Of a stretch of 64,000 nucleotides of DNA, positions 1 through 64,000 are shown piece by piece (positions within the stretch are counted from its first letter, which is position 1; the number at the start of each line of letters is the position of its first letter). The notes beneath the pieces were generated by a model that searched no databases, had not been told where the DNA came from, and saw nothing but the letters and a program-made list of their open reading frames with translations. The DNA is from a virus. Taxonomy: Duplodnaviria; Caudoviricetes. A program made the translations under genes and the position numbers. The stretch covers positions 2,235-66,234 of the IMG/VR virus record IMGVR_UViG_3300042356_000309, one strand, 5' to 3'.

Positions 1-63
1 GTTAAGTATAACGGATGGCTTGAACGTATGTTTGAATTACAAACCAAATTAAAATAAATCACC

Positions 64-222
64 ATGAATGTAGAAATTAAAATAAGTCTAGCGAATGGAT
101 TCGACATAGACCATGCTATTCAAAGCATAACAGATGCGCTATATTACAGCGGAAACGTTACTCAGTACGAGTACGATTTGATAGACCATATATTAACCGA
201 AATTAAAAACCAAATGCCATGA
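64..222 (+). CDS. small hypothetical early protein (52 aa)
   Basis: Hand translation MNVEIKISLANGFD...; A-rich leader ending CACCATG as in other early genes; ATGA overlap with the next ORF. Confidence 0.55.
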   Translation: MNVEIKISLANGFDIDHAIQSITDALYYSGNVTQYEYDLIDHILTEIKNQMP

Positions 223-404
223 GAACAGAACAAATTTTAGAACTAGCGAGCGAGTTAGCACACGACAGAACGTTATACGAATCGGGAGACATTTGTCTAT
301 GTGAAGACGACATGTATGACGGAGAAAATTATACCGAAGAAATACAAGACCGTTTCAACGAATGGTATGACTATTACTTAACTAAAATAGAAAACGTATT
401 ATGA
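219..404 (+). CDS. acidic hypothetical early protein (61 aa)
   Basis: ORF track; ATGA coupling on both sides. Confidence 0.65.
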   Translation: MRTEQILELASELAHDRTLYESGDICLCEDDMYDGENYTEEIQDRFNEWYDYYLTKIENVL

Positions 405-559
405 GAACAATAGTTTTAAATAGTCACCTAACCATTAGCGGATACACTATAACGGGTGAGTACGATGTGATAGGTACATTCTTCCACAAGGAAACGAATG
501 AGTACATGTACGTGTTACAAGATAGGAATGATTTGAGTATATATGTAATAACTGAATAA
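401..559 (+). CDS. hypothetical protein (52 aa), homolog of 62994-63155
   Basis: LTISGYTITGEYDVIG versus LTMQGWTITGEYLLIG in the end-of-window copy. Confidence 0.7.
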   Translation: MRTIVLNSHLTISGYTITGEYDVIGTFFHKETNEYMYVLQDRNDLSIYVITE

Positions 560-570
560 AATTAAACGAC

Positions 571-942
571 ATGAAAAATTTATTAGACTTCTGCGATGCT
601 GTTTTGGAAAATGGCGGAGCAACATTCAACCTAGTACTGGGCGCAAATCCTACAACTGGATACGCAGTAAGCATGCAAGGATACGAGGACACGATTGATT
701 TGTTTGGCAACAAGGTAACACAGACTATGCTAGTCAATTCGTTTGTACGCAAGTATGTAAGCGAGCACGGATTTGAGTTGTCGCTAGTTGACTACAACTT
801 GGGCGGATGGATACACGACAAGAAGTTATACCTAGACATAAGCATAGTATTCGACAATGAGACGTATGCGAGGGAGTATGCTAAGGATAACAATCAGCTA
901 GCTTATTTTGATTTAACTAACGGAAAGGAGATAATCGTATGA
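571..942 (+). CDS. 123-aa protein, putative SAM lyase (SAMase)-like domain; homolog of 63167-63538
   Basis: GGATFN...GYxVS...LGxW...LYLDIS...A...NNQxAYFDL motifs shared with 63167-63538 and with an internal domain of the 3192-aa protein; function is inference. Confidence 0.6.
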   Translation: MKNLLDFCDAVLENGGATFNLVLGANPTTGYAVSMQGYEDTIDLFGNKVTQTMLVNSFVRKYVSEHGFELSLVDYNLGGWIHDKKLYLDISIVFDNETYAREYAKDNNQLAYFDLTNGKEIIV

Positions 943-1031
943 CAATAGTTCTTAAAATATTTTTTGTATGTTTCGTATCTTTGTTTATAATTGAGAAGTT
1001 CATTAGATTTATAGAAAGACACGGATATTAA
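939..1031 (+). CDS. 30-aa single-TM peptide, homolog of 63764-63856
   Basis: MTIVLKIFFVCFVSLFIIEKFIRFIERHGY versus MTIILKIIFVCFVSLFLIEKFIKFIEKHGY; changes are mostly synonymous or conservative. Confidence 0.7.
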   Translation: MTIVLKIFFVCFVSLFIIEKFIRFIERHGY

Positions 1032-1041
1032 AACTAATTAT

Positions 1042-1168
1042 TATGTACCAAGCAGTAATAATACCTTACGGAGTACCCGAAGAGTGGGTACTAAATGTTT
1101 TGTTCGGGAACACAGACGAGGAGCGATTAATGGAGATAGCATCTCAGCTCCTCGAACTTGGTGTTAGG
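1042..1168 (+). repeat. 127-bp exact direct repeat of the window end (63874-64000)
   Basis: Base-by-base identity from TATGTACCAAGC to GGTGTTAGG; mismatch immediately upstream. Confidence 0.95.
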
Positions 1169-1246
1169 TCGTTCACTATAACGCACTACTCACCAATCAG
1201 AGATACAGGTGTAATGATAGCAATTGAAGACATCTGTCTGAACTGA
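1043..1246 (+). CDS. hypothetical protein (67 aa)
   Basis: ORF track; start repeated at 63875. Confidence 0.65.
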   Translation: MYQAVIIPYGVPEEWVLNVLFGNTDEERLMEIASQLLELGVRSFTITHYSPIRDTGVMIAIEDICLN

Positions 1247-1270
1247 TTCTGTGCTTCACACTCATCTTCT

Positions 1271-1517
1271 GTGTCAAGATTCACTATTTTGTGACGCAAA
1301 ATGACGGAAAAATGACGCAATTTTTTGGGCTTAAATCCTTTATTATCAATACTTTATCTCTTTTTAGTGCTGAGATGTTACTATACTCAGAAAAAAAATA
1401 AAAAAATATATATAGAGAGAAGTAAAGAAGTATTATCTTAGCCGAAAAAAAATATTTATTTTTTGACGCTCGTGTCGTCACAGCGTCACTAAACGTAGTT
1501 AACTAATTAATAATCAA
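1271..1517. repeat. AT-rich non-coding element; degenerate inverted copy at 58288-58521 (candidate origin or recombination site)
   Basis: Colinear reverse-complement blocks of 11/11, 22/24 and 17/18 nt; TGACG repeats at 1291-1320; IHF-like TATCAATACTTTA near 1344-1356. Confidence 0.75.
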
Positions 1518-1556
1518 CAAGATAGGTGCTGTCACTTATCGTCATACTTTAAACAT

Positions 1557-1787
1557 ATGTCAACACCAATGAGAGAACTGATGCTACATATAGATATGTG
1601 GCTCGATGCAGGATTAAGTCTTGAGTCGTTCAAGACACACTACATGCAGGTATACTACGAGAAGGAACGGGCCACCATTATAGGTGCTCACTACGATGCG
1701 AGTATGGAGGCAGGGTTTGAACACAGCGCAGAGGACTGGGCGAACGAGTACTTCGAGATTAAGTTTGGAGACTTAAAAAATAAATAA
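1557..1787 (+). CDS. hypothetical protein, related to the two following ORFs
   Basis: ORF track; EKE-x-II...YY/YF-x-x-x-F pattern. Confidence 0.65.
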   Translation: MSTPMRELMLHIDMWLDAGLSLESFKTHYMQVYYEKERATIIGAHYDASMEAGFEHSAEDWANEYFEIKFGDLKNK

Positions 1788-1789
1788 AT

Positions 1790-1948
1790 ATGGAATTAAC
1801 ACCTGTTGAGTGGTTAGAAGAATTAATTGGTAAGAAGCATATGGATACTTTTTTAAGTAACTCAATTGATAAAGCCAAGGAAAAAGAAAAAGAATATTTA
1901 GAAAAACTTAAAGATTTCGACACATGGAAAGAATGGAAAAACAGTTGA
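1790..1948 (+). CDS. hypothetical protein (52 aa, TxVEWL...AKEKEKE type)
   Basis: Hand translation MELTPVEWLEELIG...DKAKEKEKEY. Confidence 0.65.
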   Translation: MELTPVEWLEELIGKKHMDTFLSNSIDKAKEKEKEYLEKLKDFDTWKEWKNS

Positions 1949-2151
1949 CAGCCGTAGAATGGTTGGTTGAAGAATTACAAATATGTGCAACTAAACAAGA
2001 AATGGATATTATTGACCAAGCCAAAGCAATGGAGAAGGAGCAGATAATTGAAAGTTATTGTGTAGGGTGTGCAGAGATAATAAAAGATAATAGTATATTC
2101 CCAAGAGAAACAAGTGAAAAATACTACAACGAAACCTTTAAATCAGAATAA
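1924..2151 (+). CDS. hypothetical protein (TAVEWL...AKAMEKEQII type)
   Basis: ORF track; paralog of 1790-1948; true start may be 1933. Confidence 0.7.
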   Translation: MERMEKQLTAVEWLVEELQICATKQEMDIIDQAKAMEKEQIIESYCVGCAEIIKDNSIFPRETSEKYYNETFKSE

Positions 2152-2152
2152 G

Positions 2153-2296
2153 ATGACAGACGAAGAATTTTGTGAATTATATAGTTCATACTACGGAGAA
2201 AAGGTAGATAAAGTAGGTCAAGTTGTACAAGAAGTACTAACTGGTGAAGAACTAAAAGAAATAATAGAATTTTTTATTAAACAATCTAAAACATAA
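2153..2296 (+). CDS. hypothetical protein
   Basis: ORF track 2114-2296; ATG at 2153 directly after the upstream stop. Confidence 0.55.
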   Translation: MTDEEFCELYSSYYGEKVDKVGQVVQEVLTGEELKEIIEFFIKQSKT

Positions 2297-2300
2297 TAAT

Positions 2301-2525
2301 ATGGCAAAGATAAGACTAGAGTACGACTCCAACGAAGATAGAGAAGAGATGGAGTCAGCGATCAACGGATGGAAATGGAAGATGGTTGTATGGGACTTAG
2401 ACCAACACTTGAGGTCTGAGCTGAAGTACAACGATAAAATAACTGGAGACGTGTATCTGTCACTAGAAAAGCTAAGAGACAAGCTACACGAATTTAAGAA
2501 TGAACACGGACTAATACTAGACTGA
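2301..2525 (+). CDS. conserved phage hypothetical protein
   Basis: ORF track; G-x-KW...WDLDQxLR...KY pattern. Confidence 0.7.
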   Translation: MAKIRLEYDSNEDREEMESAINGWKWKMVVWDLDQHLRSELKYNDKITGDVYLSLEKLRDKLHEFKNEHGLILD

Positions 2526-2606
2526 TATGAAGAATGAAGGAGATTTTATGTGGCTCGTGGTACTAGTTATCGGAGCAGCCATGATGTTGTTTGTAGCCTA
2601 TATGCC

Positions 2607-2852
2607 ATGACAGAGAAGGAGATAAAGATGCTGGGATTCGAGAAGAATTACGTATCAAAAGAAGAGAGTGGAAGTAACGCCTACCACTACTACACGCTTG
2701 ACATTGCGAATGGGTTGTCGTTCATATCAAGTTCAAGCGATGAGGGAGACAAATGGAGCATTAGGTTCTTCAACACTGAGCCAGAGATAGTTATAAATGA
2801 TTTTGCTAACGCTCAAAAACTAATCAATGAAATTTGTAGATATAAAACTTGA
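2607..2852 (+). CDS. hypothetical protein
   Basis: ORF track 2550-2852; ATG at 2607 (MTEKEIKMLGF) is the likelier start. Confidence 0.65.
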   Translation: MTEKEIKMLGFEKNYVSKEESGSNAYHYYTLDIANGLSFISSSSDEGDKWSIRFFNTEPEIVINDFANAQKLINEICRYKT

Positions 2853-3093
2853 GGAGTTCAGACCTATAATGATGGTCTATATAGGGACTGATTTAATAAT
2901 GCTACGTGACTGGGTAAACGATGAGACTGAGTACATACCAAACGTTAGTGGAGACATGCTCAATGACACTGCCTTGTACATGAATACAATAGGTATAACT
3001 GTCAATGGTTACTCATCGTTGAACAGGGAGAATATGTTAATTTATACTAAAAACTTTGATATTAGTATAAAGAATAATACATTTGAGAAATAG
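2827..3093 (+). CDS. hypothetical protein
   Basis: ORF track. Confidence 0.55.
   Translation: MKFVDIKLEEFRPIMMVYIGTDLIMLRDWVNDETEYIPNVSGDMLNDTALYMNTIGITVNGYSSLNRENMLIYTKNFDISIKNNTFEK
3078..3085 (+). promoter_or_regulatory. Bacteroidetes-type -7 promoter element (TACATTTG)
   Basis: Matches TAnnTTTG 13 nt upstream of the tRNA-like element. Confidence 0.6.
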
Positions 3094-3098
3094 TAAAT

Positions 3099-3213
3099 AG
3101 TCAGATGGCGTAATGAGGCATGGTAGCCGAGTCCAGAAGTCCGTTGATGCCAGACACTTGTGGTGGTCATGGAGACGTATGGTTGCTTTAGGGTTCGAGT
3201 CCCCATCTGACTA
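3099..3213 (+). ncRNA. tRNA-like RNA (115 nt) with no assignable anticodon arm
   Basis: Perfect acceptor stem AGTCAGA/TCTGACT, T-loop GGGTTCGAGTCCC and D-like TGGCGTAA...GGTAGCC; middle is oversized and non-canonical. Confidence 0.6.
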
Positions 3214-3251
3214 CACATGTTTCGTGGTGGTTACATGTTTGGTTAAGTAAG

Positions 3252-3281
3252 TCTGGAGGGGTGGTTCCCTCCAGATTTTTT
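3252..3281 (+). terminator. intrinsic terminator
   Basis: TCTGGAGGG-loop-CCCTCCAGA followed by T6. Confidence 0.85.
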
Positions 3282-3302
3282 GTCTAATTAAAATTAATTG
3301 AT

Positions 3303-3833
3303 ATGTTATACTACAAAAAGAATTTCAAGTACTACAGAGTAAAGGGTTCTCTGTTGATGATTATAGCAGGAGTAGTTATCTTCCTGCTGTACATGAAAAG
3401 CACAAAGCCAACCAAGGTGGTGAGTGTGAAAGAAAGAGTGGTGGTGCACGACTCTGACGTGTTCACGCCAGAACGTTTGTACAACTCCATCGTGGAGTGC
3501 GGAATAAAGTTTCCAGACATCGTGTACAGGCAGGCACTACTGGAGTCTGGAAGGTTCTCATCTGACATCTTTGTATGTGGCAACAACCTGTTCGGTATGA
3601 AGGTAGCCAAGCAGAGACCTACAACGGCAACAGGAGAGTACAAGGGTCACGCTGAGTACAGGGACTGGAGGGCATCCGTGCAGGACTACGCACTATTCCA
3701 GTCAGCGTTCATGCGTAAGTACAAGACAGAGGAGCAGTACTACAAGGCGTTAGGTAAGTCGTATGCTGAGGATGACAGCTACATTAGGTTATTAAAAAAC
3801 ATGAGCGATACACTGCTCAATAAAAACAAGTAA
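3303..3833 (+). CDS. GH73-type glucosaminidase/muramidase with N-terminal membrane anchor
   Basis: QALLESG, NNLFGMK, SVQDY and YAEDxxY motifs; hydrophobic LLMIIAGVVIFLLY segment. Confidence 0.8.
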   Translation: MLYYKKNFKYYRVKGSLLMIIAGVVIFLLYMKSTKPTKVVSVKERVVVHDSDVFTPERLYNSIVECGIKFPDIVYRQALLESGRFSSDIFVCGNNLFGMKVAKQRPTTATGEYKGHAEYRDWRASVQDYALFQSAFMRKYKTEEQYYKALGKSYAEDDSYIRLLKNMSDTLLNKNK

Positions 3834-3834
3834 T

Positions 3835-4020
3835 ATGGCAGATATAACAATGTGTGACGGTGGCAATTGTCCACTAAAGAAGACCTGCTACAGGTACAAG
3901 GCGATGCCATCTGAGTACAGACAGGCATACTTCTTTGAAGCACCTTACGTAGACACAAGTAATGGTGCAGTATGCGACCACTACTGGGAGCATGAAGGGG
4001 ACGACAGAGAAGAGGAGTAA
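3835..4020 (+). CDS. small Cys-rich phage protein
   Basis: DITMC...CPLKxxCYRY...C motif. Confidence 0.7.
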   Translation: MADITMCDGGNCPLKKTCYRYKAMPSEYRQAYFFEAPYVDTSNGAVCDHYWEHEGDDREEE

Positions 4021-4042
4021 ATAAACCAAAAAATTAGAAATT

Positions 4043-4435
4043 ATGAAGGCATGGGAAGAGATTGATAGAGACCCACACATAAGTCTGTACGAGACAATGA
4101 AGTCTCAGTACTACATAGACCACGGGTGCAAGATAGAACGTTTTAAGGATGGCAGGTTCGAGCTGAAGAATGTAATGACTAACTCGGACCACTATGAGGA
4201 TGTTCCAGAAGAAATTGTAGATGTTTTTGTGAACGATGGATGGTTGATAGGTGCGTTTACCATGTGTGCCCACGTATATAAGACAAGGGCGCACAAGGTA
4301 GCGTATCTAGTAGAGAGGGCGAGATTCAACGAGAACGAAGAGCTAGTAGACAGGTTGCTAAGCACTTACGAAAGACTGAAAAAAAAATATGAAGATTATG
4401 AGATGAGGATTGAAAAAATTTCTTCATCTTTGTAG
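4043..4435 (+). CDS. hypothetical protein
   Basis: ORF track; TTAGAAATTATG leader. Confidence 0.7.
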   Translation: MKAWEEIDRDPHISLYETMKSQYYIDHGCKIERFKDGRFELKNVMTNSDHYEDVPEEIVDVFVNDGWLIGAFTMCAHVYKTRAHKVAYLVERARFNENEELVDRLLSTYERLKKKYEDYEMRIEKISSSL

Positions 4436-4491
4436 CCCTAAATGGCGAGGGGTATCAAGTCGCCTTTAACTCAACTCAAATTAAATTTATT

Positions 4492-4995
4492 ATGCATTGG
4501 AGACAAAACTTCAAGGACAGCGACAAGTATCTAGGAGCTGTCGATTTATGGAACGACCAGAAGAAGGGTTACAACTCAGTTGTTGTAACAGTAGACAAGT
4601 TCTTCGTTGACGAGATGGTAGGACAGATGGGCAAGGAGCGAAAGGTATTCGCCAAGCTCAAAGAGTTCCAGAAACCTATGGTGGTCAACGTAACGAACTT
4701 CAAACGACTACAGAAACTATTCGACAGCGTAGAGCAGGATGCCTACCTTGGTAAACCTATTCAGCTTGGTGTTGAGAAGGTGTCATCACCAGAGGGTAAG
4801 GTTGACGCACTACGTTTCAGTGGACGACCAGTACAGGTAGCCAAGAAAGAGAAGGAGGTACTTACAGATGACGTGTTGCCAAAGGCAATAGCGGCACTGG
4901 AGAAGGGCTCAAGAACGCTTGACGATATCCTACTTAAGTACTCAGTAACAGAAGAACAACTTAAATCTTTGAAGGATGCAGTTCAGAACTCATAA
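4492..4995 (+). CDS. conserved phage protein, possibly ssDNA-binding/annealing
   Basis: HWR...YLGAxDL...KPMVVNxTN...ALR motifs; lies before the exonuclease and SSB. Confidence 0.6.
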   Translation: MHWRQNFKDSDKYLGAVDLWNDQKKGYNSVVVTVDKFFVDEMVGQMGKERKVFAKLKEFQKPMVVNVTNFKRLQKLFDSVEQDAYLGKPIQLGVEKVSSPEGKVDALRFSGRPVQVAKKEKEVLTDDVLPKAIAALEKGSRTLDDILLKYSVTEEQLKSLKDAVQNS

Positions 4996-5809
4996 CATAG
5001 CACCACTATTCCTTGGGACTGATGGGTTAACAGACAAACAGCAGGAGAGATTGAACGAGCTGTCTACAAGACACGCTAACTTTCTCACTGAGTCTGACCC
5101 TAAGCTCAAGGCTAAGTACAAGCTAACAGACAACATGGAGAGGGAGCTCGATGAGTTGCTCGACATGAAGGAGAAGTACGATAACGGAGACTTCGAACTA
5201 CCAGATGGAGCGAAGACCCTTATCGAGGAGTACGTAGATGCTGACGTATACCAGTACAGGACAACGTTCGACAGTAAGGAGGTTAGCAAGGGTAGAGATG
5301 AGGACGTTGAGAACGCAAGCATAGAGCTATACAATGAGGTGTACTTCACATCGCATAGGAAGATAGTTGAAGGAGATAAGTACTACGAGCTTTCTTATAA
5401 CAGTATTATTGGTCATCCAGACATCGTGTGTGAGGACACTAAGATGGTTAAGGATGCCAAGAGTTCATGGAGTAAGAAGACATTCCCTAAGACAGTAAAG
5501 AAGGCAGAGAACAGCACATATACTTGGCAGGTTCGGACCTATCTATACATGTTGCAGGGTATAACTGGTGATCGGGACTGGCGTTTTGGTGTGGTGTTTC
5601 ACGCACTTGTAGACACACCAGAGGGCTTAGTCCCAGATTACGAGGACGATAGTCTTCACGTCTCTAGCAACCTACAGGACAACATCAGAATAACTGCTGT
5701 ACCTGTGGAGCTTACAGAGGAACACGTTCGTCACATGGACAGACGTATCAAGATGGCATTGAAGTATGCAGATAATTATAAACAATTTTTATTAAACAAA
5801 AACAAATGA
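4976..5809 (+). CDS. PD-(D/E)xK exonuclease (lambda-exo/YqaJ-like)
   Basis: KG...E, GHPDI, DAKSSW and YxWQxxxY motifs. Confidence 0.8.
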   Translation: MQFRTHNIAPLFLGTDGLTDKQQERLNELSTRHANFLTESDPKLKAKYKLTDNMERELDELLDMKEKYDNGDFELPDGAKTLIEEYVDADVYQYRTTFDSKEVSKGRDEDVENASIELYNEVYFTSHRKIVEGDKYYELSYNSIIGHPDIVCEDTKMVKDAKSSWSKKTFPKTVKKAENSTYTWQVRTYLYMLQGITGDRDWRFGVVFHALVDTPEGLVPDYEDDSLHVSSNLQDNIRITAVPVELTEEHVRHMDRRIKMALKYADNYKQFLLNKNK

Positions 5810-6156
5810 ATCAATTCAAATTAAGTGGCACAATCAAGATGATTGGCGAAAAGAAAGAGGTAAGCGATAAGTTTGCCAAGAGAGAATTCGTTGTAACGAT
5901 TAACGAGACAGACAAGTATCCTCAAGACATTATGATGCAGTTAACCAACGCCAAGTGCGATGAGTTGAACAGCTTCATGGAGGGTCAGTCTGTTGACGTA
6001 TCGTTCAACCTTCGAGGAAGGGAGTGGACAAGTCCACAGGGTGAGGTGAAGTACTTCAATACTATTGAGGCTTGGAGAATAGAGCTACAGGGTGGGGATG
6101 CTGTAGCTCCTGCTCCAACAGTAGTTGCTGAGGATGGCGATGACCTCCCTTTCTAA
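5806..6156 (+). CDS. single-stranded DNA-binding protein (DUF3127-like)
   Basis: FxKREFV, YPQ, FNLRGREW and YFNTIEAWRI motifs; acidic DDLPF tail. Confidence 0.85.
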   Translation: MNQFKLSGTIKMIGEKKEVSDKFAKREFVVTINETDKYPQDIMMQLTNAKCDELNSFMEGQSVDVSFNLRGREWTSPQGEVKYFNTIEAWRIELQGGDAVAPAPTVVAEDGDDLPF

Positions 6157-6165
6157 TTGATCAAC

Positions 6166-6198
6166 GGCTACCCATCACAATGGTGGGTAGCTTTTCTT
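6166..6198 (+). terminator. intrinsic terminator
   Basis: GGCTACCCATCA-CAA-TGGTGGGTAGCT followed by TTTCTT. Confidence 0.75.
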
Positions 6199-6220
6199 AA
6201 CGGTCTTAATAAAAATTTTT

Positions 6221-8608
6221 ATGATTACATACTTTAAGTCATTATCAGAGACTGATAAGCCATACTATATTGATATAAGCAAAGCACTTGAACGCATACG
6301 AATAGGTAAGTCAAAGGACCTATGTGAGAGGATTAGGCAGTATGCAGGACCAGAAAACAAGGCAAAAAGAAACGAGCTGAAGAAGGGTCTTCCAGCAATA
6401 TGTTTCTCTGGTACATTTACCAAGAGGTCCAAGGCTTCAATCGTTGAGCATAGTGGGTTTATTGCCATCGATTTCGATGGGTTTGATGACGAGTGGGTTA
6501 TGCTGGACTTCAGACACTTTCTGACAAGGGACAAGTACTCGTATGCCGTATTCCTATCACCATCTGGTGATGGTTTAAAGGTAGTAGTCAGAATACCTAA
6601 AGATATAGATAACCACTTGAACTACTTCCTGTCACTGAAGAAGTACTACGACATGCCACAGTTCGATACATCGACAAAGGACATAAGTCGTGTGTGCTTC
6701 GAGTCGTATGACCCAGACATATATGTCAACGAGAACAGCGAGGTATTCACTGAGATAACCACCGAGGAGTATAAGATATTTGAGAAGAGTACGTCAAGGA
6801 GTACCATTAAGTTAGACAATGCAAACGAGATAGTACGAAGACTACTAGTGTGGTGGGAACGAGACTTCGGTATGGTGCAGGGTCAGAAGAATAATAATCT
6901 ATTCATACTTGCGTCAGCACTAAACGAGTTCGGTATCAGTGAGCATGAGGCTAGAGAGGTGTTGCTCAGCTATGACGAGGGTGATAAGGATAAGGAGATA
7001 ATCAATATTCTACGCAGTGCGTATAAAAACACCTCAGCACATGGCACTAAGTTCTATGAGGACAATGCGAAGGTTGACGCTATCAAGACTATGGCCAAGC
7101 AGGGCGTACCAACAGACGAGTTGGTTAGTATGAATAACCTACTGTCAGCTGACGTTGTTCAGTCCATAGCGTCAGAGGTAGATGCCAACGACCCGACAGT
7201 GTTCTGGTCCAAGAGCAGTAAGGGTTCTGTCACGCACATCAATCACCTGTACAAGGAGTACCTAGAGTTCATGGGTTACGGTAAGTATCACGTTGAAGGA
7301 GGTAATGCGTTCGTGTTTGTCAAGGTACGCAACAACATTATATCTGACGCATACGACACAACTATCAAGGACGCAGTTCTTAATGAGTACCTGTACAACT
7401 TGGATGACAAGAGTATATACAACTACTTCGCAGACAAGAGCAAGCTATTCAAGGAGGACCACCTGTCATTCCTTAATACCATTAGACCTAATATAATTAA
7501 GGACGACAAGGATACAGCGTACCTGTACTATAGGAACTGTGCTGTCAAGGTTACTCTCGACAGTGTCGATATAATTGACTACTCAGACATAGATGGGTAC
7601 ATATGGGAGAAACAAATGATCGACAGAGACTTTGTTGTCTGTGACTACTCAGACAGCGTGTACAAGAAGTTTATAAGTAATATTGGGGGAGGGGAGACCG
7701 ATAGGATAAGGTCTATAGAGTCAACGGCAGGATACCTGATGCACAGCTACAAGCCACCTAGTTACGCACCAGCAGTCATCATTAATGACGAGGTGATATC
7801 AGACAATCCAGAGGGTGGTACTGGTAAGGGTATCTTTGTCAGCTCTATATCTCACCTAAAGAAGACCGTGATTATCGATGGTAAGGCGTTCACGTTTAAC
7901 AAGTCATTCCCATACCAGAGGGTATCAGCGGATACTCAGTTACTGGTGTTTGATGACGTTAGCAGACACTTCGACTTCGAGAAGCTGTTCTCCATCATTA
8001 CTGAGGGAATAACTCTTGAGAAGAAGAATAAGGACGAGATACATATACCGTTCGAGAGGTCACCAAAGATCGTAATAACCACTAACTACGCAATCAAGGG
8101 GGCAGGTAACTCGTTCGAAAGAAGGAAGTGGGAACTTGAGTTCGCACAGCACTACAGCAAGAACTTCACTCCAGAGAACGAGTTTGGCCACCAGTTGTTT
8201 ACAGGGTGGGATGCACACGAGTGGTCTAAGTTTGACAACTACATGATTGCTAACCTACAGATGTACCTCAAGAAGGGTCTAATCAAGTCACAGTTCAAGA
8301 ACCTCAGAGAGAGGAAGTTTGTTGCTGAGACATCGATGGACTTCTATGACTGGTGCAAGGACAGGTACAACAACATGACGAAGGTTGGCTCTGAAACGTT
8401 AGGGCAGGAGATGTATCGTTCGTTCACAGAACAGAACCCAGACTACGGACCTAGAGGTAAGATGTCGCTTCCGCTTACTAAGTTCTATAAGTGGCTAGAC
8501 TCTTGGGGAGAGTATATGTTTAACGTCAGACCTATAACGTATAGGAGTGCACTAGGTAAGATGGTTAAGTTCGAGATGAAGTATGACGAACAATCTAAAA
8601 TGTTTTAA
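6221..8608 (+). CDS. primase-helicase: BT4734/VirE-N primase-like domain plus C-terminal P-loop helicase
   Basis: KxxLPAICFSG, IDFD, SPSGDGLK and DISRVCFESYDP motifs; Walker A GGTGKG, Walker B FDD, ITTN. Confidence 0.85.
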   Translation: MITYFKSLSETDKPYYIDISKALERIRIGKSKDLCERIRQYAGPENKAKRNELKKGLPAICFSGTFTKRSKASIVEHSGFIAIDFDGFDDEWVMLDFRHFLTRDKYSYAVFLSPSGDGLKVVVRIPKDIDNHLNYFLSLKKYYDMPQFDTSTKDISRVCFESYDPDIYVNENSEVFTEITTEEYKIFEKSTSRSTIKLDNANEIVRRLLVWWERDFGMVQGQKNNNLFILASALNEFGISEHEAREVLLSYDEGDKDKEIINILRSAYKNTSAHGTKFYEDNAKVDAIKTMAKQGVPTDELVSMNNLLSADVVQSIASEVDANDPTVFWSKSSKGSVTHINHLYKEYLEFMGYGKYHVEGGNAFVFVKVRNNIISDAYDTTIKDAVLNEYLYNLDDKSIYNYFADKSKLFKEDHLSFLNTIRPNIIKDDKDTAYLYYRNCAVKVTLDSVDIIDYSDIDGYIWEKQMIDRDFVVCDYSDSVYKKFISNIGGGETDRIRSIESTAGYLMHSYKPPSYAPAVIINDEVISDNPEGGTGKGIFVSSISHLKKTVIIDGKAFTFNKSFPYQRVSADTQLLVFDDVSRHFDFEKLFSIITEGITLEKKNKDEIHIPFERSPKIVITTNYAIKGAGNSFERRKWELEFAQHYSKNFTPENEFGHQLFTGWDAHEWSKFDNYMIANLQMYLKKGLIKSQFKNLRERKFVAETSMDFYDWCKDRYNNMTKVGSETLGQEMYRSFTEQNPDYGPRGKMSLPLTKFYKWLDSWGEYMFNVRPITYRSALGKMVKFEMKYDEQSKMF

Positions 8609-8609
8609 C

Positions 8610-9842
8610 ATGAAAGAACTCAGAGATTATCAGAAGCAAGGAGCTATTAATGGTGTCGAGATACTCAATAGGTACAAGATACTTTATATGGCTTGGAGCG
8701 TTAGAACTGGGAAGTCGGCTACCTCTATGGAGGTGGCCAGACTTTTTGGTGCTAAGAAGGTTCTATTACTTACAAAGAAGAAGGCTATTGACAGTATCAC
8801 TAGTGACTACAAAGACTTTGGTTTTGATAGTTATTTTATGCAAACAATATGTAATAACGAGTCAATGCATAAGATAACATGCACAGACTTTGATCTTGTA
8901 ATCATGGATGAGTCACACAGGCATGGTGCATTTCCTAAGCCATCAACTGGAGCCAAGTACTTCAAGAAGAGGTTTGGACATCTGCCTATCATCATGCTGT
9001 CTGGTACACCTTGTCCAGAGTCATTCAGTCAGATGTACCACCAGATGTGGGTATCGGCATACTCACCTTGGAGTAGGTACACTACGTTCTATAAGTGGTC
9101 ATCAGACTATGTTGTGCCTAAGCAGAAGCGCATAGGTGCGTTCATGTATAACGACTACTCGTTCGGTATAGAGGATAAGATAATGAGTGACGTTGCTCAC
9201 GTAATGACAACCTACACACAGGAGCAGGCAGGGTTCGAGTCAGTGATAGAGGAGGAGGTTATACGTATTAAGATGAAGCCTATGACATATAACATAATGG
9301 ATACACTTCTTGCTGACAGGGTTGTTGAAGGTAACAACGAGGTTATACTTGGCGATACTGCCGCCAAGTTGATGCAGAAGGTTCACCAGTTGTGTGGAGG
9401 CACGATTAAGTTTGAGTCTGGTAAGTCTATGGTACTTGATACAACGAAGGCTGAGTTTATTAAGTCGCATTTTGCGACATCAAAAATTGGAATCTTCTAC
9501 GTGTTCAAGGAAGAACTTAACGCACTGAAGCAGGTATACGGAGATGATCTTACTACAAGTATTGACGAGTTCAACTCAACTGATAAGGTTATAGCCTTAC
9601 AAACTGTATCTGGACGTGAGGGTATATCCTTAAGAAATGCTGACTACCTTGTCTTCTATAACATTATGCATAGCGCAGTGTCTTACTGGCAGGCTAGGGA
9701 TAGGATGACTACTATAGACAGGAAGTTCAACAAGGTGTACTGGATATTCACTGAAGGAGGTATAGAGGACAAGATCTATAAGGTAGTGAAGAGTAAGAAG
9801 AAGTATACTAGTAACGTATTTAAGAAAGACTATAAGATATGA
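8610..9842 (+). CDS. superfamily 2 helicase (SNF2/Res-like)
   Basis: LRDYQ, RTGKS, DESH, SGTP, GREGISL and QARDR motifs. Confidence 0.85.
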   Translation: MKELRDYQKQGAINGVEILNRYKILYMAWSVRTGKSATSMEVARLFGAKKVLLLTKKKAIDSITSDYKDFGFDSYFMQTICNNESMHKITCTDFDLVIMDESHRHGAFPKPSTGAKYFKKRFGHLPIIMLSGTPCPESFSQMYHQMWVSAYSPWSRYTTFYKWSSDYVVPKQKRIGAFMYNDYSFGIEDKIMSDVAHVMTTYTQEQAGFESVIEEEVIRIKMKPMTYNIMDTLLADRVVEGNNEVILGDTAAKLMQKVHQLCGGTIKFESGKSMVLDTTKAEFIKSHFATSKIGIFYVFKEELNALKQVYGDDLTTSIDEFNSTDKVIALQTVSGREGISLRNADYLVFYNIMHSAVSYWQARDRMTTIDRKFNKVYWIFTEGGIEDKIYKVVKSKKKYTSNVFKKDYKI

Positions 9843-10009
9843 AACCTAAAGAAAAAGCAAAAGAGTTGATAGATTATTCTATAAAACTACATGGATCTGA
9901 AGATGCTAAAAAGCAATGTTTAATCACTGCGGAACAGTTAATTTTTCTAGCACCTTTTGAAGAAAAAAATTACTGGAATAAAGTTAAACAAGAACTAGAG
10001 AACATATGA
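9839..10009 (+). CDS. small conserved phage protein (MKPKEKAKEL...YWxxVKQE)
   Basis: Hand translation, 56 aa; ATGA coupling on both sides. Confidence 0.65.
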   Translation: MKPKEKAKELIDYSIKLHGSEDAKKQCLITAEQLIFLAPFEEKNYWNKVKQELENI

Positions 10010-10350
10010 GTGGAGGATATTTTGAATACAGGCAATATAGTATGGAAGATGTTGCTGAGATGATTGAAAGAGAAATAGAAAAAAGTGGCAAGCCATATTC
10101 TGAAGAAGAACTAAAGGAAATGAGCTGGCGTGATAGCGACTGGTATGATAAGTATCCAGAGGATAAGTTCCATTATAAGTATCCAGACGAGGTGTTGACA
10201 CAGTTTAAACTAGGAGTTGAAATAATTAGGATGGCTGGAATATATATGCACAGAATAGACTGGCTACTATCTGGTGACGATGGTGACGATACATTCTTAG
10301 AAAGATTGCAAAAAGATTTAAAGAAACTATATGAAAAAGATACTGACTGA
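10006..10350 (+). CDS. conserved phage hypothetical protein
   Basis: MSGGxFxY...RIDWLLSGDDG motif. Confidence 0.75.
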   Translation: MSGGYFEYRQYSMEDVAEMIEREIEKSGKPYSEEELKEMSWRDSDWYDKYPEDKFHYKYPDEVLTQFKLGVEIIRMAGIYMHRIDWLLSGDDGDDTFLERLQKDLKKLYEKDTD

Positions 10351-10588
10351 CCCAAACGTTCAGCTCCTCATCAAGCAGTTCGATCTTGAGATACCTAAGA
10401 TGCACAACATTCTGGTTGATCGTTACGAACTAAATGATGGTAAGATTATAATTTTATCTGCAAAAGTTTTGGATGGTGATTTGAATTTTGTTAAATTAGC
10501 CGACCAGAGTAGATTGATTGACCATCTACATATGTGTAACGTGATATTCGATGATAGAATCAAAAGTCCAGAAGTCGCTAATCGATGA
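10331..10588 (+). CDS. hypothetical protein
   Basis: ORF track, overlapping operon arrangement. Confidence 0.6.
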   Translation: MKKILTDPNVQLLIKQFDLEIPKMHNILVDRYELNDGKIIILSAKVLDGDLNFVKLADQSRLIDHLHMCNVIFDDRIKSPEVANR

Positions 10589-10805
10589 GCTTGAACGCAA
10601 TGGCTTCTACGTAATAAAATTATCTGTAACCAATAAGAACGGAATACCAGACATCGTAGCCTTTCCAAAAGGCTGCGGTGCAGTATTCTATGAGGTAAAG
10701 CAGAAGGGTAAGAAGCCTAGTAAACTACAGGAGTTTAGAATAAAGGAACTAAAGAATCACGGAATTAAAGTATTTGTACATGACGGAGATACCACTGAAA
10801 GATAA
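10551..10805 (+). CDS. VRR-NUC nuclease (resolvase-like)
   Basis: ESxVQ, GIPDI, FYEVK and SxLQ motifs. Confidence 0.85.
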   Translation: MIESKVQKSLIDELERNGFYVIKLSVTNKNGIPDIVAFPKGCGAVFYEVKQKGKKPSKLQEFRIKELKNHGIKVFVHDGDTTER

Positions 10806-11076
10806 GATGAACGTTTATAACTTAACTATAAGCGGAGTAACTATGGATGACATAGTATTTGAAACTGGGATACAATATAAAAGGGTATCTAAGATAATAA
10901 AAGAGATGTCAGAAATAGTACATAATAACAGGTTTACAAAACTTGGAAGAAAGGACGAGCCATACTATGAGTGTGAAGAAGATTATGCGCTCACACCAGT
11001 TTACGAATGGAATGATTTAAATTTAAATGAAATAGAGTTTTATGAAAGCTATAGCAAAGGAGGAAGCAAATCCTAA
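10780..11076 (+). CDS. hypothetical protein with possible N-terminal HTH
   Basis: ORF track; GVTMDDIVFETGIQYKRV segment. Confidence 0.55.
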   Translation: MTEIPLKDKMNVYNLTISGVTMDDIVFETGIQYKRVSKIIKEMSEIVHNNRFTKLGRKDEPYYECEEDYALTPVYEWNDLNLNEIEFYESYSKGGSKS

Positions 11077-11293
11077 GATAACACACTACGAGTACTACAC
11101 AAACATATCTCATCCAGAGCATTATGATAACAGCAACGGATCACTGTATAAGTTTGCTGTTGATCACGAGCTCAATGCGTACGAGTTTGATATTGTTAAA
11201 CGAATCGTTCGTTGCAGGAAGAAGGGTCAGTTAAAGGAAGACCTAGAGAAAACAAAAACAGTTATTGATTTATATTTAAAAGAACAGTTATGA
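11042..11293 (+). CDS. DUF3310-like phage protein
   Basis: HPEHY...IVKxxxR...KKG...EDLEK motifs. Confidence 0.7.
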   Translation: MKAIAKEEANPKITHYEYYTNISHPEHYDNSNGSLYKFAVDHELNAYEFDIVKRIVRCRKKGQLKEDLEKTKTVIDLYLKEQL

Positions 11294-11745
11294 AGAAACC
11301 AACAACATCACAGAAGTATTTAGCACTGGCTATTATACTTCCAGTACTCGCAGACTTTATCGAGGACCTAAGAGATACAAACGTGTTCAGACATTCATTA
11401 AAGATGAAGGCAAACCTATTGCTCAGTGAGATAAGAATCGCAGACTCTAAGTTCTATGAACGTGGAGCGTTTGGAAATATCTCAGATGAGGAGTATATAA
11501 AAAGAATTACAGCTATAGCAGATCAACAGGTTATAGGAGGAATATCATTTAGACAGTGGGTAGCATCAGAATTTATAGATCCGTATGAAGAAGGCAGTGT
11601 ACATAGTGACGATAGTAGTAACAATGAGAAACAAGAAGGAGGTGAGGAAAATAAGGAAGGAACTCTGCCCGATGATTCTAAACGAACAAAAAGAAATTCC
11701 ACGGGAAAGCCTAAGAAGTCAGCTAAGGATGCTGTTAAGGAATGA
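11290..11745 (+). CDS. hypothetical protein
   Basis: ORF track; low-complexity tail overlaps the next ORF. Confidence 0.65.
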   Translation: MKKPTTSQKYLALAIILPVLADFIEDLRDTNVFRHSLKMKANLLLSEIRIADSKFYERGAFGNISDEEYIKRITAIADQQVIGGISFRQWVASEFIDPYEEGSVHSDDSSNNEKQEGGEENKEGTLPDDSKRTKRNSTGKPKKSAKDAVKE

Positions 11746-11863
11746 AGTTAAGTTTAAAAATTTTGATAACTGGATGTACAGTTACGAGATAATAGATTAT
11801 AAATTTAGTACTAACATATATGAAGCTAATAAAGTTAAGAAAGACCTTAAAGACATGTCTTAA
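11585..11863 (+). CDS. hypothetical protein
   Basis: ORF track; fills an otherwise empty gap. Confidence 0.55.
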   Translation: MKKAVYIVTIVVTMRNKKEVRKIRKELCPMILNEQKEIPRESLRSQLRMLLRNEVKFKNFDNWMYSYEIIDYKFSTNIYEANKVKKDLKDMS

Positions 11864-11962
11864 GTATTACAAGAAAGAAAATAATCAAGTCAAGATCAAA
11901 GAATTAGAAGAAAAGATTGCACAGCTTGATAAAAAGTAATACCTTTGGTAAAACAGAAGGTA

Positions 11963-12142
11963 ATGAACACTAACCTAGTTACATATGTAAACTCAACCAT
12001 GAACGAGTTCCACGAGCTCGGTTCAGATCTCTATGAGGCAATGATCGACATGGATCAAAAGGCTGTAAACGATACAGTTATTAAACTCAAGAAGATGTTG
12101 AGTGAAATACAAAAGTCCTACCATGAGGAAACAACTTTATGA
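11963..12142 (+). CDS. small helical hypothetical protein
   Basis: ORF track; ATG at 11963. Confidence 0.65.
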   Translation: MNTNLVTYVNSTMNEFHELGSDLYEAMIDMDQKAVNDTVIKLKKMLSEIQKSYHEETTL

Positions 12143-13292
12143 GTTAGCTCTAAAACTATATAGAGAAAGCACAATAACAAAATCAGAAGCCACCAGACGT
12201 GCGTGTGAGCATTTAGGAACACAATACTCAGACGTAATAAGAAGAAGCGTTAGCGACTATATTACATCTAAACTAGAAAAGGTTGATGAAGGTATAGTAA
12301 ATGCCTCTGAGTCTGTTGAGGTTAACTACGAGAACGTGCCACATCTTTGGCTAAAGACAAAGGGTGCATCGTTATTTGTAAAGAACCCCTGGCATGGCAC
12401 TAAGGATATAGACTTCCAGTCTGTCATAGACTCGTGTATGTCTGAGTATCAAGAAGTACCAAAAATTGGTATTCCTAAATCAAGGTCATTCGATAGACTT
12501 ATATGGACTGACGTTCATATAGGTATGGACGCACACGGAAATGGAATGTCTCTCTATCCAATGGACTGGAATGAGGAAACTCTAATGTCTAGGATAGATA
12601 TCATGGTTAATTTTGTCCTTGAGAACAAGTCATCTAACATACTTGTTATAGATGAGCTTGGTGACTTCATGGATGGATGGAACGGTGAGACTACCAGAGG
12701 AGGCCATAAGCTACCTCAGAACATGTCTAACCAAGAGGCGTTTGATGTTGGACTCAGAGCAAAGCTAAGGCTTGTTGATGCACTATCGAACCACTACAAG
12801 TACGTAACTTGTAACAACATATGCAACGATAACCATGCTGGTTCATTTGGGTATGTAGTTAACTCTGCGTTCAAGAGTATTGTTGACTGTAAGTACGATA
12901 ACGTTTCTATTAACAACTACAACAAGTTTATATCGCACTACGTGATGGGTGACCACTGTTTCATAATCACTCATGGAAAGGACGACAAGAACCTTAAGTT
13001 TGGATTTAAGCCTATGCTAGATCCAAGGACATCTGAGAAGATCTCTCAGTACATAAGACACAACAACCTATTAAACGAGTGTAAGTACATAGAGTTCAGC
13101 AAGGGTGACTCCCACCAGTGCCTGTTCGATATGTGTACGTCAGATGAGTTTGACTACTTTAACTTTCCTGCGTTCAGCCCATCATCACAGTGGGTTCAGA
13201 CTAACTTCAAGAAAGGTAGGTCTGGATTCGTGATGCAGAACGTAGACATGCACTCAGACAGGAAGAACATTAAACCGTTCTTCTTTAACTAA
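12123..13292 (+). CDS. calcineurin-like metallophosphoesterase
   Basis: DVHIG, LGDFMDG, NDNH, THG and GDSH metal-binding motifs. Confidence 0.85.
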   Translation: MRKQLYELALKLYRESTITKSEATRRACEHLGTQYSDVIRRSVSDYITSKLEKVDEGIVNASESVEVNYENVPHLWLKTKGASLFVKNPWHGTKDIDFQSVIDSCMSEYQEVPKIGIPKSRSFDRLIWTDVHIGMDAHGNGMSLYPMDWNEETLMSRIDIMVNFVLENKSSNILVIDELGDFMDGWNGETTRGGHKLPQNMSNQEAFDVGLRAKLRLVDALSNHYKYVTCNNICNDNHAGSFGYVVNSAFKSIVDCKYDNVSINNYNKFISHYVMGDHCFIITHGKDDKNLKFGFKPMLDPRTSEKISQYIRHNNLLNECKYIEFSKGDSHQCLFDMCTSDEFDYFNFPAFSPSSQWVQTNFKKGRSGFVMQNVDMHSDRKNIKPFFFN

Positions 13293-13318
13293 GAAAGGGC
13301 CTAATGGCCCTTTTTTTA
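13293..13318. terminator. bidirectional terminator between the convergent genome arms
   Basis: AAAGGGCC-TAAT-GGCCCTTTTTTT between the two stop codons. Confidence 0.85.
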
Positions 13319-16300
13319 TTTGTTTTTGAAGTTTTCATTATAATATATCAGCGCAGTTTTAGATATTCTAGAGTTTGTCTGTTTCATAATAGTATTTAAT
13401 TCATCTAGTTCTTCGTCATCTAAACTTGCCCCATATCTCTCGTACATATAAAGAGCTTGCAGTTTAGGTTTATTTTCGAATACTATGTTTAACAGTCTTC
13501 TATCTAAACTCATATTATTTATGTAGTTATTATATTTATTATAATACGAATCTAATTCTGATTTAGTAACTGGTTTAAACCTTTCATCAATCATATCTAA
13601 AAGTTCTCCAACATTTAATTCTTTTCCAGAGTCATATATATCCTTTATATCATCATAAGTTTTTGTAGTATTATAATACTCCTCATCATTTTCTTCTATT
13701 AACATTTCAGCTATCCTGTCTTGTTCTTTTTTATCAAGAAGATTTTTATTAGTAGATCTAACTAATTTTCTGCTTGTATTTTTGATAAATTCATCCGTTG
13801 CGATAGAAAAAGCTTCTCCCATATCAGTCTTATCATCAAACATTCCATTAGCAACAGCATACAGTATAGATAATGTAGGATTTGTAGATTCAGATGTAAT
13901 TATTTTTTCAACCATCGCTTGAGTTCTTATAGGAGACATTCCAAATATAGGTGCTATAGTTTTAAATAAGCTATTTACATTATCATCATTTATACCTTCA
14001 TACTCTGGACTTATTACCCTATTTTCCCATCCCCTTTGTTGTTTAAATATTTTCTCTCCTCTAAATGTATCATAGTTTAATCCGTAAGCTATTCCAGCAG
14101 CAACCAATGGGTTTTTACCTAAAACGTTTTCTGGATAGAATGGAACTGATGATTTAACTGTATTCCAAAAAATATCATTATTTACATCGTAATCTACACC
14201 CCTAGAACTAAAAAAGAATTTTGTAATCATCTGTTCTGCAAATGTAGTAATTACTGAAAGCCCAGGAAGTTTTTTAATTCTTTTATATTTATACTCTCCG
14301 TTCTCATCTTTTTCTCCAGTAAATATTATATGATAGTTAGCTTTTTCGTATTCTGGTATAGAGTTTATAGCATCCATCATTTTTTTGTTACAATCATCTT
14401 CATCTTCTGCTTCAGCACAAGCACGTTGTAGTAATACAGATATAGAGTATGCAGCTATTCCAGCAGACATTATAGATCCTTGAATCATATTGCTTGCAAA
14501 TCCGTAAGGATTTTTTGTAGCGTATTCCCTAGTTCTTCTAAGGCCTTGCATACCTGCATTAAAGTATGGCATAACAGCATCTATATTTTTTGCATATTCT
14601 CCACCTTGATTAAAGTCAATAACCTCCCTAGCTTCTCTAACAGCATCATGCATTATATCTTCAAGGTCTTGTCCTTGAGGATCTAATCCATTATTTTCTT
14701 TTTTATATTTTTTAATTAGATCACTCTTTGTTTTTTCATATACAGAAAGTCTAAACGCCTCTTCTGATTTTTCACCTAAATATGATACAACTTTTGCATA
14801 GGTAACCAGAGTCTTTCTAGGTAATGAAAGAACTGGTAAGCCAAATACTTCTATCGTATATTCTTTTGATAGAAGCTGTCTAATTCCATCGGAAGACATG
14901 TAGTCCATTGCTCCACCATGCTCTAGGTATTCTCTTTTAATATTCTTATACTTTATTCCAAAAGAAGCTCTTAAGAAATTCTTTACAAAATCAAATGCAA
15001 GATGAGGAGCTCCATAAAATTTTCCAATAATTGGCATTTTACCATATACATCTGATAAAAATAAAATGTTAGAAAAGTCAGCAGGAACGTTACCAAGTAT
15101 AAAGAATGGGTTTCCAGATGTAGCAAAGAATCTTAAAAGAGATCCTCCAGATAATTTACCTATTTGTTTTAGTGTATCTGGAACATTATTTAAATCAAGT
15201 ATTTGATCTGCATATTTATTCTTTACGATCATCTTTCTTTTTACACCTTTCTTATAAAATATTACTTCTTTATATCCAAGAGGTATTTTATTCTTATCGT
15301 ATTTGTATATTAATGATCCTGTCTTAGTTTTTCCTATAACTGGATTATCTAAAAATATTTCAGATAACGCTTGTTTTTCTATATCAGTAGCATTTTCTAT
15401 ACTATCATTTATAGCATTAAGAAGTTTATTCTCAAAGTTTTTTCTTTCAGATGCATTTATTGCCATCATCATTAGCCACCTTGTGTCAGAGGCAAATGCA
15501 TTTTCGTTTTCATCACCAAGTCTTTTTATATCATCACTCTTTATACCTAGTGTTTTTGACATTGTGTCTATCTCAGTTGATGTAAACTGATCCTCACCTA
15601 TTATATATTTAAGAGTTTTAATTGGAGAGTACTCAATGTCTTTTAATGTATTGTATGTCTCTTCATTTATTCTGCCAGATTTAAAAGCATTTCTTAAATT
15701 TTCTTCATAAACCTTGAAGTATTCATTTGTTCTATTTTCAAAATCTGCATACTTCTTATCTCCAATAGCATTTTTTATTTCTTGCAAATCTGCCTGAGCT
15801 TCAGCTGTAGAGTATCCATCCATACCCTTATACGGCTTCATTCCTCTTTCAGCTCTATTTTTATTAATAGCTATAATACGTTTTGCGTATATCATGGCGT
15901 TAAGAAGATCCATATCTTTAACGCTAAGCAATAAATTTCTATTTAACTTTCTTCCATATATCTTTTTCTGAGCCTCTTTAAATCTTTCGTTTGCCCATCC
16001 AGAAGCACCAGCTTTATTTACTAATAAATTTAAAGCTCTCTTTGAGTATACACCAGCTATATTTCTTAAAGCTCTTTTTGCATCAGCTTGTCTATCTTCA
16101 AACTTTTGTATATACTCTTCAGCTAAATCTTTAGCCTTGGTCTTTTTTGTTCTTTCTTTTATATATTTTTTATTTTCATCTAATATATCTAAAGCCTTAA
16201 CGTTCTTTAGGCCCTTCTGTCTTCTGGCCTTAGTTATACTTGTAGCGTTTCTTTTAGTGTCTATTGATCCAGACATTCTTTCTCCCTTAAATGTAGCTAC

Positions 16301-19300
16301 AGTTCCATCCATTGAAGTTATAGTAGCCTTACCTCCGTACACTATAATCTCATCTCCCACCTTGTAAACGTCAGCCTCTTGTTCCTTGAATGGAATGTTC
16401 TCTTCAATAGGCGTTAGCTCCTTAACTGTCTGAGCTCTCAACTGGTCACCCTTCCACTTAGATACAAGCATATCGTACCCATTGTCAGCAGCCACCTTAC
16501 TGATCCATGCAGCCTGGTAGTTAGGACTGAATGCCTGTCCAGGACGTACTTCTAAGAACTGTCTTTTAGCTTCGTCATAGAAGTTTTCTTGGTCTTCCTG
16601 TAGGTAGTATACCTTGTCTTTAGGTACAACAACAGTATGAAGTACTGGACCAACTCCAGCCTCCTTCTGACCCTCCTGTGTATAGAACTGAGCAACACCT
16701 CCAACAGAGCTTAGTGCAGCTGCCTCGTCTCTACCAGTTATCATGTTATCTCCAGATCTAGGCTTGATGGTTTCTCTCTTCTGATTAGAGTAGTGATGGA
16801 ATATATAGTTTCCGTTACCGTCTTCAGTAAGTTTGTCAGCTACTTCCTTTTGAAGAGCCTTCTGTCTTCTTGGAGCAGGTCCTTGATCTTGTATTTTAGA
16901 TGTGTTTACTCTAAGTCCTCTAACAGAAACACCAGATGTTGGAAATATCTTATTCTCTCTTTCCTTAGATGCTACAATATCATTTGTCTCAAAGTCCTCA
17001 AATACTTCTGACCAATTAAACCTATCTTTTAGTATATGAAGAGTTACTTTATTATTAGCTTTTTCAGATTGAATTGCTTTTGGATATGATTCATGCTTAT
17101 CTGAATTAACATCTTTAACCTTACCTCTTAATTCTAACACAGCATAAACTTGTCCACCTTTATCCCTTTTAACTCCTTCTTTTAGCATAGGTTCAGTAAA
17201 CATCTCAGATAATGCTTGAGTCATGTTTGCTGCGGATATAGATAGCTTTCCAGTTTTTGTAATACCCTTAAAGTATTTATTTTGAATGCCTTGAGAAAAT
17301 AATTTTCCAAATTGTTCAACAGATTTAGGGTTTGATCTTATAACATTAGCAGCTTCTTTTATTAATTCTTCAACAAAAGTTTTTCTATCCTCAAATGATG
17401 TAATATCTGGATTCAATAATTCCTTTATTCTTGATGCTAAAATATCAACAGAATCTGATTTATTTAATTTAAATTGAGTTCCTAATCCAACAAGTTTTAT
17501 TCTATATTGTTTATTTCCTTTTTTATCAAGAACTGGTTTACCATCTTTCTTTATTAATGTCTTTTTTTCTCTTGTAACTTTTGCAGCATTATTAAGCATT
17601 GTTTTTAACTGAGATGGAGTTATGGAAAAATTCTTATCAAATGCCTTAGATAAAAAGAAATCAAGAACTGAGTTAGACATCGTAGTACTTGATAATAATT
17701 TATCATAAGGAGCAGTTGTAAGACCCATATAAATAACACCACCATTTTGTTCAAATACCTTGTTTAGATCTTTAGCCATTTTATTGGCCGTTTCATCTGT
17801 ACTTGCCCAAAAATAACCATCTTCATGAAATTTAATAGGATAGAATACACCTCCTTTACCTTCTACTAATATTTCTCCATCTTTATAAATCATTCCTGAG
17901 AAAGCTGCGTCAGGTTGATGAAGGAACATATATTCACCATTAAAATCTTTTATGGATTTATTTCTAGTTATGTATCCATCATCTTCAAGTTTCTTAAACT
18001 TATTTCCATTTTTATCAAATACAAATGTAAGTTTAGATACAAAGTCAGAAAAATTAGACTGGAATCTTTTATTTGCATTTGATATTTCAGTACTAGATTC
18101 AATTTTCTTTACATCTTTTTGTTTTATAGTCTTACCCTTAGCAGTCTTTCTAGCAATAGTAGTAAGTACATCGTAAACCTCATTCCTATTGAATGGATTT
18201 AATCCAAATGATTTAGCTATTCTGTCTATCCATCTCTTGATTACATCCTTAACAGATTCTGGAGCTTCCATATAATACTCAGACAACATACCAACTAACT
18301 CGGATACCTTTTCCTCGTTCTGTATATTCTCCTCGTATTGAGATGCAAAATCATCTAAGTATTTTTTTAACTTTGGATTACTATCTATCTTCTTAGATAC
18401 AGCCTCAATCATTTTTCTTGTAGTCAAAGCTGCATTTGCTTCAGTCTTAACTGCGTTAATAAGTACTGCATGGAATACCTCATGGGCTACAGTTCTTGCG
18501 TTAGCCTGTTCTAAGTTAATGTGTATCTCTCCAGTTGCAGGATCAAAATAACCTCCAGACTCAGTATCTCCAGCAATAGCAGCAAATGAATCCCGTGTAT
18601 CGTGAACAATGAACTTTGTGTTAGGTAGTATTCTAGAAACTGCCTTAGCTGCGTTAGCAACTATCTTAGCCATTCTAGGCTTAGATATCTGAGCAGCACG
18701 ATTTTCAATCTCTACGTCAGTACCAGATATAACTGTACCTGTTGATGATTGTGAAGGAGCAGTTTGCTCAAACACGTTTGGCAACCTTCCCTCTTTTAAC
18801 GCTTTTGCAATTTCCTTGAACTGAGCTCCACTAAACTGCATAGGATTTTTACCTGTACCTCCAGTCTTTACGTTCTGAAAAGACCCAAGATCAAATAGTG
18901 ATTCTTGATCTGCTAGTCTACCAAACTCAATGGCCTGCTCTCTAGATGACTCTGGAGCCACAACGTTTAGATCGATAGACATCTCGTTAGAGTTAGGGAA
19001 CTTATAGATACCTACCTTAACAGTTTCGTTGTCACCAATCTTATCTGCGTGCTGCTCAACGAAGTCTGCAATCATTTCTGGAGTAGCTTCCTCAACAGTT
19101 GTATTAATACTAACTACTGGTACAACTAATCCTACACCGTCATAAACTGTTCCATCAAGATTAAACGTTGCCCCATCCTCTGCTTCTGGAGTTACTGCCT
19201 TTACTCTTTCTAGTTCTTGAGAAGAGTTGGTAGCAATTGTAGGTTTGTCTATAACAACTTCTTCTGCAACAGGTTGTTGCACAACTGTTTCCTCCAAAGC

Positions 19301-22300
19301 AGCTAGTTCTGCATCATATTTAGCATTTACAGCTTCTTCAATGGTTTGGTCATTGTTAACTTGATAAGTTTCTTTAAGACCATCTTCTGTATAAGTATTA
19401 AGTTCTTCTTGTCTTCTTGTTTCTATATCAGCTTTCTGAGCCTCTACATCTACTACTTGCGTCTCCTGGAGCCCACCGCCTGCGATAGTGCTATCGCCAA
19501 GATTTGTTTCTGGCTGCGTGGCTTGCCCGACTGTCCCTTCTCCTTGCCCGACTTGAGGTTGTCCTTCATTAGTTCCCTCACGTTGTACGACACCGCCTTC
19601 TGCTGTGCCTTCTTGCTGCTGTTCTGTGCTTTTCTTAATGGCATTTTTAGATATTTTTTTTAGTTCATCATTAATCTGCTCTATCCTTTCTTTCTGGCCA
19701 GCAACTAGAGCCTCATCCTTACCAGCTATCTCTTCTTCTAGTTCTTGTTTTTCTAATAATAAGCTATATGACTCTATCTTATCAGAAGTAGATAATTTAT
19801 TTGGAATAGAATCCAATAACTCTCCAGTTTTTTTAACAAATTTTATCTTTGCATCAGCTTCATCTTTAGATATTTCTCCCTTTTGAAGCAGTATACCTAC
19901 ACTTGTTATATATGCATCCCTATTTCTTACATCAGATGTATAATCATAAAATTTCTTAAACTCTTTATTTGCAGATGCAGATGCCATCCTGTTTGTTACT
20001 ATGCTTGCACCATTAGACATCGTACCAAATATAGCACCACCTGCCATTCCTAAAACTACATTTTCAGCTAATGATGATATATACTCTTTTCTACCTTCAT
20101 CAGTACTAAGATCTGGAGCATCTTTAAAATAATCTAGATTATATGCAGCATTTATAGCTGCCTTCATTCCTCCTTCAAATATAAATTGAGTTCCTTCTGT
20201 ACCTCCTTCTGCAACTGCACCAACAGTAACATCAAACGCTCCAGCCGCAATAGCCTTTCCTATGTTCTTAGATATCTCCCTTTTAATAGTTTCTTCAGTA
20301 GCATCTTTTGGTAGGCCAGCTAATGATCTGCCTATTATAGATGTTATAACTCTTGAGTTAACTGGGGCCTTCATTTGTTCAAATCCATACTTCTCCAGCT
20401 TACCCATGACAAGTCCATAAGCAAAACCGTATGCATTTTTTTCTAATATTCCCATGTTGTCAAACTCTTCTGCTGTCATTTGCTCCCTCATGTCTGCATA
20501 TGCCCCAAGTATAAATCCAACTGATCCTCCAAGAGATGACCCCAAAGTTCCTCCAAGAGACCCTATAGCTTTTTCCCATATACTCCTATCTTCAGAAGAC
20601 ATCCATTCTGGAGTTGTTTCTTCCATAAATCCAAGTGATGACATAGTTTCTACACCAAGCTTTTTAGAATCTACTATAAATCTTGAAATGTCTCCATATA
20701 CCTTATTGTTTATTTCTTCTGGAGTCATTCCTTTTTCCAACATGTTATTATATAATGTTGGTTCTACAAAATTTTTAGCATCTAATCCTAACTTAACTAG
20801 ATCCGTCTCTACATACATAATAGCTTCAGCTATTCCCATAGATGCATCCATAAAATTAGATATAAATGAACCTACAATACCACCACTTTGTTCTCTTTCA
20901 AGAGAATTTAAACCTGCTGTTTTTTCTAGGCCTATAGATAGTTTATCTAAGTTTGCAGAAGATTGCTCGTAGTTGTATTTATCCTGCTCTACCTCTATTG
21001 TCTTTTTGTCTATTTCTTCTTGAGCTTTTTGAAAATCAAACGGATAATTTTTTATTACTTCAAGATTTTCATTTGCTAGATTTAAATATGTTTTATCTTT
21101 AGTTTTATCGTATTCTTTTTGATAATAATCAGCCTCTGCCTTTTTAGATTTTAAGAAGTCCTCCTCAAATCTTACTCTGCTTATGAGTCCACCTAAATCA
21201 TTGTTTGATTTTTGATATATTTTATATGCTGAATTAGATTGTTCTTCTACACTTTTAGCAATATTCTGCCACATGTCACCTCCTAGAGATACATTCTTAT
21301 CCATCATATTTTTATATACTGATGGGTTCCTGTATATCATATCGATCATTGCTCTCTCATACTCATCTTTATTTACAGCATTGATGTCTCCGTTATTAGA
21401 GTTAAACTTTCTCTCTAATATCCTAAAGTCTTTCTCTTTATTCCAAGTATCTATTAACCAGTCAGAAATTTCTTGAGGCGTGCTGTCTAGAGAAAATTTA
21501 TTTTGTCCAGGAGAGGTTATATTATCTCCATCTATAAAGAATCCATACTTATTCCAAAGAGATGAGTACTCTCCAGAATTTATTGATTTCTTTACATCAT
21601 CATAAAAATCAATATCTAGATTAGAAAAGTATTTTTCATCATCTTTATCTACTGTAAAGTATCTCTTTTTAGTTTCTCCGTATACCTCTTTCTTTTTTTC
21701 TATTTCTTTTTCAGCTTCACTCTGAAGGTAATTCCACTCTCCCCAATAATTTTGATTATAATAAAGATATGCCTTACCCATATCTATCTCTTCACCCTCT
21801 AAGCTATACATCTTTGATCCGTCTGGACTTTTATATGTATTCTCCTGTATCCATTCTGGGAATGATGGGAATTTTTTATAAGATTTTCCAGAAATAAATT
21901 CATGAAATTTATCAACAGCAGATTTGTTTGATTCATTTATTTCTTTCTGTATATCTATCTTTGTTTTTAAGTTCTCAGTAAATCCTTTTGTACGTCTCTC
22001 TATTTCTTCAAACTTACTTCTTGCTGGATCAATAACAGCTTCAGTGAACCACTCTATTAATTTTTTTCTTGGTTTTTTAATAGATTTACCATCTAAATAA
22101 ACCGTAGCCTCCTCCATTGTTTCTTTAAACTGACCTGTTTCTGGATCATATAATGACCCAGATGTCATATAGTCTCTAGTTGAGGCATACTCTAGTTCCT
22201 TTCCTACAGGAACCATAGCAGGTATAAGCCCAGACTGTCTTAGTAAGAAGGCTGTTCTTTCAGCGTCATTGGTCAATGAATTATACTCTTGTAGTTGCTG

Positions 22301-22894
22301 AATAGCTTTAGATGATGAGTTTGGATCGTACTCCCCCTTAGCAAATTTTTGAAAATCTACTTGACCTAACTTTGCAGCATTTTGCAAGTCCATAAGCATT
22401 TTTTCTTTGGGACTCATTTCATAGTTGTCCAAAACGCCCATTTGCTTCCTCCACTCTCTATCTGCAATTTGAGAGTTCCAGTCTGTTTCTTGAAGATTAC
22501 CCTTTAGTACTTCATCTTTTTCTATAGCATTTTGTACAGGGTATAGAATATTTTCTTTGTATTCTTGATCTGGACTTTTAGTAGTTGTTGTATCTACGTT
22601 TCTTTGCAAAGACGAGGATACCGAAGGCTCTGGCATCCCCATTTCTGGTGTAGCCAATGAACCACTTGTTGGATCTTCCATTGATGGTGATACCAACTCT
22701 TCTTTTTTTTTTAATGGTGTATACTTTATGTCAAAAGTTTCAAAGTCAGTACTTTCAATACCGTCTCTAGTAAGTACACCGTGTACCTTTTTTCTGTAAA
22801 TAGGGTCATTAAGCTGGTCTTCAAACTCACCTAATGTTTTTGTGTAGTAACCTCCTTCTGATAACTTATTGTATAAATCTTCTACTAACGCCAT
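13316..22894 (-). CDS. giant polyvalent internal virion/ejection protein (3192 aa) with SAMase-like, HExxH metallopeptidase, ART-like and LPD38-like domains
   Basis: Last gene of the ejection-protein cluster; GxFxP...IHIN...HEVFH...EE, HHYS...FYT...GYD and DFNQGG...PYFNAGMQG motifs. Confidence 0.85.
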   Translation of the reverse strand: MALVEDLYNKLSEGGYYTKTLGEFEDQLNDPIYRKKVHGVLTRDGIESTDFETFDIKYTPLKKKEELVSPSMEDPTSGSLATPEMGMPEPSVSSSLQRNVDTTTTKSPDQEYKENILYPVQNAIEKDEVLKGNLQETDWNSQIADREWRKQMGVLDNYEMSPKEKMLMDLQNAAKLGQVDFQKFAKGEYDPNSSSKAIQQLQEYNSLTNDAERTAFLLRQSGLIPAMVPVGKELEYASTRDYMTSGSLYDPETGQFKETMEEATVYLDGKSIKKPRKKLIEWFTEAVIDPARSKFEEIERRTKGFTENLKTKIDIQKEINESNKSAVDKFHEFISGKSYKKFPSFPEWIQENTYKSPDGSKMYSLEGEEIDMGKAYLYYNQNYWGEWNYLQSEAEKEIEKKKEVYGETKKRYFTVDKDDEKYFSNLDIDFYDDVKKSINSGEYSSLWNKYGFFIDGDNITSPGQNKFSLDSTPQEISDWLIDTWNKEKDFRILERKFNSNNGDINAVNKDEYERAMIDMIYRNPSVYKNMMDKNVSLGGDMWQNIAKSVEEQSNSAYKIYQKSNNDLGGLISRVRFEEDFLKSKKAEADYYQKEYDKTKDKTYLNLANENLEVIKNYPFDFQKAQEEIDKKTIEVEQDKYNYEQSSANLDKLSIGLEKTAGLNSLEREQSGGIVGSFISNFMDASMGIAEAIMYVETDLVKLGLDAKNFVEPTLYNNMLEKGMTPEEINNKVYGDISRFIVDSKKLGVETMSSLGFMEETTPEWMSSEDRSIWEKAIGSLGGTLGSSLGGSVGFILGAYADMREQMTAEEFDNMGILEKNAYGFAYGLVMGKLEKYGFEQMKAPVNSRVITSIIGRSLAGLPKDATEETIKREISKNIGKAIAAGAFDVTVGAVAEGGTEGTQFIFEGGMKAAINAAYNLDYFKDAPDLSTDEGRKEYISSLAENVVLGMAGGAIFGTMSNGASIVTNRMASASANKEFKKFYDYTSDVRNRDAYITSVGILLQKGEISKDEADAKIKFVKKTGELLDSIPNKLSTSDKIESYSLLLEKQELEEEIAGKDEALVAGQKERIEQINDELKKISKNAIKKSTEQQQEGTAEGGVVQREGTNEGQPQVGQGEGTVGQATQPETNLGDSTIAGGGLQETQVVDVEAQKADIETRRQEELNTYTEDGLKETYQVNNDQTIEEAVNAKYDAELAALEETVVQQPVAEEVVIDKPTIATNSSQELERVKAVTPEAEDGATFNLDGTVYDGVGLVVPVVSINTTVEEATPEMIADFVEQHADKIGDNETVKVGIYKFPNSNEMSIDLNVVAPESSREQAIEFGRLADQESLFDLGSFQNVKTGGTGKNPMQFSGAQFKEIAKALKEGRLPNVFEQTAPSQSSTGTVISGTDVEIENRAAQISKPRMAKIVANAAKAVSRILPNTKFIVHDTRDSFAAIAGDTESGGYFDPATGEIHINLEQANARTVAHEVFHAVLINAVKTEANAALTTRKMIEAVSKKIDSNPKLKKYLDDFASQYEENIQNEEKVSELVGMLSEYYMEAPESVKDVIKRWIDRIAKSFGLNPFNRNEVYDVLTTIARKTAKGKTIKQKDVKKIESSTEISNANKRFQSNFSDFVSKLTFVFDKNGNKFKKLEDDGYITRNKSIKDFNGEYMFLHQPDAAFSGMIYKDGEILVEGKGGVFYPIKFHEDGYFWASTDETANKMAKDLNKVFEQNGGVIYMGLTTAPYDKLLSSTTMSNSVLDFFLSKAFDKNFSITPSQLKTMLNNAAKVTREKKTLIKKDGKPVLDKKGNKQYRIKLVGLGTQFKLNKSDSVDILASRIKELLNPDITSFEDRKTFVEELIKEAANVIRSNPKSVEQFGKLFSQGIQNKYFKGITKTGKLSISAANMTQALSEMFTEPMLKEGVKRDKGGQVYAVLELRGKVKDVNSDKHESYPKAIQSEKANNKVTLHILKDRFNWSEVFEDFETNDIVASKERENKIFPTSGVSVRGLRVNTSKIQDQGPAPRRQKALQKEVADKLTEDGNGNYIFHHYSNQKRETIKPRSGDNMITGRDEAAALSSVGGVAQFYTQEGQKEAGVGPVLHTVVVPKDKVYYLQEDQENFYDEAKRQFLEVRPGQAFSPNYQAAWISKVAADNGYDMLVSKWKGDQLRAQTVKELTPIEENIPFKEQEADVYKVGDEIIVYGGKATITSMDGTVATFKGERMSGSIDTKRNATSITKARRQKGLKNVKALDILDENKKYIKERTKKTKAKDLAEEYIQKFEDRQADAKRALRNIAGVYSKRALNLLVNKAGASGWANERFKEAQKKIYGRKLNRNLLLSVKDMDLLNAMIYAKRIIAINKNRAERGMKPYKGMDGYSTAEAQADLQEIKNAIGDKKYADFENRTNEYFKVYEENLRNAFKSGRINEETYNTLKDIEYSPIKTLKYIIGEDQFTSTEIDTMSKTLGIKSDDIKRLGDENENAFASDTRWLMMMAINASERKNFENKLLNAINDSIENATDIEKQALSEIFLDNPVIGKTKTGSLIYKYDKNKIPLGYKEVIFYKKGVKRKMIVKNKYADQILDLNNVPDTLKQIGKLSGGSLLRFFATSGNPFFILGNVPADFSNILFLSDVYGKMPIIGKFYGAPHLAFDFVKNFLRASFGIKYKNIKREYLEHGGAMDYMSSDGIRQLLSKEYTIEVFGLPVLSLPRKTLVTYAKVVSYLGEKSEEAFRLSVYEKTKSDLIKKYKKENNGLDPQGQDLEDIMHDAVREAREVIDFNQGGEYAKNIDAVMPYFNAGMQGLRRTREYATKNPYGFASNMIQGSIMSAGIAAYSISVLLQRACAEAEDEDDCNKKMMDAINSIPEYEKANYHIIFTGEKDENGEYKYKRIKKLPGLSVITTFAEQMITKFFFSSRGVDYDVNNDIFWNTVKSSVPFYPENVLGKNPLVAAGIAYGLNYDTFRGEKIFKQQRGWENRVISPEYEGINDDNVNSLFKTIAPIFGMSPIRTQAMVEKIITSESTNPTLSILYAVANGMFDDKTDMGEAFSIATDEFIKNTSRKLVRSTNKNLLDKKEQDRIAEMLIEENDEEYYNTTKTYDDIKDIYDSGKELNVGELLDMIDERFKPVTKSELDSYYNKYNNYINNMSLDRRLLNIVFENKPKLQALYMYERYGASLDDEELDELNTIMKQTNSRISKTALIYYNENFKNK
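19453..19644 (-). CDS. nested out-of-frame small basic protein (MPL-K...KQxxAIALSxA type, DUF6496-like)
   Basis: Resembles a common stand-alone phage gene; A-rich start context AAAAAAATATCTAAAAATG; the host frame is a low-complexity linker here. Confidence 0.7.
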   Translation of the reverse strand: MPLRKAQNSSKKAQQKAVSYNVRELMKDNLKSGKEKGQSGKPRSQKQILAIALSQAVGSRRRK

Positions 22895-22904
22895 TGTTTT
22901 TATT

Positions 22905-24401
22905 TTAATTATCTAATTCTCCACCTATTTCGCTTCCTGTTTTAACAGCATCTCTTGCTGAACTCCAACTTACATACCTGTTAAGAGTATCAAAAGTTCT
23001 AAACGTTTTAACATCCTTCCATACCTTTTCAGTAGGAATTATTTTATTAGTTTTCTGATCTCTTATTATCTCATCTCCAGCATTTTGCAATTGTTGTAGT
23101 TTATAACTTCCATTATTAAGCAAAACAAGTTTATATCCAGAATCTAAGTAGTCATTAATTAAGTTTGTTGCAGCAACAGTCTTCTTGTTAAATAAATTTT
23201 TAAGTTGTTTAGCAGCCGTTGCATCTACTATCTCTGATTTAGTTGGTCCTCCAGATGATCCTCCAGAAGAACCTTTGTCTTTAGATTGTTCAAATTTTTT
23301 GGTTTCTAAATCAATCTGATACTCAAGGCTTTTATCTTTTGTAATCTTATCTTCAGTAGTCATATCTATCTGATTAGATATAAAATCCTTAACAGCTTGT
23401 CTTTGACCCTCAGTAAGATCTGGATTATACATATTATTCTCGTCAACACCCATTCTTACTAGTGACATATCTATATTATTTAGATCGTCCTCTGTTATCT
23501 CTTGACCAAGAATTTCTTTTTCAGACTGTAATTTAGAAAACAATTCATCATACTTCTGATTGTATTCTTCATCAGTATAATAGAAGCTAACGTCAAAGGC
23601 TCCATTGTCACCTAAAACACTTACCTGTGCCCTTGGATTTGAGTCTGGAGCAATAGCGTTATATATCCTTTCTTTCATCAGCTCGTACTCTTTCTTAACC
23701 TTAACACTTTCAGTAGTTATTTCAATGTTAGGATTATCTGGGTCTTTACTAAACATTGTTGCTGGCTGCCAGTCAGCTGTATAGTTTTGAATTTCTGAAG
23801 GAAGGTCAATCTTATTAACTTGAATGTTTTCTGGTAGACTTAACAACCTAATGTCTGATACCTTCCCTATAGGTTGTCCAGTAGTTCTATCAAACTTAGA
23901 CGTGTATACCCTGCCGTCATCACCAACAACTACAGAGTTACTCTTTACATCAGTAGCGTCTGTCCAGTTTTTTAAAAGCTCTGCCTCTAATACTCCAGAC
24001 TTACCTTCCTGTTGTCTTGTGATAACATCTGCAACTCTTTGATCGTAGTTCTTAGCATTATTAGCTAGAGTACCCCAGTACTCTTTTAAGTTATTTTGTT
24101 TTATTTGAAAGTCTTTAGGCTTTAATCTACCAGCCTTCAACTCTTTCTCCCAACCCATTATCTTGTTCCTAGCATCGTCAGCACCCCTAAGTATCATCTC
24201 ATTAAATGTCTGATCCTTACCTGGTGTATAGCTATTAATAAGTTTCTCGTTGTCACGAGACATTTGATCGAGTGCGTCTCTTTCGGCCTGTCTCTCTTTC
24301 TCTATAGTTTCAAATTTAGTAGACAACTTGCCACTAAGCCCAGACCAATCTACCCCCTGTGTCGTTGGGGATACGTAACCCATATATGTTTGTTCTGCCA
24401 T
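22905..24401 (-). CDS. internal virion/ejection protein (498 aa)
   Basis: Helical and charged; lies between the small Ala/Gly-rich ejection protein and the giant protein. Confidence 0.65.
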   Translation of the reverse strand: MAEQTYMGYVSPTTQGVDWSGLSGKLSTKFETIEKERQAERDALDQMSRDNEKLINSYTPGKDQTFNEMILRGADDARNKIMGWEKELKAGRLKPKDFQIKQNNLKEYWGTLANNAKNYDQRVADVITRQQEGKSGVLEAELLKNWTDATDVKSNSVVVGDDGRVYTSKFDRTTGQPIGKVSDIRLLSLPENIQVNKIDLPSEIQNYTADWQPATMFSKDPDNPNIEITTESVKVKKEYELMKERIYNAIAPDSNPRAQVSVLGDNGAFDVSFYYTDEEYNQKYDELFSKLQSEKEILGQEITEDDLNNIDMSLVRMGVDENNMYNPDLTEGQRQAVKDFISNQIDMTTEDKITKDKSLEYQIDLETKKFEQSKDKGSSGGSSGGPTKSEIVDATAAKQLKNLFNKKTVAATNLINDYLDSGYKLVLLNNGSYKLQQLQNAGDEIIRDQKTNKIIPTEKVWKDVKTFRTFDTLNRYVSWSSARDAVKTGSEIGGELDN

Positions 24402-24403
24402 AA

Positions 24404-25054
24404 TTAAGATGTAAATCCTTTATTTATCATCATAGGCTTGAAGAATTGCTCTAATGCCTTTCTTTTATCTTTATTTAAAGTTTGTGGATTTAATGATTTA
24501 TATAAATCAGTACTTGAGTATATATCTCCACCCAAACCTATTCCAGACTCAATAGCTCCAGTTATAGCTAAATTTTTTCTATCCTGTGCATCAGCAGCTG
24601 CCTGTTGAGCACCAGTTAGTTCAGCAGTATACATAGTCTCCTCTCTTTGAGCTTTTCTTTGCTCTATCTCTGCCTTGTTTTGAGCTTGATATAAATCTCT
24701 TTGTAGTTTAGTTTCTCCAAACTGTGATGCTACGTTTAATGCCTGTTCATTTGTTTGGGCAAGAATATTTCCAATACCTCCAATAACCCCTTCAGAACCT
24801 GCCCCTTTAGATGCCTCAATAGCTCCTTTTGCAGCTCTGTCTGTAGTTTGTTGAGCCAACTCATAACCTAGAGTAGGTACTTGGACACTTCCAAATGCAT
24901 CAAGTTCTTTGATTCCAGTTAATTTAGCAGCTGCTTGAGCAGCCGCTTTCTGAGCTTGCTCTCTTGCCTTTTGAGCTTTTATAGCTTGTGCTACATTTAG
25001 ACCTAGGCCTGCTACTCCTCCTGCTACCGCCATAGTTGTTGTTACCGCTGCCAT
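24404..25054 (-). CDS. internal virion/ejection protein (Ala/Gly/Gln-rich, T7 gp14-like position)
   Basis: Hydrophobic Gly/Ala N-terminus and coiled coil; synteny. Confidence 0.7.
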   Translation of the reverse strand: MAAVTTTMAVAGGVAGLGLNVAQAIKAQKAREQAQKAAAQAAAKLTGIKELDAFGSVQVPTLGYELAQQTTDRAAKGAIEASKGAGSEGVIGGIGNILAQTNEQALNVASQFGETKLQRDLYQAQNKAEIEQRKAQREETMYTAELTGAQQAAADAQDRKNLAITGAIESGIGLGGDIYSSTDLYKSLNPQTLNKDKRKALEQFFKPMMINKGFTS

Positions 25055-25085
25055 CTTATTTTTTATTATTCAAAGTTATTAAAAA

Positions 25086-25496
25086 TTATTGTAATATCTT
25101 AATCATTTCTTGACAATTTTTATCACCAGATAAAAATCCACACTCTACGTACCTGTCAACTAAATGCTTGTTCTTTAGTGACGTATATATGTACTTATAC
25201 CCCTCCTGCTCTACGTATATAGATAGAACGTTTATCAGCATGTTCAGTGCCTCCTTACGGTCTGCCCTGTTCTTGTAGTTAGGGTTTGAAACTATGTACT
25301 CTATCCAAGCTGTCTTGGAGTTTGTGAAGTACACAAACCCAGCACATATATGCTCTCCACCCTTAGACACCATTATACCTCCAGCACCGTTCTGAGGGAG
25401 CATATCCCTGCTAGGTGCAGTCCATCTCCACTGCTCCCACCAACCCTTAAGGATGGTATCGTAGTCATCTTCTTTTAGATATCTAACCTCCATCAT
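25086..25496 (-). CDS. GNAT-fold acetyltransferase-like virion assembly protein
   Basis: R-x-L...D pattern and ICAGFVY, WIEYIVSNP, Y...GF motifs; usual position before the ejection genes. Confidence 0.7.
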   Translation of the reverse strand: MMEVRYLKEDDYDTILKGWWEQWRWTAPSRDMLPQNGAGGIMVSKGGEHICAGFVYFTNSKTAWIEYIVSNPNYKNRADRKEALNMLINVLSIYVEQEGYKYIYTSLKNKHLVDRYVECGFLSGDKNCQEMIKILQ

Positions 25497-26239
25497 GGAT
25501 AACTTTTAAATACTGAAGACTCTATAGAGAATAGCTCAAACTGTGAAGTAGACTTAGGCGTGTTAATTGTAAGCTCTACCTGCATGTAGTACCCCCTAAG
25601 TCCGTAAGACTCAACCATATTGTTTTTAGCTATAAGTATATACATACCGTAAAAAAGAGGAGGCCCAACTAATGACGAAAAACTAATAGTGCTCGATGAA
25701 ACATTAATAGCCTGTCCTAGATAAACTAACTGTCCTAATCCATCAAGTGTATAAACCCTGTCAGTTACAGAAACTTTATTTTCTATTTCATATGAAAAAC
25801 TCATAGAAAGTGATGTAAAGGATGTTAAAGCTCCAACTCCCTGTACTGATAATGAAGCTGTGTCAACAGTATTGTCGTCTGGCCTTCTAATAAATGCGTA
25901 CCACTCACCCTCCTTAGCCTTGAAGTAGCTATCATCAATAATACCTATCTCTAGATCTGTAAGTAAATCAGCGTCCCAAGACTTGTCACTGTCAATAACT
26001 AGCGTCTTAAACATCTTTATCTCCGTAGGACTTTCATTTAATACAGTCTTTATAGAAGATGGATACTGAGTTCCGTAGAAAGTATTTCTAGATACGTTTG
26101 TATCGTGCTTGTATAGATTTCCATCACTCCATGTATAGAAAGTATTATTCATACCAATCATCCAGTCTGGTATGAACGCCCACCTAGAGGTCCATCCGCT
26201 GGACATTGTAGAGTATGTAAGTGTAACAGGAGGATTCAT
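25493..26239 (-). CDS. tail nozzle/stabilization protein, C-terminal-type module
   Basis: TLTYS...GWTS, KxFKTL, KEGEWYAFI, GLRGYY and ELFS motifs. Confidence 0.65.
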   Translation of the reverse strand: MNPPVTLTYSTMSSGWTSRWAFIPDWMIGMNNTFYTWSDGNLYKHDTNVSRNTFYGTQYPSSIKTVLNESPTEIKMFKTLVIDSDKSWDADLLTDLEIGIIDDSYFKAKEGEWYAFIRRPDDNTVDTASLSVQGVGALTSFTSLSMSFSYEIENKVSVTDRVYTLDGLGQLVYLGQAINVSSSTISFSSLVGPPLFYGMYILIAKNNMVESYGLRGYYMQVELTINTPKSTSQFELFSIESSVFKSYP

Positions 26240-26258
26240 ATTTGCAAAGGTACTAAAA

Positions 26259-27176
26259 TTACACCAAACAGCTATCGATAGATTTCATAAAGTTATAGTA
26301 GTTGTAAGAACACCTATCTTTATTAACGTCAATCTCTTCATTAAACGGGTACGAGTCTATGTAGTTTGCCTTAAAGAACATACCCTGTTTCTCGTCCTGT
26401 ACCCCAGCATTATGGAAGAAGTAGTGCGTGTCCCAGCTAGATATTGGGCACGTTGCCCAACAAAAATCAAACTCATCTGGAACCCTTACCTCATGACCAA
26501 ACTTCCATGCCGTCCATAGTTCTGACCACATAGACGCAGTCCATACCTGTATGCCGTATGGATCACCTTCCTTCTTAAGATTTGTTAACTTAACAAGTTC
26601 ATCGTATAGGTTTCTAGAGTTCTTGTAAACCTCAGCCCAGTATACGTGATCAATGTTCTTCATTAGTTTCTGAGCACCACCAGAGTTATCTTGATTATCC
26701 TCAACTAGTTTCCTGTCAACACCGATAACCTCACACATCTTGTTTAGAACATCCTCTGACTTACTCTTTATATAGTTCGCTCCTATATAGCTGATCGTGT
26801 CACTGAAGTACCACGTGTCGTCATTAAGGTATGGGCTAAAGTCGAAGTACTTGGTAAACAAGAAGTCGCAGTCATGGAAGAATATAGCGTCATCCTTAAG
26901 GTACGGATGTTCTCTAAAGTGCTGCTCCAACATATACGACTGTATCGCTGGAGGATAGTTACACTCTCCCATATTGTCTTCATAGAAGAAGAATCTTACG
27001 TATGGGAACTTGGCCTGTATCTTTCTCCAAGACTCTGGAATCTCTTCCATATAACAGGCCACCACATCTATATCATTACCACTGTATCCTAGAGATAGGA
27101 AGTTGTGTAGATAAACCTCAACCTGCCAAGCATAGTAATCAATAGCTGGTTGAGCAGAAAGAAATCTTAAACGCAT
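26259..27176 (-). CDS. GT-A glycosyltransferase resembling peptide O-glycosyltransferases (HPAT/SGT1-like)
   Basis: YYxWQ, Y-P-x-I, FFHDCDFLF (DxD), WTAxMW and HNAG motifs. Confidence 0.7.
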   Translation of the reverse strand: MRLRFLSAQPAIDYYAWQVEVYLHNFLSLGYSGNDIDVVACYMEEIPESWRKIQAKFPYVRFFFYEDNMGECNYPPAIQSYMLEQHFREHPYLKDDAIFFHDCDFLFTKYFDFSPYLNDDTWYFSDTISYIGANYIKSKSEDVLNKMCEVIGVDRKLVEDNQDNSGGAQKLMKNIDHVYWAEVYKNSRNLYDELVKLTNLKKEGDPYGIQVWTASMWSELWTAWKFGHEVRVPDEFDFCWATCPISSWDTHYFFHNAGVQDEKQGMFFKANYIDSYPFNEEIDVNKDRCSYNYYNFMKSIDSCLV

Positions 27177-30031
27177 AAAGTACTATTTCCTGTCCAATTA
27201 GTTCCGTCCCACTCGTATGCAACTGTAGTAGCTAACTGCAAGTAATAGTTTGCAGGAGCCAATACATATACACCTAAAACATATTCGTATATACTATTAG
27301 TATATACTCCAACTGTACCATCTATAAAGAACTCACCTATAGGTGACTCGCATATAGTGTCAGCATCACCATGTCTAAAGTATGAACTTGTAGGAGGTGC
27401 AGCAGTTGTTGTAGTTGTAGTAGTCGTAGTAGTAGTCGTAGTAGTAGTTGTAGTTGTAGTCGTTGTTGTGATACCTGTACAGTCCACACAGTTGTCATAC
27501 GTAAATAACACACTAGATACAGCTACCCCTGGAGATGCTGAGCCAAGTATTGTATAACATACATTATTAGCGCACTTAACTACCTCACCTGGAGATAGTG
27601 TACTAAACGACTGATGTGAAATTAAAACTGTTGCTCCTGCAACACATACTCTTGCTAAATAATATGATGTAGGCAGCGTAGTAGTTGTAGTAGTTGTAGT
27701 AACTCCAGAACAAGCAACAATCAATAGAACCTGTCCAGTACTTGCAACCTGCATGGCGTATGCCGCTCCATCAAAGAAGTAGTACCACCCATTGCCACCA
27801 GCAAGTGGAATAGTTCCAATAGAGTTTGTATATACAAAGTCATTTACAACTGGATACGGATTAGTTCCATTATGATAGTAAGTTGAAAGTGGACCAGTAG
27901 AGTTAGCACAGGCATCGTAAGATGAAAGCTGTCTATCTGGATCCATACTAAACGCAGTAAATACTGGAGCAGTCGTTGTTGTGGTTGTGGTTGTAGTTGT
28001 TGTAATATTTAAACATGTGGCACAGTCTCCATACGGACCAACAGTATTATCTATTAAAACATATGGATACGAAGCTGTAGTTGTTGCTGTTATCTCCCAA
28101 CAGTTTCCATCAGTTGTTTTAACATAGTCTCCAACAATAAATCCACTAGTTGTTGTGTCTACTAGTGTAGCTATAACTAAACCATCTGGACACAATGTAG
28201 CTGTAAACCAGTCACCAGTTGGAAGTGTAGTAGTTGTAGTAGTAGTTGTAGTTGACGTTGTTGTCGTAGTAGATACTGGGCACTCGTTCTTGTCACATAC
28301 TGTTCCAGTTTCACAAACCTTTATTGAGTATGTAGAGTGATCAATCTTATACCATTGGCTGCCACCCATAAACTTTGTAGTGGCCTTGAAGTCAACATAT
28401 ATGTTATCATTTATATCTGGAACCCTTCCATTACCATCGTGATATAATAAAGTGTATATTGGTGACACAGCGCAAGCTGCATCTCCAGTATCCCCAAAGT
28501 TTTCTACATCTATAGCGAACGGAGTAAGTTTTATTCCAGTTTCTACTGTTATATTTATAGTTTTTGGATCTCCATATCCTAAACAATTTGAAGCTCTTAA
28601 CGTAATATCATAAGAACATGCCTCCTCTGGAGTTCCAAATATCTCTCCAGTCGTATAGTTAAACGACAATCCCTTTGGAAGATAGAAATCTAAGCATGCC
28701 TTATTAAAAGTATATGTACCGTTACCAAGAACAAGAGTAGGTGTAGTGCTAGAGCAGGTTGTTATACTTTCACTGTTCAGTGTTCCAACCGTTATTCTTT
28801 TATTATTACCGTAGCAGTCAACAATATCAAATATAGATCCAGTGTCTCCAGATGTAAATGTATACGAATCACAAGACCCTAACACTCTCCATTCAGTTGG
28901 ATTGTTACTTGCCTGCATAGGAACGTTGATAAAATTTCCTTGAGTAATTACAATGTCCTCTTGAAATATAAATGGAACAGCATACTCTAAGCAGTCACAT
29001 CCTGCAAATGCATTTACAACTCCATTCTCTCCAACTAGCCCATACAATCCACCAGATACTGGAGGTACAGCCATAGACACATCACTTATAAGGTGATACG
29101 AATTATTACCGTTGTATGGACTAAGTCCTGTAGAGTCTGTAAATATCTGATCTCCAGTTACTGGATACAGACCTAATCCATTATGATACATAGCAACGTT
29201 TGCTGTTTGCGAACAAACATTACTAGGTTCTCCATCAGTAGTATCTATATAGAACGTCTTAAGGTACGGGTCAATCCTTGATATGTTCCAAGAAGAATTA
29301 GCAAGAGGAGAGTGTACGTATAGCACAGACTCATCATCTGTAGATGCAGACTTAAAGAACTCTATAGAACCAGATCCGTTATCAACTAGTCCATCATAAG
29401 GAAAAACAAGATTAATATCAGAAGGACTTATTCCAGCAGATATTAAATTATTATAGTTTGCCAGTGTATTTAGACCTACATAACCAGTGTCTTGAATAAC
29501 CCTATCGTTATAGCTAAGTATATACCTAACTGGCTTTAATACTGTATTATAGTTTACTCCAGATATACCTCTCTCGTCTGGGAAAGGAATATTTATATAC
29601 CTCTCTGTAGCTGCGCCAGAGTATGATGCGTATCCAGAAGTAAGACTATCTGTATAGTCCCATATAAGGTATAGATTTTCGTAGTTATTAGGGTTGTTAA
29701 ATACAAACGAACCCTCATACTTTCCAGCCATCAATACCATAGGTATCTCTGTTGCTAGAGATATAATTATATCCTTTTGAGTGTCATCGTAAAGTACGTC
29801 AGACACTAGGTAGTACACCTTATTATTAAGAGATGGTTCTAAATCCTTTATAAAAGAAGACTTATCTATTGGCACATAAACCTTTATAGTGGCTCCGTCA
29901 TAAGGTATGTAGCCTATACCTCCCTCACCAGTTAACTCGTTAAATAGAGCTATCTCGTTTGCCTCTAGTGATACACCGTTTATCTTAAACTCTGAACTTC
30001 CTGTATACTGAAAACTCTGATTTGTATTCAT
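27167..30031 (-). CDS. modular tail fibre/appendage protein with Cys-rich repeats, a putative Ig domain and four poly-Thr linkers
   Basis: Three YHxG...P...D modules, two C...C...CxxC modules, LPxGLSF...GEIxGTP and Thr tracts. Confidence 0.75.
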   Translation of the reverse strand: MNTNQSFQYTGSSEFKINGVSLEANEIALFNELTGEGGIGYIPYDGATIKVYVPIDKSSFIKDLEPSLNNKVYYLVSDVLYDDTQKDIIISLATEIPMVLMAGKYEGSFVFNNPNNYENLYLIWDYTDSLTSGYASYSGAATERYINIPFPDERGISGVNYNTVLKPVRYILSYNDRVIQDTGYVGLNTLANYNNLISAGISPSDINLVFPYDGLVDNGSGSIEFFKSASTDDESVLYVHSPLANSSWNISRIDPYLKTFYIDTTDGEPSNVCSQTANVAMYHNGLGLYPVTGDQIFTDSTGLSPYNGNNSYHLISDVSMAVPPVSGGLYGLVGENGVVNAFAGCDCLEYAVPFIFQEDIVITQGNFINVPMQASNNPTEWRVLGSCDSYTFTSGDTGSIFDIVDCYGNNKRITVGTLNSESITTCSSTTPTLVLGNGTYTFNKACLDFYLPKGLSFNYTTGEIFGTPEEACSYDITLRASNCLGYGDPKTINITVETGIKLTPFAIDVENFGDTGDAACAVSPIYTLLYHDGNGRVPDINDNIYVDFKATTKFMGGSQWYKIDHSTYSIKVCETGTVCDKNECPVSTTTTTSTTTTTTTTTLPTGDWFTATLCPDGLVIATLVDTTTSGFIVGDYVKTTDGNCWEITATTTASYPYVLIDNTVGPYGDCATCLNITTTTTTTTTTTAPVFTAFSMDPDRQLSSYDACANSTGPLSTYYHNGTNPYPVVNDFVYTNSIGTIPLAGGNGWYYFFDGAAYAMQVASTGQVLLIVACSGVTTTTTTTTLPTSYYLARVCVAGATVLISHQSFSTLSPGEVVKCANNVCYTILGSASPGVAVSSVLFTYDNCVDCTGITTTTTTTTTTTTTTTTTTTTTTAAPPTSSYFRHGDADTICESPIGEFFIDGTVGVYTNSIYEYVLGVYVLAPANYYLQLATTVAYEWDGTNWTGNSTLCV
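27404..28270 (-). repeat. four (ACN)n poly-threonine tracts near 27404-27469, 27677-27700, 27971-28003 and 28225-28270
   Basis: Direct reading; mixed ACT/ACA/ACG/ACC codons; the longest is about 22 Thr. Confidence 0.95.
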
Positions 30032-33000
30032 TATTTAATCAGTTTATTATTTCTTACTATGGTAACTACATTTAACCCTTTGCTTCTAGCCTGCTTCAAT
30101 GTAAAGCTAACAGTTTTTCCGCAATAAGTAACAACAAATCCCATACTTCTTACTACTCCAGTTGTATTCTGTGAAACCTGTGCAGATATTACAGCGTCAC
30201 CTGTCCCAGCAGATATAAATCCAGTAGCCCAGTTTGTACCAAATCCAAGGTCAGTAACACTAATCGTCCAAGATACATCTGTTGTTATCCTAAATAGTTC
30301 GACTAAGTTACCAAAAGTTCCATTAACATTTATAATTCTTTCTGTTCTATTTATCGACAATTTACAACCAAGTATACTTATGTTGTTTGAAGACAGTGTA
30401 TACAAATGATTATGAGGGTCGTAGCATCCTATCTTCTGAGTATCACCGTAGTTCTGCATCATGTCTATGAAGTAGTCCTTCATACCGTTTGCAGATATTT
30501 CAGCTATCTGATTTCCTGCCATCTGAAGAACTGCACCTCTGTTTGCATCTGTAAAGAATATATCGTCACCCCACATTGCAAAAGACTCTGGGTTTCTGCT
30601 TATACCATACTCACCTGGAAACGCTATCTGTGTTCCCAATACCTGTGGTATTGATACTATCTGCCCACCTCCAGCAGAATCTGATAGTAGGTTCTTTTCA
30701 TAAAGAACAGAGCTCACCTTGTTTTCTTGGAAAACAAGAACGTCTGTATCTCTAGCATGCATCTTCTGTATTGATCCAAACTCCCCATCAAGATACTTGA
30801 AGTTAGCTATTGAAAGATTAAACTCGTTCAATGAGTTTATGCCTGTGTTTTCTCCAAATATACCACTATAACATATAGCGTTTCTACTAACCTTCTGCTC
30901 GTATCCATCTACAGTCGTTGTAGCTCTTGGGCTATACTTTAGTGTAGCTGCGTTCCAGTCATCTCTTATTCTATAGGTCTCAAGACCATTTGCGTATGAC
31001 CACGCATTGAAGTCAGAGTTTATACTGTATAACGGATTGTTTATCTTTATAACTGCTGGCTGAACAGCTGTTTGGTTCTGATCTATCTGATCATAGCTTG
31101 CTGCTCCTGCAAGAATTTCTGGAGGAGACAGAGCAACATAAGCAAAGTTTATAACAACACTGTACGGACTTGGCACAAATAGAATCTCATAATATCCAGA
31201 AGGTATTACCACACCGACTGTACTTACAGCTGACCTTACAAATATATACTCCCCAACAACAAAGTTATGCATCATATCTGTTGATGTAGGAGAGTTTTGT
31301 GAAACTGGACCTAGAACTGTTTTATTGTTTAGAGGTATACCTGTTATAGATGTACCTGTACTAACAAACTGATTGTAGTTTGCATACTGCCAAACAACCT
31401 CATGCCTTCCAGCCTTTAGTCTGTACGTTCTAGATAGCTCGTGATAGATATCTGTCTCTGATTCATCTGGAACTGTCTCCGCAATGATCTGATTTGATAG
31501 GTGTCTAATATATATACTAGCAGACATTCTGTTTGTAACTCCATTAACGTTGCTTCCAGATATAATCATATATACTGGATAATTTAAAAAGTTTGGAACA
31601 TTTGTTAAAAATGAATCTAGTTCTATATTTGATAGTGGAGTCCCAGATGTTGTTGTTTGAAAATTACCACCCCTTCTAAAAGAAACAGCCTTAGCTCCTA
31701 ATGCGTTTCCATTAACATCTGTATATTGAAAATCAATATATGCTCCAGACTCAACAAACCACTCCTCTATATTTTGATATGTGCTATTACTATAAAATAC
31801 CTGTGGAATATTACTAGCATTTGGATTTTCAGTCTCATTGTAATTTATCTCTATAACATCTCCTGGATATATTATTACATCAGTAGAAATGTTTGGAGTA
31901 ATTGCGCACTGTGGCAAATCATTTGCATCATATACTCCCTTTCCTCCAAAATAATTTAAAGTTGGATTATTATATACAGACCTTATACTAGTTTTCCATA
32001 CATCTCCTACGGAAGGTTGAGAATTCCATATTATATAAAAATTCTGACCATATTGAGATCCTATATTAATAGGAAACGGAACTCCTAATGATATTGTATA
32101 GTTTCCGTTCCACTGTCCACTTGAAGTTATATCTGTTGTCCATCTAAATTCCGTACTACTAACAACCTCTATAGTTATCCTATAATCATTATTTAATACT
32201 GGTACATTATTAGCTGGTACTAACGGTAGCGATACATCTTGAGTTAATGATAATGCGTTACCATTATTTTCTCCATAGTATATTGGATTCTCAACAAAAT
32301 TAGTATTTTGAGAGGATTGAGCTACAGATCCTCCTTCATACCCATATGCTGCATGCCAATAAATTTGAACCCCAACATTTGAATTAAGTTCTGTAGGTGA
32401 GTCAACCTTTATCTTAAAGTATAGACCTGCCTGTGCTCCAGCAATTCCCTCAAATCCTGCTGGCTGCATATTTAACTCTAACACCTTATATTTCTTGTTT
32501 GAGTATGTAGGTCCAGATGAATCAGACTTAAATATAACATACTTGCCTACAGGAACTTTATCTCTGTCAGACTCGTGTATCAAGAAATATCTAAACTGAT
32601 TCTTAGTATAGAAGTATATAGGGAACATATTATAGTACTGTCCCTTTGCCTGCTTTATTACTAACCTATAACTTGTTGCCCATGTAGGAGCATTGTTATA
32701 TATGCTTGCTATTAAACTGTTACCTTTATCTGATTGCGTTGGTGGTATGTACACAGTATTACCGTCAGATGTAAGTGTTGTCGTTGATCTACCATAGTCA
32801 TCTAGGTATACTAGACCAATCTCGTAATCCCTGTCAGATCTGAATGTTTGCAGAGGACCTAAAGGAGTGGTATTATTAGTAGACAGATACTTAAGACCTA
32901 TCCTAACTGGCTCCAACACATCATAGAACTGCGTGTAGTTTCCATACATAACTCTGTTACCAACAAACTCTTGAGCCTTTGCAAGTAGTGGAACATTGTC

Positions 33001-33975
33001 AAATAATCTTGTTACTTGATCGTATGTTATTATGCTGTAAGTCTTGTTGTTGCTAAACGTAAATGTTCTAAATACATTACTTTGAATATTTTGAGCTTGC
33101 TTATTAATTGTCTCTACAATATACACGTTTAGTGCTCTTGTATCAATCATTAGTACCTGCACCTCTTTAACAAACTCGTTTCCAGTAAATACAGTTATAT
33201 TAGCCTCGTTATACCTATTAACCATTGACTTATTGTTTCCAATGTTATAGTCTAGCATGTAGTCTTTAGGCTGGAACGCAACAGATGAGAACGGAGACAT
33301 AGCACTGTACTGATTGTCTAGGTACTTATATCTGTATGCGAAGTATATAAACTTCTCCTCAATATTATTTGACTGAGAGTTATTGTTTAGTTCTAGTCTT
33401 ATCTTTGGAGAATGTAGAGGTGGAGCCAATATAACGTTTATGTCATTATCTATACGTGGGTCGTCTATTGTGTATCCACCTATACCATTCGGTCCAGACT
33501 TAACTCTTGATATGTTTATTCGTCTTGGAGGATTATAGTTGTCAGTCCAAAACAAAAATCCACTGATATAGTTAATACCAGTAACTACAAACTCTTGACT
33601 AAAGTTTAGCTTACTAGGAGTAGTTGGAGATGCCTTCATGCACTGAAGAACTCTTGTACTAGCCCCGTTTGATTGATTGTACTCAAATATACCATCAAAC
33701 TGATCGCAAGCAACGAGCCAGTAAATCAAGTTATCTCTCTCACTAGCTACAGCCCCAATAGTTTTAGCGTTAGTTATATTCTGTACACCAGATAGTGCAG
33801 ACAAACTTGCAACGTTAGTGTTTCCTAACTGATTCCTAGCTGCACCAATGTTACCATTGTCAGACGTATCAACAGTTATATTAAATGCATCAATATATAC
33901 TCCAGGAGGTATTAATCTCTCATCGAGATCTTTATTCATAATCCCTTGGAGGAACGTATTGGTAATATCTGGCAT
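30031..33975 (-). CDS. tail nozzle/stabilization protein (1314 aa) with C-terminal BACON-like domain
   Basis: MNKDLDERL, LFWTDN, FAYRYKY, GNRVMYGNY, GSIQK and YGISxNPESFA motifs; terminal SW...W...G...N...R...Q pattern. Confidence 0.75.
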   Translation of the reverse strand: MPDITNTFLQGIMNKDLDERLIPPGVYIDAFNITVDTSDNGNIGAARNQLGNTNVASLSALSGVQNITNAKTIGAVASERDNLIYWLVACDQFDGIFEYNQSNGASTRVLQCMKASPTTPSKLNFSQEFVVTGINYISGFLFWTDNYNPPRRINISRVKSGPNGIGGYTIDDPRIDNDINVILAPPLHSPKIRLELNNNSQSNNIEEKFIYFAYRYKYLDNQYSAMSPFSSVAFQPKDYMLDYNIGNNKSMVNRYNEANITVFTGNEFVKEVQVLMIDTRALNVYIVETINKQAQNIQSNVFRTFTFSNNKTYSIITYDQVTRLFDNVPLLAKAQEFVGNRVMYGNYTQFYDVLEPVRIGLKYLSTNNTTPLGPLQTFRSDRDYEIGLVYLDDYGRSTTTLTSDGNTVYIPPTQSDKGNSLIASIYNNAPTWATSYRLVIKQAKGQYYNMFPIYFYTKNQFRYFLIHESDRDKVPVGKYVIFKSDSSGPTYSNKKYKVLELNMQPAGFEGIAGAQAGLYFKIKVDSPTELNSNVGVQIYWHAAYGYEGGSVAQSSQNTNFVENPIYYGENNGNALSLTQDVSLPLVPANNVPVLNNDYRITIEVVSSTEFRWTTDITSSGQWNGNYTISLGVPFPINIGSQYGQNFYIIWNSQPSVGDVWKTSIRSVYNNPTLNYFGGKGVYDANDLPQCAITPNISTDVIIYPGDVIEINYNETENPNASNIPQVFYSNSTYQNIEEWFVESGAYIDFQYTDVNGNALGAKAVSFRRGGNFQTTTSGTPLSNIELDSFLTNVPNFLNYPVYMIISGSNVNGVTNRMSASIYIRHLSNQIIAETVPDESETDIYHELSRTYRLKAGRHEVVWQYANYNQFVSTGTSITGIPLNNKTVLGPVSQNSPTSTDMMHNFVVGEYIFVRSAVSTVGVVIPSGYYEILFVPSPYSVVINFAYVALSPPEILAGAASYDQIDQNQTAVQPAVIKINNPLYSINSDFNAWSYANGLETYRIRDDWNAATLKYSPRATTTVDGYEQKVSRNAICYSGIFGENTGINSLNEFNLSIANFKYLDGEFGSIQKMHARDTDVLVFQENKVSSVLYEKNLLSDSAGGGQIVSIPQVLGTQIAFPGEYGISRNPESFAMWGDDIFFTDANRGAVLQMAGNQIAEISANGMKDYFIDMMQNYGDTQKIGCYDPHNHLYTLSSNNISILGCKLSINRTERIINVNGTFGNLVELFRITTDVSWTISVTDLGFGTNWATGFISAGTGDAVISAQVSQNTTGVVRSMGFVVTYCGKTVSFTLKQARSKGLNVVTIVRNNKLIK

Positions 33976-33977
33976 AT

Positions 33978-34880
33978 TTATTTAATTTGTTTTCCTTGAC
34001 CTCTAAGCGACATAAGAAGCCTAGATGGGTGAATGTTACTTAACCTAAGTTTTGCATTTCTCAGTTCAGCTGTCTTCTCAGTTCTTGCTAAATTCTTTTC
34101 GTATATAGGCACTCCATACTTATTATTAAGTAGTGACCACTTAGCGTATCTATATATAAACTCCTCAGCAAACTTATGAATGGTAATATCTGCATCATTA
34201 CCGTTCTCCATACCGTCAGATATGTACTCAAGTATTACAGTCTGTCCTGCAATTCCAGAAGAGAAGTCTATGACACCATTATTTACTCTGAACGATGGTC
34301 CTGCTGAAAGCTCAGATGGGTCAACCATAAACTTAGCTCCAACCTCGTAACCAAAGTACCAGTACCCATCAACACACCATCCGTAGCATCCGCTATATAA
34401 ACCTGGTCCCTCGTAAAGAGTTTTCTCTAGTCTATCAATATCTAATCTAGATGTACCTATAAGAATTTCTCCGTTCTGATCAAATAGTATATTATGGTTG
34501 TTATCCTGTAGGTAACCAAGAGCAGTGTTAACCTTCCTGTTCTCATACAAAGGTCTAAGCAAACCATTTTCAAGAACTGATATCCTAACATAGTTCACGT
34601 AGTCTGATGGAAGGATAAACTTCAAATTATCTCCCACACTCATCTCTATAGACTTTATAGACCTAAGTGCGTCATAGTTAAGCATCTTTATTGCCTGCTT
34701 AATATGGAAAATAACCTCGTAACGTTGCACATTATTAACAGTCTTATCGTTTCCAACGTACATAGCCATAAAGTTGTTTACAGCATCCTTTAGAGATATA
34801 TACTGATACGACCCCCAGTTCTGGTCTTCTGGGACTACACCGTTATTTGTGTAGTACTGATATGGAGTTATATATGGCAT
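33978..34880 (-). CDS. tail adaptor/ring protein
   Basis: LPxDYVNYVRIS and LEYISDG motifs; position in the tail module. Confidence 0.65.
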   Translation of the reverse strand: MPYITPYQYYTNNGVVPEDQNWGSYQYISLKDAVNNFMAMYVGNDKTVNNVQRYEVIFHIKQAIKMLNYDALRSIKSIEMSVGDNLKFILPSDYVNYVRISVLENGLLRPLYENRKVNTALGYLQDNNHNILFDQNGEILIGTSRLDIDRLEKTLYEGPGLYSGCYGWCVDGYWYFGYEVGAKFMVDPSELSAGPSFRVNNGVIDFSSGIAGQTVILEYISDGMENGNDADITIHKFAEEFIYRYAKWSLLNNKYGVPIYEKNLARTEKTAELRNAKLRLSNIHPSRLLMSLRGQGKQIK

Positions 34881-35611
34881 TATTGACCTTTTTCTTGTAT
34901 GTTTTGTAATTCTTCTGTCTTAGCTGCCTGCACAACTTCTGTCTCTCTAATCGATACGCCAGCATACTGAAGTATTTTTAAGACAAGGTCAGCTTCATAG
35001 CTAACTGGCAACTCAAAGTCTTGATACGCAGGAAGAGACGGATTAAATACAGCCTCACCTCCAGATAAAGAGTTATATGTCCAGTTTGGAATTTGTGGGT
35101 ATCTTATATACTGAGCCGTTATAAATCCAATCTGAGATGCTGAATTTAATGTAGTTGGATACAACTGTATAAATGTTGGTGTTGTAATTCCTTCATACAT
35201 AGTGTATACTGGATACGCTACAGATGGTGCTGCAATATTTGACGCAAGTAAGTTATGTATCTTACTGTGAGACACCTTCTCTATTTCAGTTGTATTATTA
35301 TACAAAAGTTTATCTAGATAATAGCAGTCTCCTGGTGCATCAAACCTCTGTGCTATTGGATTAAATGTAAGAACTCCATACTTTGAGAAAGTCTCTATGG
35401 CCTCAGTAAGTTTTTTAGGAATATCAGTGTATCCAGCGTTGTATGACCTTGCATTCTGTGCGTTTACAGCCATGCTGTATCTACTCATTAGAGCATCAAA
35501 TATCTCCATCTGAGCTTGATTAGCGAATAGGTTAAACTCCATAGGAGTAACGTATCCCCTGTTATCCTTACTAATTATGGATAGTACTGTATTTCTTACG
35601 CTATCTATCAT
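34880..35611 (-). CDS. tail tubular/ring protein
   Basis: KDNRGYVTPxEFNLFAxQAQ and YIRYPxxPxW motifs; synteny. Confidence 0.65.
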   Translation of the reverse strand: MIDSVRNTVLSIISKDNRGYVTPMEFNLFANQAQMEIFDALMSRYSMAVNAQNARSYNAGYTDIPKKLTEAIETFSKYGVLTFNPIAQRFDAPGDCYYLDKLLYNNTTEIEKVSHSKIHNLLASNIAAPSVAYPVYTMYEGITTPTFIQLYPTTLNSASQIGFITAQYIRYPQIPNWTYNSLSGGEAVFNPSLPAYQDFELPVSYEADLVLKILQYAGVSIRETEVVQAAKTEELQNIQEKGQ

Positions 35612-35625
35612 AGTGCAAATATAGT

Positions 35626-35660
35626 AAAAAAAAAGAGGTCACAATCTGTGACCCCTTCTC
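35626..35660 (-). terminator. intrinsic terminator
   Basis: GGTCACA/TGTGACC hairpin with an A9 run on the + strand. Confidence 0.75.
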
Positions 35661-35678
35661 TAATAATAAATAATATTA

Positions 35679-36014
35679 TTATGCTGACCACTCCTCCTCA
35701 ATCTGAGTAATAGCAGTAACAGCGTAAGGTAATCTAGAAGTAATATCAAGAACTGGTCTAGTCCAAGATAAAGTTAAAGACTCCTCAATTAAGTTAGCAA
35801 ATGCTGTTAACTGAGCTTTTGTTTTAGTAGCATCAGATGCAGTTGTAGCAGTGATCTGAAGACCAATTACTTCAGACGCTCCAGTAGCACCAAAACCTAC
35901 AGTATTGTAAAGAACTTGAATGTGGGTATCAGCACCTACTTCAATGTGTAAAATGTTTTTAACTGGAATTAAAAACGGAGCATTACTTAAAGTAATTTTT
36001 AAAAATTTTTCCAT
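35679..36014 (-). CDS. virion structural protein (hypothetical)
   Basis: ORF track; ATG at 36014 lies downstream of a TATATTTG element. Confidence 0.65.
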   Translation of the reverse strand: MEKFLKITLSNAPFLIPVKNILHIEVGADTHIQVLYNTVGFGATGASEVIGLQITATTASDATKTKAQLTAFANLIEESLTLSWTRPVLDITSRLPYAVTAITQIEEEWSA

Positions 36015-36058
36015 TTTGTAAAAAATTAATGGGTTAGTAAAGTACAAATATAATAAAA

Positions 36059-36817
36059 TTAATCAACGTACATCTGCTTCTCTAGATACTGGTAGAACTC
36101 TAGGCCTTCATCAGATTTAAGCCAACTCATAAATACGTCCTCCTTTCTCTCTCCAAATGGTACGGTGAGTATCTTCTTTTTGTTATTTTTCAAGTTATAG
36201 TGGATATCCTTTCCAGCTCTAAACGTTACATAACCCTCATCAAACGCTCTTGATGAAATATCGTTAACATCAATATCTGGATCTTCTATAGCATATAAGA
36301 AGTCTTCTGGATAGTTTCTTGCAAATAATAATATGTCATGCTTAATTTCAGCAGCCGTCATTTTATCTACATTAGACTCTAAATGAACCCTAGCAATAGA
36401 CTTCATCTTGTCTAAGTCTAAAGATCTTGCTGCAATTAATGCATCTACCTCTAGATTTAAATCACGAATACTATCTTCAGCTACTTTTTGTGGATCAAAC
36501 TCATAAAACAATAATCCTCCGTTAGATAAATTATCTGGATGCATATCCATGAACTGTTGAAGCATAGGATTATTTTTAGTAACACTAATTTTACCATCCT
36601 CCATTACGATTGGTTCAAGTATAGCAGTTCCGTCCTGCTCATCTTCAAATACTGATTTTTGATTCTTAGAGTATCTAAGAGCTCTATTGATACCCTTTTC
36701 TTCATCAAAGTGAAGAAGTTGTCTCCTCTTGTTACTTCTTGATTGAACAAAAAAACTAACTGGAGATTTGTCTTGTCTTAAAACATAGACCTTGTCTTTT
36801 ACTTCATTTTTTTTCAT
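36059..36817 (-). CDS. conserved head-associated protein
   Basis: RxLRYxxNQKSxFxDEQ motif; follows the capsid gene. Confidence 0.7.
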   Translation of the reverse strand: MKKNEVKDKVYVLRQDKSPVSFFVQSRSNKRRQLLHFDEEKGINRALRYSKNQKSVFEDEQDGTAILEPIVMEDGKISVTKNNPMLQQFMDMHPDNLSNGGLLFYEFDPQKVAEDSIRDLNLEVDALIAARSLDLDKMKSIARVHLESNVDKMTAAEIKHDILLFARNYPEDFLYAIEDPDIDVNDISSRAFDEGYVTFRAGKDIHYNLKNNKKKILTVPFGERKEDVFMSWLKSDEGLEFYQYLEKQMYVD

Positions 36818-36842
36818 TATACTTAATTTAAATTAAAATTAT

Positions 36843-36872
36843 AAAAAGAGAGGGACATTGGTGTCCCCCTCT
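36843..36872 (-). terminator. terminator after the major capsid gene
   Basis: AGAGAGGGACA/TGTCCCCCTCT hairpin with an A tract. Confidence 0.75.
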
Positions 36873-36885
36873 AGTTTTATTGTTA

Positions 36886-38283
36886 TTAGTCTTTGAACAA
36901 TACAAAGTTGTTTGCTCCAAGAGTACAAAGTGCACGCTCAGACAAGAAGTTAACTCGCATTGCATCTAGATCGCTAGTTTGAGCACCTCCAGCAGAACCA
37001 GTAACCCAAGTCTTGAATTTTCTGTTTTCTGCTTCGTTTGCACGGTAACGAACGTGTAAGAACGGACGCTTCATGTTTTTACCCATAACTTGGTCATATA
37101 CTGACATAGTACCAGCTGGAATAAGAACACCATTAATAGCTCCACCTACTAATCCTCCACGAAGAGTTGCATCATTCAAGTATTTCCAGTCAGACTTATA
37201 GAAGTCATAACCTCTTCTAAATGAAGTAAACCCTAAGTTAAGAGCCATATCCTTGTCGTTATCAAACAATCCGTAAGAAGTACCACCAACTCCGTAAGAG
37301 TTTTGAGCAGCCAACATATCATCGATATCGAAAGAGAACTCACGATTAACGAACAATACGTTTTCTGCGATAGCTCCTTGCTTGTCAAGACGAGCAACGA
37401 TGTCATCAAACTCACCTAATGTAGATGGATTACCTCCAGACCAAACATTTCCACGAGTTTCGATAGCTTCAAACATACCTTGAGAACCAGAATTTGTTCC
37501 TAAAACTGTAGCAGCTCCAGAAGTAGCTTCTGTCTCAACGTGTTCGATCATCATCATTTCAAGATAATCGTCAAAACGTAGACGAGTCTCGTGCTCTGCT
37601 TTAACATACCAAAGATATCCTGTAGCACCATTCTCAGTGGTTACTTCAATCCATCCAATTTGTGCCATGTCAGATCCAGCAACCTCGAAATTATCTTTAA
37701 TAATAACTGGTTTTACTTCAAAGATGTCATCAACTGGATCTAAAGAACCATCCATTCCTCCAACACCTTTCTTAAATTCAGAACCATAAACAAATGCAGT
37801 TACTGTTCCAGAAGCAAATGGAGATGTAGCGTTGTAAGCACTATCGTAGTAAGCGACAGTAAATGTAGTTCCGTTAGTAGCAACAGCAACAACAATACCT
37901 TTTGCGAATGCACTAGTTGATTCAGAAGATAAAAATACAGTTTGATTAACTCTAAAGTTACAAACATCTGAACCTGCCATTGTAAACACTTGCTGTCCAG
38001 CAGAAGGTGTTCCAATAGATCCATAAGTCAATCCTGTAAATTTAGTGTGTAGACGACCTTGCTCTGCCCATTTAATTAAGTCAGAAGCTGAAGGAATTTC
38101 AGCACTTACATTACGTAAGAAAGATGCAATAGAGCGATTACCGTAACGCTCGAATTCTTGCTCATAAGTATCAGGAAGATACTGATTCATAAAGTCAAAA
38201 GTACTAATATAGTTACTTGACAATGTAGCTTTTACAGAACTTGGCTGTAAGTCAAATCCTGGGGTGTTTAATGATCCTGCCAT
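36886..38283 (-). CDS. major capsid protein
   Basis: Follows the scaffold and precedes a terminator; biased codon use; YLPxxYExExERYGNR, WxEQGRLH and LSER...GANNF motifs. Confidence 0.85.
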   Translation of the reverse strand: MAGSLNTPGFDLQPSSVKATLSSNYISTFDFMNQYLPDTYEQEFERYGNRSIASFLRNVSAEIPSASDLIKWAEQGRLHTKFTGLTYGSIGTPSAGQQVFTMAGSDVCNFRVNQTVFLSSESTSAFAKGIVVAVATNGTTFTVAYYDSAYNATSPFASGTVTAFVYGSEFKKGVGGMDGSLDPVDDIFEVKPVIIKDNFEVAGSDMAQIGWIEVTTENGATGYLWYVKAEHETRLRFDDYLEMMMIEHVETEATSGAATVLGTNSGSQGMFEAIETRGNVWSGGNPSTLGEFDDIVARLDKQGAIAENVLFVNREFSFDIDDMLAAQNSYGVGGTSYGLFDNDKDMALNLGFTSFRRGYDFYKSDWKYLNDATLRGGLVGGAINGVLIPAGTMSVYDQVMGKNMKRPFLHVRYRANEAENRKFKTWVTGSAGGAQTSDLDAMRVNFLSERALCTLGANNFVLFKD

Positions 38284-38295
38284 TTTGTTTTAATT

Positions 38296-39369
38296 TTAAC
38301 GTTTTTTAATTCTTAATTGTCCACTGTAACCTTCGTCAATAGCTTTAACTTGAAATCCAGACTTTGGTGTTGGTGTCGGAGAGTTTCTAGTCATATCTAT
38401 ATTCTTCGACTCCTTATCAAAGTTTGTAACAGCGTCAGACTTTCCTTTTTCGTAGAAAAATCTTGCCGTCTTTTCTGGCTCCATTGCCATTGCTATTGCC
38501 TTATGAAACATCTCCGCATCTTTTAAGTATCCGTCCTTATCTAAAAAATTAGATATGAAGTTACTTAGGTTCGACTGCTTCGAAAGAATGTCATTGCTTT
38601 CTCCAGGCTTGTAAACAATCTTGGTGCTATCATCTATGTTGAATCCGAAACCTTCGAAATTGTTAGAGAATAGCTCCTCAGTTTTTTGCTTGAAGTACTC
38701 TGACTTCTTTTGTTGATCATCAAGGTTACTTTTATATGACTTAAAAGACTCATAGGCATCTCTCTCTTCCTGTGGAACAAAACCTTCTCTTGACTCAAGA
38801 GGAGCTTTATACTGTTCCTTCATTTCGTTGAAATACTGCTTCGCCTTTTTAAGCTCTTGTTTTTTAGCTAACTTTCTTTCTTTGATATCTTCATCTGAAT
38901 CGTAGTCCTCATCGTACTTCAACTTACTCAGTTTGTACTCAACGTCCTCTTCATCATCTCCGTTATCTTTATAGAAATCAGCCAATAATCTATCTGGATC
39001 GATAGAGTCAATATCTCTGTTTAGTTTAACAAAGTCTTCGATTCCTCGTCCAGTATCCCTCTTGTACTTTCTAAAGGCAGCAACGTCTTCCTCCAAATCA
39101 TCTTCAATAGATCTTGGTTGGAATAGATCGTCTATAGAGCTAACCTCCTTATTGTACTTATTCTTGATGTGAGATAAAACAATATCATCATCTATTTCAA
39201 ATTGATTAGAGCTCGTTTGCTCTAAACTTGTATCTGGTGTGTTTTGTTCACTAGCAGCCTCTTGTTCAATTAGAGACTTCTCATGATTCTCAACTAACTC
39301 TCTTTCTATCTCTTGTAATGACTTCTCTTCAGAGTCAACAAGTCTTACCTTTATCTTTGGTTCTTCCAT
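38296..39369 (-). CDS. capsid scaffolding protein
   Basis: Very acidic, helical, directly upstream of the MCP; FYEKGKxDA motif. Confidence 0.75.
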   Translation of the reverse strand: MEEPKIKVRLVDSEEKSLQEIERELVENHEKSLIEQEAASEQNTPDTSLEQTSSNQFEIDDDIVLSHIKNKYNKEVSSIDDLFQPRSIEDDLEEDVAAFRKYKRDTGRGIEDFVKLNRDIDSIDPDRLLADFYKDNGDDEEDVEYKLSKLKYDEDYDSDEDIKERKLAKKQELKKAKQYFNEMKEQYKAPLESREGFVPQEERDAYESFKSYKSNLDDQQKKSEYFKQKTEELFSNNFEGFGFNIDDSTKIVYKPGESNDILSKQSNLSNFISNFLDKDGYLKDAEMFHKAIAMAMEPEKTARFFYEKGKSDAVTNFDKESKNIDMTRNSPTPTPKSGFQVKAIDEGYSGQLRIKKR

Positions 39370-39419
39370 TTTATTTGATTTAAATTGTTACAAAATTAAT
39401 TAAAAAAATAATATAGCGA

Positions 39420-39725
39420 TTAAGATCCCTTAACCCACTTCTTATTCTTAGGTTGTGCAGTATCTTTTGGACTCCACTTTACCTTGTCTGCCCAGTATGC
39501 TGCCGATAGTTTTCCCTTAGAAATATTCTTAGCATGACGACTTTTAAATGCCTCACGTTGTCCAGCAGTCTGGTTAGTCTTAACTCCTTGTTGTCCAAAA
39601 CGTATAGTCTTTACAGAGTCTCCTTCCTTAGCCACAACAATGTGAGACTTTGTTGGGTGACTTGGAGTTCTTTTGGGTTTGTTATATCCAGTAACTCCTG
39701 CACGTTCTAGTCTTGAGTCTTTCAT
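39420..39725 (-). CDS. small basic conserved phage protein
   Basis: GYNKPKRTP...IRFGQQG...FKxRH...SAAYWA motifs. Confidence 0.8.
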   Translation of the reverse strand: MKDSRLERAGVTGYNKPKRTPSHPTKSHIVVAKEGDSVKTIRFGQQGVKTNQTAGQREAFKSRHAKNISKGKLSAAYWADKVKWSPKDTAQPKNKKWVKGS

Positions 39726-39868
39726 TTCTTCTTAGCCGTTTTCTTTGATTCTTTGAATGCCTTTTCCGTAGGAGCACCTTTAGTTCCTGGTTTTCTCATA
39801 ATCTCTCCAGATCCAGACTCTATACGTGCTCTCTTGGCATGTATGTTTGCATATAGTCCTTTCTTCAT
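39722..39868 (-). CDS. small basic protein (48 aa, GLYANIHAKR type)
   Basis: Hand translation MKKGLYANIHAKRARIESGSGEIMRKPGTKGAPT... Confidence 0.8.
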   Translation of the reverse strand: MKKGLYANIHAKRARIESGSGEIMRKPGTKGAPTEKAFKESKKTAKKK

Positions 39869-39871
39869 AAA

Positions 39872-40504
39872 CTAATTATTATCGTAAAACATATATTCAG
39901 AATCCTCTGTCTGCCACTTCTCAAAGCCTTCGCAGTTGAAGTACTCCTTATTAACCATGTAGTCTGGTTTCTCTGGGAATGGTTTAGTAACAAAGCTAGG
40001 CTCTGACCACTTGATTCTGTTATTAGGTTGTAGTGCTATCTGACCATTATCAAGAAGTATAATATGATGAGACTTATGCTCCATAGGATCCTCTGCTAAA
40101 CTGATATCTGTATTAATATCTCCAGACCCCCAGTTAATTGTTGCGTAGTATGTCCCGTTGTACCACTTTTTGTCTTTCATGTAAACTTCTACTGGAGAGT
40201 CAAACACATAAGACAATTGTGTGAGTGTGAAATTATAGCTAAAACAATTCCAAATTTGTAAAAAATGAAACGGTAAATCGGTTTCTGGTAGATTATCTGT
40301 AGTTAATAATGCATGTGATGGCAACTTATCACGCATCACACCATTGTTTAACAGAACCTGGAATAATGCTGCTTGTCCTGGAAGGCATCTAACAGAAATA
40401 ATTGTTCCTTCTGTAAACTCTCCATGACCTTTACTAAACTGATACATGTACTCGTTCCTAACAAATACCTTAAGCGGAAAGAAGTTATGCTCTATATATG
40501 CCAT
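39872..40504 (-). CDS. conserved phage hypothetical protein
   Basis: LQxWNCFS, EHKSHH and QPNNRI motifs. Confidence 0.75.
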   Translation of the reverse strand: MAYIEHNFFPLKVFVRNEYMYQFSKGHGEFTEGTIISVRCLPGQAALFQVLLNNGVMRDKLPSHALLTTDNLPETDLPFHFLQIWNCFSYNFTLTQLSYVFDSPVEVYMKDKKWYNGTYYATINWGSGDINTDISLAEDPMEHKSHHIILLDNGQIALQPNNRIKWSEPSFVTKPFPEKPDYMVNKEYFNCEGFEKWQTEDSEYMFYDNN

Positions 40505-40718
40505 TATAATTTTTTACGCTTATCCTTTAATCTCTTAGTAATAGGAATAGATAACGATAAGTTTATATCTGTCTCTGGTTTATATCCTGTTCCAGCACTC
40601 TGTCCAATGTCTAGTGATACTGGTCCCTTTGAAACATTTACACCGTAGTATGCATCAACTCCAGATTTCTGTGCTGACCCACTTATGTATGGATTAATCT
40701 TTAGTTTATTCTTTCTCA
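40504..40718 (-). CDS. small hypothetical protein
   Basis: ORF track 40504-40755; ATG at 40718 follows the portal stop. Confidence 0.55.
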
Positions 40719-40720
40719 TG

Positions 40721-43156
40721 TTATCTAGGTTCAAATGATGATAAATCAAACGCATCTAATGAATCTTCCTCTGATTCAAAGTTCATTGGAGGAAGGTTAT
40801 TCTTTCTTTGGTTAATTAGATCAGACTGACGTGTAGCTTGAAGGTCAACTCTTTTATCTTTAGCCTTCTCACGCTCCTTCTCTCTCTTCATTAATCCATC
40901 AGTCTCGATACCCTTAAGCTTCATGTTATACTCAAACTCAAGTGCCATTAGTTCCTTCTTAGCCGCAACCTCATACTGCATCTTCTGAATGTCGTACTGA
41001 GCTTCTGCTTCTTTAATAGAAATCTTAGACTGTGCCTCAATCTGAGCTGTCTGTTGTTTCTGCTCTGCTGCTGCTTGCTGAGACTGCATGTTGATCTGCA
41101 TCTGTATCTGAGACTGTTGATCCTCTCTCTGTTGTTGCTTCTCAACTCTTCTCTTTCTCTTAACCTTAAGCATCTCATTTGCAAGCTTAAGATTCTTGAT
41201 CATTCTAATATCAATAGCGTCCTCTAGATCAATCTGACCAGACTGTAGTGCTATCTGTATATTCTGTTCAACCTGCGCCTTCTCTTCCTCATCTGGCTCT
41301 AACTCTATAAAGATACCAAAAGAGTGAAGATATAGATTCTGAATGTCTTCTAGTATAGCTAAGTTGTACTTACCAACCTGCATAGCAAACTCGTCTCTAA
41401 AGTCTGCATAGTTTAGTATGTCAGCAATTCTAAGTGATAGGCACTCAGCAAGTCTCTTAGTTATATTAAGACCTCCATTTAATATGTGTCTTGTAGCAAC
41501 GTTACTATTTAATGCAGCTAACTTCTGAACCCCAACAAGTGTATCTGGATGAGGCGTAGATCCATCTCTAGCTTCATTTAATCCAGTCACGTCACGGATC
41601 ATGTTCAAGTTATAGTTATAGTTACCAATAAGTGCAGACATCTTAGACTGACCACTGTTAGTACTCAACTCTTGAATAGGAATTCTTGCATTGTTAAACT
41701 CACCGTCACCAGTGTAGCTCCTACCTATAACGGAACCAGTCTGGAAATATAACTTAAGCGCATCCTCTGGATTGTATGCAGCACCTGTACCAAGATCAAC
41801 CTCGTTAATACCGTCAGCATCAATGAATACACCGTCAGGTATAATTCTTGACATTACCTGCTGTAGCTTCAAGTGAGTTAACTGAATCTGATCTGCAAAT
41901 GGAACCATTCTCTTAACTAGAGATTGTATCTGCCCCTTATACATGCTAGGCGCATTTATAACGTAGTTACATAATGCTTTCTGAGTTGCAGCTTCTGGAC
42001 GAACCATATTCTTTAGTAAGTCCCACTTAATAAGTATGTTACTACCCATTACAAGAACACCCTCGTACCAAACATCCTTTACAACATCTATCTTCTCAAA
42101 CTTTTCGTTCTCTCCTTCTGGATTGAATCCCTCGTCTCTTCTAATTACTCTCTCACCTCCGTTGTCTAAGAACTTCTTCTTATATACAAACCTCTTGTCA
42201 GACTTGTAGTTGAAGTATAGTAGAGTAACAACCTCTTCATTAAATATGTCATCCTGGAACTGTCTGATAACTGGAAAATAGTTATACCATGCAGAACCAG
42301 AGTTCTTTATATCAACTAACTCTTCTTTTGTTAGGTTAGGATTAATCTTTCTTAACTCGGTATAGTGTACCTGCTTAACCTCTCCTACATAGTATATATC
42401 AGAAAAGTCTGGCTTCTCTGTATAGCTATAGATAAGCGCAGCTGGATCAACATAGCTAACCTGTAGCCCTGCCCCTACTAAGAACTCATGCTTCGCAGCA
42501 CCAATACCAATCTCAGTAATATCTTTATCGATCATAGGCTTTACAACGTCCCTATAATCGTTCATCTCTAATAACGTGTTAATCGCAACCTCTTCAGCTA
42601 TCTCAATAGATGGTTTATACTTAAGCTGCATGTACAATGCAAGCTCCTCATCTGTTTCTGGAATCTCCTCCTGTGGAACATTGAAAGCATCAATACCAAA
42701 CTGCTCCTTTGTCTGAACAAGCAAATCACTTGCAAGCATGTCTGCCTCAACCATCTCTTGGAACGCATTCTTCTTCTCTGCTGAGTTTATGTCTTGTGCT
42801 GATGCCTTGATAGCGTATAGCCTGTCGTTCATACCGTTAACAACGATATCGACAAACTTAGGTATAATCTGTACTGGCTTCCAGTCTAGGTTCAAGTAAG
42901 ATAGGTCGCCATTAATAGCCAATAAGTCCTTGTACATCTGCGTAGGCTGTTCACCACGAGCGTACAGTCGCAACTTATGGAACTCTAAGTATTGATCGTA
43001 ATACCTACAACTACCAGAGTTAACTCGCTTAAACCATTCTCCCTCAATTGCTTTCCCTACCCTCAGACCATACTCCTTTGTATTCTTCTCTGAGTCAGTA
43101 GCCATTTGATTTGGAAAAGGTGTGCTACTTATAATTACAGATGGTTTGCTATCCAT
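40721..43156 (-). CDS. portal protein
   Basis: 811 aa, directly after the terminase; LRLYARGEQ, IIPKFVD and IRDVTGLNEARDG motifs; Gln-rich C-terminal barrel. Confidence 0.85.
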   Translation of the reverse strand: MDSKPSVIISSTPFPNQMATDSEKNTKEYGLRVGKAIEGEWFKRVNSGSCRYYDQYLEFHKLRLYARGEQPTQMYKDLLAINGDLSYLNLDWKPVQIIPKFVDIVVNGMNDRLYAIKASAQDINSAEKKNAFQEMVEADMLASDLLVQTKEQFGIDAFNVPQEEIPETDEELALYMQLKYKPSIEIAEEVAINTLLEMNDYRDVVKPMIDKDITEIGIGAAKHEFLVGAGLQVSYVDPAALIYSYTEKPDFSDIYYVGEVKQVHYTELRKINPNLTKEELVDIKNSGSAWYNYFPVIRQFQDDIFNEEVVTLLYFNYKSDKRFVYKKKFLDNGGERVIRRDEGFNPEGENEKFEKIDVVKDVWYEGVLVMGSNILIKWDLLKNMVRPEAATQKALCNYVINAPSMYKGQIQSLVKRMVPFADQIQLTHLKLQQVMSRIIPDGVFIDADGINEVDLGTGAAYNPEDALKLYFQTGSVIGRSYTGDGEFNNARIPIQELSTNSGQSKMSALIGNYNYNLNMIRDVTGLNEARDGSTPHPDTLVGVQKLAALNSNVATRHILNGGLNITKRLAECLSLRIADILNYADFRDEFAMQVGKYNLAILEDIQNLYLHSFGIFIELEPDEEEKAQVEQNIQIALQSGQIDLEDAIDIRMIKNLKLANEMLKVKRKRRVEKQQQREDQQSQIQMQINMQSQQAAAEQKQQTAQIEAQSKISIKEAEAQYDIQKMQYEVAAKKELMALEFEYNMKLKGIETDGLMKREKEREKAKDKRVDLQATRQSDLINQRKNNLPPMNFESEEDSLDAFDLSSFEPR

Positions 43157-45429
43157 TATTTTTTTAATTGACTTTTATTGCCAGTACTATTATCGTATTT
43201 TGCAAATTTAATACTTATTTTTGATTTCTCCTCTTGACGTGCAATCATATTGTTTCTTGTAGCCATAATTGCTAGTCCAGAACTAATCGAGGCATCGTGC
43301 TTTGTTCTATTGTTTATATCGAACCTAGCCCAGTCTTCTAACGTTTTAGTGAAGTACATGCTTCCCATCTCCTCTGGATCTCTATACGTACCCTCTTGAT
43401 CGTAACCCACATACTCTTCGATGTACGTGCCTATAGCTGATGCGTGAGCCTGTTTTACATCCTCAGATGAGTTAGGTATACCACCAAGCTCTAACTCTGT
43501 CTTAGAGAGGTTAGAAGAGTGCTTGTCTGGTCTGTTCATAGAGAACCCTCTATACCCCCTATTCTTTAGATGATAGAGAAGCCTTGTCTTGTTATTCTCT
43601 ATAAGTATAGGCATACCATAGAAAACAATTGCCATCAGCACATCCTCAAAGAATATCTCTGCTGTCTGTGTCCTAGTTACGTACTCTAGAAAGAACTGGT
43701 TAGTAGGACTACCCTGTTCCATATGGAACTTAGTCTTACCGTGCAGTGATCCGTTAGAACCTCCTCCACCTACTGGACCAGATATGTCATAGGGGTCACA
43801 CCCAAATGCACCCATGTGTTCGTTCCCAGGTCTGAACCTTCCTGCTCTATCCTTAACTACATTGTTTCTAATACCGTTTCCTGGAATCCACGATACCAAG
43901 AACCTTCCAGATGGATCTGGTGACCATACAACCTCTGTATCTAGCTCTCCATTCTTCCAGTGAAAGTTCCCCCTTGTTAGTACCCTATCCTTAATTAGGG
44001 AATCATTATAATCAATCTGCTGATATATCTTAGAAAGGTTATACAACGACTGTCTTGACTCATCACGAAAAGCATGAGATTCAGTTCTCGGATACTGTCT
44101 ATAAAATTCATTGAGTGCGTCAGGGTCGTTTTTAAGCGCATTAACTTCATTATTCCAATATGTAATTACTCCAGTTTTAATTAGCTCCCCATCTATTCCC
44201 ACAACTGGCTTTGATGGGTCCTCGAATACTGGAAAACCGTACTCGTCTATAAACCCTTCAAAGTTCCACTCCATAGGTATAAATAAGGAATATAGACCAG
44301 ACTTTGTCTGGCCGTTGGCAGATCTCCTTCTAGGGTCAGAGTCCATGTATAGCCTCTTGAAGTTATCACCACCCTTTGATAGTGCGTTAGACGTTGATCC
44401 CATCATACACTTACCAATAACCTTGCTACCAAGACGTAAACAGGTCTTTGTTACCCTCCAGTTATTTAATATGTTGTCTGGCTTCATCCACTTACCACTT
44501 TCATCGTGTATGAGCATCAGAAGCTTCTCACCATCGTATGAGTTGTCAGCAGTGTTCTTCCAGTCTATCGTAGTGTCTAGACCCTCCATCACCTCCTGTC
44601 CCTCATCGTTCATGCTCCTCTTAGTGATCTTGGATGCAGGAACCCTAAACGATAGCTCTGTCTTTGGATTATCCATACCATCCTGTATCGGTTTGAAGAA
44701 GAACGGGTAGTTCTTTACGATAGGTACAACCTTATCTGTAAACATCTTCTTGGCATCAGTACCAGTCTTTGATAGTATGCCGAGTCTAGAGTCTTTAGAT
44801 ATTGTACCTATATTACATACCTCACCAGAACTCATGAACGAGAAACCACTACGTCTGTTCTTTAGGTAGCACATACCGTATGACCTGCTGTCGGCCTTGC
44901 ACGCCTCCCAGAATATATAGAATAGTCTGTTCGACTCTCTGAAGTCTGGTAGACCTATATCTATCTTAGACCACTGTAGATACATATAGTGTGTACCAGT
45001 TATGTATGTAGGGCTACCGTTATTTATAAACCAGTAACCGTTGTCTCTTCGATCAAACTCGCCCTCTATATAGTCTACCCACTGAGACTTAAATATGTTA
45101 TCTCTTCTGGTCCACTCAAAGAACGTCTTTATCTTCTGTAACTCTTTGGGTGATTCTGTAGGATGCCACCTATTTCCTAAGTTATCTACCTCTTTAGGTG
45201 TGCTTGGAAGTGCTATATATAGACCGTTTATCTCGTATATATCACCTATGGTTCCGTCCTTTGATATAACTACAACGTCATACTGATCGTCATATCCATA
45301 CTTCCATGACTTTGCCTTATTTCTTACGTGCATAGCGTTCTTGTTAACGTGATCGCTAACAACCCTATGCAGTTCATAGTTACTACTTCTTTCCGCTTGA
45401 CTTTGCTCTTCCCTCTGCAAATCCACCAT
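43156..45429 (-). CDS. terL: terminase large subunit
   Basis: KNRRSGFS Walker A variant, HDESGK Walker B, GST coupling motif and GCDPYD nuclease motif. Confidence 0.9.
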   Translation of the reverse strand: MVDLQREEQSQAERSSNYELHRVVSDHVNKNAMHVRNKAKSWKYGYDDQYDVVVISKDGTIGDIYEINGLYIALPSTPKEVDNLGNRWHPTESPKELQKIKTFFEWTRRDNIFKSQWVDYIEGEFDRRDNGYWFINNGSPTYITGTHYMYLQWSKIDIGLPDFRESNRLFYIFWEACKADSRSYGMCYLKNRRSGFSFMSSGEVCNIGTISKDSRLGILSKTGTDAKKMFTDKVVPIVKNYPFFFKPIQDGMDNPKTELSFRVPASKITKRSMNDEGQEVMEGLDTTIDWKNTADNSYDGEKLLMLIHDESGKWMKPDNILNNWRVTKTCLRLGSKVIGKCMMGSTSNALSKGGDNFKRLYMDSDPRRRSANGQTKSGLYSLFIPMEWNFEGFIDEYGFPVFEDPSKPVVGIDGELIKTGVITYWNNEVNALKNDPDALNEFYRQYPRTESHAFRDESRQSLYNLSKIYQQIDYNDSLIKDRVLTRGNFHWKNGELDTEVVWSPDPSGRFLVSWIPGNGIRNNVVKDRAGRFRPGNEHMGAFGCDPYDISGPVGGGGSNGSLHGKTKFHMEQGSPTNQFFLEYVTRTQTAEIFFEDVLMAIVFYGMPILIENNKTRLLYHLKNRGYRGFSMNRPDKHSSNLSKTELELGGIPNSSEDVKQAHASAIGTYIEEYVGYDQEGTYRDPEEMGSMYFTKTLEDWARFDINNRTKHDASISSGLAIMATRNNMIARQEEKSKISIKFAKYDNSTGNKSQLKK

Positions 45430-45679
45430 TTCCAGTATCTATTATCTTTACCGTTCCCTCATGGAACTTTGATCTCTCAGAATCTATTCTGTCTAGCATA
45501 AATAACGCATCCTCAAAAGCTAATCTCTTAGCAGCTGCTGCATTCTTCATCTTGTCAGCAGATATATCGTCTTCGCTATTGTTTATGATTGGGTCATTAA
45601 GTACGTTTATAAGCTCATCTACAGCCTTTTCTGCTGCCCTTAATAACCTATCCTTCTTACCCCTTAAATCTTCAGACAT
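45383..45679 (-). CDS. putative terminase small subunit
   Basis: Small helical protein directly upstream of terL; KNAAAxKxLA...GFAE motif. Confidence 0.6.
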   Translation of the reverse strand: MSEDLRGKKDRLLRAAEKAVDELINVLNDPIINNSEDDISADKMKNAAAAKRLAFEDALFMLDRIDSERSKFHEGTVKIIDTGNGGFAEGRAKSSGKK

Positions 45680-46218
45680 AAGCTACTTAATTTCATTCTG
45701 TATAACTTCTTGTTGTCTATCCTAAATTCATATTCAGACTCTGGTTTGAATGATACTAAGTCTCCAGTTTTAACGTGCTTATTTTCTGGTATATATCTAA
45801 CGTATCCGTGCAGATATTTCTCCACGTCTGTGCTTAGTATATAGTCAGAGTTATCGTTATCTATAGGCTCTACAAAGCAGAACGGATATGGAGCATTCCA
45901 CTCGCTCTTACCGTATAGAAATATTTGATCTAACTCAACGATAAATATATCCTCATCATAATGGTTCCAGCTTGACCTCTCGTTACCCTTCATGTCGTAG
46001 TATATTCTAAATACATTATGATGAACGATAACAAAGTCTCCAACAGATATATCTCCGTCATATCCTATTGGAACACTGTCTACTATCCCTACCCTGTTCG
46101 TTACAGTATGGTCCTCCTGTGATGATGATATCACAAAATCAATGTCTCCATACTTACGTACAGAGTCGTATCTCTGACCATTAAATGGCCTTATCACAAA
46201 GTAGTGAGGTGACTTCAT
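45664..46218 (-). CDS. GroES-like co-chaperonin fold protein (two-domain)
   Basis: FVIRP...GIV...P...VGDxVIVHHNV plus a second FVEP...GDLVxF...EY repeat. Confidence 0.6.
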   Translation of the reverse strand: MKSPHYFVIRPFNGQRYDSVRKYGDIDFVISSSQEDHTVTNRVGIVDSVPIGYDGDISVGDFVIVHHNVFRIYYDMKGNERSSWNHYDEDIFIVELDQIFLYGKSEWNAPYPFCFVEPIDNDNSDYILSTDVEKYLHGYVRYIPENKHVKTGDLVSFKPESEYEFRIDNKKLYRMKLSSLCLKI

Positions 46219-46436
46219 TAAAAGTTGATGTTATACTCTATTGAAACTGGTACGGTTGATCCTACAGACTTCCACTTTACAGCTTCTCCGTCCTTCTCAA
46301 CCCATATATCATATAAACCTTCGTCTGTTCTCTTGATATCAAATACAACGTACTCACCACCCATAACTGGCTTCCCTACCTGGAAATGCATAGCGTTCAG
46401 TGGGTCAGTACCTATTGATATCTTTCTAATTATCAT
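46218..46436 (-). CDS. conserved phage hypothetical protein
   Basis: IRKISIG...AMHxxVG...WK...SIEYN motifs. Confidence 0.75.
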   Translation of the reverse strand: MIIRKISIGTDPLNAMHFQVGKPVMGGEYVVFDIKRTDEGLYDIWVEKDGEAVKWKSVGSTVPVSIEYNINF

Positions 46437-46678
46437 GAGATTTCTCCTGTTTGGCCGTTCACGACACCCTCACCATACTTCTCATAGATCTCTTTCTGAA
46501 TAACAGCGAACTCGTTCTGAGACATATCTACATTCATAAGCGTAGACTGCTTGTCGTTCTTAAGTCTCTCTTCTGTAATTGTGATGTCAGCTAGACGTGA
46601 TCTAAGTTCAACGTAACGTGTTCTTGCAGAGTTGAATCTTTCTAGCTCTTCTGGTGTTAACATTCTAGTTTCTTCCAT
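46433..46678 (-). CDS. small coiled-coil protein
   Basis: ORF track; ATG at 46678; KYG...NxxTGEI C-terminus. Confidence 0.7.
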   Translation of the reverse strand: MEETRMLTPEELERFNSARTRYVELRSRLADITITEERLKNDKQSTLMNVDMSQNEFAVIQKEIYEKYGEGVVNGQTGEIS

Positions 46679-46709
46679 TTTATTTAATTTAATTTGTGAC
46701 AAATATAAT

Positions 46710-46735
46710 AAAAAAAATCCTCGCAAGAGGATTTG
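46710..46735 (-). terminator. intrinsic terminator
   Basis: AAATCCTC-GCAA-GAGGATTT with an A tract. Confidence 0.75.
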
Positions 46736-46748
46736 TTTTTAGTTTGCG

Positions 46749-47183
46749 TTATAAACTGTGTGTAAATATTTCTATATATAAATTTGATATTGCCCCATTT
46801 GCAGCCAATCCAGAAAGATAACTCTTGAATGACACTGAATTAGCTCCACCAAAAATAAATTCAAATGCCTTGTCTTTTGAGTTAGAAACCGATATTATAC
46901 AGCCAGATTTTCCAGATGCAAATGTTCCAGTAGAAGTAAATAAAAAATCACCTACACCAACATATGTCCATGTTCCAGCTATTGTGTTTCCAGGTACCTC
47001 AACAGTAGTTGGGGCTGATGTTGAAACCTGGCTAATGTATGCTCTATATACCTTTTGAGATGTCTGAATATCATATAAAGATTGAGCAGTAATGTTTTTA
47101 GTATTACCAGTTGTTGCATCTGAAGCTAGAATCTTATCTCCAGGACTTGGAGCTGTTACAGCGTAATTATTAATTTTTCCCAT
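46749..47183 (-). CDS. virion fibre/decoration-type protein
   Basis: DKILxSD...TKN N-terminus and beta-rich KVYRAxISQ...P domain. Confidence 0.6.
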   Translation of the reverse strand: MGKINNYAVTAPSPGDKILASDATTGNTKNITAQSLYDIQTSQKVYRAYISQVSTSAPTTVEVPGNTIAGTWTYVGVGDFLFTSTGTFASGKSGCIISVSNSKDKAFEFIFGGANSVSFKSYLSGLAANGAISNLYIEIFTHSL

Positions 47184-47243
47184 ATTGCAAATTTAATAAA
47201 TAAAACAATATACTTTTTACAGTAGCATACTGTTTTGTAAAAA

Positions 47244-47384
47244 CTATTTACCTTGACCTCTATATGCCTTTCTGTAATTCTTGCTGCTTTTGAGTCTGCT
47301 TATCTTAGTCTTAGCGTGAACACCAGGACGCTCAACGTGTTTTGCTACTCTAGCAACTAAATCTTGTACCTTTAACTTAGCCAT
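47244..47384 (-). CDS. small basic protein ending YRGQGK (46 aa)
   Basis: Hand translation MAKLKVQDL...RPGVHAK...KNYRKAYRGQGK. Confidence 0.75.
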   Translation of the reverse strand: MAKLKVQDLVARVAKHVERPGVHAKTKISRLKSSKNYRKAYRGQGK

Positions 47385-48060
47385 TTCTTAGTGATTTTAA
47401 CATTTCTATTATCTTAGGTTGAGGCGTGATATCAATCTTGTCTCTTCTATATGAGTTGTGAGTATATAACCCATTTGCTCCAGACAGTGCATTCTTTGAT
47501 ACTGTCCACATATCATTCTCCTTATAAGTTATATCTATACCATAGATCTTGTTCCAGTACTGCAATAGATTCTTAACCGACTCTATCTGCTTGTCTGTAT
47601 ACAAATGAAAGTGCTTGTATCCCTTATAAGAGTCAGATAGTGTACACACCTGATCAGCAGGAACTTCCTTATCTACGTAGTTGTAGAACTTAGATCCTAC
47701 CTTATCTAGTGCTCCCCAGTTACATATCTCAATACCTATTGATAACTTGTCTAGGTTCTGGTATGTAACCTTGTTAGCAGAGAACACCTCCTGCTTTACA
47801 CCTAAGTGATATGCCCAGTACTTAGAAGAGAATCCCTGTACGATCTCTCCGTCATACGAGTTTGTTGAACCCTTTCCAGAAATAGCAACGCAAGTGGCGA
47901 TTCTGCCCCTGTCATCGTTATTCCAGTTGATCATTGTGTTCAATGCTGAAGAGTTTCCAGCAGTGTGATGTAAAACTATTTGTTTTTTAGCAGTCTCTTC
48001 CTTAAGGTACTGTGATTCTGATAGAGAGTACTGCTTAATTTTTGATAAAAAATCTGACAT
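47377..48060 (-). CDS. endolysin, N-acetylmuramoyl-L-alanine amidase (Amidase_2 type)
   Basis: IVLHHTAG, WAYHLG, SIGIEI and THxxxxxDKxD motifs. Confidence 0.9.
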   Translation of the reverse strand: MSDFLSKIKQYSLSESQYLKEETAKKQIVLHHTAGNSSALNTMINWNNDDRGRIATCVAISGKGSTNSYDGEIVQGFSSKYWAYHLGVKQEVFSANKVTYQNLDKLSIGIEICNWGALDKVGSKFYNYVDKEVPADQVCTLSDSYKGYKHFHLYTDKQIESVKNLLQYWNKIYGIDITYKENDMWTVSKNALSGANGLYTHNSYRRDKIDITPQPKIIEMLKSLRNG

Positions 48061-48061
48061 A

Positions 48062-48556
48062 TTAATATTTATTAAATTTAAGTAGTGCTATTGATGCCAA
48101 TAAAAGTCCTGCGGCAATAACCCATATCCATGGACCCTTCTTATTTTCTTGTCTTGTCTGAACTATTTCAGCCTTCTTAGTCTGCTTGTGCTGCTTATCG
48201 TCTGACTTCAGCTGCATCTTTAGGCTATCGTTCTGTAGTTTCATCATCTTTTCTAGGTGATCAAACATATCCTGCATCGCCTTTCTTTCTTGTCTAGTGA
48301 TGCCGCTAGTTATAGTATTCGTAACAGTATACGGAAAGCTGTCACGTATAATTTGTTTAGTCTCATAAGATTTGGTTATGTTATTGAATACTGTATCTGT
48401 ATCATATACGTACTGCCAAACAGTGTCTGGTTTAATCACAGCACCCTTTCTTTTTGCTATCTCTATATGCTTCTTTGCCTTAGACAAATGCTTCTCTACT
48501 GAACAAGAAAAAATAGTTACAGCACAACAGCAAATAATAATTATTCTACAGATCAT
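48062..48556 (-). CDS. putative unimolecular spanin
   Basis: Lipoprotein signal (IFSC) plus a C-terminal TM helix; lies between holin and endolysin. Confidence 0.65.
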   Translation of the reverse strand: MICRIIIICCCAVTIFSCSVEKHLSKAKKHIEIAKRKGAVIKPDTVWQYVYDTDTVFNNITKSYETKQIIRDSFPYTVTNTITSGITRQERKAMQDMFDHLEKMMKLQNDSLKMQLKSDDKQHKQTKKAEIVQTRQENKKGPWIWVIAAGLLLASIALLKFNKY

Positions 48557-49058
48557 CCTTTGTCTCTTTTATAAATCCAGTAAAGTACTTTATCACATCT
48601 CTAATCTTCTTGGTCATCTGCCAAACAGTCTTAAGAATATTGTTACCAGTTATGTCAAAATAATTCTCGTTAATCGAAGATAATTCGATTAAGCAGAAAA
48701 TAATTAACAGAAAGTTGGTACATATTGCTTGTGTTGGCAACTCTATAGCCACTCCAAAATACTTTATTGACCCATCTATAAACGGAGTCAAAGCATAAAA
48801 ATCTATCGGGAATAATGCTATTGCAAATAGAAGATATCCAGCACCCTTGTAGATGTATCCTTTTCTAAGCATGTTAGATCTGAACACATCTCTAAATAAT
48901 CTTCCTTCCTTGTTGGCTAATCTTTTTAGAGATATAAGTTTTACAAGTGTATCAATAACCATCATAAATATAAGAAGTATTACACACAACTCTATTGGTG
49001 TAAAGAAGCTGAACACTCCTATTATTAGTGACGTTAGCTTCTTCACCTTATCGTACAA
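48546..49058 (-). CDS. holin
   Basis: Several TM segments, D-T motif and ExxSIxEN...G motif. Confidence 0.8.
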   Translation of the reverse strand: MYDKVKKLTSLIIGVFSFFTPIELCVILLIFMMVIDTLVKLISLKRLANKEGRLFRDVFRSNMLRKGYIYKGAGYLLFAIALFPIDFYALTPFIDGSIKYFGVAIELPTQAICTNFLLIIFCLIELSSINENYFDITGNNILKTVWQMTKKIRDVIKYFTGFIKETKDDL

Positions 49059-49360
49059 TTATTAGACGTTCCATTTCCGCACCCATACACGTTACATACC
49101 CTAACATCACAATATATTACAGATCCAGACCATCCTGATTCTATAAATAAATCTTGCTCTGTCTGCTCTTCAATTACCTCTTCATCTTTATACCATACAA
49201 ATCTAGGCTGAGATGTACCGTAGTTCCATGTACCTATATCACATGTAATTGTAGTATTAATTACTCCAGTTCTTGGTATACTTGGAGGAGTAGTATTTAC
49301 TGGTACTCCAGTAAACCTTACCTTATTTGTTTGTGATGATGTGAAACCGAATCCAAACAT
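49043..49360 (-). CDS. Ig-like virion protein
   Basis: PVNTxPPxI...TCxxGTW...W...C-x-V...N-x-x-G pattern. Confidence 0.65.
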   Translation of the reverse strand: MFGFGFTSSQTNKVRFTGVPVNTTPPSIPRTGVINTTITCDIGTWNYGTSQPRFVWYKDEEVIEEQTEQDLFIESGWSGSVIYCDVRVCNVYGCGNGTSNNCTIR

Positions 49361-49653
49361 TACTTCAATACTAAAACAACGCTTCCAGAAGCTAGTTCAA
49401 CCTTTGAAAATGGGCTCCCTATAGACAAAGGAGTTATAATAGCTCCAGCCTTAACAGCTAATAATGGATCTGCAATCTGAAGAGAAAGAACAGGCGTTAC
49501 AACCGTTCCAGTTGGATCAGTTACCTCTAAAGTATCAAAAATTGTATCCTCTAGAACAGATATCATATATACTGTACCTGTATATGCTGATGTGTCGTTT
49601 AAAATGTATGACCCACCTCTTGCTGTTAGTATTTCTCCGTATGAATTTGGCAT
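49360..49653 (-). CDS. small beta-rich virion protein
   Basis: ORF track; AGxII...FSxVxLxSGSV motif. Confidence 0.65.
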   Translation of the reverse strand: MPNSYGEILTARGGSYILNDTSAYTGTVYMISVLEDTIFDTLEVTDPTGTVVTPVLSLQIADPLLAVKAGAIITPLSIGSPFSKVELASGSVVLVLK

Positions 49654-49665
49654 AACTATTAGTTT

Positions 49666-49932
49666 TTATTTTTTTGTACTCTTACCATTTGAGCCGTTTC
49701 TTGCTCTATTATTTTTAAAGTATTCCTTAACAATACCGCCTCCTCTCGTGTGGCTCATGTCCATGTTGTCTCCATTTCCATATGTCCCAGCATTTCTGTT
49801 GGCCTTGTTAAGCTCTACCCTCTTATCCTTCTCTTTCTTTGACTTATTATACTCCTTCTGGTACTCAAGTCTTTTATTTCTAGCCTCTGAATTTTCAGCG
49901 TAATACTTCGCTGTCCTCCCCTTTGTTGCCAT
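49666..49932 (-). CDS. basic protein with degenerate HNH-like motif
   Basis: GDxxDxSH...NRARNG motif. Confidence 0.7.
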   Translation of the reverse strand: MATKGRTAKYYAENSEARNKRLEYQKEYNKSKKEKDKRVELNKANRNAGTYGNGDNMDMSHTRGGGIVKEYFKNNRARNGSNGKSTKK

Positions 49933-50095
49933 ATGGAAACATGTTATTTAGTTTCTCTTGTCTTTCATTACATCCACAGTCTCCAATGATACCTAGTTCC
50001 TTTGCTTGTTCAATAGCATACTTTATTCCTGTATACTTTGTTACCATTGCAACGGTATCACCTAAACCTTTCTGTTTTGAAAGAACCTTAATCAT
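49895..50095 (-). CDS. conserved phage protein (KGLGDT...CGC)
   Basis: KGLGDTV...TGIK...DCGCxxRQxxLN motif. Confidence 0.75.
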   Translation of the reverse strand: MIKVLSKQKGLGDTVAMVTKYTGIKYAIEQAKELGIIGDCGCNERQEKLNNMFPYGNKGEDSEVLR

Positions 50096-50262
50096 TTCAT
50101 TCTCTTGAGACCGTTCTTCATTGATGACATTACAGCCATCTTAACCATAGCCTCTGAAGCCTCTTCTGCTAATTCTTTAGCGTCTTTCTGACTTTTCTTA
50201 GCTTTAATCAACTTATCGATATAAGTATCATAAATACCTTCTGGTTTCTTCATGTTTTTCAT
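50092..50262 (-). CDS. small basic protein (56 aa)
   Basis: Hand translation; TATATTTG 4 nt upstream of the ATG. Confidence 0.6.
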   Translation of the reverse strand: MKNMKKPEGIYDTYIDKLIKAKKSQKDAKELAEEASEAMVKMAVMSSMKNGLKRMK

Positions 50263-50281
50263 AATGCAAATATAAGTATTT

Positions 50282-50590
50282 TTACAATATAATTTCTACG
50301 TTATATCCTAAATTTTCATAAACCGTCTTAGTACAGTTTAATGCTGTATTAATGCTTTGAGGAGAACCATCATATATCTCTACTGTAAATGATCCTTGTT
50401 GAACATCTGTATATAGAGGCATATTTTGAATATATGTGTCCTTACTTGCATAAGTAACTACAGCTATCTCTAAAGTTTTACCATCTGCTCTACCAGCAAA
50501 TTCTATTCTTCCATAGACATTTAATAAATCTATTTCAGTTCCTGCTATTTTTATAGGCTTAGCATCTGTAGCCTTAATTAATAATCCCAT
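50282..50590 (-). CDS. putative tail fibre assembly protein
   Basis: Directly downstream of the tail fibre; MGL...YxRI pattern. Confidence 0.55.
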   Translation of the reverse strand: MGLLIKATDAKPIKIAGTEIDLLNVYGRIEFAGRADGKTLEIAVVTYASKDTYIQNMPLYTDVQQGSFTVEIYDGSPQSINTALNCTKTVYENLGYNVEIIL

Positions 50591-50600
50591 ATTTATAAAT

Positions 50601-52244
50601 TTATGCTAATAATCCAACATTTCGTAATGCTTGTACTACCTGTTGCAATGTGTAACCACCAAATGTATCTGTACTTGTTAATGTTGTACCACCACCACTT
50701 ACCAAAGTTGCTCCTGCTACTCCTGTAGTAGGTTGCACTATTGGAGTTTTATTCCAAAATGCAAACTTTTGATTTGTTGCCGCACCTATTTTTGTTCCTG
50801 TACCTGTATCAAAATAAATATCACGACCTGCACCAAATGTTAATGCATCCGACCATTGACCTTTTATAGTAACTTGTGGTGTACCTGCACTATTACAGAA
50901 TTCCATCATTGATCCATTTGATGTAGTACGTAGATTATAAATTGATGTACCTGCAGTATTAAATATTCTTTGTACATTATCATTTGCATTACCTGCATAT
51001 ACGAATAATGCACCGCCTGTATCTGTCATGCCTGAAGTTCCGCAAGTCATACGGCTGCTTACACTAGCATATCCATTCCCTTGCACATCAAATAAATTTG
51101 CTGTATTAGCTGAATTCCGAACTCTGAATCCGATATCTGTACTGAGTGCCCCTTGCGCCCTAACATCTAATCTTACAGTAGTAGCAGGCGTTGCACCTAT
51201 ACCAAGCCTTTTATTAGTATTATCCCAAAATAATGCAGAATCTTGACCTACAACATTACCTCCATTTTGGAATAATACCCTTCCTACTGTACCAGAAGCT
51301 ATTGGTGTTGTGCCTACTGTAATACTTGATGATGCATTTTGAGCCACCCATAATGATCCATTATATGTTAATACGTTACCGTTTACTGGCGGAGTGGTTA
51401 TAAGATCAACATCATGTATCTCATCTAACTCGTACCCATTCTGAACCCTTACATATATCTGTCCGTTACCAGCGTTTGCTCTCTCAACAATGCCTGCATA
51501 AACCAAGTGATTTGGTGCATATGGTTTAGTAGAAGTAAGAGTACCTGCCGTAGCTCCTACATATAACGTAGCTCCTGGAGAATACATAGATGTGTTCAAG
51601 TTCTGTATTACACCCTGCGTTATAATAAAACCTGTGCCGTTAGCAGCAATAGAGCTGCTAAATACAAGTCCTACAGTCTTCGCAGAAGTTGCGTCACTCG
51701 TGTTAGCAGCAAGCTTAACAGACATCCTGTCTCCTACTGCTCCAAATGCGTATACTGGTTGACCTTTGTTTATTGTTACACTGTCGGCATTAGTAACGTA
51801 TGCAAACATCTGATTCGGTTTTATACCGATCATCTGAAAGTTCGTTCCATCGTAAATAACTAAAAACTCTTGCCCTACACGTATGTCTCCACCAGTCAAT
51901 ATTACATCGTTGTTTTTAACAAGACTTACAGCACCAATGCTGTTAATGTTCAATGTAGCACCGTTGACATTATTCGTGTTGAACTTTATAATATAAGCAT
52001 CATTAGTAGTGTATGACGTTACACCAGTTATTGTTGTTGTATAAATATCTGTTACTGCCGCAGTAGCCGTACCACTCTTTATTCCTCCACCAGCACTTAC
52101 TGTGGACCACGTACCATCACCTCTTAAATACGTAGTATTATCCGCAGTACCTGTACCCAAGTTAAATGTAGGTATCTTGTCCTCTTGAGAGAATGGTATT
52201 ATTTTATCTAGAACCTTCTTAAGTGGTCTTGGGAAAATACTCAT
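50601..52244 (-). CDS. tail fibre / receptor-binding protein
   Basis: Gly/Thr/Asn-rich; TYLRGDGTW, ELDEIHDV...LxYN...W and LFWDNTNKRLGIG motifs; ATG at 52244 preferred. Confidence 0.85.
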   Translation of the reverse strand: MSIFPRPLKKVLDKIIPFSQEDKIPTFNLGTGTADNTTYLRGDGTWSTVSAGGGIKSGTATAAVTDIYTTTITGVTSYTTNDAYIIKFNTNNVNGATLNINSIGAVSLVKNNDVILTGGDIRVGQEFLVIYDGTNFQMIGIKPNQMFAYVTNADSVTINKGQPVYAFGAVGDRMSVKLAANTSDATSAKTVGLVFSSSIAANGTGFIITQGVIQNLNTSMYSPGATLYVGATAGTLTSTKPYAPNHLVYAGIVERANAGNGQIYVRVQNGYELDEIHDVDLITTPPVNGNVLTYNGSLWVAQNASSSITVGTTPIASGTVGRVLFQNGGNVVGQDSALFWDNTNKRLGIGATPATTVRLDVRAQGALSTDIGFRVRNSANTANLFDVQGNGYASVSSRMTCGTSGMTDTGGALFVYAGNANDNVQRIFNTAGTSIYNLRTTSNGSMMEFCNSAGTPQVTIKGQWSDALTFGAGRDIYFDTGTGTKIGAATNQKFAFWNKTPIVQPTTGVAGATLVSGGGTTLTSTDTFGGYTLQQVVQALRNVGLLA

Positions 52245-52261
52245 ATTGTTTGTTCTTGTCG

Positions 52262-52280
52262 CAAATTTAGCATATTTTTG
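52262..52280. promoter_or_regulatory. back-to-back divergent -7 promoter elements
   Basis: TAAATTTG on - (52262-52269) and TATTTTTG on + (52273-52280). Confidence 0.6.
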
Positions 52281-52286
52281 CGACAT

Positions 52287-52802
52287 ATGGTCCCAGTAGT
52301 CAAAAGAAAAAAGGTATACGTAAAGAAAAGGAAGCGAAAGGTTCTTATATGTGATCGTACCGAAGTTAAGTTCAACTACATGAAGTACTACCGTGTTGTC
52401 CGTTACTGGGCAATGCGTACCTACGACATCACTACACCAGAACTTGAGATGCTGTTCTTTCTCTATGATGAGAAACTGTTCACCATCTCTAAGTTTGATA
52501 AGTACGACAACATATTCTCCTGGAACACAAGAAGGCTATACAAGCTACAGAACAAGGGTCTTGTTCACGTATGGAGACCAGCAGGTCACCAAGAGGCTAG
52601 ACTATACGAGCTTACGTACAAGGCAAAGCGCATGATATTCAGCATATATAAAAAGCTAAATGGGGAAGAACCAATCCCAACATCAGAAAGGCGCAACCCC
52701 ATTTTTAGGAAGAATAGCAGCTACACCGATAAGGTGTATGCCATGGCAATCAAAGACTTCAATAACGAGATCAAAGAATCAAAGCCACGTCTCTATACAT
52801 AA
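52287..52802 (+). CDS. MarR-like winged-helix protein, the only + strand gene in the late arm
   Basis: YxITxxELEMLFFL...L...GLV...YELTxKAK pattern. Confidence 0.7.
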   Translation: MVPVVKRKKVYVKKRKRKVLICDRTEVKFNYMKYYRVVRYWAMRTYDITTPELEMLFFLYDEKLFTISKFDKYDNIFSWNTRRLYKLQNKGLVHVWRPAGHQEARLYELTYKAKRMIFSIYKKLNGEEPIPTSERRNPIFRKNSSYTDKVYAMAIKDFNNEIKESKPRLYT

Positions 52803-53052
52803 TTATCCTGTAGTTCTTATCGTTCATCCTGTAGTCGTGACCCTGCACAGAGTCATACGCAACCACGTCACCAGTTTTTATTACTGGGTTACCATCCTCG
52901 TCATACGGTAGATCCTCACTAGCGAGTATTACCTCAGCCTGCTGGTATCTCTGTTTTGCTGTCTCCATTCCAGAAAGTAGGAGCCCTGTACTGGACTCCT
53001 GTCTCTCTAACTCCATAGGTAGTACAACAATGAAACTATTCAACGCTTTCAT
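52771..53052 (-). CDS. groES: co-chaperonin GroES
   Basis: STGLLL mobile loop; GDVVxY and IIxxxDV motifs; adjacent to groEL. Confidence 0.85.
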   Translation of the reverse strand: MKALNSFIVVLPMELERQESSTGLLLSGMETAKQRYQQAEVILASEDLPYDEDGNPVIKTGDVVAYDSVQGHDYRMNDKNYRIIMYRDVALIL

Positions 53053-54631
53053 TCTCTCTTACGTTTGTTATTATCGCATTAGTACTTAGTATAGTTGTTG
53101 CCACAGAAACTGCGTTCTTGATGGCGTTCTTTGTTACCTTAGCTGGATCAATGATACCCATCTTGATCATGTCTCCATACTTGTCGTTCTTCACATCGTA
53201 ACCGTATCCATCCTTGTTGAACACGATGTTGTTGTAGCACTCCTCTGGATCTACTCCAGAGTTCGTACATATCTTGTACAACGGAGACTTCACAACGCTA
53301 GACATGATGTTGTAAGCTATCTCACGCTCTACTGTTGATCCGTTCTTAACCTTAGACATCGCATTGATTAGCGATATTCCACCACCTGGTAGAATGCCTT
53401 CGTCAATCGCTGCCTTCACTGCCAACACCGCATCGTCAACACGGTCCCTCAACTCCTTCTGCTCGATGTCAGAGTCTGCACCTACGTATATAATACCTAT
53501 ACCTCCAGAGATGTTGGCGATACGCTCGTTCAAGAAGTTGATATAGCTCTCGTCCTTCTCCTCCTCGATCAGCATCTTAAGGTCGGCAACGTGTGACTGA
53601 ACGTCACTCTTTTCAATGTAGTCCTCGTCTGGAATGATCACCGTTGAGTCCTGCCCGATAATAATCTTCTTGGCCTTACCCAACCCATCAAACGTACACA
53701 ACGCCAAGTTGTCTCCAGTTGCCTGGCTGTAGTAGTGGCCTCCGAGAGATACTGCGATGTCCTCCATCAGCTCGTCCTTACGGTATCCCATTGATGGTGG
53801 AATGATGTTGCAGAACCTGATCTTCTTCTCAAGAACGTTCATGTTAATTGTCGCTGCTACCTGTGGTGACAGCTGACCAATCACCAACAACGGGATACGC
53901 TCAGCTACTATGCGCTTAAGTATTGACTCAATGTGTGATAGGTTAACGATCTCGTGGTCCGTGATCAGTACGTATGCATCCTCGAACACACACTCCATCC
54001 TCCTGTTGTCTGTAACGAAGTGTCGTGATGTCCAACCACGCTGCACCCTAATACCGTTGATGATCTCTGAGTAGGTGTCGTTCGTCTTGGTGTTGTTCTC
54101 AACGGTCACAAACTTAACCTTGTCATACACGTCAGCGATTAGTTTACCAGTCACTGGGTCGTTGTTAGATGAGATCGTTGCAACGTCTAGTAATCGTCTA
54201 TCCTTAACTGGCTTAGCCATCTTACCAAGGTTCGTCACGATCTCGTCACAGATCGACTGTATAGACCTAAGAACCTCTGTCTTGTTGAACTTCTGGTACA
54301 TGCCAGTGATCCAGTCATACACATCGATCAGCTCTCTTGTCAACACGATGCTCGTTGTTGTACCGTCTCCAGCCATCTTCGCTGTATTCGATGCAGCCTC
54401 ACGCACGAGTTGTACCGCCAAGTTCTCAACTGGGTTATACAGGTTGATTGACTTTGCTACCGTTACACCGTCCTTGGTAACTGTAACCCCTCCGACATGT
54501 TGCTCAGACTCTATCAGAACGGTCTGACCACCTGGGCCTAGTGTTGATGCAACTGCGTCAGATATCTTATTTATACCGTTCTTCAGTTGATTTCGACCCT
54601 TTTCGTCTAAAAATATTTGTTTTATTACCAT
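53036..54631 (-). CDS. groEL: chaperonin GroEL
   Basis: TLGPxG, TKDGVTVAK, GDGTTT, GILPGGG and GIIDPAKV motifs. Confidence 0.95.
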   Translation of the reverse strand: MVIKQIFLDEKGRNQLKNGINKISDAVASTLGPGGQTVLIESEQHVGGVTVTKDGVTVAKSINLYNPVENLAVQLVREAASNTAKMAGDGTTTSIVLTRELIDVYDWITGMYQKFNKTEVLRSIQSICDEIVTNLGKMAKPVKDRRLLDVATISSNNDPVTGKLIADVYDKVKFVTVENNTKTNDTYSEIINGIRVQRGWTSRHFVTDNRRMECVFEDAYVLITDHEIVNLSHIESILKRIVAERIPLLVIGQLSPQVAATINMNVLEKKIRFCNIIPPSMGYRKDELMEDIAVSLGGHYYSQATGDNLALCTFDGLGKAKKIIIGQDSTVIIPDEDYIEKSDVQSHVADLKMLIEEEKDESYINFLNERIANISGGIGIIYVGADSDIEQKELRDRVDDAVLAVKAAIDEGILPGGGISLINAMSKVKNGSTVEREIAYNIMSSVVKSPLYKICTNSGVDPEECYNNIVFNKDGYGYDVKNDKYGDMIKMGIIDPAKVTKNAIKNAVSVATTILSTNAIITNVRENESVE

Positions 54632-54670
54632 AAATTTGATTAAATTCTATGCAAATATATAAAAAATAAG

Positions 54671-54699
54671 TAAGCCCACAACTGTGGGCTCGATTTTTT
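54671..54699. terminator. intrinsic terminator hairpin
   Basis: AGCCCACA-AC-TGTGGGCT with A/T flanks. Confidence 0.65.
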
Positions 54700-54700
54700 A

Positions 54701-55201
54701 TTACTTTCCTAACCATTTATCTACTAACTCCTTTCCGTAAATACGTATGTAGTGTTTCTTTAAATGTTTAACTTGAAAAACATGATCTTCATGTGATAAC
54801 TGACTAACATATAGATGAGATGTTTCTTCAAAATTTAATAGTACCATGAAGTAGTGCTCTCCATCATCTGTAATTATCTCCCACTCTTTTCTGCAATCTA
54901 CATCTCTATATGATGGAACTTCATACGAATCATCTCCAAACTCACTAGCTATGTTGTATGCATACTCTATCATGTCTTCCTTCATTCCATACATCCCCTT
55001 TCCCATTGAAGTCCTTTGATTATTATCTATATAAAACCAAACGTATGGATCTGAAGCTAGAACACTGTCTACTATGTATGGATTATCAAATGAACCTTTT
55101 TCTGCTGTTGTGTCTATATACACACCATATTCATAATACTCTAACTGTGCATTTATTACTCCTGTAACTGCTAATGCTAATGCTAAAACTATCTTTTTCA
55201 T
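54701..55201 (-). CDS. secreted/periplasmic protein with Sec signal peptide (moron-like)
   Basis: MKKIVLALALAVTGVINA|Q; has its own upstream motif and a downstream terminator. Confidence 0.7.
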   Translation of the reverse strand: MKKIVLALALAVTGVINAQLEYYEYGVYIDTTAEKGSFDNPYIVDSVLASDPYVWFYIDNNQRTSMGKGMYGMKEDMIEYAYNIASEFGDDSYEVPSYRDVDCRKEWEIITDDGEHYFMVLLNFEETSHLYVSQLSHEDHVFQVKHLKKHYIRIYGKELVDKWLGK

Positions 55202-55308
55202 AATACTAGAATTTAATTTGTTTTCACTTATAACTCCAATATATACAAAAAGTAACATCCGATCAAAAAAAATTTAATCGGATGCACAAAAAATTATTTA
55301 TTTATTTA

Positions 55309-57312
55309 TTATTTCTTACTAAATCTTCTAGCTCCAGCCTGCATATTACCTTGGCTTGATGAGTATTGTCTAGCTCCAGTTTTTATGTTTTTACCAGCCT
55401 CTAGAATTTTTCCAAGTTTAACATTTTTACCACTCTTAGCATACTCCTTTATATCTGACTTAGTCATTAACTTAGGCTCTTTATACTTAGCAACATCAGC
55501 AGCACCTTTTAGAGGTATTGTTTTGTTTAGCTCTGTCATACTAAAGTAACTAGTTCCTCTCATTGTTTTACCCTTAGCTGTTTTTCTAGCTTTTTTAGCT
55601 TCACTAGCTGTTGCAGCAACATTAATTGCTCTGGTATCCTTCTTCTCCATACGAAGACCCTTTCTGATATCACCTTTGAATGATCTAGCTTCTTTAGCAA
55701 CTCCTCTGGTTCCTTTAACTCCAGTTCTGATCATTTTCTTCTCTTCAGCAGTTCTCTTCATGCCTCTAGCCTCTTTCATAGCAGTACGTGCAGATGACTT
55801 CATTGCCTTGATCTCAGCAGGAGATTTTGCAGACTTCATTGCCTCAAGATCTTTTGCTAGTCCAGCAGCACTTGTGTCCTTACTAAACTTCTTAGGAGCC
55901 TTAGCAGCTTTAGCCTCAGCCATCATTGATTTAGATTTTGCAATAGCTCTACCTTTAGCACTTCCTTCAGTTCTAATTCCCTTAACTTGACCTTTTGATA
56001 GTTTACCTATTTCCTTAATATCTGCCTTAGCTCCTTTTAATGAAGATACTCTTTCTCCAGATGACGATGATAAGTTTCCTGTAAGTTTTTCACCTTTTAT
56101 TGCTCCAGTTTTTCTTTCAACACCTTTATCGTCTTTGTATGTCATAGAATCAGAGTCATACAATGCCTTTAAATCTTTAAGTCTTTGAGCTGAACCTTCT
56201 TGAAGTTTTTCACCACGCTTAACTGCCGTACCATACTTATTAGCTTGATCCTTAAGTGCAACTCCACTCATTCCAAGAACTCGTTCCCTTGCACCTGCAA
56301 GTTTCTCCTCCTTCTTGTACTTCATTCTTTCGGAAAGTCTTGCGTTTTTAACTTTTGTTGTAGTTTGTGTAACAACCCCTCTTCTAGAACGGTTCCAGCC
56401 TGGTTTATCTAGTCCAGTAATTCTTTCAACTAAATCAGTGTCTTTCCAATCTTTTACCCTTTCTTGCTTAAAAGGCATATTCAACTTTGCGGCAAGTGAA
56501 TCTTTATAGTCAAAAGCTAACTTTTTTTTACTCTTAGTTCTTCCTTTAGGACCAGAAACAGTCTCTGGAACCTGTATATCTCTTTCAGCTTCCTTGTCTT
56601 TTGTGATAAGATTAGGTTGCTTTAACTTTCTCTCATCAATAGCCTTTTGCTTAGCCTTTGCAGCAAACTTACTTCCTGTCTTAACTAGCTCCTTTCGTTG
56701 TGGAATCTTGTTCTTCTCTGGGTTTCTTGGTATCAGACCAGCGTGCAAGCTTCCAGAGAATCCCCAGTCGTCACCTGCCTGTGAGTATGGATTGTATGCA
56801 TCGTATTCTTTTTGACTTTTAAACTCATCTCTAAACTTATCAGTAGTTGGTTTTTTACCAGCTTTCAACCAAGCGTTATACATTGACTGAGATAGCTCTA
56901 CGTCTTGATCACTAGATCCCATAGAATCAAGATTAAGCTGCTTCCTTAGTAACTCCTGGTCCTCATCTGGAATATCAGCTATAGTCATGTCTGCATCTGG
57001 ATGACGGTAGTCGTACCACTTATCTGCTTTAGGATTCTTGCTTGTTCTCTCCTTTCTACTTCTAGTGTCCTCTCCAACTGTAAATGTGTCTGACCTAACT
57101 TGTGGGCCTAACATTCCTTGGTTTACACCTTGATACTGAACCTTAGACCCCTTATCTAGCTTAGCAGGCTCTCCCTCTTTTGGTTTTGCCTTGATACCTA
57201 CCTCACCAAGCATCTTCGGGCTAGACGATGTCTTCCCATCGTTCGATGTCGTCTTTGTTACAGCACGACCCATACGTGTACGTGCTGTAGACATTTTACT
57301 TCTTACTGCCAT
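55309..57312 (-). CDS. very Lys/Arg-rich 667-aa protein (candidate DNA-condensing/internal protein)
   Basis: ORF track; K/A/R/G-rich low complexity. Confidence 0.7.
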   Translation of the reverse strand: MAVRSKMSTARTRMGRAVTKTTSNDGKTSSSPKMLGEVGIKAKPKEGEPAKLDKGSKVQYQGVNQGMLGPQVRSDTFTVGEDTRSRKERTSKNPKADKWYDYRHPDADMTIADIPDEDQELLRKQLNLDSMGSSDQDVELSQSMYNAWLKAGKKPTTDKFRDEFKSQKEYDAYNPYSQAGDDWGFSGSLHAGLIPRNPEKNKIPQRKELVKTGSKFAAKAKQKAIDERKLKQPNLITKDKEAERDIQVPETVSGPKGRTKSKKKLAFDYKDSLAAKLNMPFKQERVKDWKDTDLVERITGLDKPGWNRSRRGVVTQTTTKVKNARLSERMKYKKEEKLAGARERVLGMSGVALKDQANKYGTAVKRGEKLQEGSAQRLKDLKALYDSDSMTYKDDKGVERKTGAIKGEKLTGNLSSSSGERVSSLKGAKADIKEIGKLSKGQVKGIRTEGSAKGRAIAKSKSMMAEAKAAKAPKKFSKDTSAAGLAKDLEAMKSAKSPAEIKAMKSSARTAMKEARGMKRTAEEKKMIRTGVKGTRGVAKEARSFKGDIRKGLRMEKKDTRAINVAATASEAKKARKTAKGKTMRGTSYFSMTELNKTIPLKGAADVAKYKEPKLMTKSDIKEYAKSGKNVKLGKILEAGKNIKTGARQYSSSQGNMQAGARRFSKK

Positions 57313-57314
57313 TG

Positions 57315-57698
57315 TTATCCTCTTTTAGTAGATGTTAACTTAGATACAAACCTCTTAAATTTACCAGGCGCAGTTACCTTTACCTCTGGCAACATCTTAG
57401 CCTTAGGCTTCTGCTGTGTAGGCATAATCGTACCAGTCTTAACTGCCTTACGTGCGATCTTTGGTTTAGGCATATATATACCTGCCGATGAACCCATGGT
57501 CATAGCATTCTCAACTTGTTTATATGCATTCTTAAAGAAACCTCCTTCTGGAGCAGAAACTTCTTTCTTCATACCCATTGACATTGGCTTAGATGATTTA
57601 CCTTTACCAATGTTCTTTACTCCCTGTCCTACAGACTTGGAGTTAGTCAACGTGCTCATCGGAGTCACGGTGCTTGCTTTTGTTACTTTTCTGATCAT
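57315..57698 (-). CDS. Lys/Met-rich basic protein
   Basis: ORF track, operon spacing. Confidence 0.7.
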   Translation of the reverse strand: MIRKVTKASTVTPMSTLTNSKSVGQGVKNIGKGKSSKPMSMGMKKEVSAPEGGFFKNAYKQVENAMTMGSSAGIYMPKPKIARKAVKTGTIMPTQQKPKAKMLPEVKVTAPGKFKRFVSKLTSTKRG

Positions 57699-57710
57699 TG
57701 TTATATATGT

Positions 57711-58088
57711 TTAGCGTCCTCTTCTGGTCATTGGTTTATTACTAGGCTTAGGAAGACCTGCCTTCTTAATAGTTGTGTAAGTAGATTTTTTAGCATCTCT
57801 CTCAGCTTTGTTATTAGCAATGTTCATCTTTACATTACCAACAGCTTCTTTAAACTGTTTTCCAATTTGCTTAATAGAACCCTTAACAGCAGTCGCTAAT
57901 GGACCAGGTCTGTTCATACTTTTTAGCTGATTCCCAGCGTTCTCAGATGCTTTCTTTTTAGCATCATCCATTTTTTTCTTTTTCATAGCAGCTTGAATAC
58001 CAGATCCTATTCCAGTATTGCTGTATGCAGAGCTTCCTTGTGATGCCTTTGGCATCTTCGTGCTCATCGCAGTTACCATTCTTTTCAT
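57711..58088 (-). CDS. Lys/Met-rich basic protein
   Basis: ORF track; TACATTTG at 58121-58128 upstream. Confidence 0.7.
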   Translation of the reverse strand: MKRMVTAMSTKMPKASQGSSAYSNTGIGSGIQAAMKKKKMDDAKKKASENAGNQLKSMNRPGPLATAVKGSIKQIGKQFKEAVGNVKMNIANNKAERDAKKSTYTTIKKAGLPKPSNKPMTRRGR

Positions 58089-58132
58089 AACATGTTATAT
58101 TTTTAAAGTTTATCGATATGCAAATGTAATAA

Positions 58133-58279
58133 TTATTCCTCACAGTTCATTCTGTGATACCTACAGTTTAATGATGCGTAGTACTGATCCCAGTCCTTCT
58201 GACGCTTCTTAGACCTCTCAGCGTAGCTTGTGCTGACTTGTGACGGCTTAGTGTTGAGTTTGTGCTGCCTTTTTTTCAT
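58133..58279 (-). CDS. small basic hypothetical protein (48 aa)
   Basis: Hand translation MKKRQHKLNTKPSQ... Confidence 0.4.
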   Translation of the reverse strand: MKKRQHKLNTKPSQVSTSYAERSKKRQKDWDQYYASLNCRYHRMNCEE

Positions 58280-58287
58280 CTATTGTA

Positions 58288-58521
58288 TTGATTATTAGTT
58301 AGTTACGTGTTTTTGTGTCGAAATGACGACAGGGGGCTCAGAAAAAAAATATTTTTTTTATTTATTTCTATAGTCTCTTTATATATATAATTATTTTTTT
58401 TTTTTTAATTTGTAAATATAGTAACATCTTAACACTAAAATAGCTATAACCATTATAAATAAAGAGATATAGAGCTTTTCAACTAAGCATTTAGTCAGCA
58501 CTAAATGGCAAATCTTGACAC
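58288..58521. repeat. degenerate inverted copy of 1271-1517
   Basis: AATCTTGACAC, TATAGTAACATCTtAaCACTAAAA and TTGATTATTAgTTAGTTA blocks. Confidence 0.75.
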
Positions 58522-58527
58522 TAATCG

Positions 58528-58641
58528 CTACTTCTTGACACGGATCTTCGGTAGTGACTTCTTTAGTGAAGGCTTCTTAACGATCAATCTCCTAAGACTA
58601 GGATTCTTCAACCCCTTTATTTTTGGCTTCAAACTTTTCAT
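58528..58641 (-). CDS. 37-aa protamine-like peptide
   Basis: MKSLKPKIKGLKNPSLRRLIVKKPSLKKSLPKIRVKK; TAACTTTG 4 nt upstream. Confidence 0.55.
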   Translation of the reverse strand: MKSLKPKIKGLKNPSLRRLIVKKPSLKKSLPKIRVKK

Positions 58642-58791
58642 ATAGCAAAGTTAAAAAATTAGTCGCATATTCTGGGGTGGGGGGTAATATATACAATTTC
58701 ACGTGAACATACGATAAAGGAAACGAGTTCAAAATGAGCATGGGGGTATACATTTCTATAGATTTCTCTGAACTTTTTAGCTTTTTGCCTA

Positions 58792-59069
58792 GCATGTAGG
58801 CATGCACGCACACATGCACGCACGTCACACGTGCACATCGCACGCACGCACATACGTCACGCATGGACGTACACGCACACGCATACACACATGAGCATGT
58901 GCACACAAGCACGCATACATGTACGCATGTACATGAGCGAGCGCACATATGTACGCACATACATACACACATGCATGTGAGCGTACACACATACACACGT
59001 GCACACATAAGCGCAGGCATACACACATACGCACATCACGTCATGCACACACGCACACATCACGTGCGT
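58792..59069. repeat. non-periodic alternating purine-pyrimidine tract (CA/TG/CG/TA mosaic)
   Basis: Direct reading, e.g. CATGCACGCACACATGCACGCACGT... Confidence 0.95.
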
Positions 59070-59258
59070 CCGCTCGGTTCGTTTATGCGCTGAGGTTTCT
59101 TTTTTGGGCGCATGTCTTCAGACAGGAAATCACAACAGCACCCATTTCCCCCCGTCAAAATGTATGGTAACACACATTTAGCTAAATTTTTTTTCATTTT
59201 TTTCTCGTTGATTATCAGTGAGTTACGAATTATTTTCACTTGTGGTGTTACCTGTCGT

Positions 59259-59289
59259 GTTACTTTTTGTTTCTTTTCACATTATACTA
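59259..59289 (+). promoter_or_regulatory. putative early promoter GTTACTTTTT-N11-CATTATACTA, copy 1
   Basis: Identical boxes and spacing at 59510-59540. Confidence 0.65.
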
Positions 59290-59509
59290 TCAGAACACCG
59301 AACGAGGTGACACAGATTTGACAAGCGACACACATGGGGATGAACAACAAGACCTTCAGTCTAGTCAGCGTATGCGACAGCACTAGTGAAAGTAATGAGG
59401 GCACGGAATAGTAGTCTACTGAGAACGAACATGGATGCGATGATACGAGCTACATAGATTGAAATTGCTTAGTAACATCAGTCAAACAAAAAAAATTTTA
59501 ATGCAGGTT

Positions 59510-59540
59510 GTTACTTTTTCAAGCAGGTTGCATTATACTA
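59510..59540 (+). promoter_or_regulatory. putative early promoter, copy 2
   Basis: Same as copy 1; followed by a boxA-like sequence. Confidence 0.65.
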
Positions 59541-59551
59541 GAAACAACACA

Positions 59552-59563
59552 GTTCTTTGACAT
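59552..59563 (+). promoter_or_regulatory. boxA-like antitermination element GTTCTTTGACAT
   Basis: Resembles the rrn/lambda boxA consensus; 11 nt after promoter copy 2. Confidence 0.55.
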
Positions 59564-59991
59564 AACGATACAACGATTAGCACATTTAATCATGGCACAT
59601 AAGACGAGTAATACCCCTAGCTGATAGGTTTCGCAGTCGTAGGTAACAAAGCATCCTACTAATCATAGCAACGGCAATGTGAATCAGATTGTATCAAAAG
59701 TAATAGATTGCTCGGATGATAGAGATATCATCTAACGTAGGAGCAAAAAAAAATAATTAATCACTATGGGGGCGGAAAAACAATTAATCCCTATAGGAGT
59801 AAAAAATAATTAATCACTAACGGCATAAGTGCCGTAACAACATCTAATGTATAACAAAGGTAATGATGTATGAACACTATACGTAATTGTATATAGCATG
59901 TGGCTGTCATTGAATGTTATACAAGCGAACAATTCCTTTCGGTGGTGGGATAACCGACTAGTAAATAGGGAGAGACAAACCAATCTCTCCC

Positions 59992-60040
59992 GTGTCATGT
60001 GGTGTGTGCCACATCTGATGAGTTCGAAAGAACGAAACAC
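59992..60040 (+). ncRNA. hammerhead ribozyme, type III
   Basis: GUGUC / AUGUGG-ugugug-CCACAU / CUGAUGA / GUUC-gaaa-GAAC / GAAACAC; full core, all three stems paired. Confidence 0.9.
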
Positions 60041-60068
60041 ATTATTAACCAATTAAAAAACAATCACC

Positions 60069-60191
60069 ATGAAAGCAATTAACAGAATCGTAGACGTAGT
60101 TTTTTTAGGAATCTTAACTACAGCATTAGCACTAGCAATCTTAATGATTGTAACTGGTAACGTCCATGCATCATTCACGAATGTAGGGTAA
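60069..60191 (+). CDS. small single-TM early protein (40 aa)
   Basis: MKAINRIVDVVFLGILTTALALAILMIV...; conserved leader. Confidence 0.6.
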   Translation: MKAINRIVDVVFLGILTTALALAILMIVTGNVHASFTNVG

Positions 60192-60219
60192 TTTATTAAT
60201 CAATTAAAACTTAGAAATC

Positions 60220-60387
60220 ATGAACGAATTAATCAACAGAATCAAGCACGACATCAAGCAAGCTGAGGCAAGAAGAGATGCATTTGAAAAAGGTACAAGG
60301 GAGTATGGTTTTAATCAAGGTATTGTATCCGCATTAAAAACAGTTTTATTCGACATGCGAGAATTAAGGTTAACTGATGAGTCTTGA
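60220..60387 (+). CDS. small early protein (55 aa); 3' end overlaps a hammerhead
   Basis: Hand translation ending RLTDES; TTAGAAATCATG leader. Confidence 0.6.
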   Translation: MNELINRIKHDIKQAEARRDAFEKGTREYGFNQGIVSALKTVLFDMRELRLTDES

Positions 60388-60419
60388 GTAGACGAAAGGG
60401 GATGTATCCCCTCTTAACC
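60368..60419 (+). ncRNA. hammerhead ribozyme, type I
   Basis: GGUUAA / CUGAUGA / GUCU-ugagu-AGAC / GAAA / GGGGA-ugua-UCCCC / UC / UUAACC. Confidence 0.9.
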
Positions 60420-60436
60420 AAATAAAATACACCACC

Positions 60437-61696
60437 ATGAGTAAAGTAATCAAAATTGAAGGAGCTTATGAGATTATAGGCTTCTACGTGAATGACGTAT
60501 TAGTTAGAACTACGAAGAGAAGAGTAACTAACTGGAAGTAATTGTTTAACCAAATAAAATTTAGAGTCATGGACAGAGACATCAAGATGTTCTTAACGGC
60601 ATCAGTAACACTAGCAATTGGGATAGTATCAATGGTATACTACGGACTAAACTATTAACCAAATAAAACTTAGAAATCATGAAAACATTTTTTGTAACAA
60701 GCGTATACGCTGATAGTGTACTAGACACATATAAAATTAAAGCTGTAGATGTAAGCGAAGCAATCAAGAAAGCTAAAAATAAACTAGCAAAGATTACTGG
60801 TAAAAGCTTTGCTGAGAGATGTGAGTACTTGACAAAGTAAATTATTAACCAAACAAAAACCAAACACCATGAAATCAACATTCAATTCATTAGTATCGAT
60901 GATACCATGTGCGGATAAACAACTGATGTTGTCCGCACTATATGACAAAGCGACAACCGTACAGAAGTTAGAGTTGATTGTATCACTAGAAGACTTCTTA
61001 GGAATCGACAAACAGAACATAGTTAAGAACTTTTTAAACCAATCGAGATGACAATTGACAAAGGAATAATCATAGCAACAGGACAGGAAGTTGTTATACG
61101 CAGAAAACAAATGGGACGATACTTGATCGAATTCCCGAACGGAATGACATATTGGTATTCACGAGATAAAATTAGAGAGATATGAAAAGCGAGAAAGAAT
61201 TAATCAGAACACTATTGTTTTATGCTGAGATGCTATCAGATAAGAATTCATCAGAGAAATTTCAGAATGAATACAGCAGGCTATCGTTAACGTTTGACTA
61301 CTACACGAGAGCAATTGAAGAGGCAAGAGAGTACATGACCAATCAAAAATAAACCACCATGAAACGATTAAAAGACATCAGAGAGGGCACGTTAGTACAA
61401 CTTGCCAACAGCATCCTTGAGTACTACATTCGAGGGAAAGCTAGCAACGGACGTGTAAAGCTTGTATGCTTCACGACAAAGCACGAGAGGTATTCACACC
61501 TTGATTGCTCATTAACTAAAGATACTAAAGTTATAATCTATAAGCCATGAAAAGAAGAATGTTATTGATATCGCTTGGCATGTTTGCCATGGGTATTGTA
61601 TGTTCGATGCAGGACATCGAAGAGGCAGGAGTAATGTATGTAATGGGTACATTATTCATGATAAAGAGTATGAACTTTAAAAGCTATAAGCCATGA
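60437..61696 (+). other. array of tiny early ORFs: 60437-60541, 60569-60658, 60679-60840, 60869-61051, 61048-61185, 61182-61352, 61359-61550, 61547-61696
   Basis: Each begins at a conserved leader or an ATGA overlap; two are hydrophobic. Confidence 0.6.
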
Positions 61697-61786
61697 CTAA
61701 CACACAGCGATTGATACTCATTGGCTTGGGTAGGACAATGAGGAATTATATTAATAGATTTAACTAACAAATAAAAATTAGAAATC

Positions 61787-61978
61787 ATGAAAGAATACAC
61801 AGCAACAATTAAATGGCTAGACAGCCAAGAGATGCAAGATGTCATCATAAAGGTAGGTGACGTAGATGAAAATGACGATAACATATTCTTTTATTTTGAT
61901 TCCGAAAATGAAATAGAAGAATTCAAAACAGAAGGAGTTAACGATTTTGTAATAGTAGATTTTTTACCAAACATTTAA
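61787..61978 (+). CDS. acidic early protein
   Basis: ORF track; DDxIFFYF motif. Confidence 0.7.
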   Translation: MKEYTATIKWLDSQEMQDVIIKVGDVDENDDNIFFYFDSENEIEEFKTEGVNDFVIVDFLPNI

Positions 61979-61990
61979 AAACTAGAAATC

Positions 61991-62305
61991 ATGAAAACAA
62001 TAAAAGAAAACAACAGACTGATTGCAGAGTTTATGGGTATGCAGGAGACTAAAATAGGATGGTATGACGCTGAAGAAAACCTGTCACTCGGATATACATA
62101 CTTTGATAATACATTTGACGAGTTGTTATTTAATAAGTCTTGGGATTGGTTGATGCCAGTAGTAGATGCTATATACAATATAGATATTGATGAGCAAGCA
62201 ACAAATGAAATTGGCGACATTACTCATGCTTTATTGGACGTAAATATAAACGCAGTGCATGAAGCAGTAGTAAACTTTATAGAATTTTATAACAAACAAA
62301 ACTAG
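61991..62305 (+). CDS. conserved phage protein (NxLIAEFMG...SWDWLMPVV)
   Basis: ORF track and recognisable motif. Confidence 0.75.
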   Translation: MKTIKENNRLIAEFMGMQETKIGWYDAEENLSLGYTYFDNTFDELLFNKSWDWLMPVVDAIYNIDIDEQATNEIGDITHALLDVNINAVHEAVVNFIEFYNKQN

Positions 62306-62310
62306 AAATC

Positions 62311-62580
62311 ATGGAAAAATTTGCAAGACGTTGTGATGCTACTGGACGTGGTATGAACGAAGGATACGTAGTAGGAGATGGAGAACGTTACTTCTCTGAG
62401 AAACAGCATTTAATAGATTGGCTAAGAAGTAGAGGTGGTATGGATGAATTGTCTGATGAGTTTATATTGAACGAATCATACGAGTTAGAGGAATACTACT
62501 ACACCGAATGGGACGAAGAAATAAACGAAAACAACTACGATTGTTACTACGATGAGGAAGGTAACGAGTATGAATTTTAA
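62311..62580 (+). CDS. acidic conserved phage protein (ARxCDxTGxGMNEG...YYTEW)
   Basis: ORF track and motif. Confidence 0.75.
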   Translation: MEKFARRCDATGRGMNEGYVVGDGERYFSEKQHLIDWLRSRGGMDELSDEFILNESYELEEYYYTEWDEEINENNYDCYYDEEGNEYEF

Positions 62581-62592
62581 AACCAAACCACC

Positions 62593-62982
62593 ATGGAAAC
62601 AAAGAAAATTAAGTTCGGTCTACTATACACAAGTAGCAAACAACTAGTGAAGTTCTGCACTGACAATAGCAAGCATTCAGATGAAAAATCTGTAGCAAAC
62701 ATAATGATTAAAAGAGTAATCACTGAAGAGGGATTCGAATACTCATGGAAAGGTATAAAGTCATGGTTACATGACTACGCAGACTACATGAATGCAGATA
62801 TGTTTGACGACAGAGATGACCACACGCCCGAGCAGTTGACATCATACATATCAGATATGATTGTATACTCAAATGCTCCTCACATCATCAGACTTGAGAC
62901 ATCAACTGAGGTTAATTCTGATTTCAAGAATAGTGTCATGTACGAAATAGAGAAAATGCTTGACAAAGCTTTAACCAAATAA
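62593..62982 (+). CDS. hypothetical early protein
   Basis: ORF track; conserved leader. Confidence 0.65.
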   Translation: METKKIKFGLLYTSSKQLVKFCTDNSKHSDEKSVANIMIKRVITEEGFEYSWKGIKSWLHDYADYMNADMFDDRDDHTPEQLTSYISDMIVYSNAPHIIRLETSTEVNSDFKNSVMYEIEKMLDKALTK

Positions 62983-62993
62983 AAATAATCGCC

Positions 62994-63155
62994 ATGAAGA
63001 GGGTAACATTAAACACCAAGTTGACCATGCAGGGATGGACAATAACAGGAGAATACCTACTGATAGGTAACTTCAGCAATCTCATTGACAATGCGACATG
63101 GTATGTCGTAATGGATGAGATGACAAACGAAACATTTATAATTGATAACTACTAA
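62994..63155 (+). CDS. hypothetical protein (53 aa), homolog of 401-559
   Basis: Hand translation; shared TITGEY motif. Confidence 0.7.
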   Translation: MKRVTLNTKLTMQGWTITGEYLLIGNFSNLIDNATWYVVMDEMTNETFIIDNY

Positions 63156-63166
63156 ACAAAATCGCC

Positions 63167-63538
63167 ATGAAAAATCTATTAAACTTCTGCACTGCTATCT
63201 TGGAAGATGGTGGTGCAACATTCAACCTAGCAACAGGTACATCTCCTGCAAGCGGATACATCGTGAGCGAGGCAGGTCATGAGGTAGTAATGCCTATGAT
63301 GAAGAACGAAGTCGCCAATCAGATATTCGTTACATCGGCAGTACGTCAGTACATCAGTGACAAGGGATTCGAGCTATCATTGGTAGAGAACTACCTTGGT
63401 GCATGGGTAGACAAGAACAAGCTGTACTTGGACATCAGCCGTGTATACGACAACGAGGAAGAAGCACGAGAGATGGCAATCAAGAACAATCAGATTGCAT
63501 ACTTTGATTTAAACACCTTAACAAGTAAGAACGTATGA
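63167..63538 (+). CDS. 123-aa putative SAM lyase-like protein, homolog of 571-942
   Basis: Same length and motifs as 571-942. Confidence 0.6.
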   Translation: MKNLLNFCTAILEDGGATFNLATGTSPASGYIVSEAGHEVVMPMMKNEVANQIFVTSAVRQYISDKGFELSLVENYLGAWVDKNKLYLDISRVYDNEEEAREMAIKNNQIAYFDLNTLTSKNV

Positions 63539-63780
63539 AGACAGGAAAGATAATACCGTCCGTTGGTTTCGGGAAAACTGACGGGCACATCAGAAAGCTG
63601 ACGATAGTTGAACAGCTACGGCAGATAGTTATGAGCAGGACAGATGGCACAATCGATCATCCTGCACATGGAAGGATACCTGTATCGTTAGAGCAGGCAG
63701 AACTATTCAAGGACTTTCCCGAGCAGTATCTGACATTGTTTCACCATAAAACCTTCAGCCATGATGACAATAATTCTTAA
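63535..63780 (+). CDS. hypothetical protein absent from the 401-1031 variant block
   Basis: ORF track; ATGA coupling. Confidence 0.55.
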   Translation: MKTGKIIPSVGFGKTDGHIRKLTIVEQLRQIVMSRTDGTIDHPAHGRIPVSLEQAELFKDFPEQYLTLFHHKTFSHDDNNS

Positions 63781-63856
63781 GATAATTTTCGTGTGTTTCG
63801 TATCTTTGTTTCTGATAGAGAAGTTTATCAAGTTCATTGAGAAGCACGGATACTAA
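63764..63856 (+). CDS. 30-aa single-TM peptide, homolog of 939-1031
   Basis: Hand translation. Confidence 0.7.
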   Translation: MTIILKIIFVCFVSLFLIEKFIKFIEKHGY

Positions 63857-63873
63857 CAATAAAAACTACGGCC

Positions 63874-64000
63874 TATGTACCAAGCAGTAATAATACCTTA
63901 CGGAGTACCCGAAGAGTGGGTACTAAATGTTTTGTTCGGGAACACAGACGAGGAGCGATTAATGGAGATAGCATCTCAGCTCCTCGAACTTGGTGTTAGG
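63874..64000 (+). repeat. 127-bp exact repeat of 1042-1168 (circularisation/assembly overlap)
   Basis: Base-by-base identity. Confidence 0.95.

Follow-up and report, generated by a model that had tools for sequence, protein, structure and literature searches.

Most gene overlaps combine one ancestral reading frame with one short ORF that was overprinted de novo (PMC8227390). For relatives of the phage lambda genes Rz/Rz1, embedded, overlapped and separated arrangements have all been found (PMC6139136, PMC5295617). A comparable architecture has been engineered by synthetic alternate-frame insertion (OAFI; Leonard et al., bioRxiv 10.1101/2024.11.07.622342), and the introduction of that paper, in its accessible text, names no natural example of such an origin. 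The arrangement described here was found in a window of 64,000 nt (the whole stretch of DNA that was analysed, positions 2,235 to 66,234 of virus record IMGVR_UViG_3300042356_000309). Judged from sequence comparisons, a 63-codon ORF in this window is very probably a real protein-coding gene, embedded out of frame in a virion-protein gene of a Bacteroidota lake-water phage and older than the overlap.

The nested reading frame and its giant host gene

The features of the locus are as follows.
13316..22894, minus strand: giant host ORF of 3192 codons, taken from the ORF list and its translation
19646..19726, minus strand: conserved host-frame anchor (...AGKD..LV..Q..RI..IN..LK.IS.), just upstream of the insertion site
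19645..19674, minus strand: likely translation initiation region, A-rich and almost without predicted structure, with A at -3
19453..19644, minus strand: nested gene with ATG start, 63 codons and TAG stop, shifted by +1 nt relative to the host frame
19451..19645, minus strand: host-frame spacer, giant-protein residues 1084-1148, rich in E/Q/G/T/V, its amino acid sequence not conserved

The 63-codon ORF lies entirely within the giant ORF on the same strand, and its ATG begins at base 2 of the host codon N1084 (AAT GCC ATT, read as a-ATG-CCA-tt). An earlier note on this DNA had described it as a complete gene in another frame of the 3192-aa CDS, across which the host frame reads as a Q/E/G-rich linker. 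Both observations proved correct, and the host-frame translation across the nested ORF is NAIKKSTEQQQEGTAEGG... The nested ORF forms part of a stop-free run of 68 codons, the longest in both alternative frames of the giant ORF; open runs in these frames have a median of 7 (+1) and 4 codons (+2), and the second longest comprises 52. The G + C fraction is 0.56 over the nested ORF vs 0.27-0.43 in the flanks.

The giant ORF is the last gene of a late/structural operon. Upstream of it are genes for terminase, portal and virion structural proteins as well as an ORF that contains a crAss muzzle C-terminal domain. In Flavobacterium phage elemoE the homologue bears the annotation ‘structural protein’, and searches of Pfam, PHROG and PDB sequences with the giant protein retrieved no match. 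By its sequence and genomic setting, the predicted product is a large virion protein with no recognised fold. The more specific designation as an ejection protein, proposed previously, thus found no backing in these searches, and the Elemovirus annotation names a structural role only. The giant gene is mosaic, the nested segment being a conserved island between hypervariable flanks: the nested peptides are 60-97% identical to that of the window, whereas identity drops to 28-40% over the 250 aa of the giant protein that precede them.

Family affiliation, recurrence and selection

The family match for which the earlier note had suggested an HMM search was obtained. The nested peptide matched the Pfam family DUF6496 (PF20106) with 28.5 bits, above the gathering cut-off of 24 (E 2e-6), its residues 12-56 aligning to profile positions 4-47 of 58, and a six-frame genome search with DUF6496 gave 27.8 bits. 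Its match to phrog_2423 was weak (E 0.0055), whereas a free-standing relative (L020) matched the same family with an E-value of 1.9e-17. A profile built from the peptide and its relatives retrieved 190 small proteins at E<=1e-3 from 1.84 billion representatives, 24 of them at <=1e-10 (best 5e-23). In an alignment of 62 family sequences R43, Q47, and A50 were invariant, and M1, P2, L3, N21, E24, L25, N29, and I51 were at least 90% conserved. All of these residues are retained in the window peptide, which also displays the DUF6496/phrog_2423 architecture as defined here (45-90 aa, a single domain, an MPL start, and the motifs N..EL and R...Q..AI). Its closest clusters in the ESM Atlas were viral DUF6496 clusters (scores 0.92-0.93). 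The AF2 model is a two-helix hairpin (pLDDT 88.3) with helices at residues 11-29 and 45-61; the peptide, whose net charge comes to about +14 when counted from the sequence, contains neither cysteine nor a hydrophobic leader or signal sequence. The nested product is thus, on sequence and model evidence, a small basic protein of the DUF6496/phrog_2423 type with a predicted two-helix hairpin fold.

Other searches retrieved little. The best structural matches in BFVD were small uncharacterised phage proteins (E 0.1-0.4), and no solved or predicted structure of known function resembling the hairpin model was found with a PDB sequence profile, with Foldseek against the PDB, or in BFVD; nor did the PDB searches reveal a solved structure for any DUF6496/phrog_2423 family member. 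NCBIfam contained no family for the nested peptide, a word-indexed protein search retrieved only 2 near relatives, a DNA search of positions 18800-20300 against annotated phages gave no match, and tblastn against annotated phages was negative for the window peptide (E<=1) and for the L004 MPFKSK peptide described below (E<=0.01). The tblastn blanks may result from the low-complexity filter of BLAST, because less lysine-rich relatives did retrieve records: 202 annotated phage records were found with them, including phages of Proteobacteria and Cyanobacteria. Among the sources of DUF6496/phrog_2423 family members no informative functional name was found, and a literature search for DUF6496 found no paper mentioning the family.

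Free-standing relatives were present in three loci (L017, L018, L020) and in 48 metagenome loci, representing 49 distinct copies. Together with the 202 tblastn records and the phrog_2423 membership of L020, this agrees with the proposal that free-standing genes of the MPLKK...AIALS type are common in phages. Nested copies, with an unchanged offset and surrounded by a long open frame, occurred in 8 of 11 viral-contig loci and in 31 of the best 80 of 157 metagenome loci. The host open frames around them span 893 aa in L143 and at least 981 aa otherwise, mostly bounded by the ends of the loci. Thirty-four distinct nested ORFs from very divergent phages were thereby available, and ATG and stop codon are intact in every one of them (34/34); nested-frame stops in close homologues, to which the earlier note had pointed as counter-evidence, were not encountered. 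As read from these sequences, such recurrence far exceeds what a chance origin would produce. Besides nested genes, the loci included a partly overlapped (L143) and a separate (L135) arrangement. The family tree requires 3 changes between the nested and free labels, but a single clade, as one capture event would give, was not rejected by an AU test on the alignment of only 66 columns (p 0.405).

The pattern of variation differs between the two frames. Variable sites at nested codon positions 1/2/3 number 22/18/37 of 54 codons, and at host positions 1/2/3 they number 40/23/19 of 56, so that the third host position is the least variable. In pairwise comparisons, which are phylogenetically non-independent, pN/pS was lower in the nested than in the host frame in 36/36 pairs, and dN/dS calculated by NG86 ranged from 0.05 to 0.31 in the nested vs 0.95 to 5.8 in the host frame. 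Overlap-aware dN/dS, estimated by a home-made OLGenie-like count rather than the published program, was 0.26 (CI 0.15-0.41) for the nested and 1.33 for the host frame with 9 sequences, and 0.32 (0.22-0.45) and 1.69 (1.09-2.72), respectively, with 34 sequences. The suggested frame-specific dN/dS comparison thus places the constraint on the nested frame, as had been anticipated. By these substitution patterns the nested frame is shown to be under purifying selection, and the giant frame across the nested gene behaves as a neutral spacer that need only avoid stops. Consistently, T occupies 30 of 2094 nested third positions (1.4%) vs 632 of 2782 (22.7%) in the 49 free-standing copies, and stops in the host frame number zero in all 34 nested copies vs a median of 4 in the equivalent frame of the free-standing copies. 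The near-absence of T at nested third positions keeps the giant frame stop-free, and it also accounts for the local G + C peak.

A second family of small genes, recognised by an MPFKSK start, occupies the same site in sister phages. In four loci (L002-L005) an MPFKSK ORF occupies the identical column when the giant proteins are aligned, with an unchanged offset, and in the best 80 of 242 confirmed viral loci a gene of this type was nested in 80/80. Its frame also bears the signature of a coding sequence, with pairwise differences of 0.149/0.062/0.358 at positions 1/2/3 and a dN/dS of 0.15. A shared origin of the MPFKSK and DUF6496 families was rejected (hhalign probability 0.4%). The cultured Flavobacterium Elemovirus contains an MPFKSK-type nested ORF (L101:5327-5455), and its record annotates only the giant CDS over it, in line with the earlier suggestion that gene callers overlook such genes. 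None of the papers retrieved on Flavobacterium elemo phages deals with the nested gene, and the accessible text of a paper on Baltic Flavobacterium phages (PMC7077304) mentions neither overlapping genes nor mass spectrometry. The host-frame anchor is common to giant proteins with either nested family or with none (alignment of the window, L001, L002, L004, L005, and L006); the homologue in L006 lacks the entire nested segment and carries neither family. The expectation that other giant ORFs would host comparable genes therefore holds, and more widely than proposed, since an unrelated small basic gene occurs at the same site. The alignments show that the insertion site, in the spacer just after the conserved ...RI.EIN..LK.IS motif of the giant protein, behaves like a slot for interchangeable putative hidden genes, being of the DUF6496 type, of the MPFKSK type, or empty.

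Expression, rival explanations and function

Several properties of the nested ATG resemble those of genuine starts. With a start-context PWM derived from 41 gene starts it scored 6.7 bits and ranked third among 236 internal ATGs, the median of true starts being 5.6. The A fraction at positions -20 to -1 was 0.57 in 9 nested copies vs 0.38 at 1362 other ATGs of the same host ORFs, which confirms the A-rich start context noted previously, and the minimum free energy of the region -30 to +20 was -0.26 at the nested ATG vs -5.9 kcal/mol at control ATGs. The nested ATG thus fits Bacteroidota starts, in which an A-rich unstructured stretch takes the place of a Shine-Dalgarno site; in Bacteroidetes, A at -3 acts as a positive determinant (PMC6847099). 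The ATG is kept in 33/33 distinct DUF6496-type and 73/73 distinct MPFKSK-type loci. A linker tripeptide had been predicted to mark the hidden ATG-CCA, and the host tripeptide over the ATG indeed reads [N/D/Y]-A-[T/I/V/A/N/F] in 33/33 and 71/73 of these loci, respectively. A dedicated promoter for the nested gene is unsupported, as the nearest Bacteroidota-type -7 motif (TAnnTTTG) on the minus strand is located about 380 nt upstream of the ATG, with none closer. With no closer promoter motif, expression would have to use internal initiation on an mRNA that is translated in another frame, and ribosomes probably start independently at the invariant ATG of the late mRNA to produce the small protein. 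The stretch is present in 20 sequencing runs, mostly of lake/freshwater DNA. The one RNA run among them yielded a single contig covering 20253-20417, outside the nested gene, which speaks neither for nor against its expression.

Programmed +1 frameshifting or transcriptional slippage immediately ahead of the ATG would give a different product, in which about the first 1080 residues of the giant protein are followed by the basic peptide, forming an alternative C-terminus. Frameshifting is frequent in phage late genes (PMC5009743), an A8 run is located 10-17 nt upstream of the ATG in the window, and upstream of this ATG the nested frame stays open over 5 codons. Across the loci, however, an A run of at least 7 occurs in just 3/33 distinct DUF6496-type and 3/73 MPFKSK-type loci, the nested frame is closed within 5 codons upstream in 28/33 and 39/73 (down to 0-2 codons), and the ATG is retained throughout both sets; moreover, MPL is the true N-terminus of the free-standing family members. 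A frameshift product, which we consider very unlikely, was rejected on the A-run, upstream-frame and ATG counts across these 33 + 73 loci. It is also conceivable that the segment is a relic, i.e., a captured and disused gene whose conservation reflects recent segment transfer or a constraint at the nucleic-acid level, and a conserved island amid hypervariable flanks in a mosaic giant gene could indeed suggest recent recombination. This possibility is contradicted by nested-frame dS values of up to 1-2.7 at dN values of 0.02-0.33, by a three-base periodicity of variation that tracks the nested frame, by indels that comprise whole codons (L015; a 6-nt variant), and by the finding of ATG loss, stop gain or frame shift in 0/34 nested copies. 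The dS/dN contrast and the 34/34 intact copies led to rejection of the relic, whose probability we regard as minute.

The nested ORF could also be a real gene with another role, namely a lysis factor resembling disruptin, the cationic, helical, outer membrane-disrupting 56-residue peptide gp28 of coliphage phiKT. Disruptins have been delimited as peptides of <80 aa with a net charge of at least +4 and a predicted helical structure, and many are expected in spanin-less phages (bioRxiv 10.1101/515445). The nested peptide, with 63 aa, its high positive charge and its two predicted helices, is within these limits, and a scan of 20 neighbouring proteins revealed no recognisable spanin or lysis gene. 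Two genomic contexts point in the same direction: the relative in Pseudomonas phage O4 is situated at the end of the structural block right after the endolysin gene, and in Streptomyces phage FlowerPower an MPFKSK relative is flanked by a ‘peptidase’ and the holin gene, so that in both a lysis role fits as well as a head role. On the other hand, the host of FlowerPower is Gram-positive and has no outer membrane, and the window copy lies inside a structural gene and not, as the location expected of disruptins would require, in an endolysin-holin lysis cassette. Homologues of gp28 are stated to be limited to one close phage (bioRxiv 10.1101/515445), so that there is no family link to the nested peptide. 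Furthermore, head-morphogenesis modules make up 4 of the 7 contexts that were examined, among them an in-frame fusion to the prohead protease. A lysis factor is thus considered an improbable explanation.

A role connected with the head is suggested by gene neighbourhoods of the family. The functional context of the family was read from 7 hand-picked records out of 202. In the Obolenskvirus WCHABP12 a DUF6496-type domain is fused in frame to the N-terminus of the head maturation (prohead) protease. In KBS-S-2A the relative is the next gene after one annotated ‘head morphogenesis’, and in MED4-184 a single gene separates the two; it follows a ‘putative head protein’ in Kula and a virion structural protein in Bcep43, it closes the structural block in O4, and its position among tRNAs in Magneto is uninformative. 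Because free-standing relatives follow head-morphogenesis genes and the Obolenskvirus domain is fused to the prohead protease, it is tentatively proposed, at somewhat less than even probability, that the small, very basic two-helix protein acts late alongside proteins of the head or of the virion interior; it might, for instance, be a factor of the capsid interior or of assembly. The loci tie both the DUF6496/phrog_2423 and the MPFKSK family to late virion genes. More speculative is a reading that extends to many Bacteroidota phages, whose giant virion-protein genes may hold a dedicated slot that swallows older, exchangeable small basic genes in an alternate frame. The embedded proteins might then be obligatory partners of the giant protein (e.g., packaging or ejection cofactors), embedding would lock the pair together, and the nested gene could serve as a homology anchor for the shuffling of the flanks. 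As the giant protein has no recognisable domain, this partnership is conjecture. If the slot reading is true, such slots would be nature's equivalent of engineered alternate-frame insertion and would conceal unannotated phage genes quite generally. The Elemovirus Flavobacterium phages and their host, Flavobacterium sp. BAL314, are in culture, which makes the case for a hidden gene directly testable.

Origin of the overlap and comparison with known systems

The earlier note had interpreted the locus as genuine overprinting. In the strict sense, i.e., the birth of a new frame inside an old gene, this did not hold: free-standing members place the small gene in a family of greater age, and it is the giant frame that is unconstrained across it. 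A de novo overprinted gene is ruled out by the 49 distinct free-standing homologues and the 202 annotated phage records. Since the family has many free-standing members, sequence comparison shows the small gene to be the older partner and the giant-frame reading the younger, unconstrained one. The overlap therefore arose by read-through of the giant frame and not by the birth of a new frame, a large reading frame having come to run through a pre-existing small gene. This route reverses the textbook order, as the long ORF extends through an older small gene, which recodes its synonymous sites by avoiding T.

Among double-stranded DNA phages, genes that are fully embedded in another frame thereby gain a well-supported and widespread example, with at least 34 distinct loci in one family. 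It is joined by a second family whose loci were all nested where examined and whose cultured representative carries no annotation of them. These loci constitute a clean natural data set for the sharing of sequence by two frames. They also provide a signature for annotation, in which a giant-ORF spacer containing [N/D]-A-[I/V/T] is combined with an unstructured stretch rich in A that is followed by ATG-CC.

Compared to classic viral overprinting (phiX174, RNA viruses), the locus likewise consists of two frames of one DNA under asymmetric selection, but here the short ORF is ancestral and the long-ORF reading young. The free-standing DUF6496/phrog_2423 proteins resemble the nested product in HMM score, conserved residues, length, and MPL N-terminus; they differ in being encoded by separate genes or fused in frame to the prohead protease, and in using T-ending codons freely. 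As in lambda Rz/Rz1, a small late gene shares the strand of the larger gene that encloses it, is shifted to the +1 frame and has its own (here inferred) start, and nested, partly overlapped and separate arrangements occur. In contrast, Rz1 is a lipoprotein of the outer membrane, whereas here the outer gene, of 3192 codons, encodes a virion protein and forms an unconstrained spacer in the overlap, the inner family is mostly free-standing, and two unrelated inner families share one slot. The locus shows the architecture of an embedded pair, but a spanin identity was rejected on the lack of a lipobox cysteine and on the nature of the outer product as a virion protein. Synthetic OAFI (bioRxiv 10.1101/2024.11.07.622342) shares the architecture and the principle that synonymous recoding of the inner gene keeps the outer frame open. 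OAFI is engineered, whereas the present case occurs in nature, is both old (dS saturated) and widespread, and provides a natural precedent for synthetic alternate-frame insertion.

The nested gene and its phage

The window spans nearly the whole of a 66-kb IMG/VR virus record whose sequence is present in lake and freshwater metagenomes. The late operon runs from terminase and portal through virion structural proteins and an ORF with a crAss 'muzzle' C-terminal domain to the giant gene, which comes last, and a BT4734-like primase is encoded among the replication genes. Among cultured phages, the giant protein has its nearest relatives in Flavobacterium podophages of the genus Elemovirus, where its annotation reads 'structural protein', and the motif TAnnTTTG, which we take to be the Bacteroidota -7 promoter consensus, is enriched (94 matches versus 66 expected). 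Because of this relationship and this enrichment, the host is most likely a member of the Bacteroidota. Crass-like features of the genome include the Crassvirus muzzle protein C-terminal domain of ORF 25493-26239 (-; E 4.5e-18) and a 795-aa protein (6221-8608, +) with a BT4734-like N-terminal domain and DUF5906; a 531-aa protein (53036-54631, -) matches the PHROG chaperonin GroEL family over its full length (E 8e-120).

Overlapping ORFs in the window
13316-22894 (-): giant ORF, 3192 codons
19453-19644 (-): nested ORF, ATG start, 63 codons, TAG stop, wholly within the giant ORF

The first base of the nested ATG is the second base of host codon 1084; host AAT GCC ATT is thus read as a-ATG-CCA-tt. 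In neither alternative frame does the giant gene contain a stop-free run longer than that of the nested ORF (68 codons; +1-frame median 7, next-longest 52), and the host frame over this segment is an E/Q/G/T-rich stretch, much as the earlier note had described it (a Q/E/G-rich linker). Family and structure searches supported no domain in the giant protein (13316-22894, -); an HExxH motif, around ...AHEVFHAV..., might mark a metallopeptidase-like domain.

An HMM search with the 63-aa peptide, proposed in the earlier note, identified DUF6496 (Pfam PF20106) at 28.5 bits (E 2e-6), above the Pfam gathering cut-off of 24, and no other DUF6496 match in the genome passed this cut-off. A profile built from the nested peptide and eight relatives was run against 1.84 billion cluster representatives and retrieved 190 proteins at E<=1e-3, almost exclusively proteins of 40-90 aa that match from residue one. 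Every invariant or nearly invariant residue of a 62-sequence alignment is retained in the window peptide. These comparisons indicate that the nested peptide belongs to a real protein family. AlphaFold2, supplied with the same 62-sequence alignment, confidently predicted a two-helix hairpin (pLDDT 88.3; helices 11-29 and 45-61). No solved structures or named proteins resembling this model were found; the best BFVD matches were small uncharacterised phage proteins, and the ESM Atlas neighbours were viral DUF6496 clusters.

Recurrence and selection on the two frames

A scan of viral contigs with the nested peptide yielded 11 loci, eight of them nested at the same +1 offset in a long open frame and three (L017, L018, and L020) free-standing among small genes. 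In metagenomes 157 loci were confirmed, and the best 80 of these comprised 31 nested and 48 free-standing copies, with L158 excluded (stop after five codons). Removal of identical DNA left 34 distinct nested and 49 distinct free-standing ORFs. Identity to the window was 28-40% for the upstream 250 residues of the giant protein, 13-58% for the downstream 250, and 60-97% for the nested peptide, and the phages are very divergent.

Among nine nested copies, 22, 18, and 37 of 54 codons were variable at nested positions 1, 2, and 3, respectively, and 40, 23, and 19 of 56 at the host-frame positions; the third being the least variable host position, protein-level selection on the host frame is excluded as the cause of this pattern. 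Nei-Gojobori dN/dS was 0.05-0.31 in the nested and 0.95-5.8 in the host frame, and pN/pS was lower in the nested frame in 36/36 pairs. Since ordinary dN/dS is biased in overlaps, changes were also scored by their effect in both frames (OLGenie style). For the nine sequences this overlap-aware count gave a nested dN/dS (dNN/dNS) of 0.26 (bootstrap CI 0.15-0.41) and a host dN/dS (dNN/dSN) of 1.33 (0.76-2.35); for all 34 sequences the values were 0.32 (0.22-0.45) and 1.69 (1.09-2.72). The frame-specific analysis that the earlier note had suggested thus places the constraint in the nested frame. Synonymous divergence in this frame extends to saturation, which rules out recent transfer as the source of its conservation and argues for long-term selection.

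Sharing the DNA has left a clear mark on base composition. T occupies 30/2094 nested third positions (1.4%) in nested copies and 632/2782 (22.7%) in free-standing relatives. A T at this position is host position 1 and creates TAA, TAG, or TGA ahead of AAR, AGN, and GAN codons, of which the lysine-rich nested gene has many; its avoidance accounts for the local GC peak of 0.56 (0.27-0.43 around) that coincides with the nested ORF. The giant-ORF frame contains no stops in 34/34 nested copies, while the free-standing genes have a median of 4 and only 3/49 are stop-free. One giant-protein homologue (L006) lacks the whole segment including the nested ORF. The giant protein thus tolerates this loss, and the host-frame reading is a spacer whose sole constraint is to stay open.

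At window 19614, a contig of run X5 (depth 3.2 of 24.1) carries a 6-nt deletion within the nested gene that preserves both frames, like a two-codon gap in L015. Just downstream of the nested stop, at 19291-19452, metagenome contigs accumulate to 3-30x the neighbouring depth of the run concerned. Numerous contigs connect 19316-19327 with 19399-19420 and so leave out 75-103 nt, and loose ends often begin at 19296 and 19435. The pattern suggests a short hypervariable segment of the giant gene, flanked by two conserved anchors.

A second gene family in the same slot

Giant-protein homologues without DUF6496 (L002-L005) were aligned to the window through a conserved ...RI.EIN..LK.IS. motif. In exactly the same alignment column, again at +1 offset, these homologues have a different ORF, 42-46 codons long, that starts with MPFKSK.

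MPFKSK ORFs nested in the giant gene
L002:3761-3901, L004:3827-3955, L005:3827-3955, and L021-L100: MPFKSK ORFs
L101:5327-5455: MPFKSK-type ORF of Flavobacterium phage elemoE (NC_055854.1)

The genes of this family are small (42-60 codons overall) and basic. A viral-contig scan confirmed 242 loci, of which the best 80 were retained, and the gene was nested in all 80, within open frames of 762-2703 codons as limited by the locus ends. Divergence was determined for 71 distinct sequences representing 78/80 loci (two with an MFKS start were left out). Pairwise differences at nested positions 1/2/3 were 0.149/0.062/0.358, and amino-acid identity was 0.85 in the nested frame, 0.55 in the host frame, and 0.17 over the upstream 150 host residues. 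T occupies 2% of third positions. With an overlap-aware dN/dS of 0.15 (nested) and 1.62 (host), the MPFKSK frame is subject to purifying selection. Its profile matched 292 small called proteins in metagenomes at E<=1e-3; Pfam contained no model for the family and PHROG gave weak matches only. Free-standing copies exist as well, e.g., in Streptomyces phage FlowerPower. A common origin with DUF6496 was ruled out (hhalign probability 0.4%). In the cultured phage elemoE, a diverged copy lies unannotated inside the giant 'structural protein' CDS, an instance of the hidden genes that, as the earlier note had supposed, gene callers miss. Free-standing copies of the two small-gene families also occupy unannotated gaps of cultured cyanophage records (Prochlorococcus phage MED4-184, L108:2501-2629; Synechococcus phage S-CBS2, L110:3501-3572).

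Expression, origin, and function

The nested ATG is present in 33/33 distinct nested loci. Scored with a matrix from 41 gene starts of the window phage, its context reached 6.7 bits (true-start median 5.6), third of the 236 internal ATGs in the giant ORF. The A-rich start context remarked on previously was recovered across copies (57% A in the 20 bases upstream versus 38% at other ATGs of the same ORFs), with A at -3 in 7/9, and the region from -30 to +20 has essentially no predicted structure (-0.26 kcal/mol; control ATGs -5.9, sd 3.2). According to PMC6847099, Bacteroidetes do not use Shine-Dalgarno pairing, and low mRNA structure and A at -3 tune initiation. As no promoter motif was found within 380 nt upstream, the nested gene is likely translated from a late polycistronic mRNA. 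Production by frameshifting from the giant ORF, for which the window offers an A8 run, is unlikely, since this run is not conserved, A runs of >=7 occur in only 3/33 nested loci, and in 28/33 the nested frame does not stay open for more than five codons upstream. One RNA run had a match, its only contig lying elsewhere in the giant gene.

With the short relative L020 as query, tblastn retrieved 202 annotated phage records (Acinetobacter, Pseudomonas, Caulobacter, Burkholderia, cyanobacterial, and other phages), in line with the earlier description of such proteins as common stand-alone small phage genes. Because the small gene is so widespread in free-standing form, the nested frame is the ancestral partner and the giant ORF's reading of the same DNA the young one. 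The earlier interpretation as genuine overprinting therefore holds for the reality of the overlap and the constraint on the nested frame, but not for its direction, the short frame being ancestral rather than born inside the giant gene. In a tree of 83 distinct peptides, 33/34 nested copies fell into one group of 36, and a long branch separated the remaining one; the tree requires three changes of the nested/free label, but an AU test on 66 columns did not reject a single clade (p 0.405). In L143 (708-3389; nested 3001-3189) the overlapping host ORF has only 893 codons and ends ~200 nt past the nested gene, and in its sister L135 an upstream ORF (2204-2998) stops just before the ATG of the free-standing small gene (3001 onwards). 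These two loci may be intermediate forms, and would fit an origin by loss of the upstream stop and read-through.

The context of free-standing DUF6496-type genes was surveyed in seven annotated phages. The head maturation protease of Acinetobacter phage WCHABP12 has the domain as its N-terminus and is encoded immediately before the minor and major head proteins. In two cyanophages the gene lies between portal and major head protein, directly after a 'head morphogenesis' gene in KBS-S-2A and one gene further on in MED4-184. It follows a 'putative head protein' in PB1-like phage Kula, a virion structural protein in Bcep43, and two very large proteins plus endolysin in podophage O4, and it lies amid tRNA genes in Caulobacter phage Magneto. 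These contexts are best read as a late function together with head or internal virion proteins; the main rival is a cationic lysis peptide like phiKT gp28 (bioRxiv 10.1101/515445). In Obolenskvirus phages such as WCHABP12 (L102:3001-4338), the DUF6496/phrog_2423-type domain makes up the first ~37 residues of the annotated protease, and other Obolenskvirus records have two overlapping 'hypothetical proteins' at this position.

The overlap itself is solidly supported; expression and function are predicted. Literature searches turned up no publication on DUF6496 or on nested genes of these phages, the description of the elemo phages and all supplements being outside their coverage. In PMC8227390, the usual account has the short overlapping frame born de novo, a direction that is reversed here, with the short frame older. 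Like lambda Rz/Rz1 (PMC6139136), the arrangement places a small late gene within a larger one, in the latter's +1 frame; unlike these spanins, the nested peptide lacks a lipobox cysteine and the outer gene encodes a virion protein, so the nested gene is not a spanin. It is the natural counterpart of the engineered 'alternate-frame insertion' of Leonard et al. (bioRxiv 10.1101/2024.11.07.622342).

Follow-up and report, generated by a model that had tools for sequence, protein, structure and literature searches.

A soluble GT-A glycosyltransferase family associated with poly-threonine virion proteins in phages, with probable virion O-glycosylation

The phage analyzed here probably encodes a cytoplasmic O-glycosyltransferase that glycosylates threonine tracts of virion proteins. 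The candidate enzyme is a soluble 305-aa glycosyltransferase (GT) with a GT-A fold, encoded at 26259..27176 on the minus strand of the 64,000-nucleotide stretch of DNA that was analyzed (the window). Its putative acceptor is the 954-aa poly-Thr "beads-on-a-string" protein encoded directly upstream (27167..30031 in the ORF list, minus strand). Since the enzyme occurs in many unrelated phages and travels with Thr-tagged particle proteins, these phages probably sugar-coat their own particles. A sequence-only reading of this DNA had proposed a peptide O-glycosyltransferase coupled to a poly-Thr appendage, and this is still the best-supported reading, given the GT-A fold, the directional genomic association, and the selection for Thr/Ser. 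No description of the GT/poly-Thr pairing was found in the literature.

The four Thr tracts of the 954-aa protein, earlier described as about 8 to 22 residues long, are confirmed. Tract 1 (aa 587-602, 28226..28273, STTTTTSTTTTTTTTT) consists of 16 Thr/Ser residues, and tracts 2 (aa 677-687, 27971..28003), 3 (aa 778-785, 27677..27700), and 4 (aa 855-876, 27404..27469) comprise 11, 8, and 22 residues, respectively, all on the minus strand. Thr tracts of this kind are absent from all other ORFs of the window, and the 22 matches of an ACNx8 pattern in its 64 kb fall entirely within the four tracts (0.00 expected by chance; 0/100 shuffles). All four Thr codons are used (ACT 26, ACA 20, ACG 7, ACC 2), the longest same-codon run is 3, and Tandem Repeats Finder detects on the tracts imperfect period-3/6/9/12 arrays alone (77-100% matches, scores 34-80). 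In an alignment of 22 homologues, whose median identity outside the tracts is 44%, the tract columns contain 92.9% Thr, 6.1% Ser, and 0.9% other residues (n = 1161 cells). The Thr and Ser shares are 90.4% and 7.5% in tract 1, 96.2% and 3.4% in tract 2, 98.3% and 1.7% in tract 3, and 90.8% and 8.3% in tract 4, the length of which ranges from 22 to 29 among the homologues. The mixed ACN codons had been taken as a sign of selection on the protein; judged from the alignment columns, selection does act on the tracts and favors hydroxy-amino acids.

The AF2 model of the 954-aa protein comprises all-beta domains with pLDDT values of about 80-90, and pLDDT falls below 50 at the N-terminus and the four tracts, nowhere else. 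Two recurring bead types were distinguished, type A at aa 263-350, 503-586, and 688-777 (z 6.5-16) and type B at aa 603-676 and 786-854 (z 7.2). Pfam assigns aa 414-496 to a He_PIG Ig domain (E 1.3e-7), phrog_21885 of PHROGs matches the protein three times, and the protein contains 26 Cys residues. As modeled, it is a series of small Cys-containing beta domains joined by four Thr linkers.

The gene neighborhood assigns this protein to the tail tip. Upstream lies a 1314-aa muzzle-like protein (30031..33975, minus strand; phrog_14478 "virion structural protein", E 5e-183), which forms the proximal part of a split gene, and downstream of the GT lies a 248-aa protein (25493..26239, minus strand) with the crassvirus muzzle C-terminal domain PF25729 crAss_MUZ_C (E 4.5e-18; 65.9 bits against a cutoff of 27). 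The phrog_14478 profile spans the 1314-aa protein, the N-terminus of the 954-aa protein (profile positions 1257-1368), and the 248-aa protein. In three related loci (L030, L033, and L034), a single ORF joins the homologues of the 1314-aa and 954-aa proteins, and the gene for the 248-aa protein always follows the GT in the crAss-like relatives (these three, L013, and L073). A sequence search with the muzzle proteins found no relative of solved structure. The window's phage is crAss-like, carrying both the crAss_MUZ_C domain and a muzzle-type structural protein in its tail module. By sequence comparison, the 954-aa protein represents the distal portion of a muzzle (tail-tip) protein that is split in this phage, so that its earlier description as a tail-module protein holds for the structural and tail assignment and is made more precise.

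The GT gene itself sits within the virion structural module, as annotated with PHROGs. The overlap noted earlier of the 954-aa stop codon with the start of the GT is present: the two share 10 nt, including the ATG of the GT (ATGCGTTTAA, 27167..27176, minus strand), which suggests that the two genes are translationally coupled. This arrangement bears on the proposal that the enzyme glycosylates phage DNA, producing hypermodified bases that evade restriction. DNA-modifying phage GTs are known, as summarized in PMC12619734, but the position inside the structural module and the apparent coupling to a structural gene argue against such a role, as does the location of the siphophage GT genes between capsid or tail-tube genes and tail-assembly genes. 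PHROGs flagged no base-hypermodification genes in the window, and DNA glycosylation would leave the association with Thr tracts unexplained. We regard it as scarcely credible.

The 305-aa protein belongs to phrog_4417 (E 9.7e-66), which PHROGs labels "unknown function", and it has no Pfam family at E<=1 and no NCBIfam match; the family is thus left blank by all annotation libraries used. The complete 66,234-b genome contains one copy of its gene (family profile E 1.3e-129). The motifs listed in the sequence-only reading are all found in the translation (YYAWQ 14-18, Y74-P75, HDCD 101-104, WTASMW 212-217, and HNAG 255-258), and when 59 family sequences are aligned, they fall on columns that are invariant or nearly so, namely W17, Q18, Y74, D102, D104, Q210, W212, M216, W217, H255, N256, A257, and G258. 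Among these, D104, H255, and G258 are invariant, and D102, N256, and A257 are at least 90% conserved. On the basis of this conservation and of GT-A enzymology, D102-C103-D104 (DxD; codons at 26865..26873, minus strand) would bind the metal and the NDP-sugar, and H255-N-A-G258 (26403..26414, minus strand) presumably supplies the third metal ligand.

The AF2 model of the enzyme (pLDDT 96.3, pTM 0.93) places the DxD directly after the strand at 97-100 and the HNAG motif on the strand at 253-255. A Foldseek search of the PDB yielded 291 hits at E<=0.001, with the UGGT catalytic domain, WbbM, XXYLT1, LgtC, GlyE, GTA/GTB, and glycogenin at the top; the best 50 of the 291 are all GT-A enzymes. VIA-align gave Z 14.7 for LgtC (233 residues aligned, rmsd 3.3), 14.4 for glycogenin, 14.1 for Skp1 alpha-GalT, and 13.0 for GlyE. 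The fold match covers residues 3-305, and since the model opens with a beta strand at residue 3, the protein has no N-terminal membrane anchor. From the model, it can confidently be assigned to the GT-A glycosyltransferases, and the enzymes that it most resembles are retaining ones of the GT8 type; these fold neighbors suggest that its own chemistry may be retaining. A second recognized GT domain (GT2, GT6, GT7C, Gly_transf_sug, or a weak GT25) is present in 7 of the 23 long family representatives, and 13 of the 23 have no Pfam match of any kind.

A different chemistry, in which the enzyme modifies the Thr tracts with a sugar-1-phosphate (Stealth/GlcNAc-1-phosphotransferase-like) or another nucleotide-activated group, appears very unlikely. 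Weak Stealth_CR2 matches occur in 3 of 59 family members, far under any threshold (best E 0.079). The catalytic domains of GNPTAB, CpsY, and Drosophila GNPT align with the model at Z 10.0-10.2, but these values lie 4-5 Z units under those of the GT8-type enzymes, and the domains fused to family members are classical GTs.

The fold alone does not give the acceptor, because the best structural match, LgtC, acts on lipo-oligosaccharide. Several other fold neighbors, namely glycogenin, Skp1 GalT, GlyE, and UGGT, modify proteins. Across unrelated phages, the genomic association of the family with Thr-tract proteins is strong and has a direction. The family is present in at least 586 stretches of a 2.9-million-contig collection and comprises 820 representative clusters, and a tblastn search with the 305-aa protein matched 77 of 50,697 phage records. 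At viral loci with a GT homologue, the gene directly upstream on the same strand carries a Thr tract in 64 of 80 cases, against 0 of 78 for the gene directly downstream and 23 of 647 for other ORFs of at least 150 aa; the co-occurrence that had been anticipated is thus observed, with a direction. The 80 loci are not phylogenetically independent, 29 of them being close kin of the window, and clustering of the GTs at >=70% identity leaves 25 of 31 clusters tract-positive. After tract masking, the 64 tract-bearing upstream proteins fall into 10 families.

The immediate upstream gene lacks a tract at 16 of the 80 loci. One of these, L045, has no tract anywhere and derives from a record that is only 4% complete, and the near-complete GT-bearing records without an adjacent tract contain multi-tract ORFs elsewhere in 4 of 4 cases. 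In the reverse direction, a GT of this family was found within 2 kb of an in-frame T>=10 run at 7 of 66 random viral loci, directly downstream of the run in all 7. The remaining 59 have no family member within 2 kb, so Thr tracts do not require the GT.

Virion proteins of cultured phages show the same pairing. T>=6 runs occur on capsid, tail-tube, or neighboring proteins, next to or near the GT, in 11 of 14 cultured phages; by PHROGs, the T-run proteins are major head proteins (phrog_544 and phrog_840) and major tail or tail-tube proteins (phrog_238, 2645, 6686, 88, and 14018). The other three have short-run or interrupted Thr-rich tails only: Planchet carries TTTDPVTTTSTT, 521B TTV(K/A)P repeats, and LP65 TETQTQTQ. 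Among tail-tube homologues, an ERPGE.TG core is common to GT-positive and GT-negative phages. It is followed by a Thr tail in the GT-positive phages phiFL1A and R3.3, whereas the homologues of five GT-negative phages (0/5 records matched by the family profile) contain no T run of 4 or more. Similarly, ACNx7 is present in 4 of 5 GT-positive and 0 of 5 GT-negative records. Tail-tube homologues thus gain or lose their Thr tails in step with the GT, even among phages of a single genus. In the window and its relatives alike, a phage-encoded GT lies beside acceptor-type segments on virion structural proteins.

These patterns weigh against the explanation that the tracts are unmodified flexible linkers or tails and the GT acts on a host envelope glycan, for receptor masking or serotype conversion, or on another virion-protein site, the adjacency reflecting shared late expression only. 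The 59 poly-Thr loci and the 16 GT loci that lack the partner are in keeping with it, as are the identities of two fold neighbors, the lipo-oligosaccharide galactosyltransferase LgtC and the O-antigen enzyme WbbM. Shared late expression, however, explains neither the upstream/downstream asymmetry, nor the gain and loss of Thr tails with the GT, nor why Ser is the sole accepted substitute for Thr. Moreover, the GT-family phages infect hosts as different as Bacteroidota and Firmicutes, whose envelopes are unrelated, and the modeled enzyme has no N-terminal membrane anchor. We consider this explanation unlikely.

Under the preferred reading of virion O-glycosylation, the enzyme would be a metal-dependent GT-A glycosyltransferase that works in soluble form in the cytoplasm and is probably retaining and GT8-like. 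In late infection it would take a host nucleotide sugar and O-glycosylate the hydroxyl groups of homopolymeric tracts of Thr, with some Ser, on freshly synthesized virion proteins. In the window's phage, the acceptor would be the protein from the gene upstream, translated together with the GT and forming an extension at the distal end of the tail-tip muzzle; elsewhere, members of the family would serve Thr tails of major capsid and tail-tube proteins. Such modification would likely turn the linker or tail into an extended, mucin-like structure, densely glycosylated and exposed on the virion. Sugar transfer to Thr, the identity of the sugar, the anomeric outcome, and the benefit to the phage are all inferred. 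The gains put forward in the sequence-only reading, namely a stiff stalk, a shield against proteases, or glycan bait, are possible ones. A broader version, to which we assign somewhat less than an even chance, holds that the GT and its target form a portable cassette and that the family is a phage-borne sister of HPAT/GT95. If the GT recognizes a bare Thr segment, any virion protein, whether capsid, tail tube, fiber, or crAss muzzle, could be made mucin-like by gaining a Thr run. Virion O-glycosylation would then be common across Bacteroidota and Firmicutes phages, including dairy, enterococcal, and staphylococcal ones, rather than a mycobacteriophage specialty.

Should the tracts carry sugar, glycosylated virions would be a widespread feature of phages and not one confined to mycobacteriophages. 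In crAss-like phages, this would point to a mucin-like stalk on the muzzle, which makes contact with the host surface. In cryo-EM and proteomics work, the surfaces of capsid, tail tube, and tail tip would be read differently, because the Thr tails would be disordered and mass-shifted. Phage therapy and immunogenicity would be affected, as Enterococcus and Staphylococcus phages carry the family, and so would dairy phage biology (Lactococcus and Lactobacillus phages); glycan shielding is reported for mycobacteriophages (PMC12363180). The simple tag and enzyme pair may also serve site-directed O-glycosylation in bacteria. Cultured phages available in collections allow a direct test of the claim.

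Among known systems, the plant HPATs (GT95, PF23452) are peptide O-glycosyltransferases that act on hydroxy-amino-acid runs in extended segments, as is proposed here. HPAT is a type II Golgi protein with an N-terminal membrane anchor, which the 305-aa protein lacks, and the acceptor here would be Thr, not Hyp. GT96 is the peptidyl-serine alpha-galactosyltransferase; the Pfam, NCBIfam, and PDB searches surfaced no GT96 model or solved structure. As to the GT95/GT96 resemblance read from the motif order, the 305-aa protein has no PF23452 match at E<=1, and the nearest solved enzymes in Foldseek and VIA-align are of GT8, GT24, and GT6. One of 73 relatives reaches PF23452 at E<=0.01, the full-length P0209 (21.9 bits against a cutoff of 23.9), which is collinear with profile positions 9-230 of 307. 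Two of 59 match at E<=1, and 10% of the members of an Atlas neighbor cluster carry HPAT. The sequence link to GT95/HPAT is accordingly faint.

Closer in structure is the GT8/GT24/GT6 group, comprising LgtC (1g9r), glycogenin (3u2t), Skp1 alpha-galactosyltransferase (6mw8), the PsrP serine-rich-repeat pathway enzyme GlyE (5gvv), and UGGT (6fsn). These share the fold over nearly the whole 305-aa protein (Z 13-14.7, 210-246 residues aligned) and the DxD that follows the fourth strand. The conserved His toward the C-terminus, H255, may correspond to the one that completes a D-x-D...H metal site in LgtC and glycogenin. Several of these enzymes modify cytoplasmic proteins or work on Ser-rich repeats. 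Identity is 6-10%, the acceptors differ, and Pfam Glyco_transf_8 has no match at E<=1 in the 305-aa protein or 59 family members. PBCV-1 A64R (2p6w), with a structural score under that of the GT8 group (Z 11.4), comes from a eukaryotic giant virus, makes atypical N-linked glycans, and has no poly-Thr acceptor; it is nonetheless a virus-encoded cytoplasmic GT-A enzyme that acts on a structural protein of its own virus, the major capsid protein, and action on the virus's own structural proteins is likewise proposed here.

A functional parallel is the virion glycosylation of mycobacteriophages Che8, Corndog, and Myrna (Freeman et al. 2023, Cell Host Microbe), as related in PMC12363180 and PMC12619734. 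As to homology with Che8 gp108-110 or Corndog gp38, none of the 77 tblastn-matched phage records is a Mycobacterium phage, and by this search the enzyme family differs in sequence. Here, as read from sequence, a homopolymeric Thr tract would be the acceptor signature, the phages have Bacteroidota-type and Firmicutes hosts, and the system is predicted from genes. In the window, the tracts link domains within a tail-tip protein and do not form C-terminal tails. According to the same sources, phage-encoded GTs there decorate the phage's own virion proteins, as proposed for the 305-aa GT, with glycans at the C-termini of capsid and tail-tube proteins, where the Firmicutes relatives of the GT also meet Thr tails.

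The window covers C1:2235–66234, nearly the whole of a 66,234-base virus record with a CheckV completeness of 100%. In the ORF listing, the gene for the tract-bearing 954-aa protein (27167–30031, minus strand) and that for the 305-aa candidate glycosyltransferase (GT; 26259–27176, minus strand) overlap by 10 nt (ATGCGTTTAA), in agreement with the stop/start overlap noted in the sequence-only reading. This arrangement suggests that the GT gene is translationally coupled to the virion protein gene. The four Thr tracts of 8–22 residues proposed in the same reading are present in the 954-aa protein, which contains 26 Cys residues; composed of Thr and Ser, they occupy residues 587–602 (16 residues), 677–687 (11 residues), 778–785 (8 residues), and 855–876 (22 residues). 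No other ORF of the window contains tracts of this kind. ACN×8 has 22 matches in the window, all within the four tracts, versus 0 expected from 100 shuffles. A megablast search of window positions 25000–31000 against phage records yielded no match.

The tracts were compared among 22 homologues of the 954-aa protein, which share 35–57% identity (median 44%) with the query in the non-tract regions. The tract columns comprise 92.9% Thr, 6.1% Ser, and 0.9% other residues (1,161 cells). The tract positions are kept across the homologues and flanked by conserved Cys residues, and the tract lengths drift, with the fourth ranging from 22 to 29 residues. If the tracts were no more than flexible spacers, Gly, Pro, Ala, or Asn should also be tolerated. 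Tolerance in the tracts extends only to the other hydroxy-amino acid, Ser, which fits O-linked modification. As judged from this alignment, the Thr linkers of the 954-aa protein are under selection. A microsatellite origin of the tracts was also considered. Tandem Repeats Finder reported only imperfect arrays; the Thr codons are mixed as previously claimed (ACT 26, ACA 20, ACG 7, and ACC 2), with a longest same-codon run of 3. This origin was rejected on the basis of the mixed codons and the conservation of tract positions at such flanking identity.

The genes surrounding the pair encode a terminase, a portal, and virion structural proteins. In the 954-aa protein, Pfam detected one He_PIG Ig domain (residues 414–496), and PHROGs detected three matches to phrog_21885 and an N-terminal match to phrog_14478, annotated as "virion structural protein". 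The latter family also covers the upstream 1314-aa protein (30031–33975, minus strand; E 5e-183) and a 248-aa protein encoded after the GT (25493–26239, minus strand), in which Pfam identified the C-terminal domain of the crassvirus muzzle (PF25729, 65.9 bits). BLASTP found no similarity between the 954-aa and 248-aa proteins, and thus their overlapping phrog_14478 ranges do not mean that they are paralogues. The PDB contained no sequence match for the 1314-aa, 248-aa, or 954-aa proteins. In three relatives (L030, L033, and L034), the 1314-aa and 954-aa proteins correspond to a single ORF of 2,069–2,195 aa, while another locus (L073) has a muzzle-like ORF of 1,963 aa ending in a different tract-bearing region. 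The order of tract protein, GT, muzzle-C protein, and 136-aa protein is conserved in the crAss-like relatives.

The AlphaFold2 model of the 954-aa protein (pLDDT 77.1; 23-sequence alignment) consists of all-β domains at approximately 80–90, and values below 50 are confined to the first ~100 residues and to residues 587–602, 677–688, 776–786, and 855–879. Beyond the N-terminus, these low-confidence stretches are the tracts. Shuffle-controlled alignments distinguished two bead types, type A at residues 263–350, 503–586, and 688–777 (z 6.5–16) and type B at residues 603–676 and 786–854 (z 7.2), and the C-terminal domain is distinct from both. Foldseek with the whole model retrieved only generic Ig/CBM-like domain arrays (TM ≤0.11), and the search with this predicted structure tells no more than "strings of β-sandwich domains". 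Considering the fused ORFs in relatives, the phrog_14478 match, the order of the muzzle module, and the bead architecture, the 954-aa protein is the distal part of a split tail-tip (muzzle) protein, an extension built as beads on a string.

The muzzle-like 1314-aa ORF and the 954-aa ORF share one base at window position 30031. Since the two form one ORF in the three relatives versus a one-base overlap here, the split resembles a recent gene fission in which translation is coupled. The 136-aa protein (25086–25496, minus strand), encoded two genes after the GT, has a GNAT-like N-acetyltransferase fold. It occupies the same position in the crAss-like relatives with 47–59% identity; its Pfam match is weak (Acetyltransf_1, E 0.032), and its neighbours in the protein Atlas are viral "N-acetyltransferase domain" clusters with structure TM values of 0.96–0.97.

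Several other genes of the window were also recorded. An ORF of 3,192 aa (13316–22894, minus strand), with no PHROG match at E ≤1e-5 and an HExxH-like "HEVFH" motif in its translation, could by its position be the giant protein of crAss-like phages, of virion-cargo or RNA-polymerase type. A GroEL-like protein (53036–54631, minus strand; phrog_5725, E 8e-120) and a GroES-like co-chaperonin (45664–46218, minus strand; phrog_13932, E 1.3e-16) constitute a phage-encoded chaperonin pair. A 210-aa protein (39872–40504, minus strand), encoded between the portal and the capsid-region genes, matches phrog_3704, annotated as "ferredoxin" (E 1.9e-62).

The 305-aa protein matched no Pfam entry even at E ≤1, and NCBIfam returned no match for it or for the 954-aa, 248-aa, and 136-aa proteins. 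Its sequence matches in the PDB were insignificant (best E 0.04), and the family profile retrieved no glycosyltransferase there, its only matches being spurious ones to TALE repeats over a 31-residue stretch. PHROGs assigned the protein to phrog_4417, "unknown function" (E 9.7e-66). A word-indexed search at E ≤1e-5 recovered 567 proteins of this large family, and an exhaustive search at E ≤1e-3 recovered 820 cluster representatives, 661 of them at ≤1e-10. The AlphaFold2 model (pLDDT 96.3, pTM 0.93; 59-sequence alignment) matched 291 solved chains at E ≤0.001 in Foldseek, with GT-A enzymes leading: the UGGT catalytic domain, WbbM, XXYLT1, LgtC, GlyE, blood-group GTA/GTB, and glycogenin. The earlier view of the protein as a glycosyltransferase is thereby supported. 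Exhaustive comparison with VIA-align yielded Z values of 14.7 for LgtC, 14.4 for glycogenin, 14.1 for the Skp1 α-galactosyltransferase, 13.9 for WbbM, 13.2 for both UGGT and LARGE1, 13.0 for GlyE, and 11.4 for PBCV-1 A64R. The five motifs named from the sequence (YYxWQ, Y-P, DxD, WTAxMW, and HxxG) lie on invariant or near-invariant columns of the 59-sequence alignment, where D102 is near-invariant and no substitution occurs at D104, H255, or G258. In the model, D102xD104 follows the strand formed by residues 97–100, and H255 is located on strand 253–255. We conclude with high confidence that the 305-aa protein is a soluble GT-A glycosyltransferase.

The fold alone does not give the acceptor, because the substrate of LgtC is lipo-oligosaccharide, and proteins are the acceptors of other neighbours (glycogenin, the Skp1 enzyme, GlyE, and UGGT). 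Complex prediction of the GT with residues 826–905 of the 954-aa protein gave a score of 0.01 against a mark of 0.32, which counts neither for nor against an interaction. Among 23 longer family representatives, seven contain another recognised glycosyltransferase domain (GT2, GT6, GT7C, Gly_transf_sug, and one weak GT25), one carries a radical-SAM/SPASM domain, two have weak other matches, and 13 have no match. The radical-SAM and SPASM fusion, in the 658-aa representative P0135, suggests further sugar or peptide modification in some lineages.

The sequence-only reading had likened the motif order of the enzyme to that of the plant hydroxyproline O-arabinosyltransferases (HPAT; GT95, PF23452) and peptidyl-serine galactosyltransferases (GT96). 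PF23452 did not match the 305-aa query, and 2 of 59 family members matched it at E ≤1. Of 73 members scanned singly, only P0209 reached E ≤0.01, with 21.9 bits against a cutoff of 23.9 in a collinear match (residues 9–242; profile positions 9–230 of 307). In the Atlas, a neighbouring, mostly viral cluster has HPAT on 10% of its members. The link is therefore faint; a distant kinship to GT95 is possible, but these matches do not place the family in GT95.

A profile-guided scan of viral contigs found at least 586 stretches encoding a GT relative, and 80 loci with flanks of up to 10 kb were kept. With a tract defined as a 10-residue window containing at least nine T/S and at least six T, a Thr-tract ORF occurs somewhere in 67 of the 80 loci. 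The co-occurrence anticipated from the window proved to be directional: a tract is present in the next ORF upstream on the same strand in 64/80 loci, in the next ORF downstream in 0/78, and in 23/647 of the remaining same-strand ORFs of ≥150 aa. Since 29 of the 80 loci are close kin of the window, counts were also made by GT cluster (≥70% identity), of which 25/31 are tract-positive. The 64 upstream proteins represent 10 families when their tracts are masked. Among the 16 loci without an adjacent tract, L040 has two T7 runs below threshold and L037 has a poly-Ser ORF; in the main exceptional lineage, all four near-complete records carry multi-tract ORFs elsewhere in the genome, and no tract was seen in L045, a record only 4% complete. 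In L058, from a lineage lacking a tract gene next to the GT, a second DXD glycosyltransferase (10891–11574, plus strand; Gly_transf_sug, E 1.9e-9) follows the GT, and the tract proteins of this genome (G001) are encoded at a distance of ~28 kb.

In the reverse test, 80 viral loci were chosen by ACN×10 alone, 66 of which have T≥10 in an open frame. A GT of this family is found within the 2-kb flanks in 7/66, directly downstream every time, which amounts to strong enrichment of the family next to poly-Thr genes. The majority of poly-Thr proteins have no such GT nearby; some of these may use other enzymes, or none. Sixteen other downstream neighbours were scanned and included two GT2 enzymes, the rest being unrelated. 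In L112, a GT2-family glycosyltransferase (503–1660, minus strand) lies 4 nt after an ORF with an uninterrupted run of 101 Thr (1664–2239, minus strand), and L160 is arranged likewise, with a T19 run. Enzymes of other GT families may serve in this role beside poly-Thr genes.

In a tblastn search of 50,697 phage records, the GT family was found in 77: Lactobacillus 23, Enterococcus 21, Staphylococcus 11, Lactococcus 8, unnamed 6, Clostridium 3, Lacticaseibacillus 2, and Chryseobacterium, Levilactobacillus, and Arcanobacterium 1 each, with no Mycobacterium phages among them. Of 14 cultured GT-positive phages examined, 11 (MA9V-3, phiFL1A, bIL285, R3.3, phiCTP1, Bacchae, P1046, 4995_1, RQ1, PT94, and 1706) encode, next to or near the GT, proteins with T≥6 runs. 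In Lactococcus phages 1706 and P1046, Thr9–10 tails are found on the capsid-fusion and major tail proteins. The Thr-rich tail of Planchet has only short runs, the Ig-domain protein upstream of the GT in 521B ends in TTV(K/A)P repeats, and LP65, whose GT match is the weakest (22.8% identity), has TETQTQTQ tails on both upstream proteins. According to PHROGs, the carriers are major head proteins (phrog_544 and phrog_840) together with six families of major tail or tail-tube proteins; in the siphophages examined, the GT lies directly 3′ of the capsid or tail-tube gene. An annotated holin of 521B (L237:3721–4332, plus strand), encoded upstream of the Ig-domain protein gene, ends in Thr-Pro-rich repeats (TVAPTTVSPTTVAPTT...), and thus the Thr-rich tails of this phage are not limited to virion proteins. 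The genome of Lactobacillus phage LP65 has, ~3 kb downstream from its GT-like gene, an ORF (L239:9049–10062, plus strand) whose annotation records similarity to an EPS sugar transferase of Streptococcus thermophilus.

Homologues of the phiFL1A tail-tube protein occur in 76 phage records, and all share the core ERPGE.TG(D/E). The GT-positive phiFL1A and R3.3 have a Thr tail after this core, and the homologues of phiGBSVK-C, Javan505, Javan311, phiJL-1, ATCC8014, and SPP1 contain no T run of ≥4. The family profile, which recovers the window's own gene at E 1.3e-129 as a control, matched none of the whole records of the first five of these phages. ACN×7 is likewise found in 0/5 of these GT-negative records, as against 4/5 GT-positive ones. 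Since R3.3, phiJL-1, and ATCC8014 all belong to the genus Coetzeevirus, the tail and the enzyme come and go together over a short evolutionary range. The association of the GT family with Thr tracts on virion proteins is family-wide, directional, and consistent with joint gain and loss.

We consider it likely that the Thr tracts are glycosylated. Phage virions assemble in the host cytoplasm, and the GT would work there because it has no signal or anchor. It would draw on a host nucleotide sugar, since PHROGs annotation flagged no sugar-nucleotide gene in the window. The enzyme may then O-glycosylate the Thr hydroxyls of the tracts, probably with retention of configuration in view of its fold neighbours, and in relatives the second GT domains or genes could extend the glycan. 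Dense mucin O-glycosylation renders linkers extended, hydrated, and protease-resistant, and glycosylated linkers would keep the muzzle bead domains away from the tail tip of the crAss-like phage.

A full-text literature search, with subscription journals, ~1.7 million PMC articles, and closed supplements outside its scope, found nothing on the GT family, poly-Thr in phage virion proteins, or HPAT-like phage enzymes. Glycosylation of giant-virus capsids is known. Among phages, virion glycosylation is known in mycobacteriophages, as described in passages of two reports (PMC12363180, PMC12619734). The system described here differs from that of the mycobacteriophages in its distinct, unannotated enzyme family, its candidate homopolymeric-Thr acceptor signature, its broad host range, and the use of the tracts as internal linkers in the crAss-like muzzle, and these four features are what is new here.

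Follow-up and report, generated by a model that had tools for sequence, protein, structure and literature searches.

The 66,234-base virus record analyzed here encodes a terminase, a portal, virion proteins, a GroEL, a primase-helicase, and an ORF of 3192 aa, and represents a 61-63 kb podophage of the Flavobacteriia type from lake water. Its cultured relatives infect Flavobacteriia; those that match best by terminase (31-42% identity) have hosts in Flavobacterium, Cellulophaga, Maribacter, and Tenacibaculum. The TerL of MW202828.1, an uncultured spring phage, is 67.5% identical. Coordinates below refer to the window (i.e., the whole stretch of DNA that was analyzed, 64,000 nt), which follows the first 2.2 kb of the record. 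Leftward ORFs extend from 13316 to 58279 and rightward ORFs from ~60069, plus 1-13292. Between them lies a gene-free hub at ~58.1-60.0 kb, with the leftward structural arm on one side and the rightward early arm on the other, and a tract of alternating purines and pyrimidines (RY) at its center. The features of the hub are as follows:

58345 to 58445, no strand: AT-rich block, 84-92% AT
58410 to 58440: 31-nt non-coding element in the AT-rich block, found letter for letter in contigs of three relatives
58625 to 58791, no strand: left hub flank, ~98% identical to a copy at the record start
58646 to 58653, minus strand: TAACTTTG, putative promoter box facing the leftward arm, from a motif reading
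58674 to 58694 and 58740 to 58751: G-run boxes of the left flank, GGGGTGGGGGGTAATATATAC and ATGGGGGTATAC, respectively
58698 to 58706: TTCACGTGA, left flank
58773 to 58789: border box CTTTTTAGCTTTTTGCC, left flank
58792 to 59069 (core 58800 to 59069), no strand: RY-alternating simple-sequence tract, allele A, seen in spanning contigs and in a homologue (L008)
59070 to 59258, no strand: right hub flank with the border CCGCTCGGTTCGTTTATGCGC and TTCAGACAGGAAATCACAAC, ~85% identical between alleles A and B
59259 to 59287, plus strand: first copy of the bipartite promoter-like motif GTTACT-N16-ATTATAC, a motif match
59510 to 59538, plus strand: second copy of GTTACT-N16-ATTATAC, both halves repeated at a spacing of 251

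We infer the hub promoters from motif matches alone. TAACTTTG is what we take to be a −7 promoter box of the Bacteroidota type (consensus TAnnTTTG), and GTTACT-N16-ATTATAC matches the window twice against 0.06 expected, both times on the plus strand and to the right of the tract. The first-pass annotation of this DNA had placed the tract between the leftward TAACTTTG box (58646) and the rightward motif (59259); it does lie there, and the gene arms do diverge, the promoters being motif matches. The border motifs of the right flank recur in four relatives (L021, L027, L035, and L036). As a separate observation, the 31-nt element at 58410-58440 is exact in relatives, although the adjoining 667-aa protein is just 62% identical in one of them (L003).

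How unusual is the tract within this DNA? Across the 278 nt from 58792 to 59069, 91.3% of steps alternate between purine and pyrimidine, compared with a mean of 48.6% for the 64-kb window. A 100-nt scan of the window reaches 0.75 or more solely at 58768-59100 (maximum 0.94), with the runner-up place at 0.72. Ranked by length, the first eight perfect RY runs of the window (39, 29, 27, 27, 26, 20, 19, and 19 nt) all fall inside the tract, which has ten such runs of 13-39 nt; the longest perfect run elsewhere in the window measures 15 nt. On the plus strand the tract contains 92 C, 90 A, 55 G, and 41 T (C+A 65%), and its steps include CA (67), CG (25), TG (18), and TA (16). Tandem Repeats Finder detected no head-to-tail single unit in the tract—only weak fragments of 2-16 copies with 60-100% match and scores of at most 68—and the tract leans mildly toward a period of 4/8 (lag-8 identity 0.49 vs. 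0.43 ± 0.026 in RY-preserving shuffles). The 24 breaks in the alternation are patterned: purine triplets like GAG, AAG, AGG, or GGA account for nine of them, and single T-C steps that shift the phase for six. These values bear out the near-continuous alternation, the absence of a fixed repeat unit, and the CA-rich plus strand described at first pass. The accompanying statement that the genome otherwise lacks such sequence holds for the 64-kb window but not for the record's other 2.2 kb, which carry a second, different RY-rich tract. We regard it as secure that the tract is genuine, non-coding, "cryptically simple" DNA.

That the tract is genuine follows from independent assemblies. Logan contigs of four lake or freshwater runs—one perhaps the source of the record, three from other studies—were placed on 57000-64000, and in all four runs one contig bridges both flanks of the tract. 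The contigs of X1 (58720-59558), X4 (58587-59152), and X17 (58720-59217) show no differences, and that of X11 (58595-59244) shows seven, just one of them within the tract (58806 A>T, an alternation-breaking transversion). Across runs from 2020, 2021, and 2024 the tract is the same or almost the same. The contigs of the four runs show no tract indels and so no population length variation, but contigs drop rare variants and minor length variants may exist. The poly-A/T stretch at 58337-58415 is without contig cover in some runs, and two RNA runs, X19 and X20, contain just a small share of the words. L008, an IMG/VR contig from another sample, has the same flanks around a homologous tract of 91% identity. 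A chimera of the phage assembly with eukaryotic microsatellite DNA, the danger raised at first pass should reads fail to span the tract, would account for its resemblance to degenerate CA/TG microsatellites and for Rfam matches to mouse repeat-derived microRNA models. It is almost certainly wrong, and we consider it refuted: single contigs join both flanks in every run, three of which are not the likely source, and in other samples, as in a GenBank record, these flanks enclose a homologous or analogous tract.

The hub is repeated in the first 712 bases of the record, where the left flank is ~98% alike, the right flank ~85%, and the tract different (allele B: TA/CA-rich, 84% alternating). The first 125 nt of the record (L002 1-125) are exactly window 58625-58749, and its last 127 nt (63874-64000) are exactly window 1042-1168. 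The 4.7 kb after tract A are collinear with the 3.4 kb after tract B at 74-89%, a B-type tract directly adjoins the leftward arm in another contig (L004/L019), and contigs of the four runs extend up to 878 nt beyond the window end. The exact end overlaps and the collinear arms identify the copy at the record start as an allele of another strain that co-occurs, and rule it out as a second hub of one genome or as a physical end. The public record thus appears to be a linearized de Bruijn bubble of two strains and not one genome, a point to bear in mind wherever it serves as a reference. The assembly was presumably made at k = 127, from which the start overlap of 125 nt departs by 2 nt. Two co-occurring strains with one hub each are implied, of ~62.8 kb (allele A) and ~60.9 kb (allele B).

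Do relatives carry such a tract at their hubs? The leftward GroEL arm of MW202828.1 and its rightward arm have between them a CG/CA-rich alternating tract of ~160-220 nt (peak 0.91), with unrelated letters. In a GroEL-anchored survey of 84 IMG/VR loci (1.33 Mb), a stretch with RY alternation of at least 0.75 was found in 11 loci, one per locus and without exception at the hub; nowhere else in the 1.33 Mb is 0.75 reached. In 8 of these 11 tracts the same strand has a C+A content of 0.59-0.73, and in none is it below 0.46. Forty-five of the 84 loci have a match to a box made up of a G-run and TTTTT(G/A)GCTTTT, many of the other 39 having little upstream DNA; extra matches of the short box pattern in the relatives' records were mostly uninformative. 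The 45 box-bearing loci collapse to 35 distinct hub tracts. Eight of these reach an alternation of at least 0.75 (two being the A-like and B-like relatives), and 27 consist of non-RY simple sequence or of ordinary sequence, the hubs of one subclade having ordinary conserved sequence instead of simple sequence. Lag-4 identity is at least 0.40 in 17 of the 35 hubs, against a background of 0.28 ± 0.04; non-RY hubs carry runs such as CCTACCTA, GGTAGGTA, CGGTCGGT, GAGCGAGC, and CGTTCGTT, and the unit families in relatives' hubs include CTAC, GGTA, CGGT, GAGC, CGTT, and GCCT. The marine cultured relatives Elemo 6-9C and Cellulophaga phi46:3 have no RY tract, a blastn search of the hub against GenBank phages gave no match, and neither did a 27-mer of the left flank against viral contigs. 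Metagenome matches of a 20-mer from the right flank (L005 and L006) were rejected as chance hits within bacterial membrane-protein genes. The expectation that relatives keep an RY bias in other letters at the same place is therefore true of MW202828.1 and of 8 of the 35 distinct hubs but not of the remaining 27, which means that alternation is dispensable for whatever the hub does.

In two relatives the hub tract has beside it the 12-nt palindrome TATGCRYGCATA, present in four exact copies per relative (L045 1452-1536 and L061 388-675). The copies are candidate operators, confined to the L045/L061 lineage.

The mode of change can be read from two pairs of close relatives. Tract A differs from its L008 counterpart by 17 transitions, 6 transversions, and indels of 4, 4, 3, 1, and 4 nt, while the left non-coding DNA of the same pair has 21 transitions and 17 transversions. 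Tract B differs from that of L004 by 11 transitions, 7 transversions, and indels of 8, 2, 4, 4, 1, 3, and 1 nt, and the two share an exact core of 148 nt. The excess of transitions in the pooled tracts (28:13, vs. 37:25 in the flanks) is not significant (Fisher P = 0.41), so there is no significant sign that substitutions have been filtered for alternation. Nor is the tract hypervariable: it diverges no faster than its flanks (91-94% vs. 88-93% identity). In the B pair the flanks are 88-93% alike, the left one 88%, and the exact core of allele B despite such left flanks points to sequence constraint or recent exchange. Tracts of close relatives differ by ordinary substitutions and mostly 4-nt indels, which suggests slippage in 4-nt steps as the visible mode of length change. 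In distant relatives the tract's place in the hub persists and its letters, often also its repeat flavor, are replaced; even where GroEL identity has dropped to ~52%, these otherwise compact genomes retain a tract of 100-300 nt at one place. The proposal that the property rather than the sequence is selected receives a mixed answer from these comparisons: unrelated RY tracts at the hub speak for it, whereas the 27 non-RY hubs, the insignificant transition excess, and the 148-nt exact match speak against it.

Could the tract instead be read or bound? A protein-coding gene (e.g., the minus-strand ORF of 140-142 aa at 58598-59026) or a non-coding RNA is highly improbable. Long ORFs do traverse the tract on both strands, and MW202828.1 has an annotated CDS over its own tract; however, each of the six frames has 1-2 stops per 92 codons, and because alternation nearly excludes stop codons, ORFs over the tract arise automatically. 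Their translations are runs of Cys, Val, His, and Thr without a PHROG hit, and the indels relative to L008 are not multiples of three. As for RNA, Rfam returned only microRNA families of the CA/TG-repeat kind, far below threshold and rejected as low-complexity artifacts, and folding was no better than in shuffles (z-scores 0.25 and −1.24). The CDS in MW202828.1 ("hypothetical protein," L011 42896-43219) is, for the same reason of missing stop codons, probably an automatic ORF too. A degenerate array of protein-binding sites or a restriction/modification decoy, the latter having been suggested at first pass, also seems very unlikely. In favor of binding sites, CACGTG occurs five times in the window, four of them in 58600-59100 and one of these in a conserved flank box, and two relatives have the repeated TATGCRYGCATA; yet no copy of TATGCRYGCATA with up to one mismatch is present in this tract. 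The decoy claim fails on counts, since palindromes are fewer than in RY-preserving shuffles (4-mers 34 vs. 45.3 ± 5.8; 6-mers 11 vs. 17.6 ± 4.0). The rest of the genome shows no notable avoidance of GTAC, ACGT, or GCGC (observed/expected 1.05, 0.78, and 0.84), and the genuinely avoided CGCG and CCGG are missing from the tract as well. CGCG occurs 0 times there against 2.3-7.5 expected (probability of none 0.0006 under RY-preserving shuffles), which indicates that selection reaches the tract.

The avoidance itself extends over the window and the record's first 2.2 kb, which together contain no CGCG and no CCGG, ~79 of each being expected in the window from base composition. Both words are also absent from several relatives (L008, L019, L060, and L061); MW202828.1 has 54 CGCG and no CCGG, and L035 has 26 CCGG. 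The pattern looks like lineage-specific avoidance of restriction sites.

Z-DNA propensity, a check proposed at first pass, singles out the tract as the only Z-DNA-capable DNA in the window. We used the B-to-Z dinucleotide energies given in Table 1 of PMC3024258, with a flat Z-Z penalty and a simplified single-site calculation. On these tabulated energies, all 93 of the 24-nt windows in the 64 kb that cost at most 1.6 kcal per dinucleotide lie in the tract, where the B-to-Z cost is 1.15-1.7 kcal per dinucleotide. The perfect segments are predicted to flip at a superhelical density (sigma) of −0.037 to −0.060, depending on domain size, by this simplified one-site estimate. RY alternation over at least 8-12 bp, the sequence criterion for a Z-former, is present in the tract as well; by sequence and modeled energy it is a predicted Z-DNA former, the sole such DNA in the window.

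What, then, might the tract be for? We tentatively favor, with a little less than even confidence, a structural spacer able to absorb negative supercoils between divergent transcription units, as the energy model suggests. Slipped-strand events of 4 nt would build and remodel the spacer, and in this lineage each unit would happen to be, or be kept, purine-pyrimidine alternating. The element would act via DNA physics and not through a read-out of letters, and would keep the two divergent, motif-predicted promoter sets apart. Its perfect segments of 19-39 bp would flip into the left-handed form at sigma of about −0.04 to −0.06, and that flip would absorb negative supercoils made between the arms by divergent transcription. 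The tract is long and located where divergent transcription should underwind DNA most. Its built-in comparisons—two co-circulating alleles and the non-alternating tracts of relatives—make a role of DNA shape at a divergent hub testable by swaps. A bolder version would have the tract as a selected non-B-DNA element, a natural "flipon" of 280 bp by which supercoiling would couple early and late transcription or insulate them from each other, and which maybe marks an end or origin. It would then stand for an undescribed class of structural spacers in a large clade of freshwater flavobacterial podophages, whose lineages switch between Z-prone RY and other four-base flavors; this we consider quite improbable.

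Two further accounts deserve weight beside the structural spacer, and the three are not mutually exclusive. The tract may be a neutral by-product, i.e., unconstrained hub DNA in which 4-nt slippage and point mutation have generated cryptic simplicity, its alternation being accidental and functionless. Loops from 4-nt slippage are poorly handled by mismatch repair, and the period-4 bias, the 4-nt indels, the many unit families in relatives, the limitation of RY to 8 of 35 hubs, and the lack of a significant transition excess are all as such an origin would have it. Against it stand the near-constancy of the tract in the runs from 2020, 2021, and 2024, a divergence no faster than that of the flanks, and the retention of 100-300 nt at one place in compact genomes down to ~52% GroEL identity. 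The many different units of the tract, moreover, all alternate in few phases, and 8 of 11 tracts are C+A-rich on one and the same strand. On balance we hold a wholly neutral origin possible, though on the unlikely side. Somewhat less likely still is that the tract forms part of a physical genome end (a short direct terminal repeat or a concatemer junction) or a replication origin. On this view a circular assembly would join the ends of the linear genome at the hub, or replication would begin there, and the simple-sequence tract would be a terminal or origin spacer; T7 has repeat arrays beside its terminal repeat. A weak hint of the packaging or genome-end role suggested at first pass comes from depth: in three of the four runs the contig with the tract has a word depth 2.0-2.3 times that of both arms, contig depths being no copy numbers (hub vs. 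arms: X1 127 vs. 74/54; X4 14.3 vs. 6.3/6.15; X11 66 vs. ~30). The cumulative GC skew has its minimum at 59299 and likewise at the hub of MW202828.1, the AT block of 84-92% and the G-run boxes are close by, and the early genes begin directly past the hub. Short terminal repeats are predicted for Gundel, a distant relative, in a passage of PMC8776804. However, the skew minimum coincides with the switch of gene strand, and skew tracks gene orientation anyway; hubs shared among co-occurring mosaic strains could raise the depth too. Contigs of complete-length relatives pass through the hub, the hub box of G010, a relative classed with terminal repeats, lies at 39.8 kb, far from the ends, and the ends of the record itself are k-mer overlaps with internal sites. 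A search for iterons yielded no clear family in this hub. The hub contigs at raised depth span 58587-59558, an observation that either a terminal repeat or a hub shared by mosaic strains could cause.

How does the tract compare with known systems? By the criteria of those classes, it is neither a tandem or phase-variable repeat nor a gene nor a known RNA, and no account of a phage tract of this kind turned up in a literature search. To our knowledge, few natural tracts prone to forming Z-DNA have been shown to play a role in bacteria or phages. Rahmouni and Wells reportedly observed supercoil-driven Z-DNA in alternating purine-pyrimidine inserts near promoters on Escherichia coli plasmids. Like such engineered inserts, the tract is alternating, lies upstream of or between outward transcription units, and has a computed flip at physiological sigma; unlike them, it is natural, 278 bp long, non-periodic, CA/TA-rich instead of (CG)n, interrupted by 24 defects, and known from sequence alone. 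Cryptic simplicity denotes degenerate microsatellites in non-coding DNA. The shuffled short units, period-4 bias, slippage-sized indels, and lineage-wise replacement of sequence fit that description, whereas the fixed place in a compact phage genome, the stability over years, and a divergence no faster than that of the flanks do not. Podophages of the T7 and N4 types have gene-free terminal regions with short repeat arrays. Here, too, gene-free simple or repeated DNA directly precedes the first early promoters of a podophage with early and late arms; the differences are that the record ends are assembly overlaps, that relatives' contigs cross the hub, and that the present case is known from contigs. 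In Haemophilus, a phase-variable (TA)n separates the divergent hifA and hifB promoters. The tract resembles it as simple sequence between divergent (here motif-predicted) promoters and departs from it in having no pure unit, no length variation in the four runs, and a position ~150-190 nt from either promoter motif, outside the promoter spacer. A loose association is that DRT3 defense makes poly(dCdA)/(dTdG) duplex DNA, according to a passage in a preprint (10.64898/2026.05.04.722794).

Several other elements were observed around the hub and in the arms. A 27-nt element (TTGATTAT.AGT.AGTTACG...), preceded by TTTTTTTCAT, occurs at 58288-58314 and 59208-59234 in direct orientation, 920 nt apart; its right copy heads a leftward ORF of 45 aa that is not kept in allele B. 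At the head of the early arm, both alleles have a motif resembling a type III hammerhead ribozyme (window 59989-60043, plus strand; L002 994-1048, plus strand), with the full CUGAUGAG...CGAAAC core, a GUC site, and a paired change between the alleles in stem III. Its scores of 33.5 and 36.5 bits (E = 8.6e-5 and 1.2e-5, respectively) are below the gathering score of 48.5. A leader, AACCAAWYAAAA, matches six times within 60047-62984 of the window against 0.07 expected, always on the plus strand and ~10-15 nt upstream of the start codons of small early ORFs, where there is no Shine-Dalgarno sequence, as expected for Bacteroidota. Finally, the 3192-aa ORF (13316-22894, minus strand) at the end of the structural arm, which has no Pfam or PHROG match, has giant counterparts at the equivalent place in MW202828.1 and in Elemo phage 6-9C, annotated as structural or under unrelated names.

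Follow-up and report, generated by a model that had tools for sequence, protein, structure and literature searches.

The window analysed here is a 64,000-nucleotide stretch of phage DNA, comprising bases 2235-66234 of a 66,234-base IMG/VR virus record that encodes a phage portal protein, a virion structural protein, a primase/helicase and a GroEL-like chaperonin. The stretch occurs in 20 listed sequencing runs, each of them DNA from a lake or freshwater metagenome and none on record as RNA. From about position 60,000 onward, the + strand carries a run of very small genes that reaches the end of the window. The first of these (60069-60191) encodes a hydrophobic protein of 40 aa, has a paralogue of 52% identity at 1320-1439 of locus L001, and lies between two hammerhead ribozymes of the same strand, one of type III (59989-60043) and one of type I (60368-60419). 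The type I ribozyme overlaps the end of a 55-aa gene (60220-60387, + strand, taken from the open reading frame list), for which we found neither a PHROG family nor a homologue in the fetched loci, and is directly followed by a gene of 34 aa (60437-60541, + strand, MSKVIKIEG...). Six small early proteins, the 34-aa one among them, were searched against PHROGs without a family match.

The type I hammerhead was recognized by sequence reading, by a structural descriptor, by a covariance model built from its relatives and by its predicted fold. Its stem I is an open helix of 6 pairs joining GGUUAA (60368-60373) to UUAACC (60414-60419), and between these two strands lie, in order, the core CUGAUGA (60374-60380), stem-loop II with 4 pairs (GUCU/AGAC, loop UGAGU, 60381-60393), GAAA (60394-60397), stem-loop III (GGGGA/UCCCC, loop UGUA, 60398-60411), whose 5 pairs are joined by the A15.1-U16.1 pair, and finally UC, in which U16.1 is position 60412 and C17 is C60413, the predicted cleavage nucleotide. 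The position of the predicted self-cleavage site, between 60413 and 60414 on the + strand, is taken from this fold. The core and core-adjacent pairs were judged by the rules set out in the methods of Perreault et al. (2011; PMC3088659), as given in the part of that paper drawn on here. Every core position agrees with these rules (C3 U4 G5 A6 U7 G8 A9; G12 A13 A14; A15.1-U16.1, formed by A60397 and U60412; and H17, which is C60413), and the pairs that adjoin the core are standard (G60381-C60393 at 10.1-11.1 and A60373-U60414 at 1.1-2.1).

The hammerhead is the minimum-energy structure of the sequence both alone and within 121 nt, and the stability of the fold relative to shuffled sequences is not significant (z of -1.7 for the 52 nt and -0.7 for the 121 nt). 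A loose descriptor demanding at least 4, 3 and 3 pairs in the three stems finds one site in the window, 60368-60419, and one site in 300 Markov-shuffled windows searched on both strands, and the bare core pattern taken by itself is not above chance in the window (2 found vs. 1.44 expected). Rfam at its gathering thresholds reports no family in the window and no match in the loci of 10 relatives. With E values up to 10 admitted, the only Rfam model to score the type I site is RF03152 (26.2 bits, E of 0.07, 60347-60418). Membership in this family, RAGATH-1, was rejected, as the score falls well short of the gathering score of 56.3 bits and stem II of the present site is an ordinary hairpin. Since the site has all the structural features by which a type I hammerhead is defined, this shortfall is a limit of the models and not of the motif. 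Stem I is weak, with four A-U pairs among its six. The segment at 60368-60419 is thus a canonical type I hammerhead with a complete core and three helices. A preliminary description of this DNA had already proposed a type I hammerhead with an intact core here, on which the sequence reading, the descriptor and the relatives' model all agree, and its coordinates proved correct throughout when the sequence was read again.

Hammerheads at the equivalent leaders of related phages, which that description had named as a check on its reading, are found in numbers, with at least 109 unique type I copies. We scanned IMG/VR with a pattern in which the core, CGAAA and UC-UUAACC were fixed and the 5' strand of stem I was left open, and obtained at least 119 stretches holding at least 139 matches. 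Among the matches listed, GGTTAA stands directly 5' of the core in 124 of 139 (102 of 110 unique), and all three stems are formed by 120 of 139. The 15 listed matches without GGTTAA comprise 7 copies of one coding sequence, 2 GGTTGA variants and 6 others that are chance-looking hits or variants. An alignment of 79 of the 109 unique type I copies among the matches listed, from which the window itself was excluded along with 29 copies of 59 nt or more with long insertions and one 47-nt copy, has changes on both sides in 10 of its 15 pairs and a covariation score of 0.558, compared to 0.03-0.11 when the pairing partners are slid. The proportion of paired cells is 99.2%, compared to 24-42% with slid partners, a figure that partly reflects the choice of rows, all of which had already passed a descriptor requiring paired stems. 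The GGTTAA count (124 of 139 among the matches listed) does not depend on this selection. A covariance model built from these 79 relatives without the window (hereafter R1) recovers 60368-60419 exactly, with 65.8 bits and an E value of 1.3e-15, and finds no second type I hammerhead in the window.

The constraints on the relatives extend beyond the helices. Among the matches listed, stem I is preceded by an A in 109 of 109 unique copies and followed by one in 107 of 109; a loop II of 5 nt occurs in 95 of 109, and 66 copies have the loop form U-N-A-R-U. The copy in the window fits all of this (A60367, A60420 and loop UGAGU). Because these constraints fall outside the Watson-Crick pairs, the invariant flanking A and the restricted loop II suggest a tertiary contact between stem I and loop II, which hammerheads need for fast cleavage at cellular Mg2+ concentrations.

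Judged by their proteins, many contigs that carry these hammerheads belong to relatives of the window's phage, with chaperonins 54-63% identical to that of the window in seven loci (L104, L105, L048, L006, L012, L094 and L067) and primases 50-58% identical in two (L114 and L097). The GroEL-like chaperonin of the window (53036-54631, - strand, phrog_5725) is a usable marker for this phage group. A blastn search of the GenBank phage collection with 59700-60900 gave no match, and the search for relatives by a 667-aa protein gave one contig, L004, which ends before the early region.

A second IMG/VR scan, in which stem I was left free, yielded 142 matches; the descriptor accepts 108 of them, corresponding to 98-99 unique copies (loci L128-L234). 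The 3' strand of stem I varies widely here (TTAACC in 8, TTTGAC in 6, TTATGC, TTGTTC and TTAGTC in 5 each, TTAATC in 4, and many others) and is often common to the copies on one contig. A stem I of exactly 6 pairs occurs in 66 of 98 copies, and 64 of these 66 have an A on each flank, so that the flanking A is seen in this unbiased sample too. The median distance from cut to ATG is 26 nt. As a side observation, the phage type I copies of L128-L234 mostly follow one plan, with a 6-pair stem I closed by G-C whose sequence is specific to the clade. On this comparison, the diversity of stem I strands within a shared, A-flanked 6-pair plan marks the ribozyme of the window as one clade's own variant of a design that is very common in phages.

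The 3' strand of stem I is at the same time the start of a leader. The A-rich 23-nt leader of the 34-aa gene, UUAACCAAAUAAAAUACACCACC (60414-60436, + strand), supplies its first 6 nt to the helix, and further UUAACC leaders stand elsewhere in the run of small genes: one directly 3' of the type III ribozyme, belonging to the first early gene (60045-60068), four that are free of ribozymes and lie 23-24 nt before an ATG (starts at 60546, 60655, 60845 and 62971, the last extending to 62993), and a TTAATC variant, TTAATCAATTAAAA, that starts at 60196, 24 nt before the ATG of ORF 60220-60387, all on the + strand. In the whole window TTAACCAAATAAAA occurs at 9 sites with up to 2 mismatches, compared to 1.6 expected and with 9 reached in none of 100 shuffles, and 7 of the 9 fall within the + strand segment 60045-62984. 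Seven TTAACC sites and one TTAATC site of the + strand lie 23-26 nt before an ATG; for the six TTAACC sites of the early-gene run (60045-62971) and the TTAATC site the distance is 23-24 nt. It is clear that the leader does serve as stem I, as had been proposed, with the 3' strand of the ribozyme being the same UUAACC that precedes other early genes at this distance. One leader of the window lies behind a type I ribozyme and one behind a type III. Among the matches listed in the loci of relatives there are 251 unique units of leader plus ATG, 100 directly behind a type I hammerhead vs. 151 without one, and the leader would seem to have a role of its own because most of its copies stand without a ribozyme.

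The ribozyme is fitted closely between the coding regions on its two sides. ORF 60220-60387 ends in AGG UUA ACU GAU GAG UCU UGA (RLTDES-stop), so that the ribozyme contains its final six codons and its stop, the UGA (60385-60387) being in loop II, and the overlap with a stop codon noted in the preliminary description is therefore correct. The 3' product begins with UUAACCAAAUAAAA and has its ATG at 60437, 23 nt after the cut. Among the matches listed, 88 of 109 unique copies have, 18-24 nt downstream of the cut, an ATG that begins a frame of 25 or more codons. For 95 copies among the matches listed, an ORF of at least 30 codons ends nearby, and its stop is in or on the ribozyme in 59 of these (at position -2 relative to the ribozyme in 11, +3 in 26, +7 in 18 and +17, the type of the window, in 4), at most 10 nt before it in 30 and far upstream in 6. 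The segment GGUUAACUGA carries stop codons in two of three frames, which means that a gene running into the ribozyme is ended by the ribozyme, and the overlap is for this reason equally well explained by tight gene packing.

The gene behind the ribozyme allows the association of ribozyme, leader and gene to be followed. A paralogue of the 34-aa gene with 91% identity lies in L001, directly after the other type III ribozyme, and homologues are found in L104, L094, L012, L006, L114 and L023. A ribozyme stands directly upstream of a member of this family in the window, L001, L012/L006 and L114, being of type I in L012/L006 and L114; in L104 a type I ribozyme comes after the homologue, and in L094 and L023 there is none nearby. 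The idea that ribozyme and leader form a unit that travels with gene cassettes fares poorly here, since the same gene family is found behind a type I ribozyme, a type III ribozyme or none, and the leader is commoner without a ribozyme than with one (the 151 vs. 100 units among the matches listed). This variability ties the ribozyme to a place before a gene, rather than to a travelling unit of ribozyme and gene.

The type III hammerhead at 59989-60043 was identified with RF00008, with a model of relatives and by covariation. It consists of a stem I hairpin (59997-60014), the core (60015-60021), stem-loop II (60022-60033), GAAA (60034-60037) and a stem III of 3 pairs plus A-U (59992-59995 with 60037-60040), and its predicted cut follows C59996. 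RF00008 gives it 33.5 bits (E of 4e-5), below the gathering score of 48.5, and a model built from 12 type III copies of relatives (R2) gives it 53.6 bits (E of 3.5e-14). Stem III is short and is absent from the minimum-energy fold. A second type III copy lies in the record's diverged duplicate of this region (L001/G000 994-1048), and the two copies differ in a compensatory manner in stem II (GUCC/GGAC vs. GUUC/GAAC) and stem III (AUG/CAU vs. GUG/CAC). Strain variation was read from four lake DNA runs: a lake-metagenome contig covering 59989-60700 (712 nt) has 8 substitutions relative to the window, five of which change the type III stem-loop II from GUUC-GAAA-GAAC to GCUG-AAAA-CAGC with all four pairs kept. 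From this pattern of substitution and the model scores we take the type III partner to be, in all likelihood, a real hammerhead. The predicted cuts at C59996 and C60413 delimit a piece of 417 nt (59997-60413) holding ORFs 60069-60191 and 60220-60387, in agreement with the two-gene segment of about 417 nt described previously. Type III and type I ribozymes in one orientation thus flank two genes, as in the clustered hammerheads of other phages, and the copy at G000 994-1048 makes a third in the record.

Several features upstream of the type III ribozyme are relevant to the transcript in which the two ribozymes would lie. A stable hairpin, GGGAGAG...CUCUCCC, found as an inverted repeat at 59968-59991 on the + strand just before the type III cut, would form the 3' end of the RNA that is cut off, and the L001 copy has a different hairpin at the equivalent place (about 959-996). 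No terminator-like site was found on the + strand in 59997-63904, which fits one long transcript. Over 58200-64000, promoter-like sites (23 vs. 22.5 shuffled) and terminator-like sites (3 vs. 2.7) are not above shuffles.

Apart from the ribozymes, the record holds two diverged non-coding copies of a region of about 1.4 kb, one at 58626-60050 of the window and one at L001/G000 1-1050. Their first ~125 nt are nearly identical, each ends in a type III hammerhead followed by a UUAACC leader, and each precedes a run of small early genes that are paralogous and differ in order. A conserved 30-nt block, GTTACTTTTT-N11-CATTATACT, occurs twice per copy (59259-59288 and 59510-59539 in the window; about 650-680 and 767-796 in L001) and looks like a candidate early promoter with a poor match to sigma-70. 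Both copies also contain a low-complexity tract rich in CA and CG that resembles ACGCACAC (about 58790-59060 in the window and about 180-470 in L001), which in L001 draws spurious matches to microRNA families. The stretch from the promoter-like block to the type III cut (59566-59996, about 430 nt) has no convincing ORF, contains AAAAATAATTAATCACTA twice, near 59748 and near 59801, and ends in the hairpin described above; it may be a leader RNA that is released by the ribozyme. The equivalent stretch of L001 is unrelated, has about 175 nt and also ends in a hairpin. Elsewhere in the window, an ORF of 3192 aa (13316-22894, - strand) was considered as an N4-like virion RNA polymerase, a candidate that was dropped as Pfam, PHROGs and a PDB sequence search gave nothing for it.

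On the whole, we consider it likely that the type I ribozyme is active, cleaves itself constitutively and so serves the processing of an early polycistronic transcript into separate mRNAs. Hammerhead cleavage leaves a 2',3'-cyclic phosphate on the upstream product and a 5'-OH on the downstream product. In the proposed scheme, the type I ribozyme would cut the bond from C60413 to U60414 immediately upon transcription. Upstream of the cut, the RNA would retain its stop codon and end in the folded body of the ribozyme, its 3' end carrying the stem III hairpin and a 2',3'-cyclic phosphate, and the downstream mRNA would begin with a 5'-OH on U60414 and an unstructured, A-rich leader of 23 nt before its ATG. 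The products would be expected to separate because stem I has only 6 weak pairs and stem III of the type III ribozyme only 4. With the type III hammerhead at 59989-60043 removing a long 5' leader RNA, the two ribozymes together would split the early RNA into separate messages, whose stability and translation could become independent of neighboring sequence; the arrangement would in effect be a self-contained counterpart to the nuclease processing sites found between phage cistrons. We infer both the cleavage in vivo and the benefit to stability or translation from the arrangement of the locus, and the benefit could lie in stability, in insulation from the upstream context or in translation. 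In the part of Perreault et al. (2011; PMC3088659) drawn on here, cleavage is shown for three clustered prophage arrangements and processing into single-gene mRNAs is proposed, and a 2019 review, in the sections consulted, repeats the idea of stability and translation and calls the purpose of phage hammerheads unresolved.

A more ambitious version of this scheme, to which we would assign only a small chance, treats the succession of stop codon, hammerhead, UUAACC leader and ATG as a translational reset for messages without a Shine-Dalgarno site, of the Bacteroidota type, in which a free and unstructured 5'-OH end 18-24 nt before the ATG would let ribosomes start. Were this so, ribozyme activity would be required for downstream expression, in parallel with a 2026 report on some eukaryotic RNA viruses, and the clade-wide stem I would let a fragment that ends in the ribozyme pair again with any fragment that starts with UUAACC, the two perhaps being re-ligated.

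Other roles for the site must be weighed against constitutive processing. The stop codon inside the ribozyme raises the possibility that ribosomes gate the cleavage: translation up to the UGA at 60385-60387 in loop II would unfold stem I and the core, since a terminating ribosome would, judging from the size of its footprint, cover stem I, the core and stem II, and the level of upstream translation would in this manner control both cutting and downstream expression. That stops in or on the ribozyme are common among the matches listed (the 59 of 95 copies above, 4 of them of the window's type) is in keeping with such control. However, the stops in two of three frames of GGUUAACUGA would end any entering gene regardless of function, phage genes are tightly packed anyway, and among the matches listed the upstream gene ends shortly before the ribozyme in 30 of 95 copies and far upstream of it in 6. 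Coupling of cleavage to translation, for which the geometry of the site is the argument, seems to us unlikely, and we hold gating of downstream expression at the same low probability. At the other extreme, the motif might be decayed or a product of chance, either failing to cleave or acting simply as a 3' hairpin or as coding sequence, a reading to which the scores below the Rfam thresholds, the short A-U-rich stem I and the partly coding sequence lend some color. This is very unlikely in view of the agreement of every core position and core-adjacent pair with the rules of Perreault et al. (2011; in the part drawn on here), the R1 E value of 1.3e-15, the single loose descriptor match in 300 shuffled windows, and the lake-strain contig, in which the type I site is identical despite the 8 other differences in 712 nt.

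The two-ribozyme arrangement is real, and the ends it is predicted to produce are of the chemistry used by RtcB, from which it had been suggested that an RtcB-type ligase joins the 417-nt RNA (59997-60413) into a circular mRNA. In viroid-like RNAs and retrozymes, both ends of the circularized segment are copies of the same ribozyme, which is rebuilt on circularization. The present segment resembles these in being bounded by two hammerheads and in its predicted 5'-OH and cyclic-phosphate ends, but differs in that its ribozymes are of different types, so its ends do not pair and cannot rebuild one hammerhead. The 5' end would moreover lie within the type III ribozyme's stem I hairpin, the 3' end would be the body of the type I, and the number and types of flanking ribozymes vary in relatives. 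A search for RtcB drew a blank in the 66-kb phage record (0 of 1) and, as a control, found the protein in 10 of 14 reference genomes, although a host ligase could act in its place. Circular or spliced products of clustered phage hammerheads were sought by Perreault et al. (2011; PMC3088659), and none are reported as detected in the part of that work drawn on here. With unmatched ends, no RtcB in the record and no circles in that study, we regard circularization as highly improbable.

The closest known systems are the clusters described by Perreault et al. (2011; PMC3088659), in which, according to the part of the paper used here, hammerheads of mixed types and one orientation with a canonical core flank one or more phage genes, with a proposed role in dividing long transcripts into single-gene mRNAs. 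Both the flanking of phage genes by hammerheads and the idea of mRNA segmentation are thus already published, and the present site adds no new principle. Relative to those clusters as there described, what distinguishes it is the tight cassette of stop codon, ribozyme, 18-24-nt leader and ATG, along with a stem I (GGUUAA/UUAACC) that is fixed in the clade and whose 3' strand is a leader also used without a ribozyme. In the literature searched, titles and abstracts mention neither a hammerhead group with UUAACC/GGUUAA nor a cassette of stop, ribozyme, leader and start, and the supplement of Perreault et al. (2011) may contain members. The HHphage hammerheads of haloviruses HF1 and HF2 are similar in lying 13 nt before an early-gene start at the head of a polycistronic transcript, where the mapped 5' end is no more than 3 nt away from the cleavage site (Perreault et al., 2011; PMC3088659). 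Unlike the present site, which has a canonical core, lies between two genes and overlaps a stop codon, they are, in the description available from that source, core or structural variants that need high salt and belong to archaeal viruses. For certain RNA viruses, self-cleavage of a ribozyme in the 5' UTR is reported to be needed for translation initiation (Lopez-Galiano et al., 2026; PMC13725137); from the portion of that work used here, these are likewise type I hammerheads just before a coding region, but in viruses of eukaryotic hosts with cap-independent translation.

RAGATH-1 (RF03152) shares the type I topology and an A/U-rich stem I, and its consensus differs in having a stem II of one pair and an extra upstream hairpin, compared to the 4-pair stem II found here. 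In the early RNA of phage T7, RNase III cuts between cistrons, leaving a 3' hairpin on the upstream message and defining the 5' end of the next. The sites are alike in being intercistronic cuts in early polycistronic phage RNA, and differ in that T7 relies on a host nuclease that leaves 5'-phosphate and 3'-OH ends, whereas the predicted self-cut would leave a 5'-OH and a cyclic phosphate.

The value of this group of ribozymes lies in its regularity, with more than 100 covarying copies between a stop and a start codon at a fixed distance and with a stem I that shares the leader, along with the 151 ribozyme-free leader copies among the matches listed, which are natural controls in the same genomes. 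This regularity makes ideas of processing, stability and translation directly testable with simple reporters. The role of genomic hammerheads in bacteria and phages is an open question according to the 2019 review, in the sections consulted. The present group also shows that the current hammerhead thresholds of Rfam miss an abundant phage subgroup.

With regard to the host, the type I pattern with GGTTAA was found in four genome contigs, two of them chromosome-sized and from Chitinophagaceae (a Niabella MAG and Paraflavitalea) and two of them short MAG contigs of doubtful assignment. The leaders, inspected by eye, have no Shine-Dalgarno site, and this together with the Chitinophagaceae contigs makes a host from the Bacteroidota likely. 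Full GGUUAA/UUAACC type I hammerheads lie in the Chitinophagaceae records at L126 7810-7866 and L127 3832-3898; they may be in prophages, and would then offer a lead to host range. Two of the lake runs (X5 and X14) also contain contigs of other genomes, at the much higher depths of about 141 and 155, that match 60366-60401 only, the 5' half of the type I ribozyme, so that similar ribozymes would appear to be present in more abundant phages of the same lakes.
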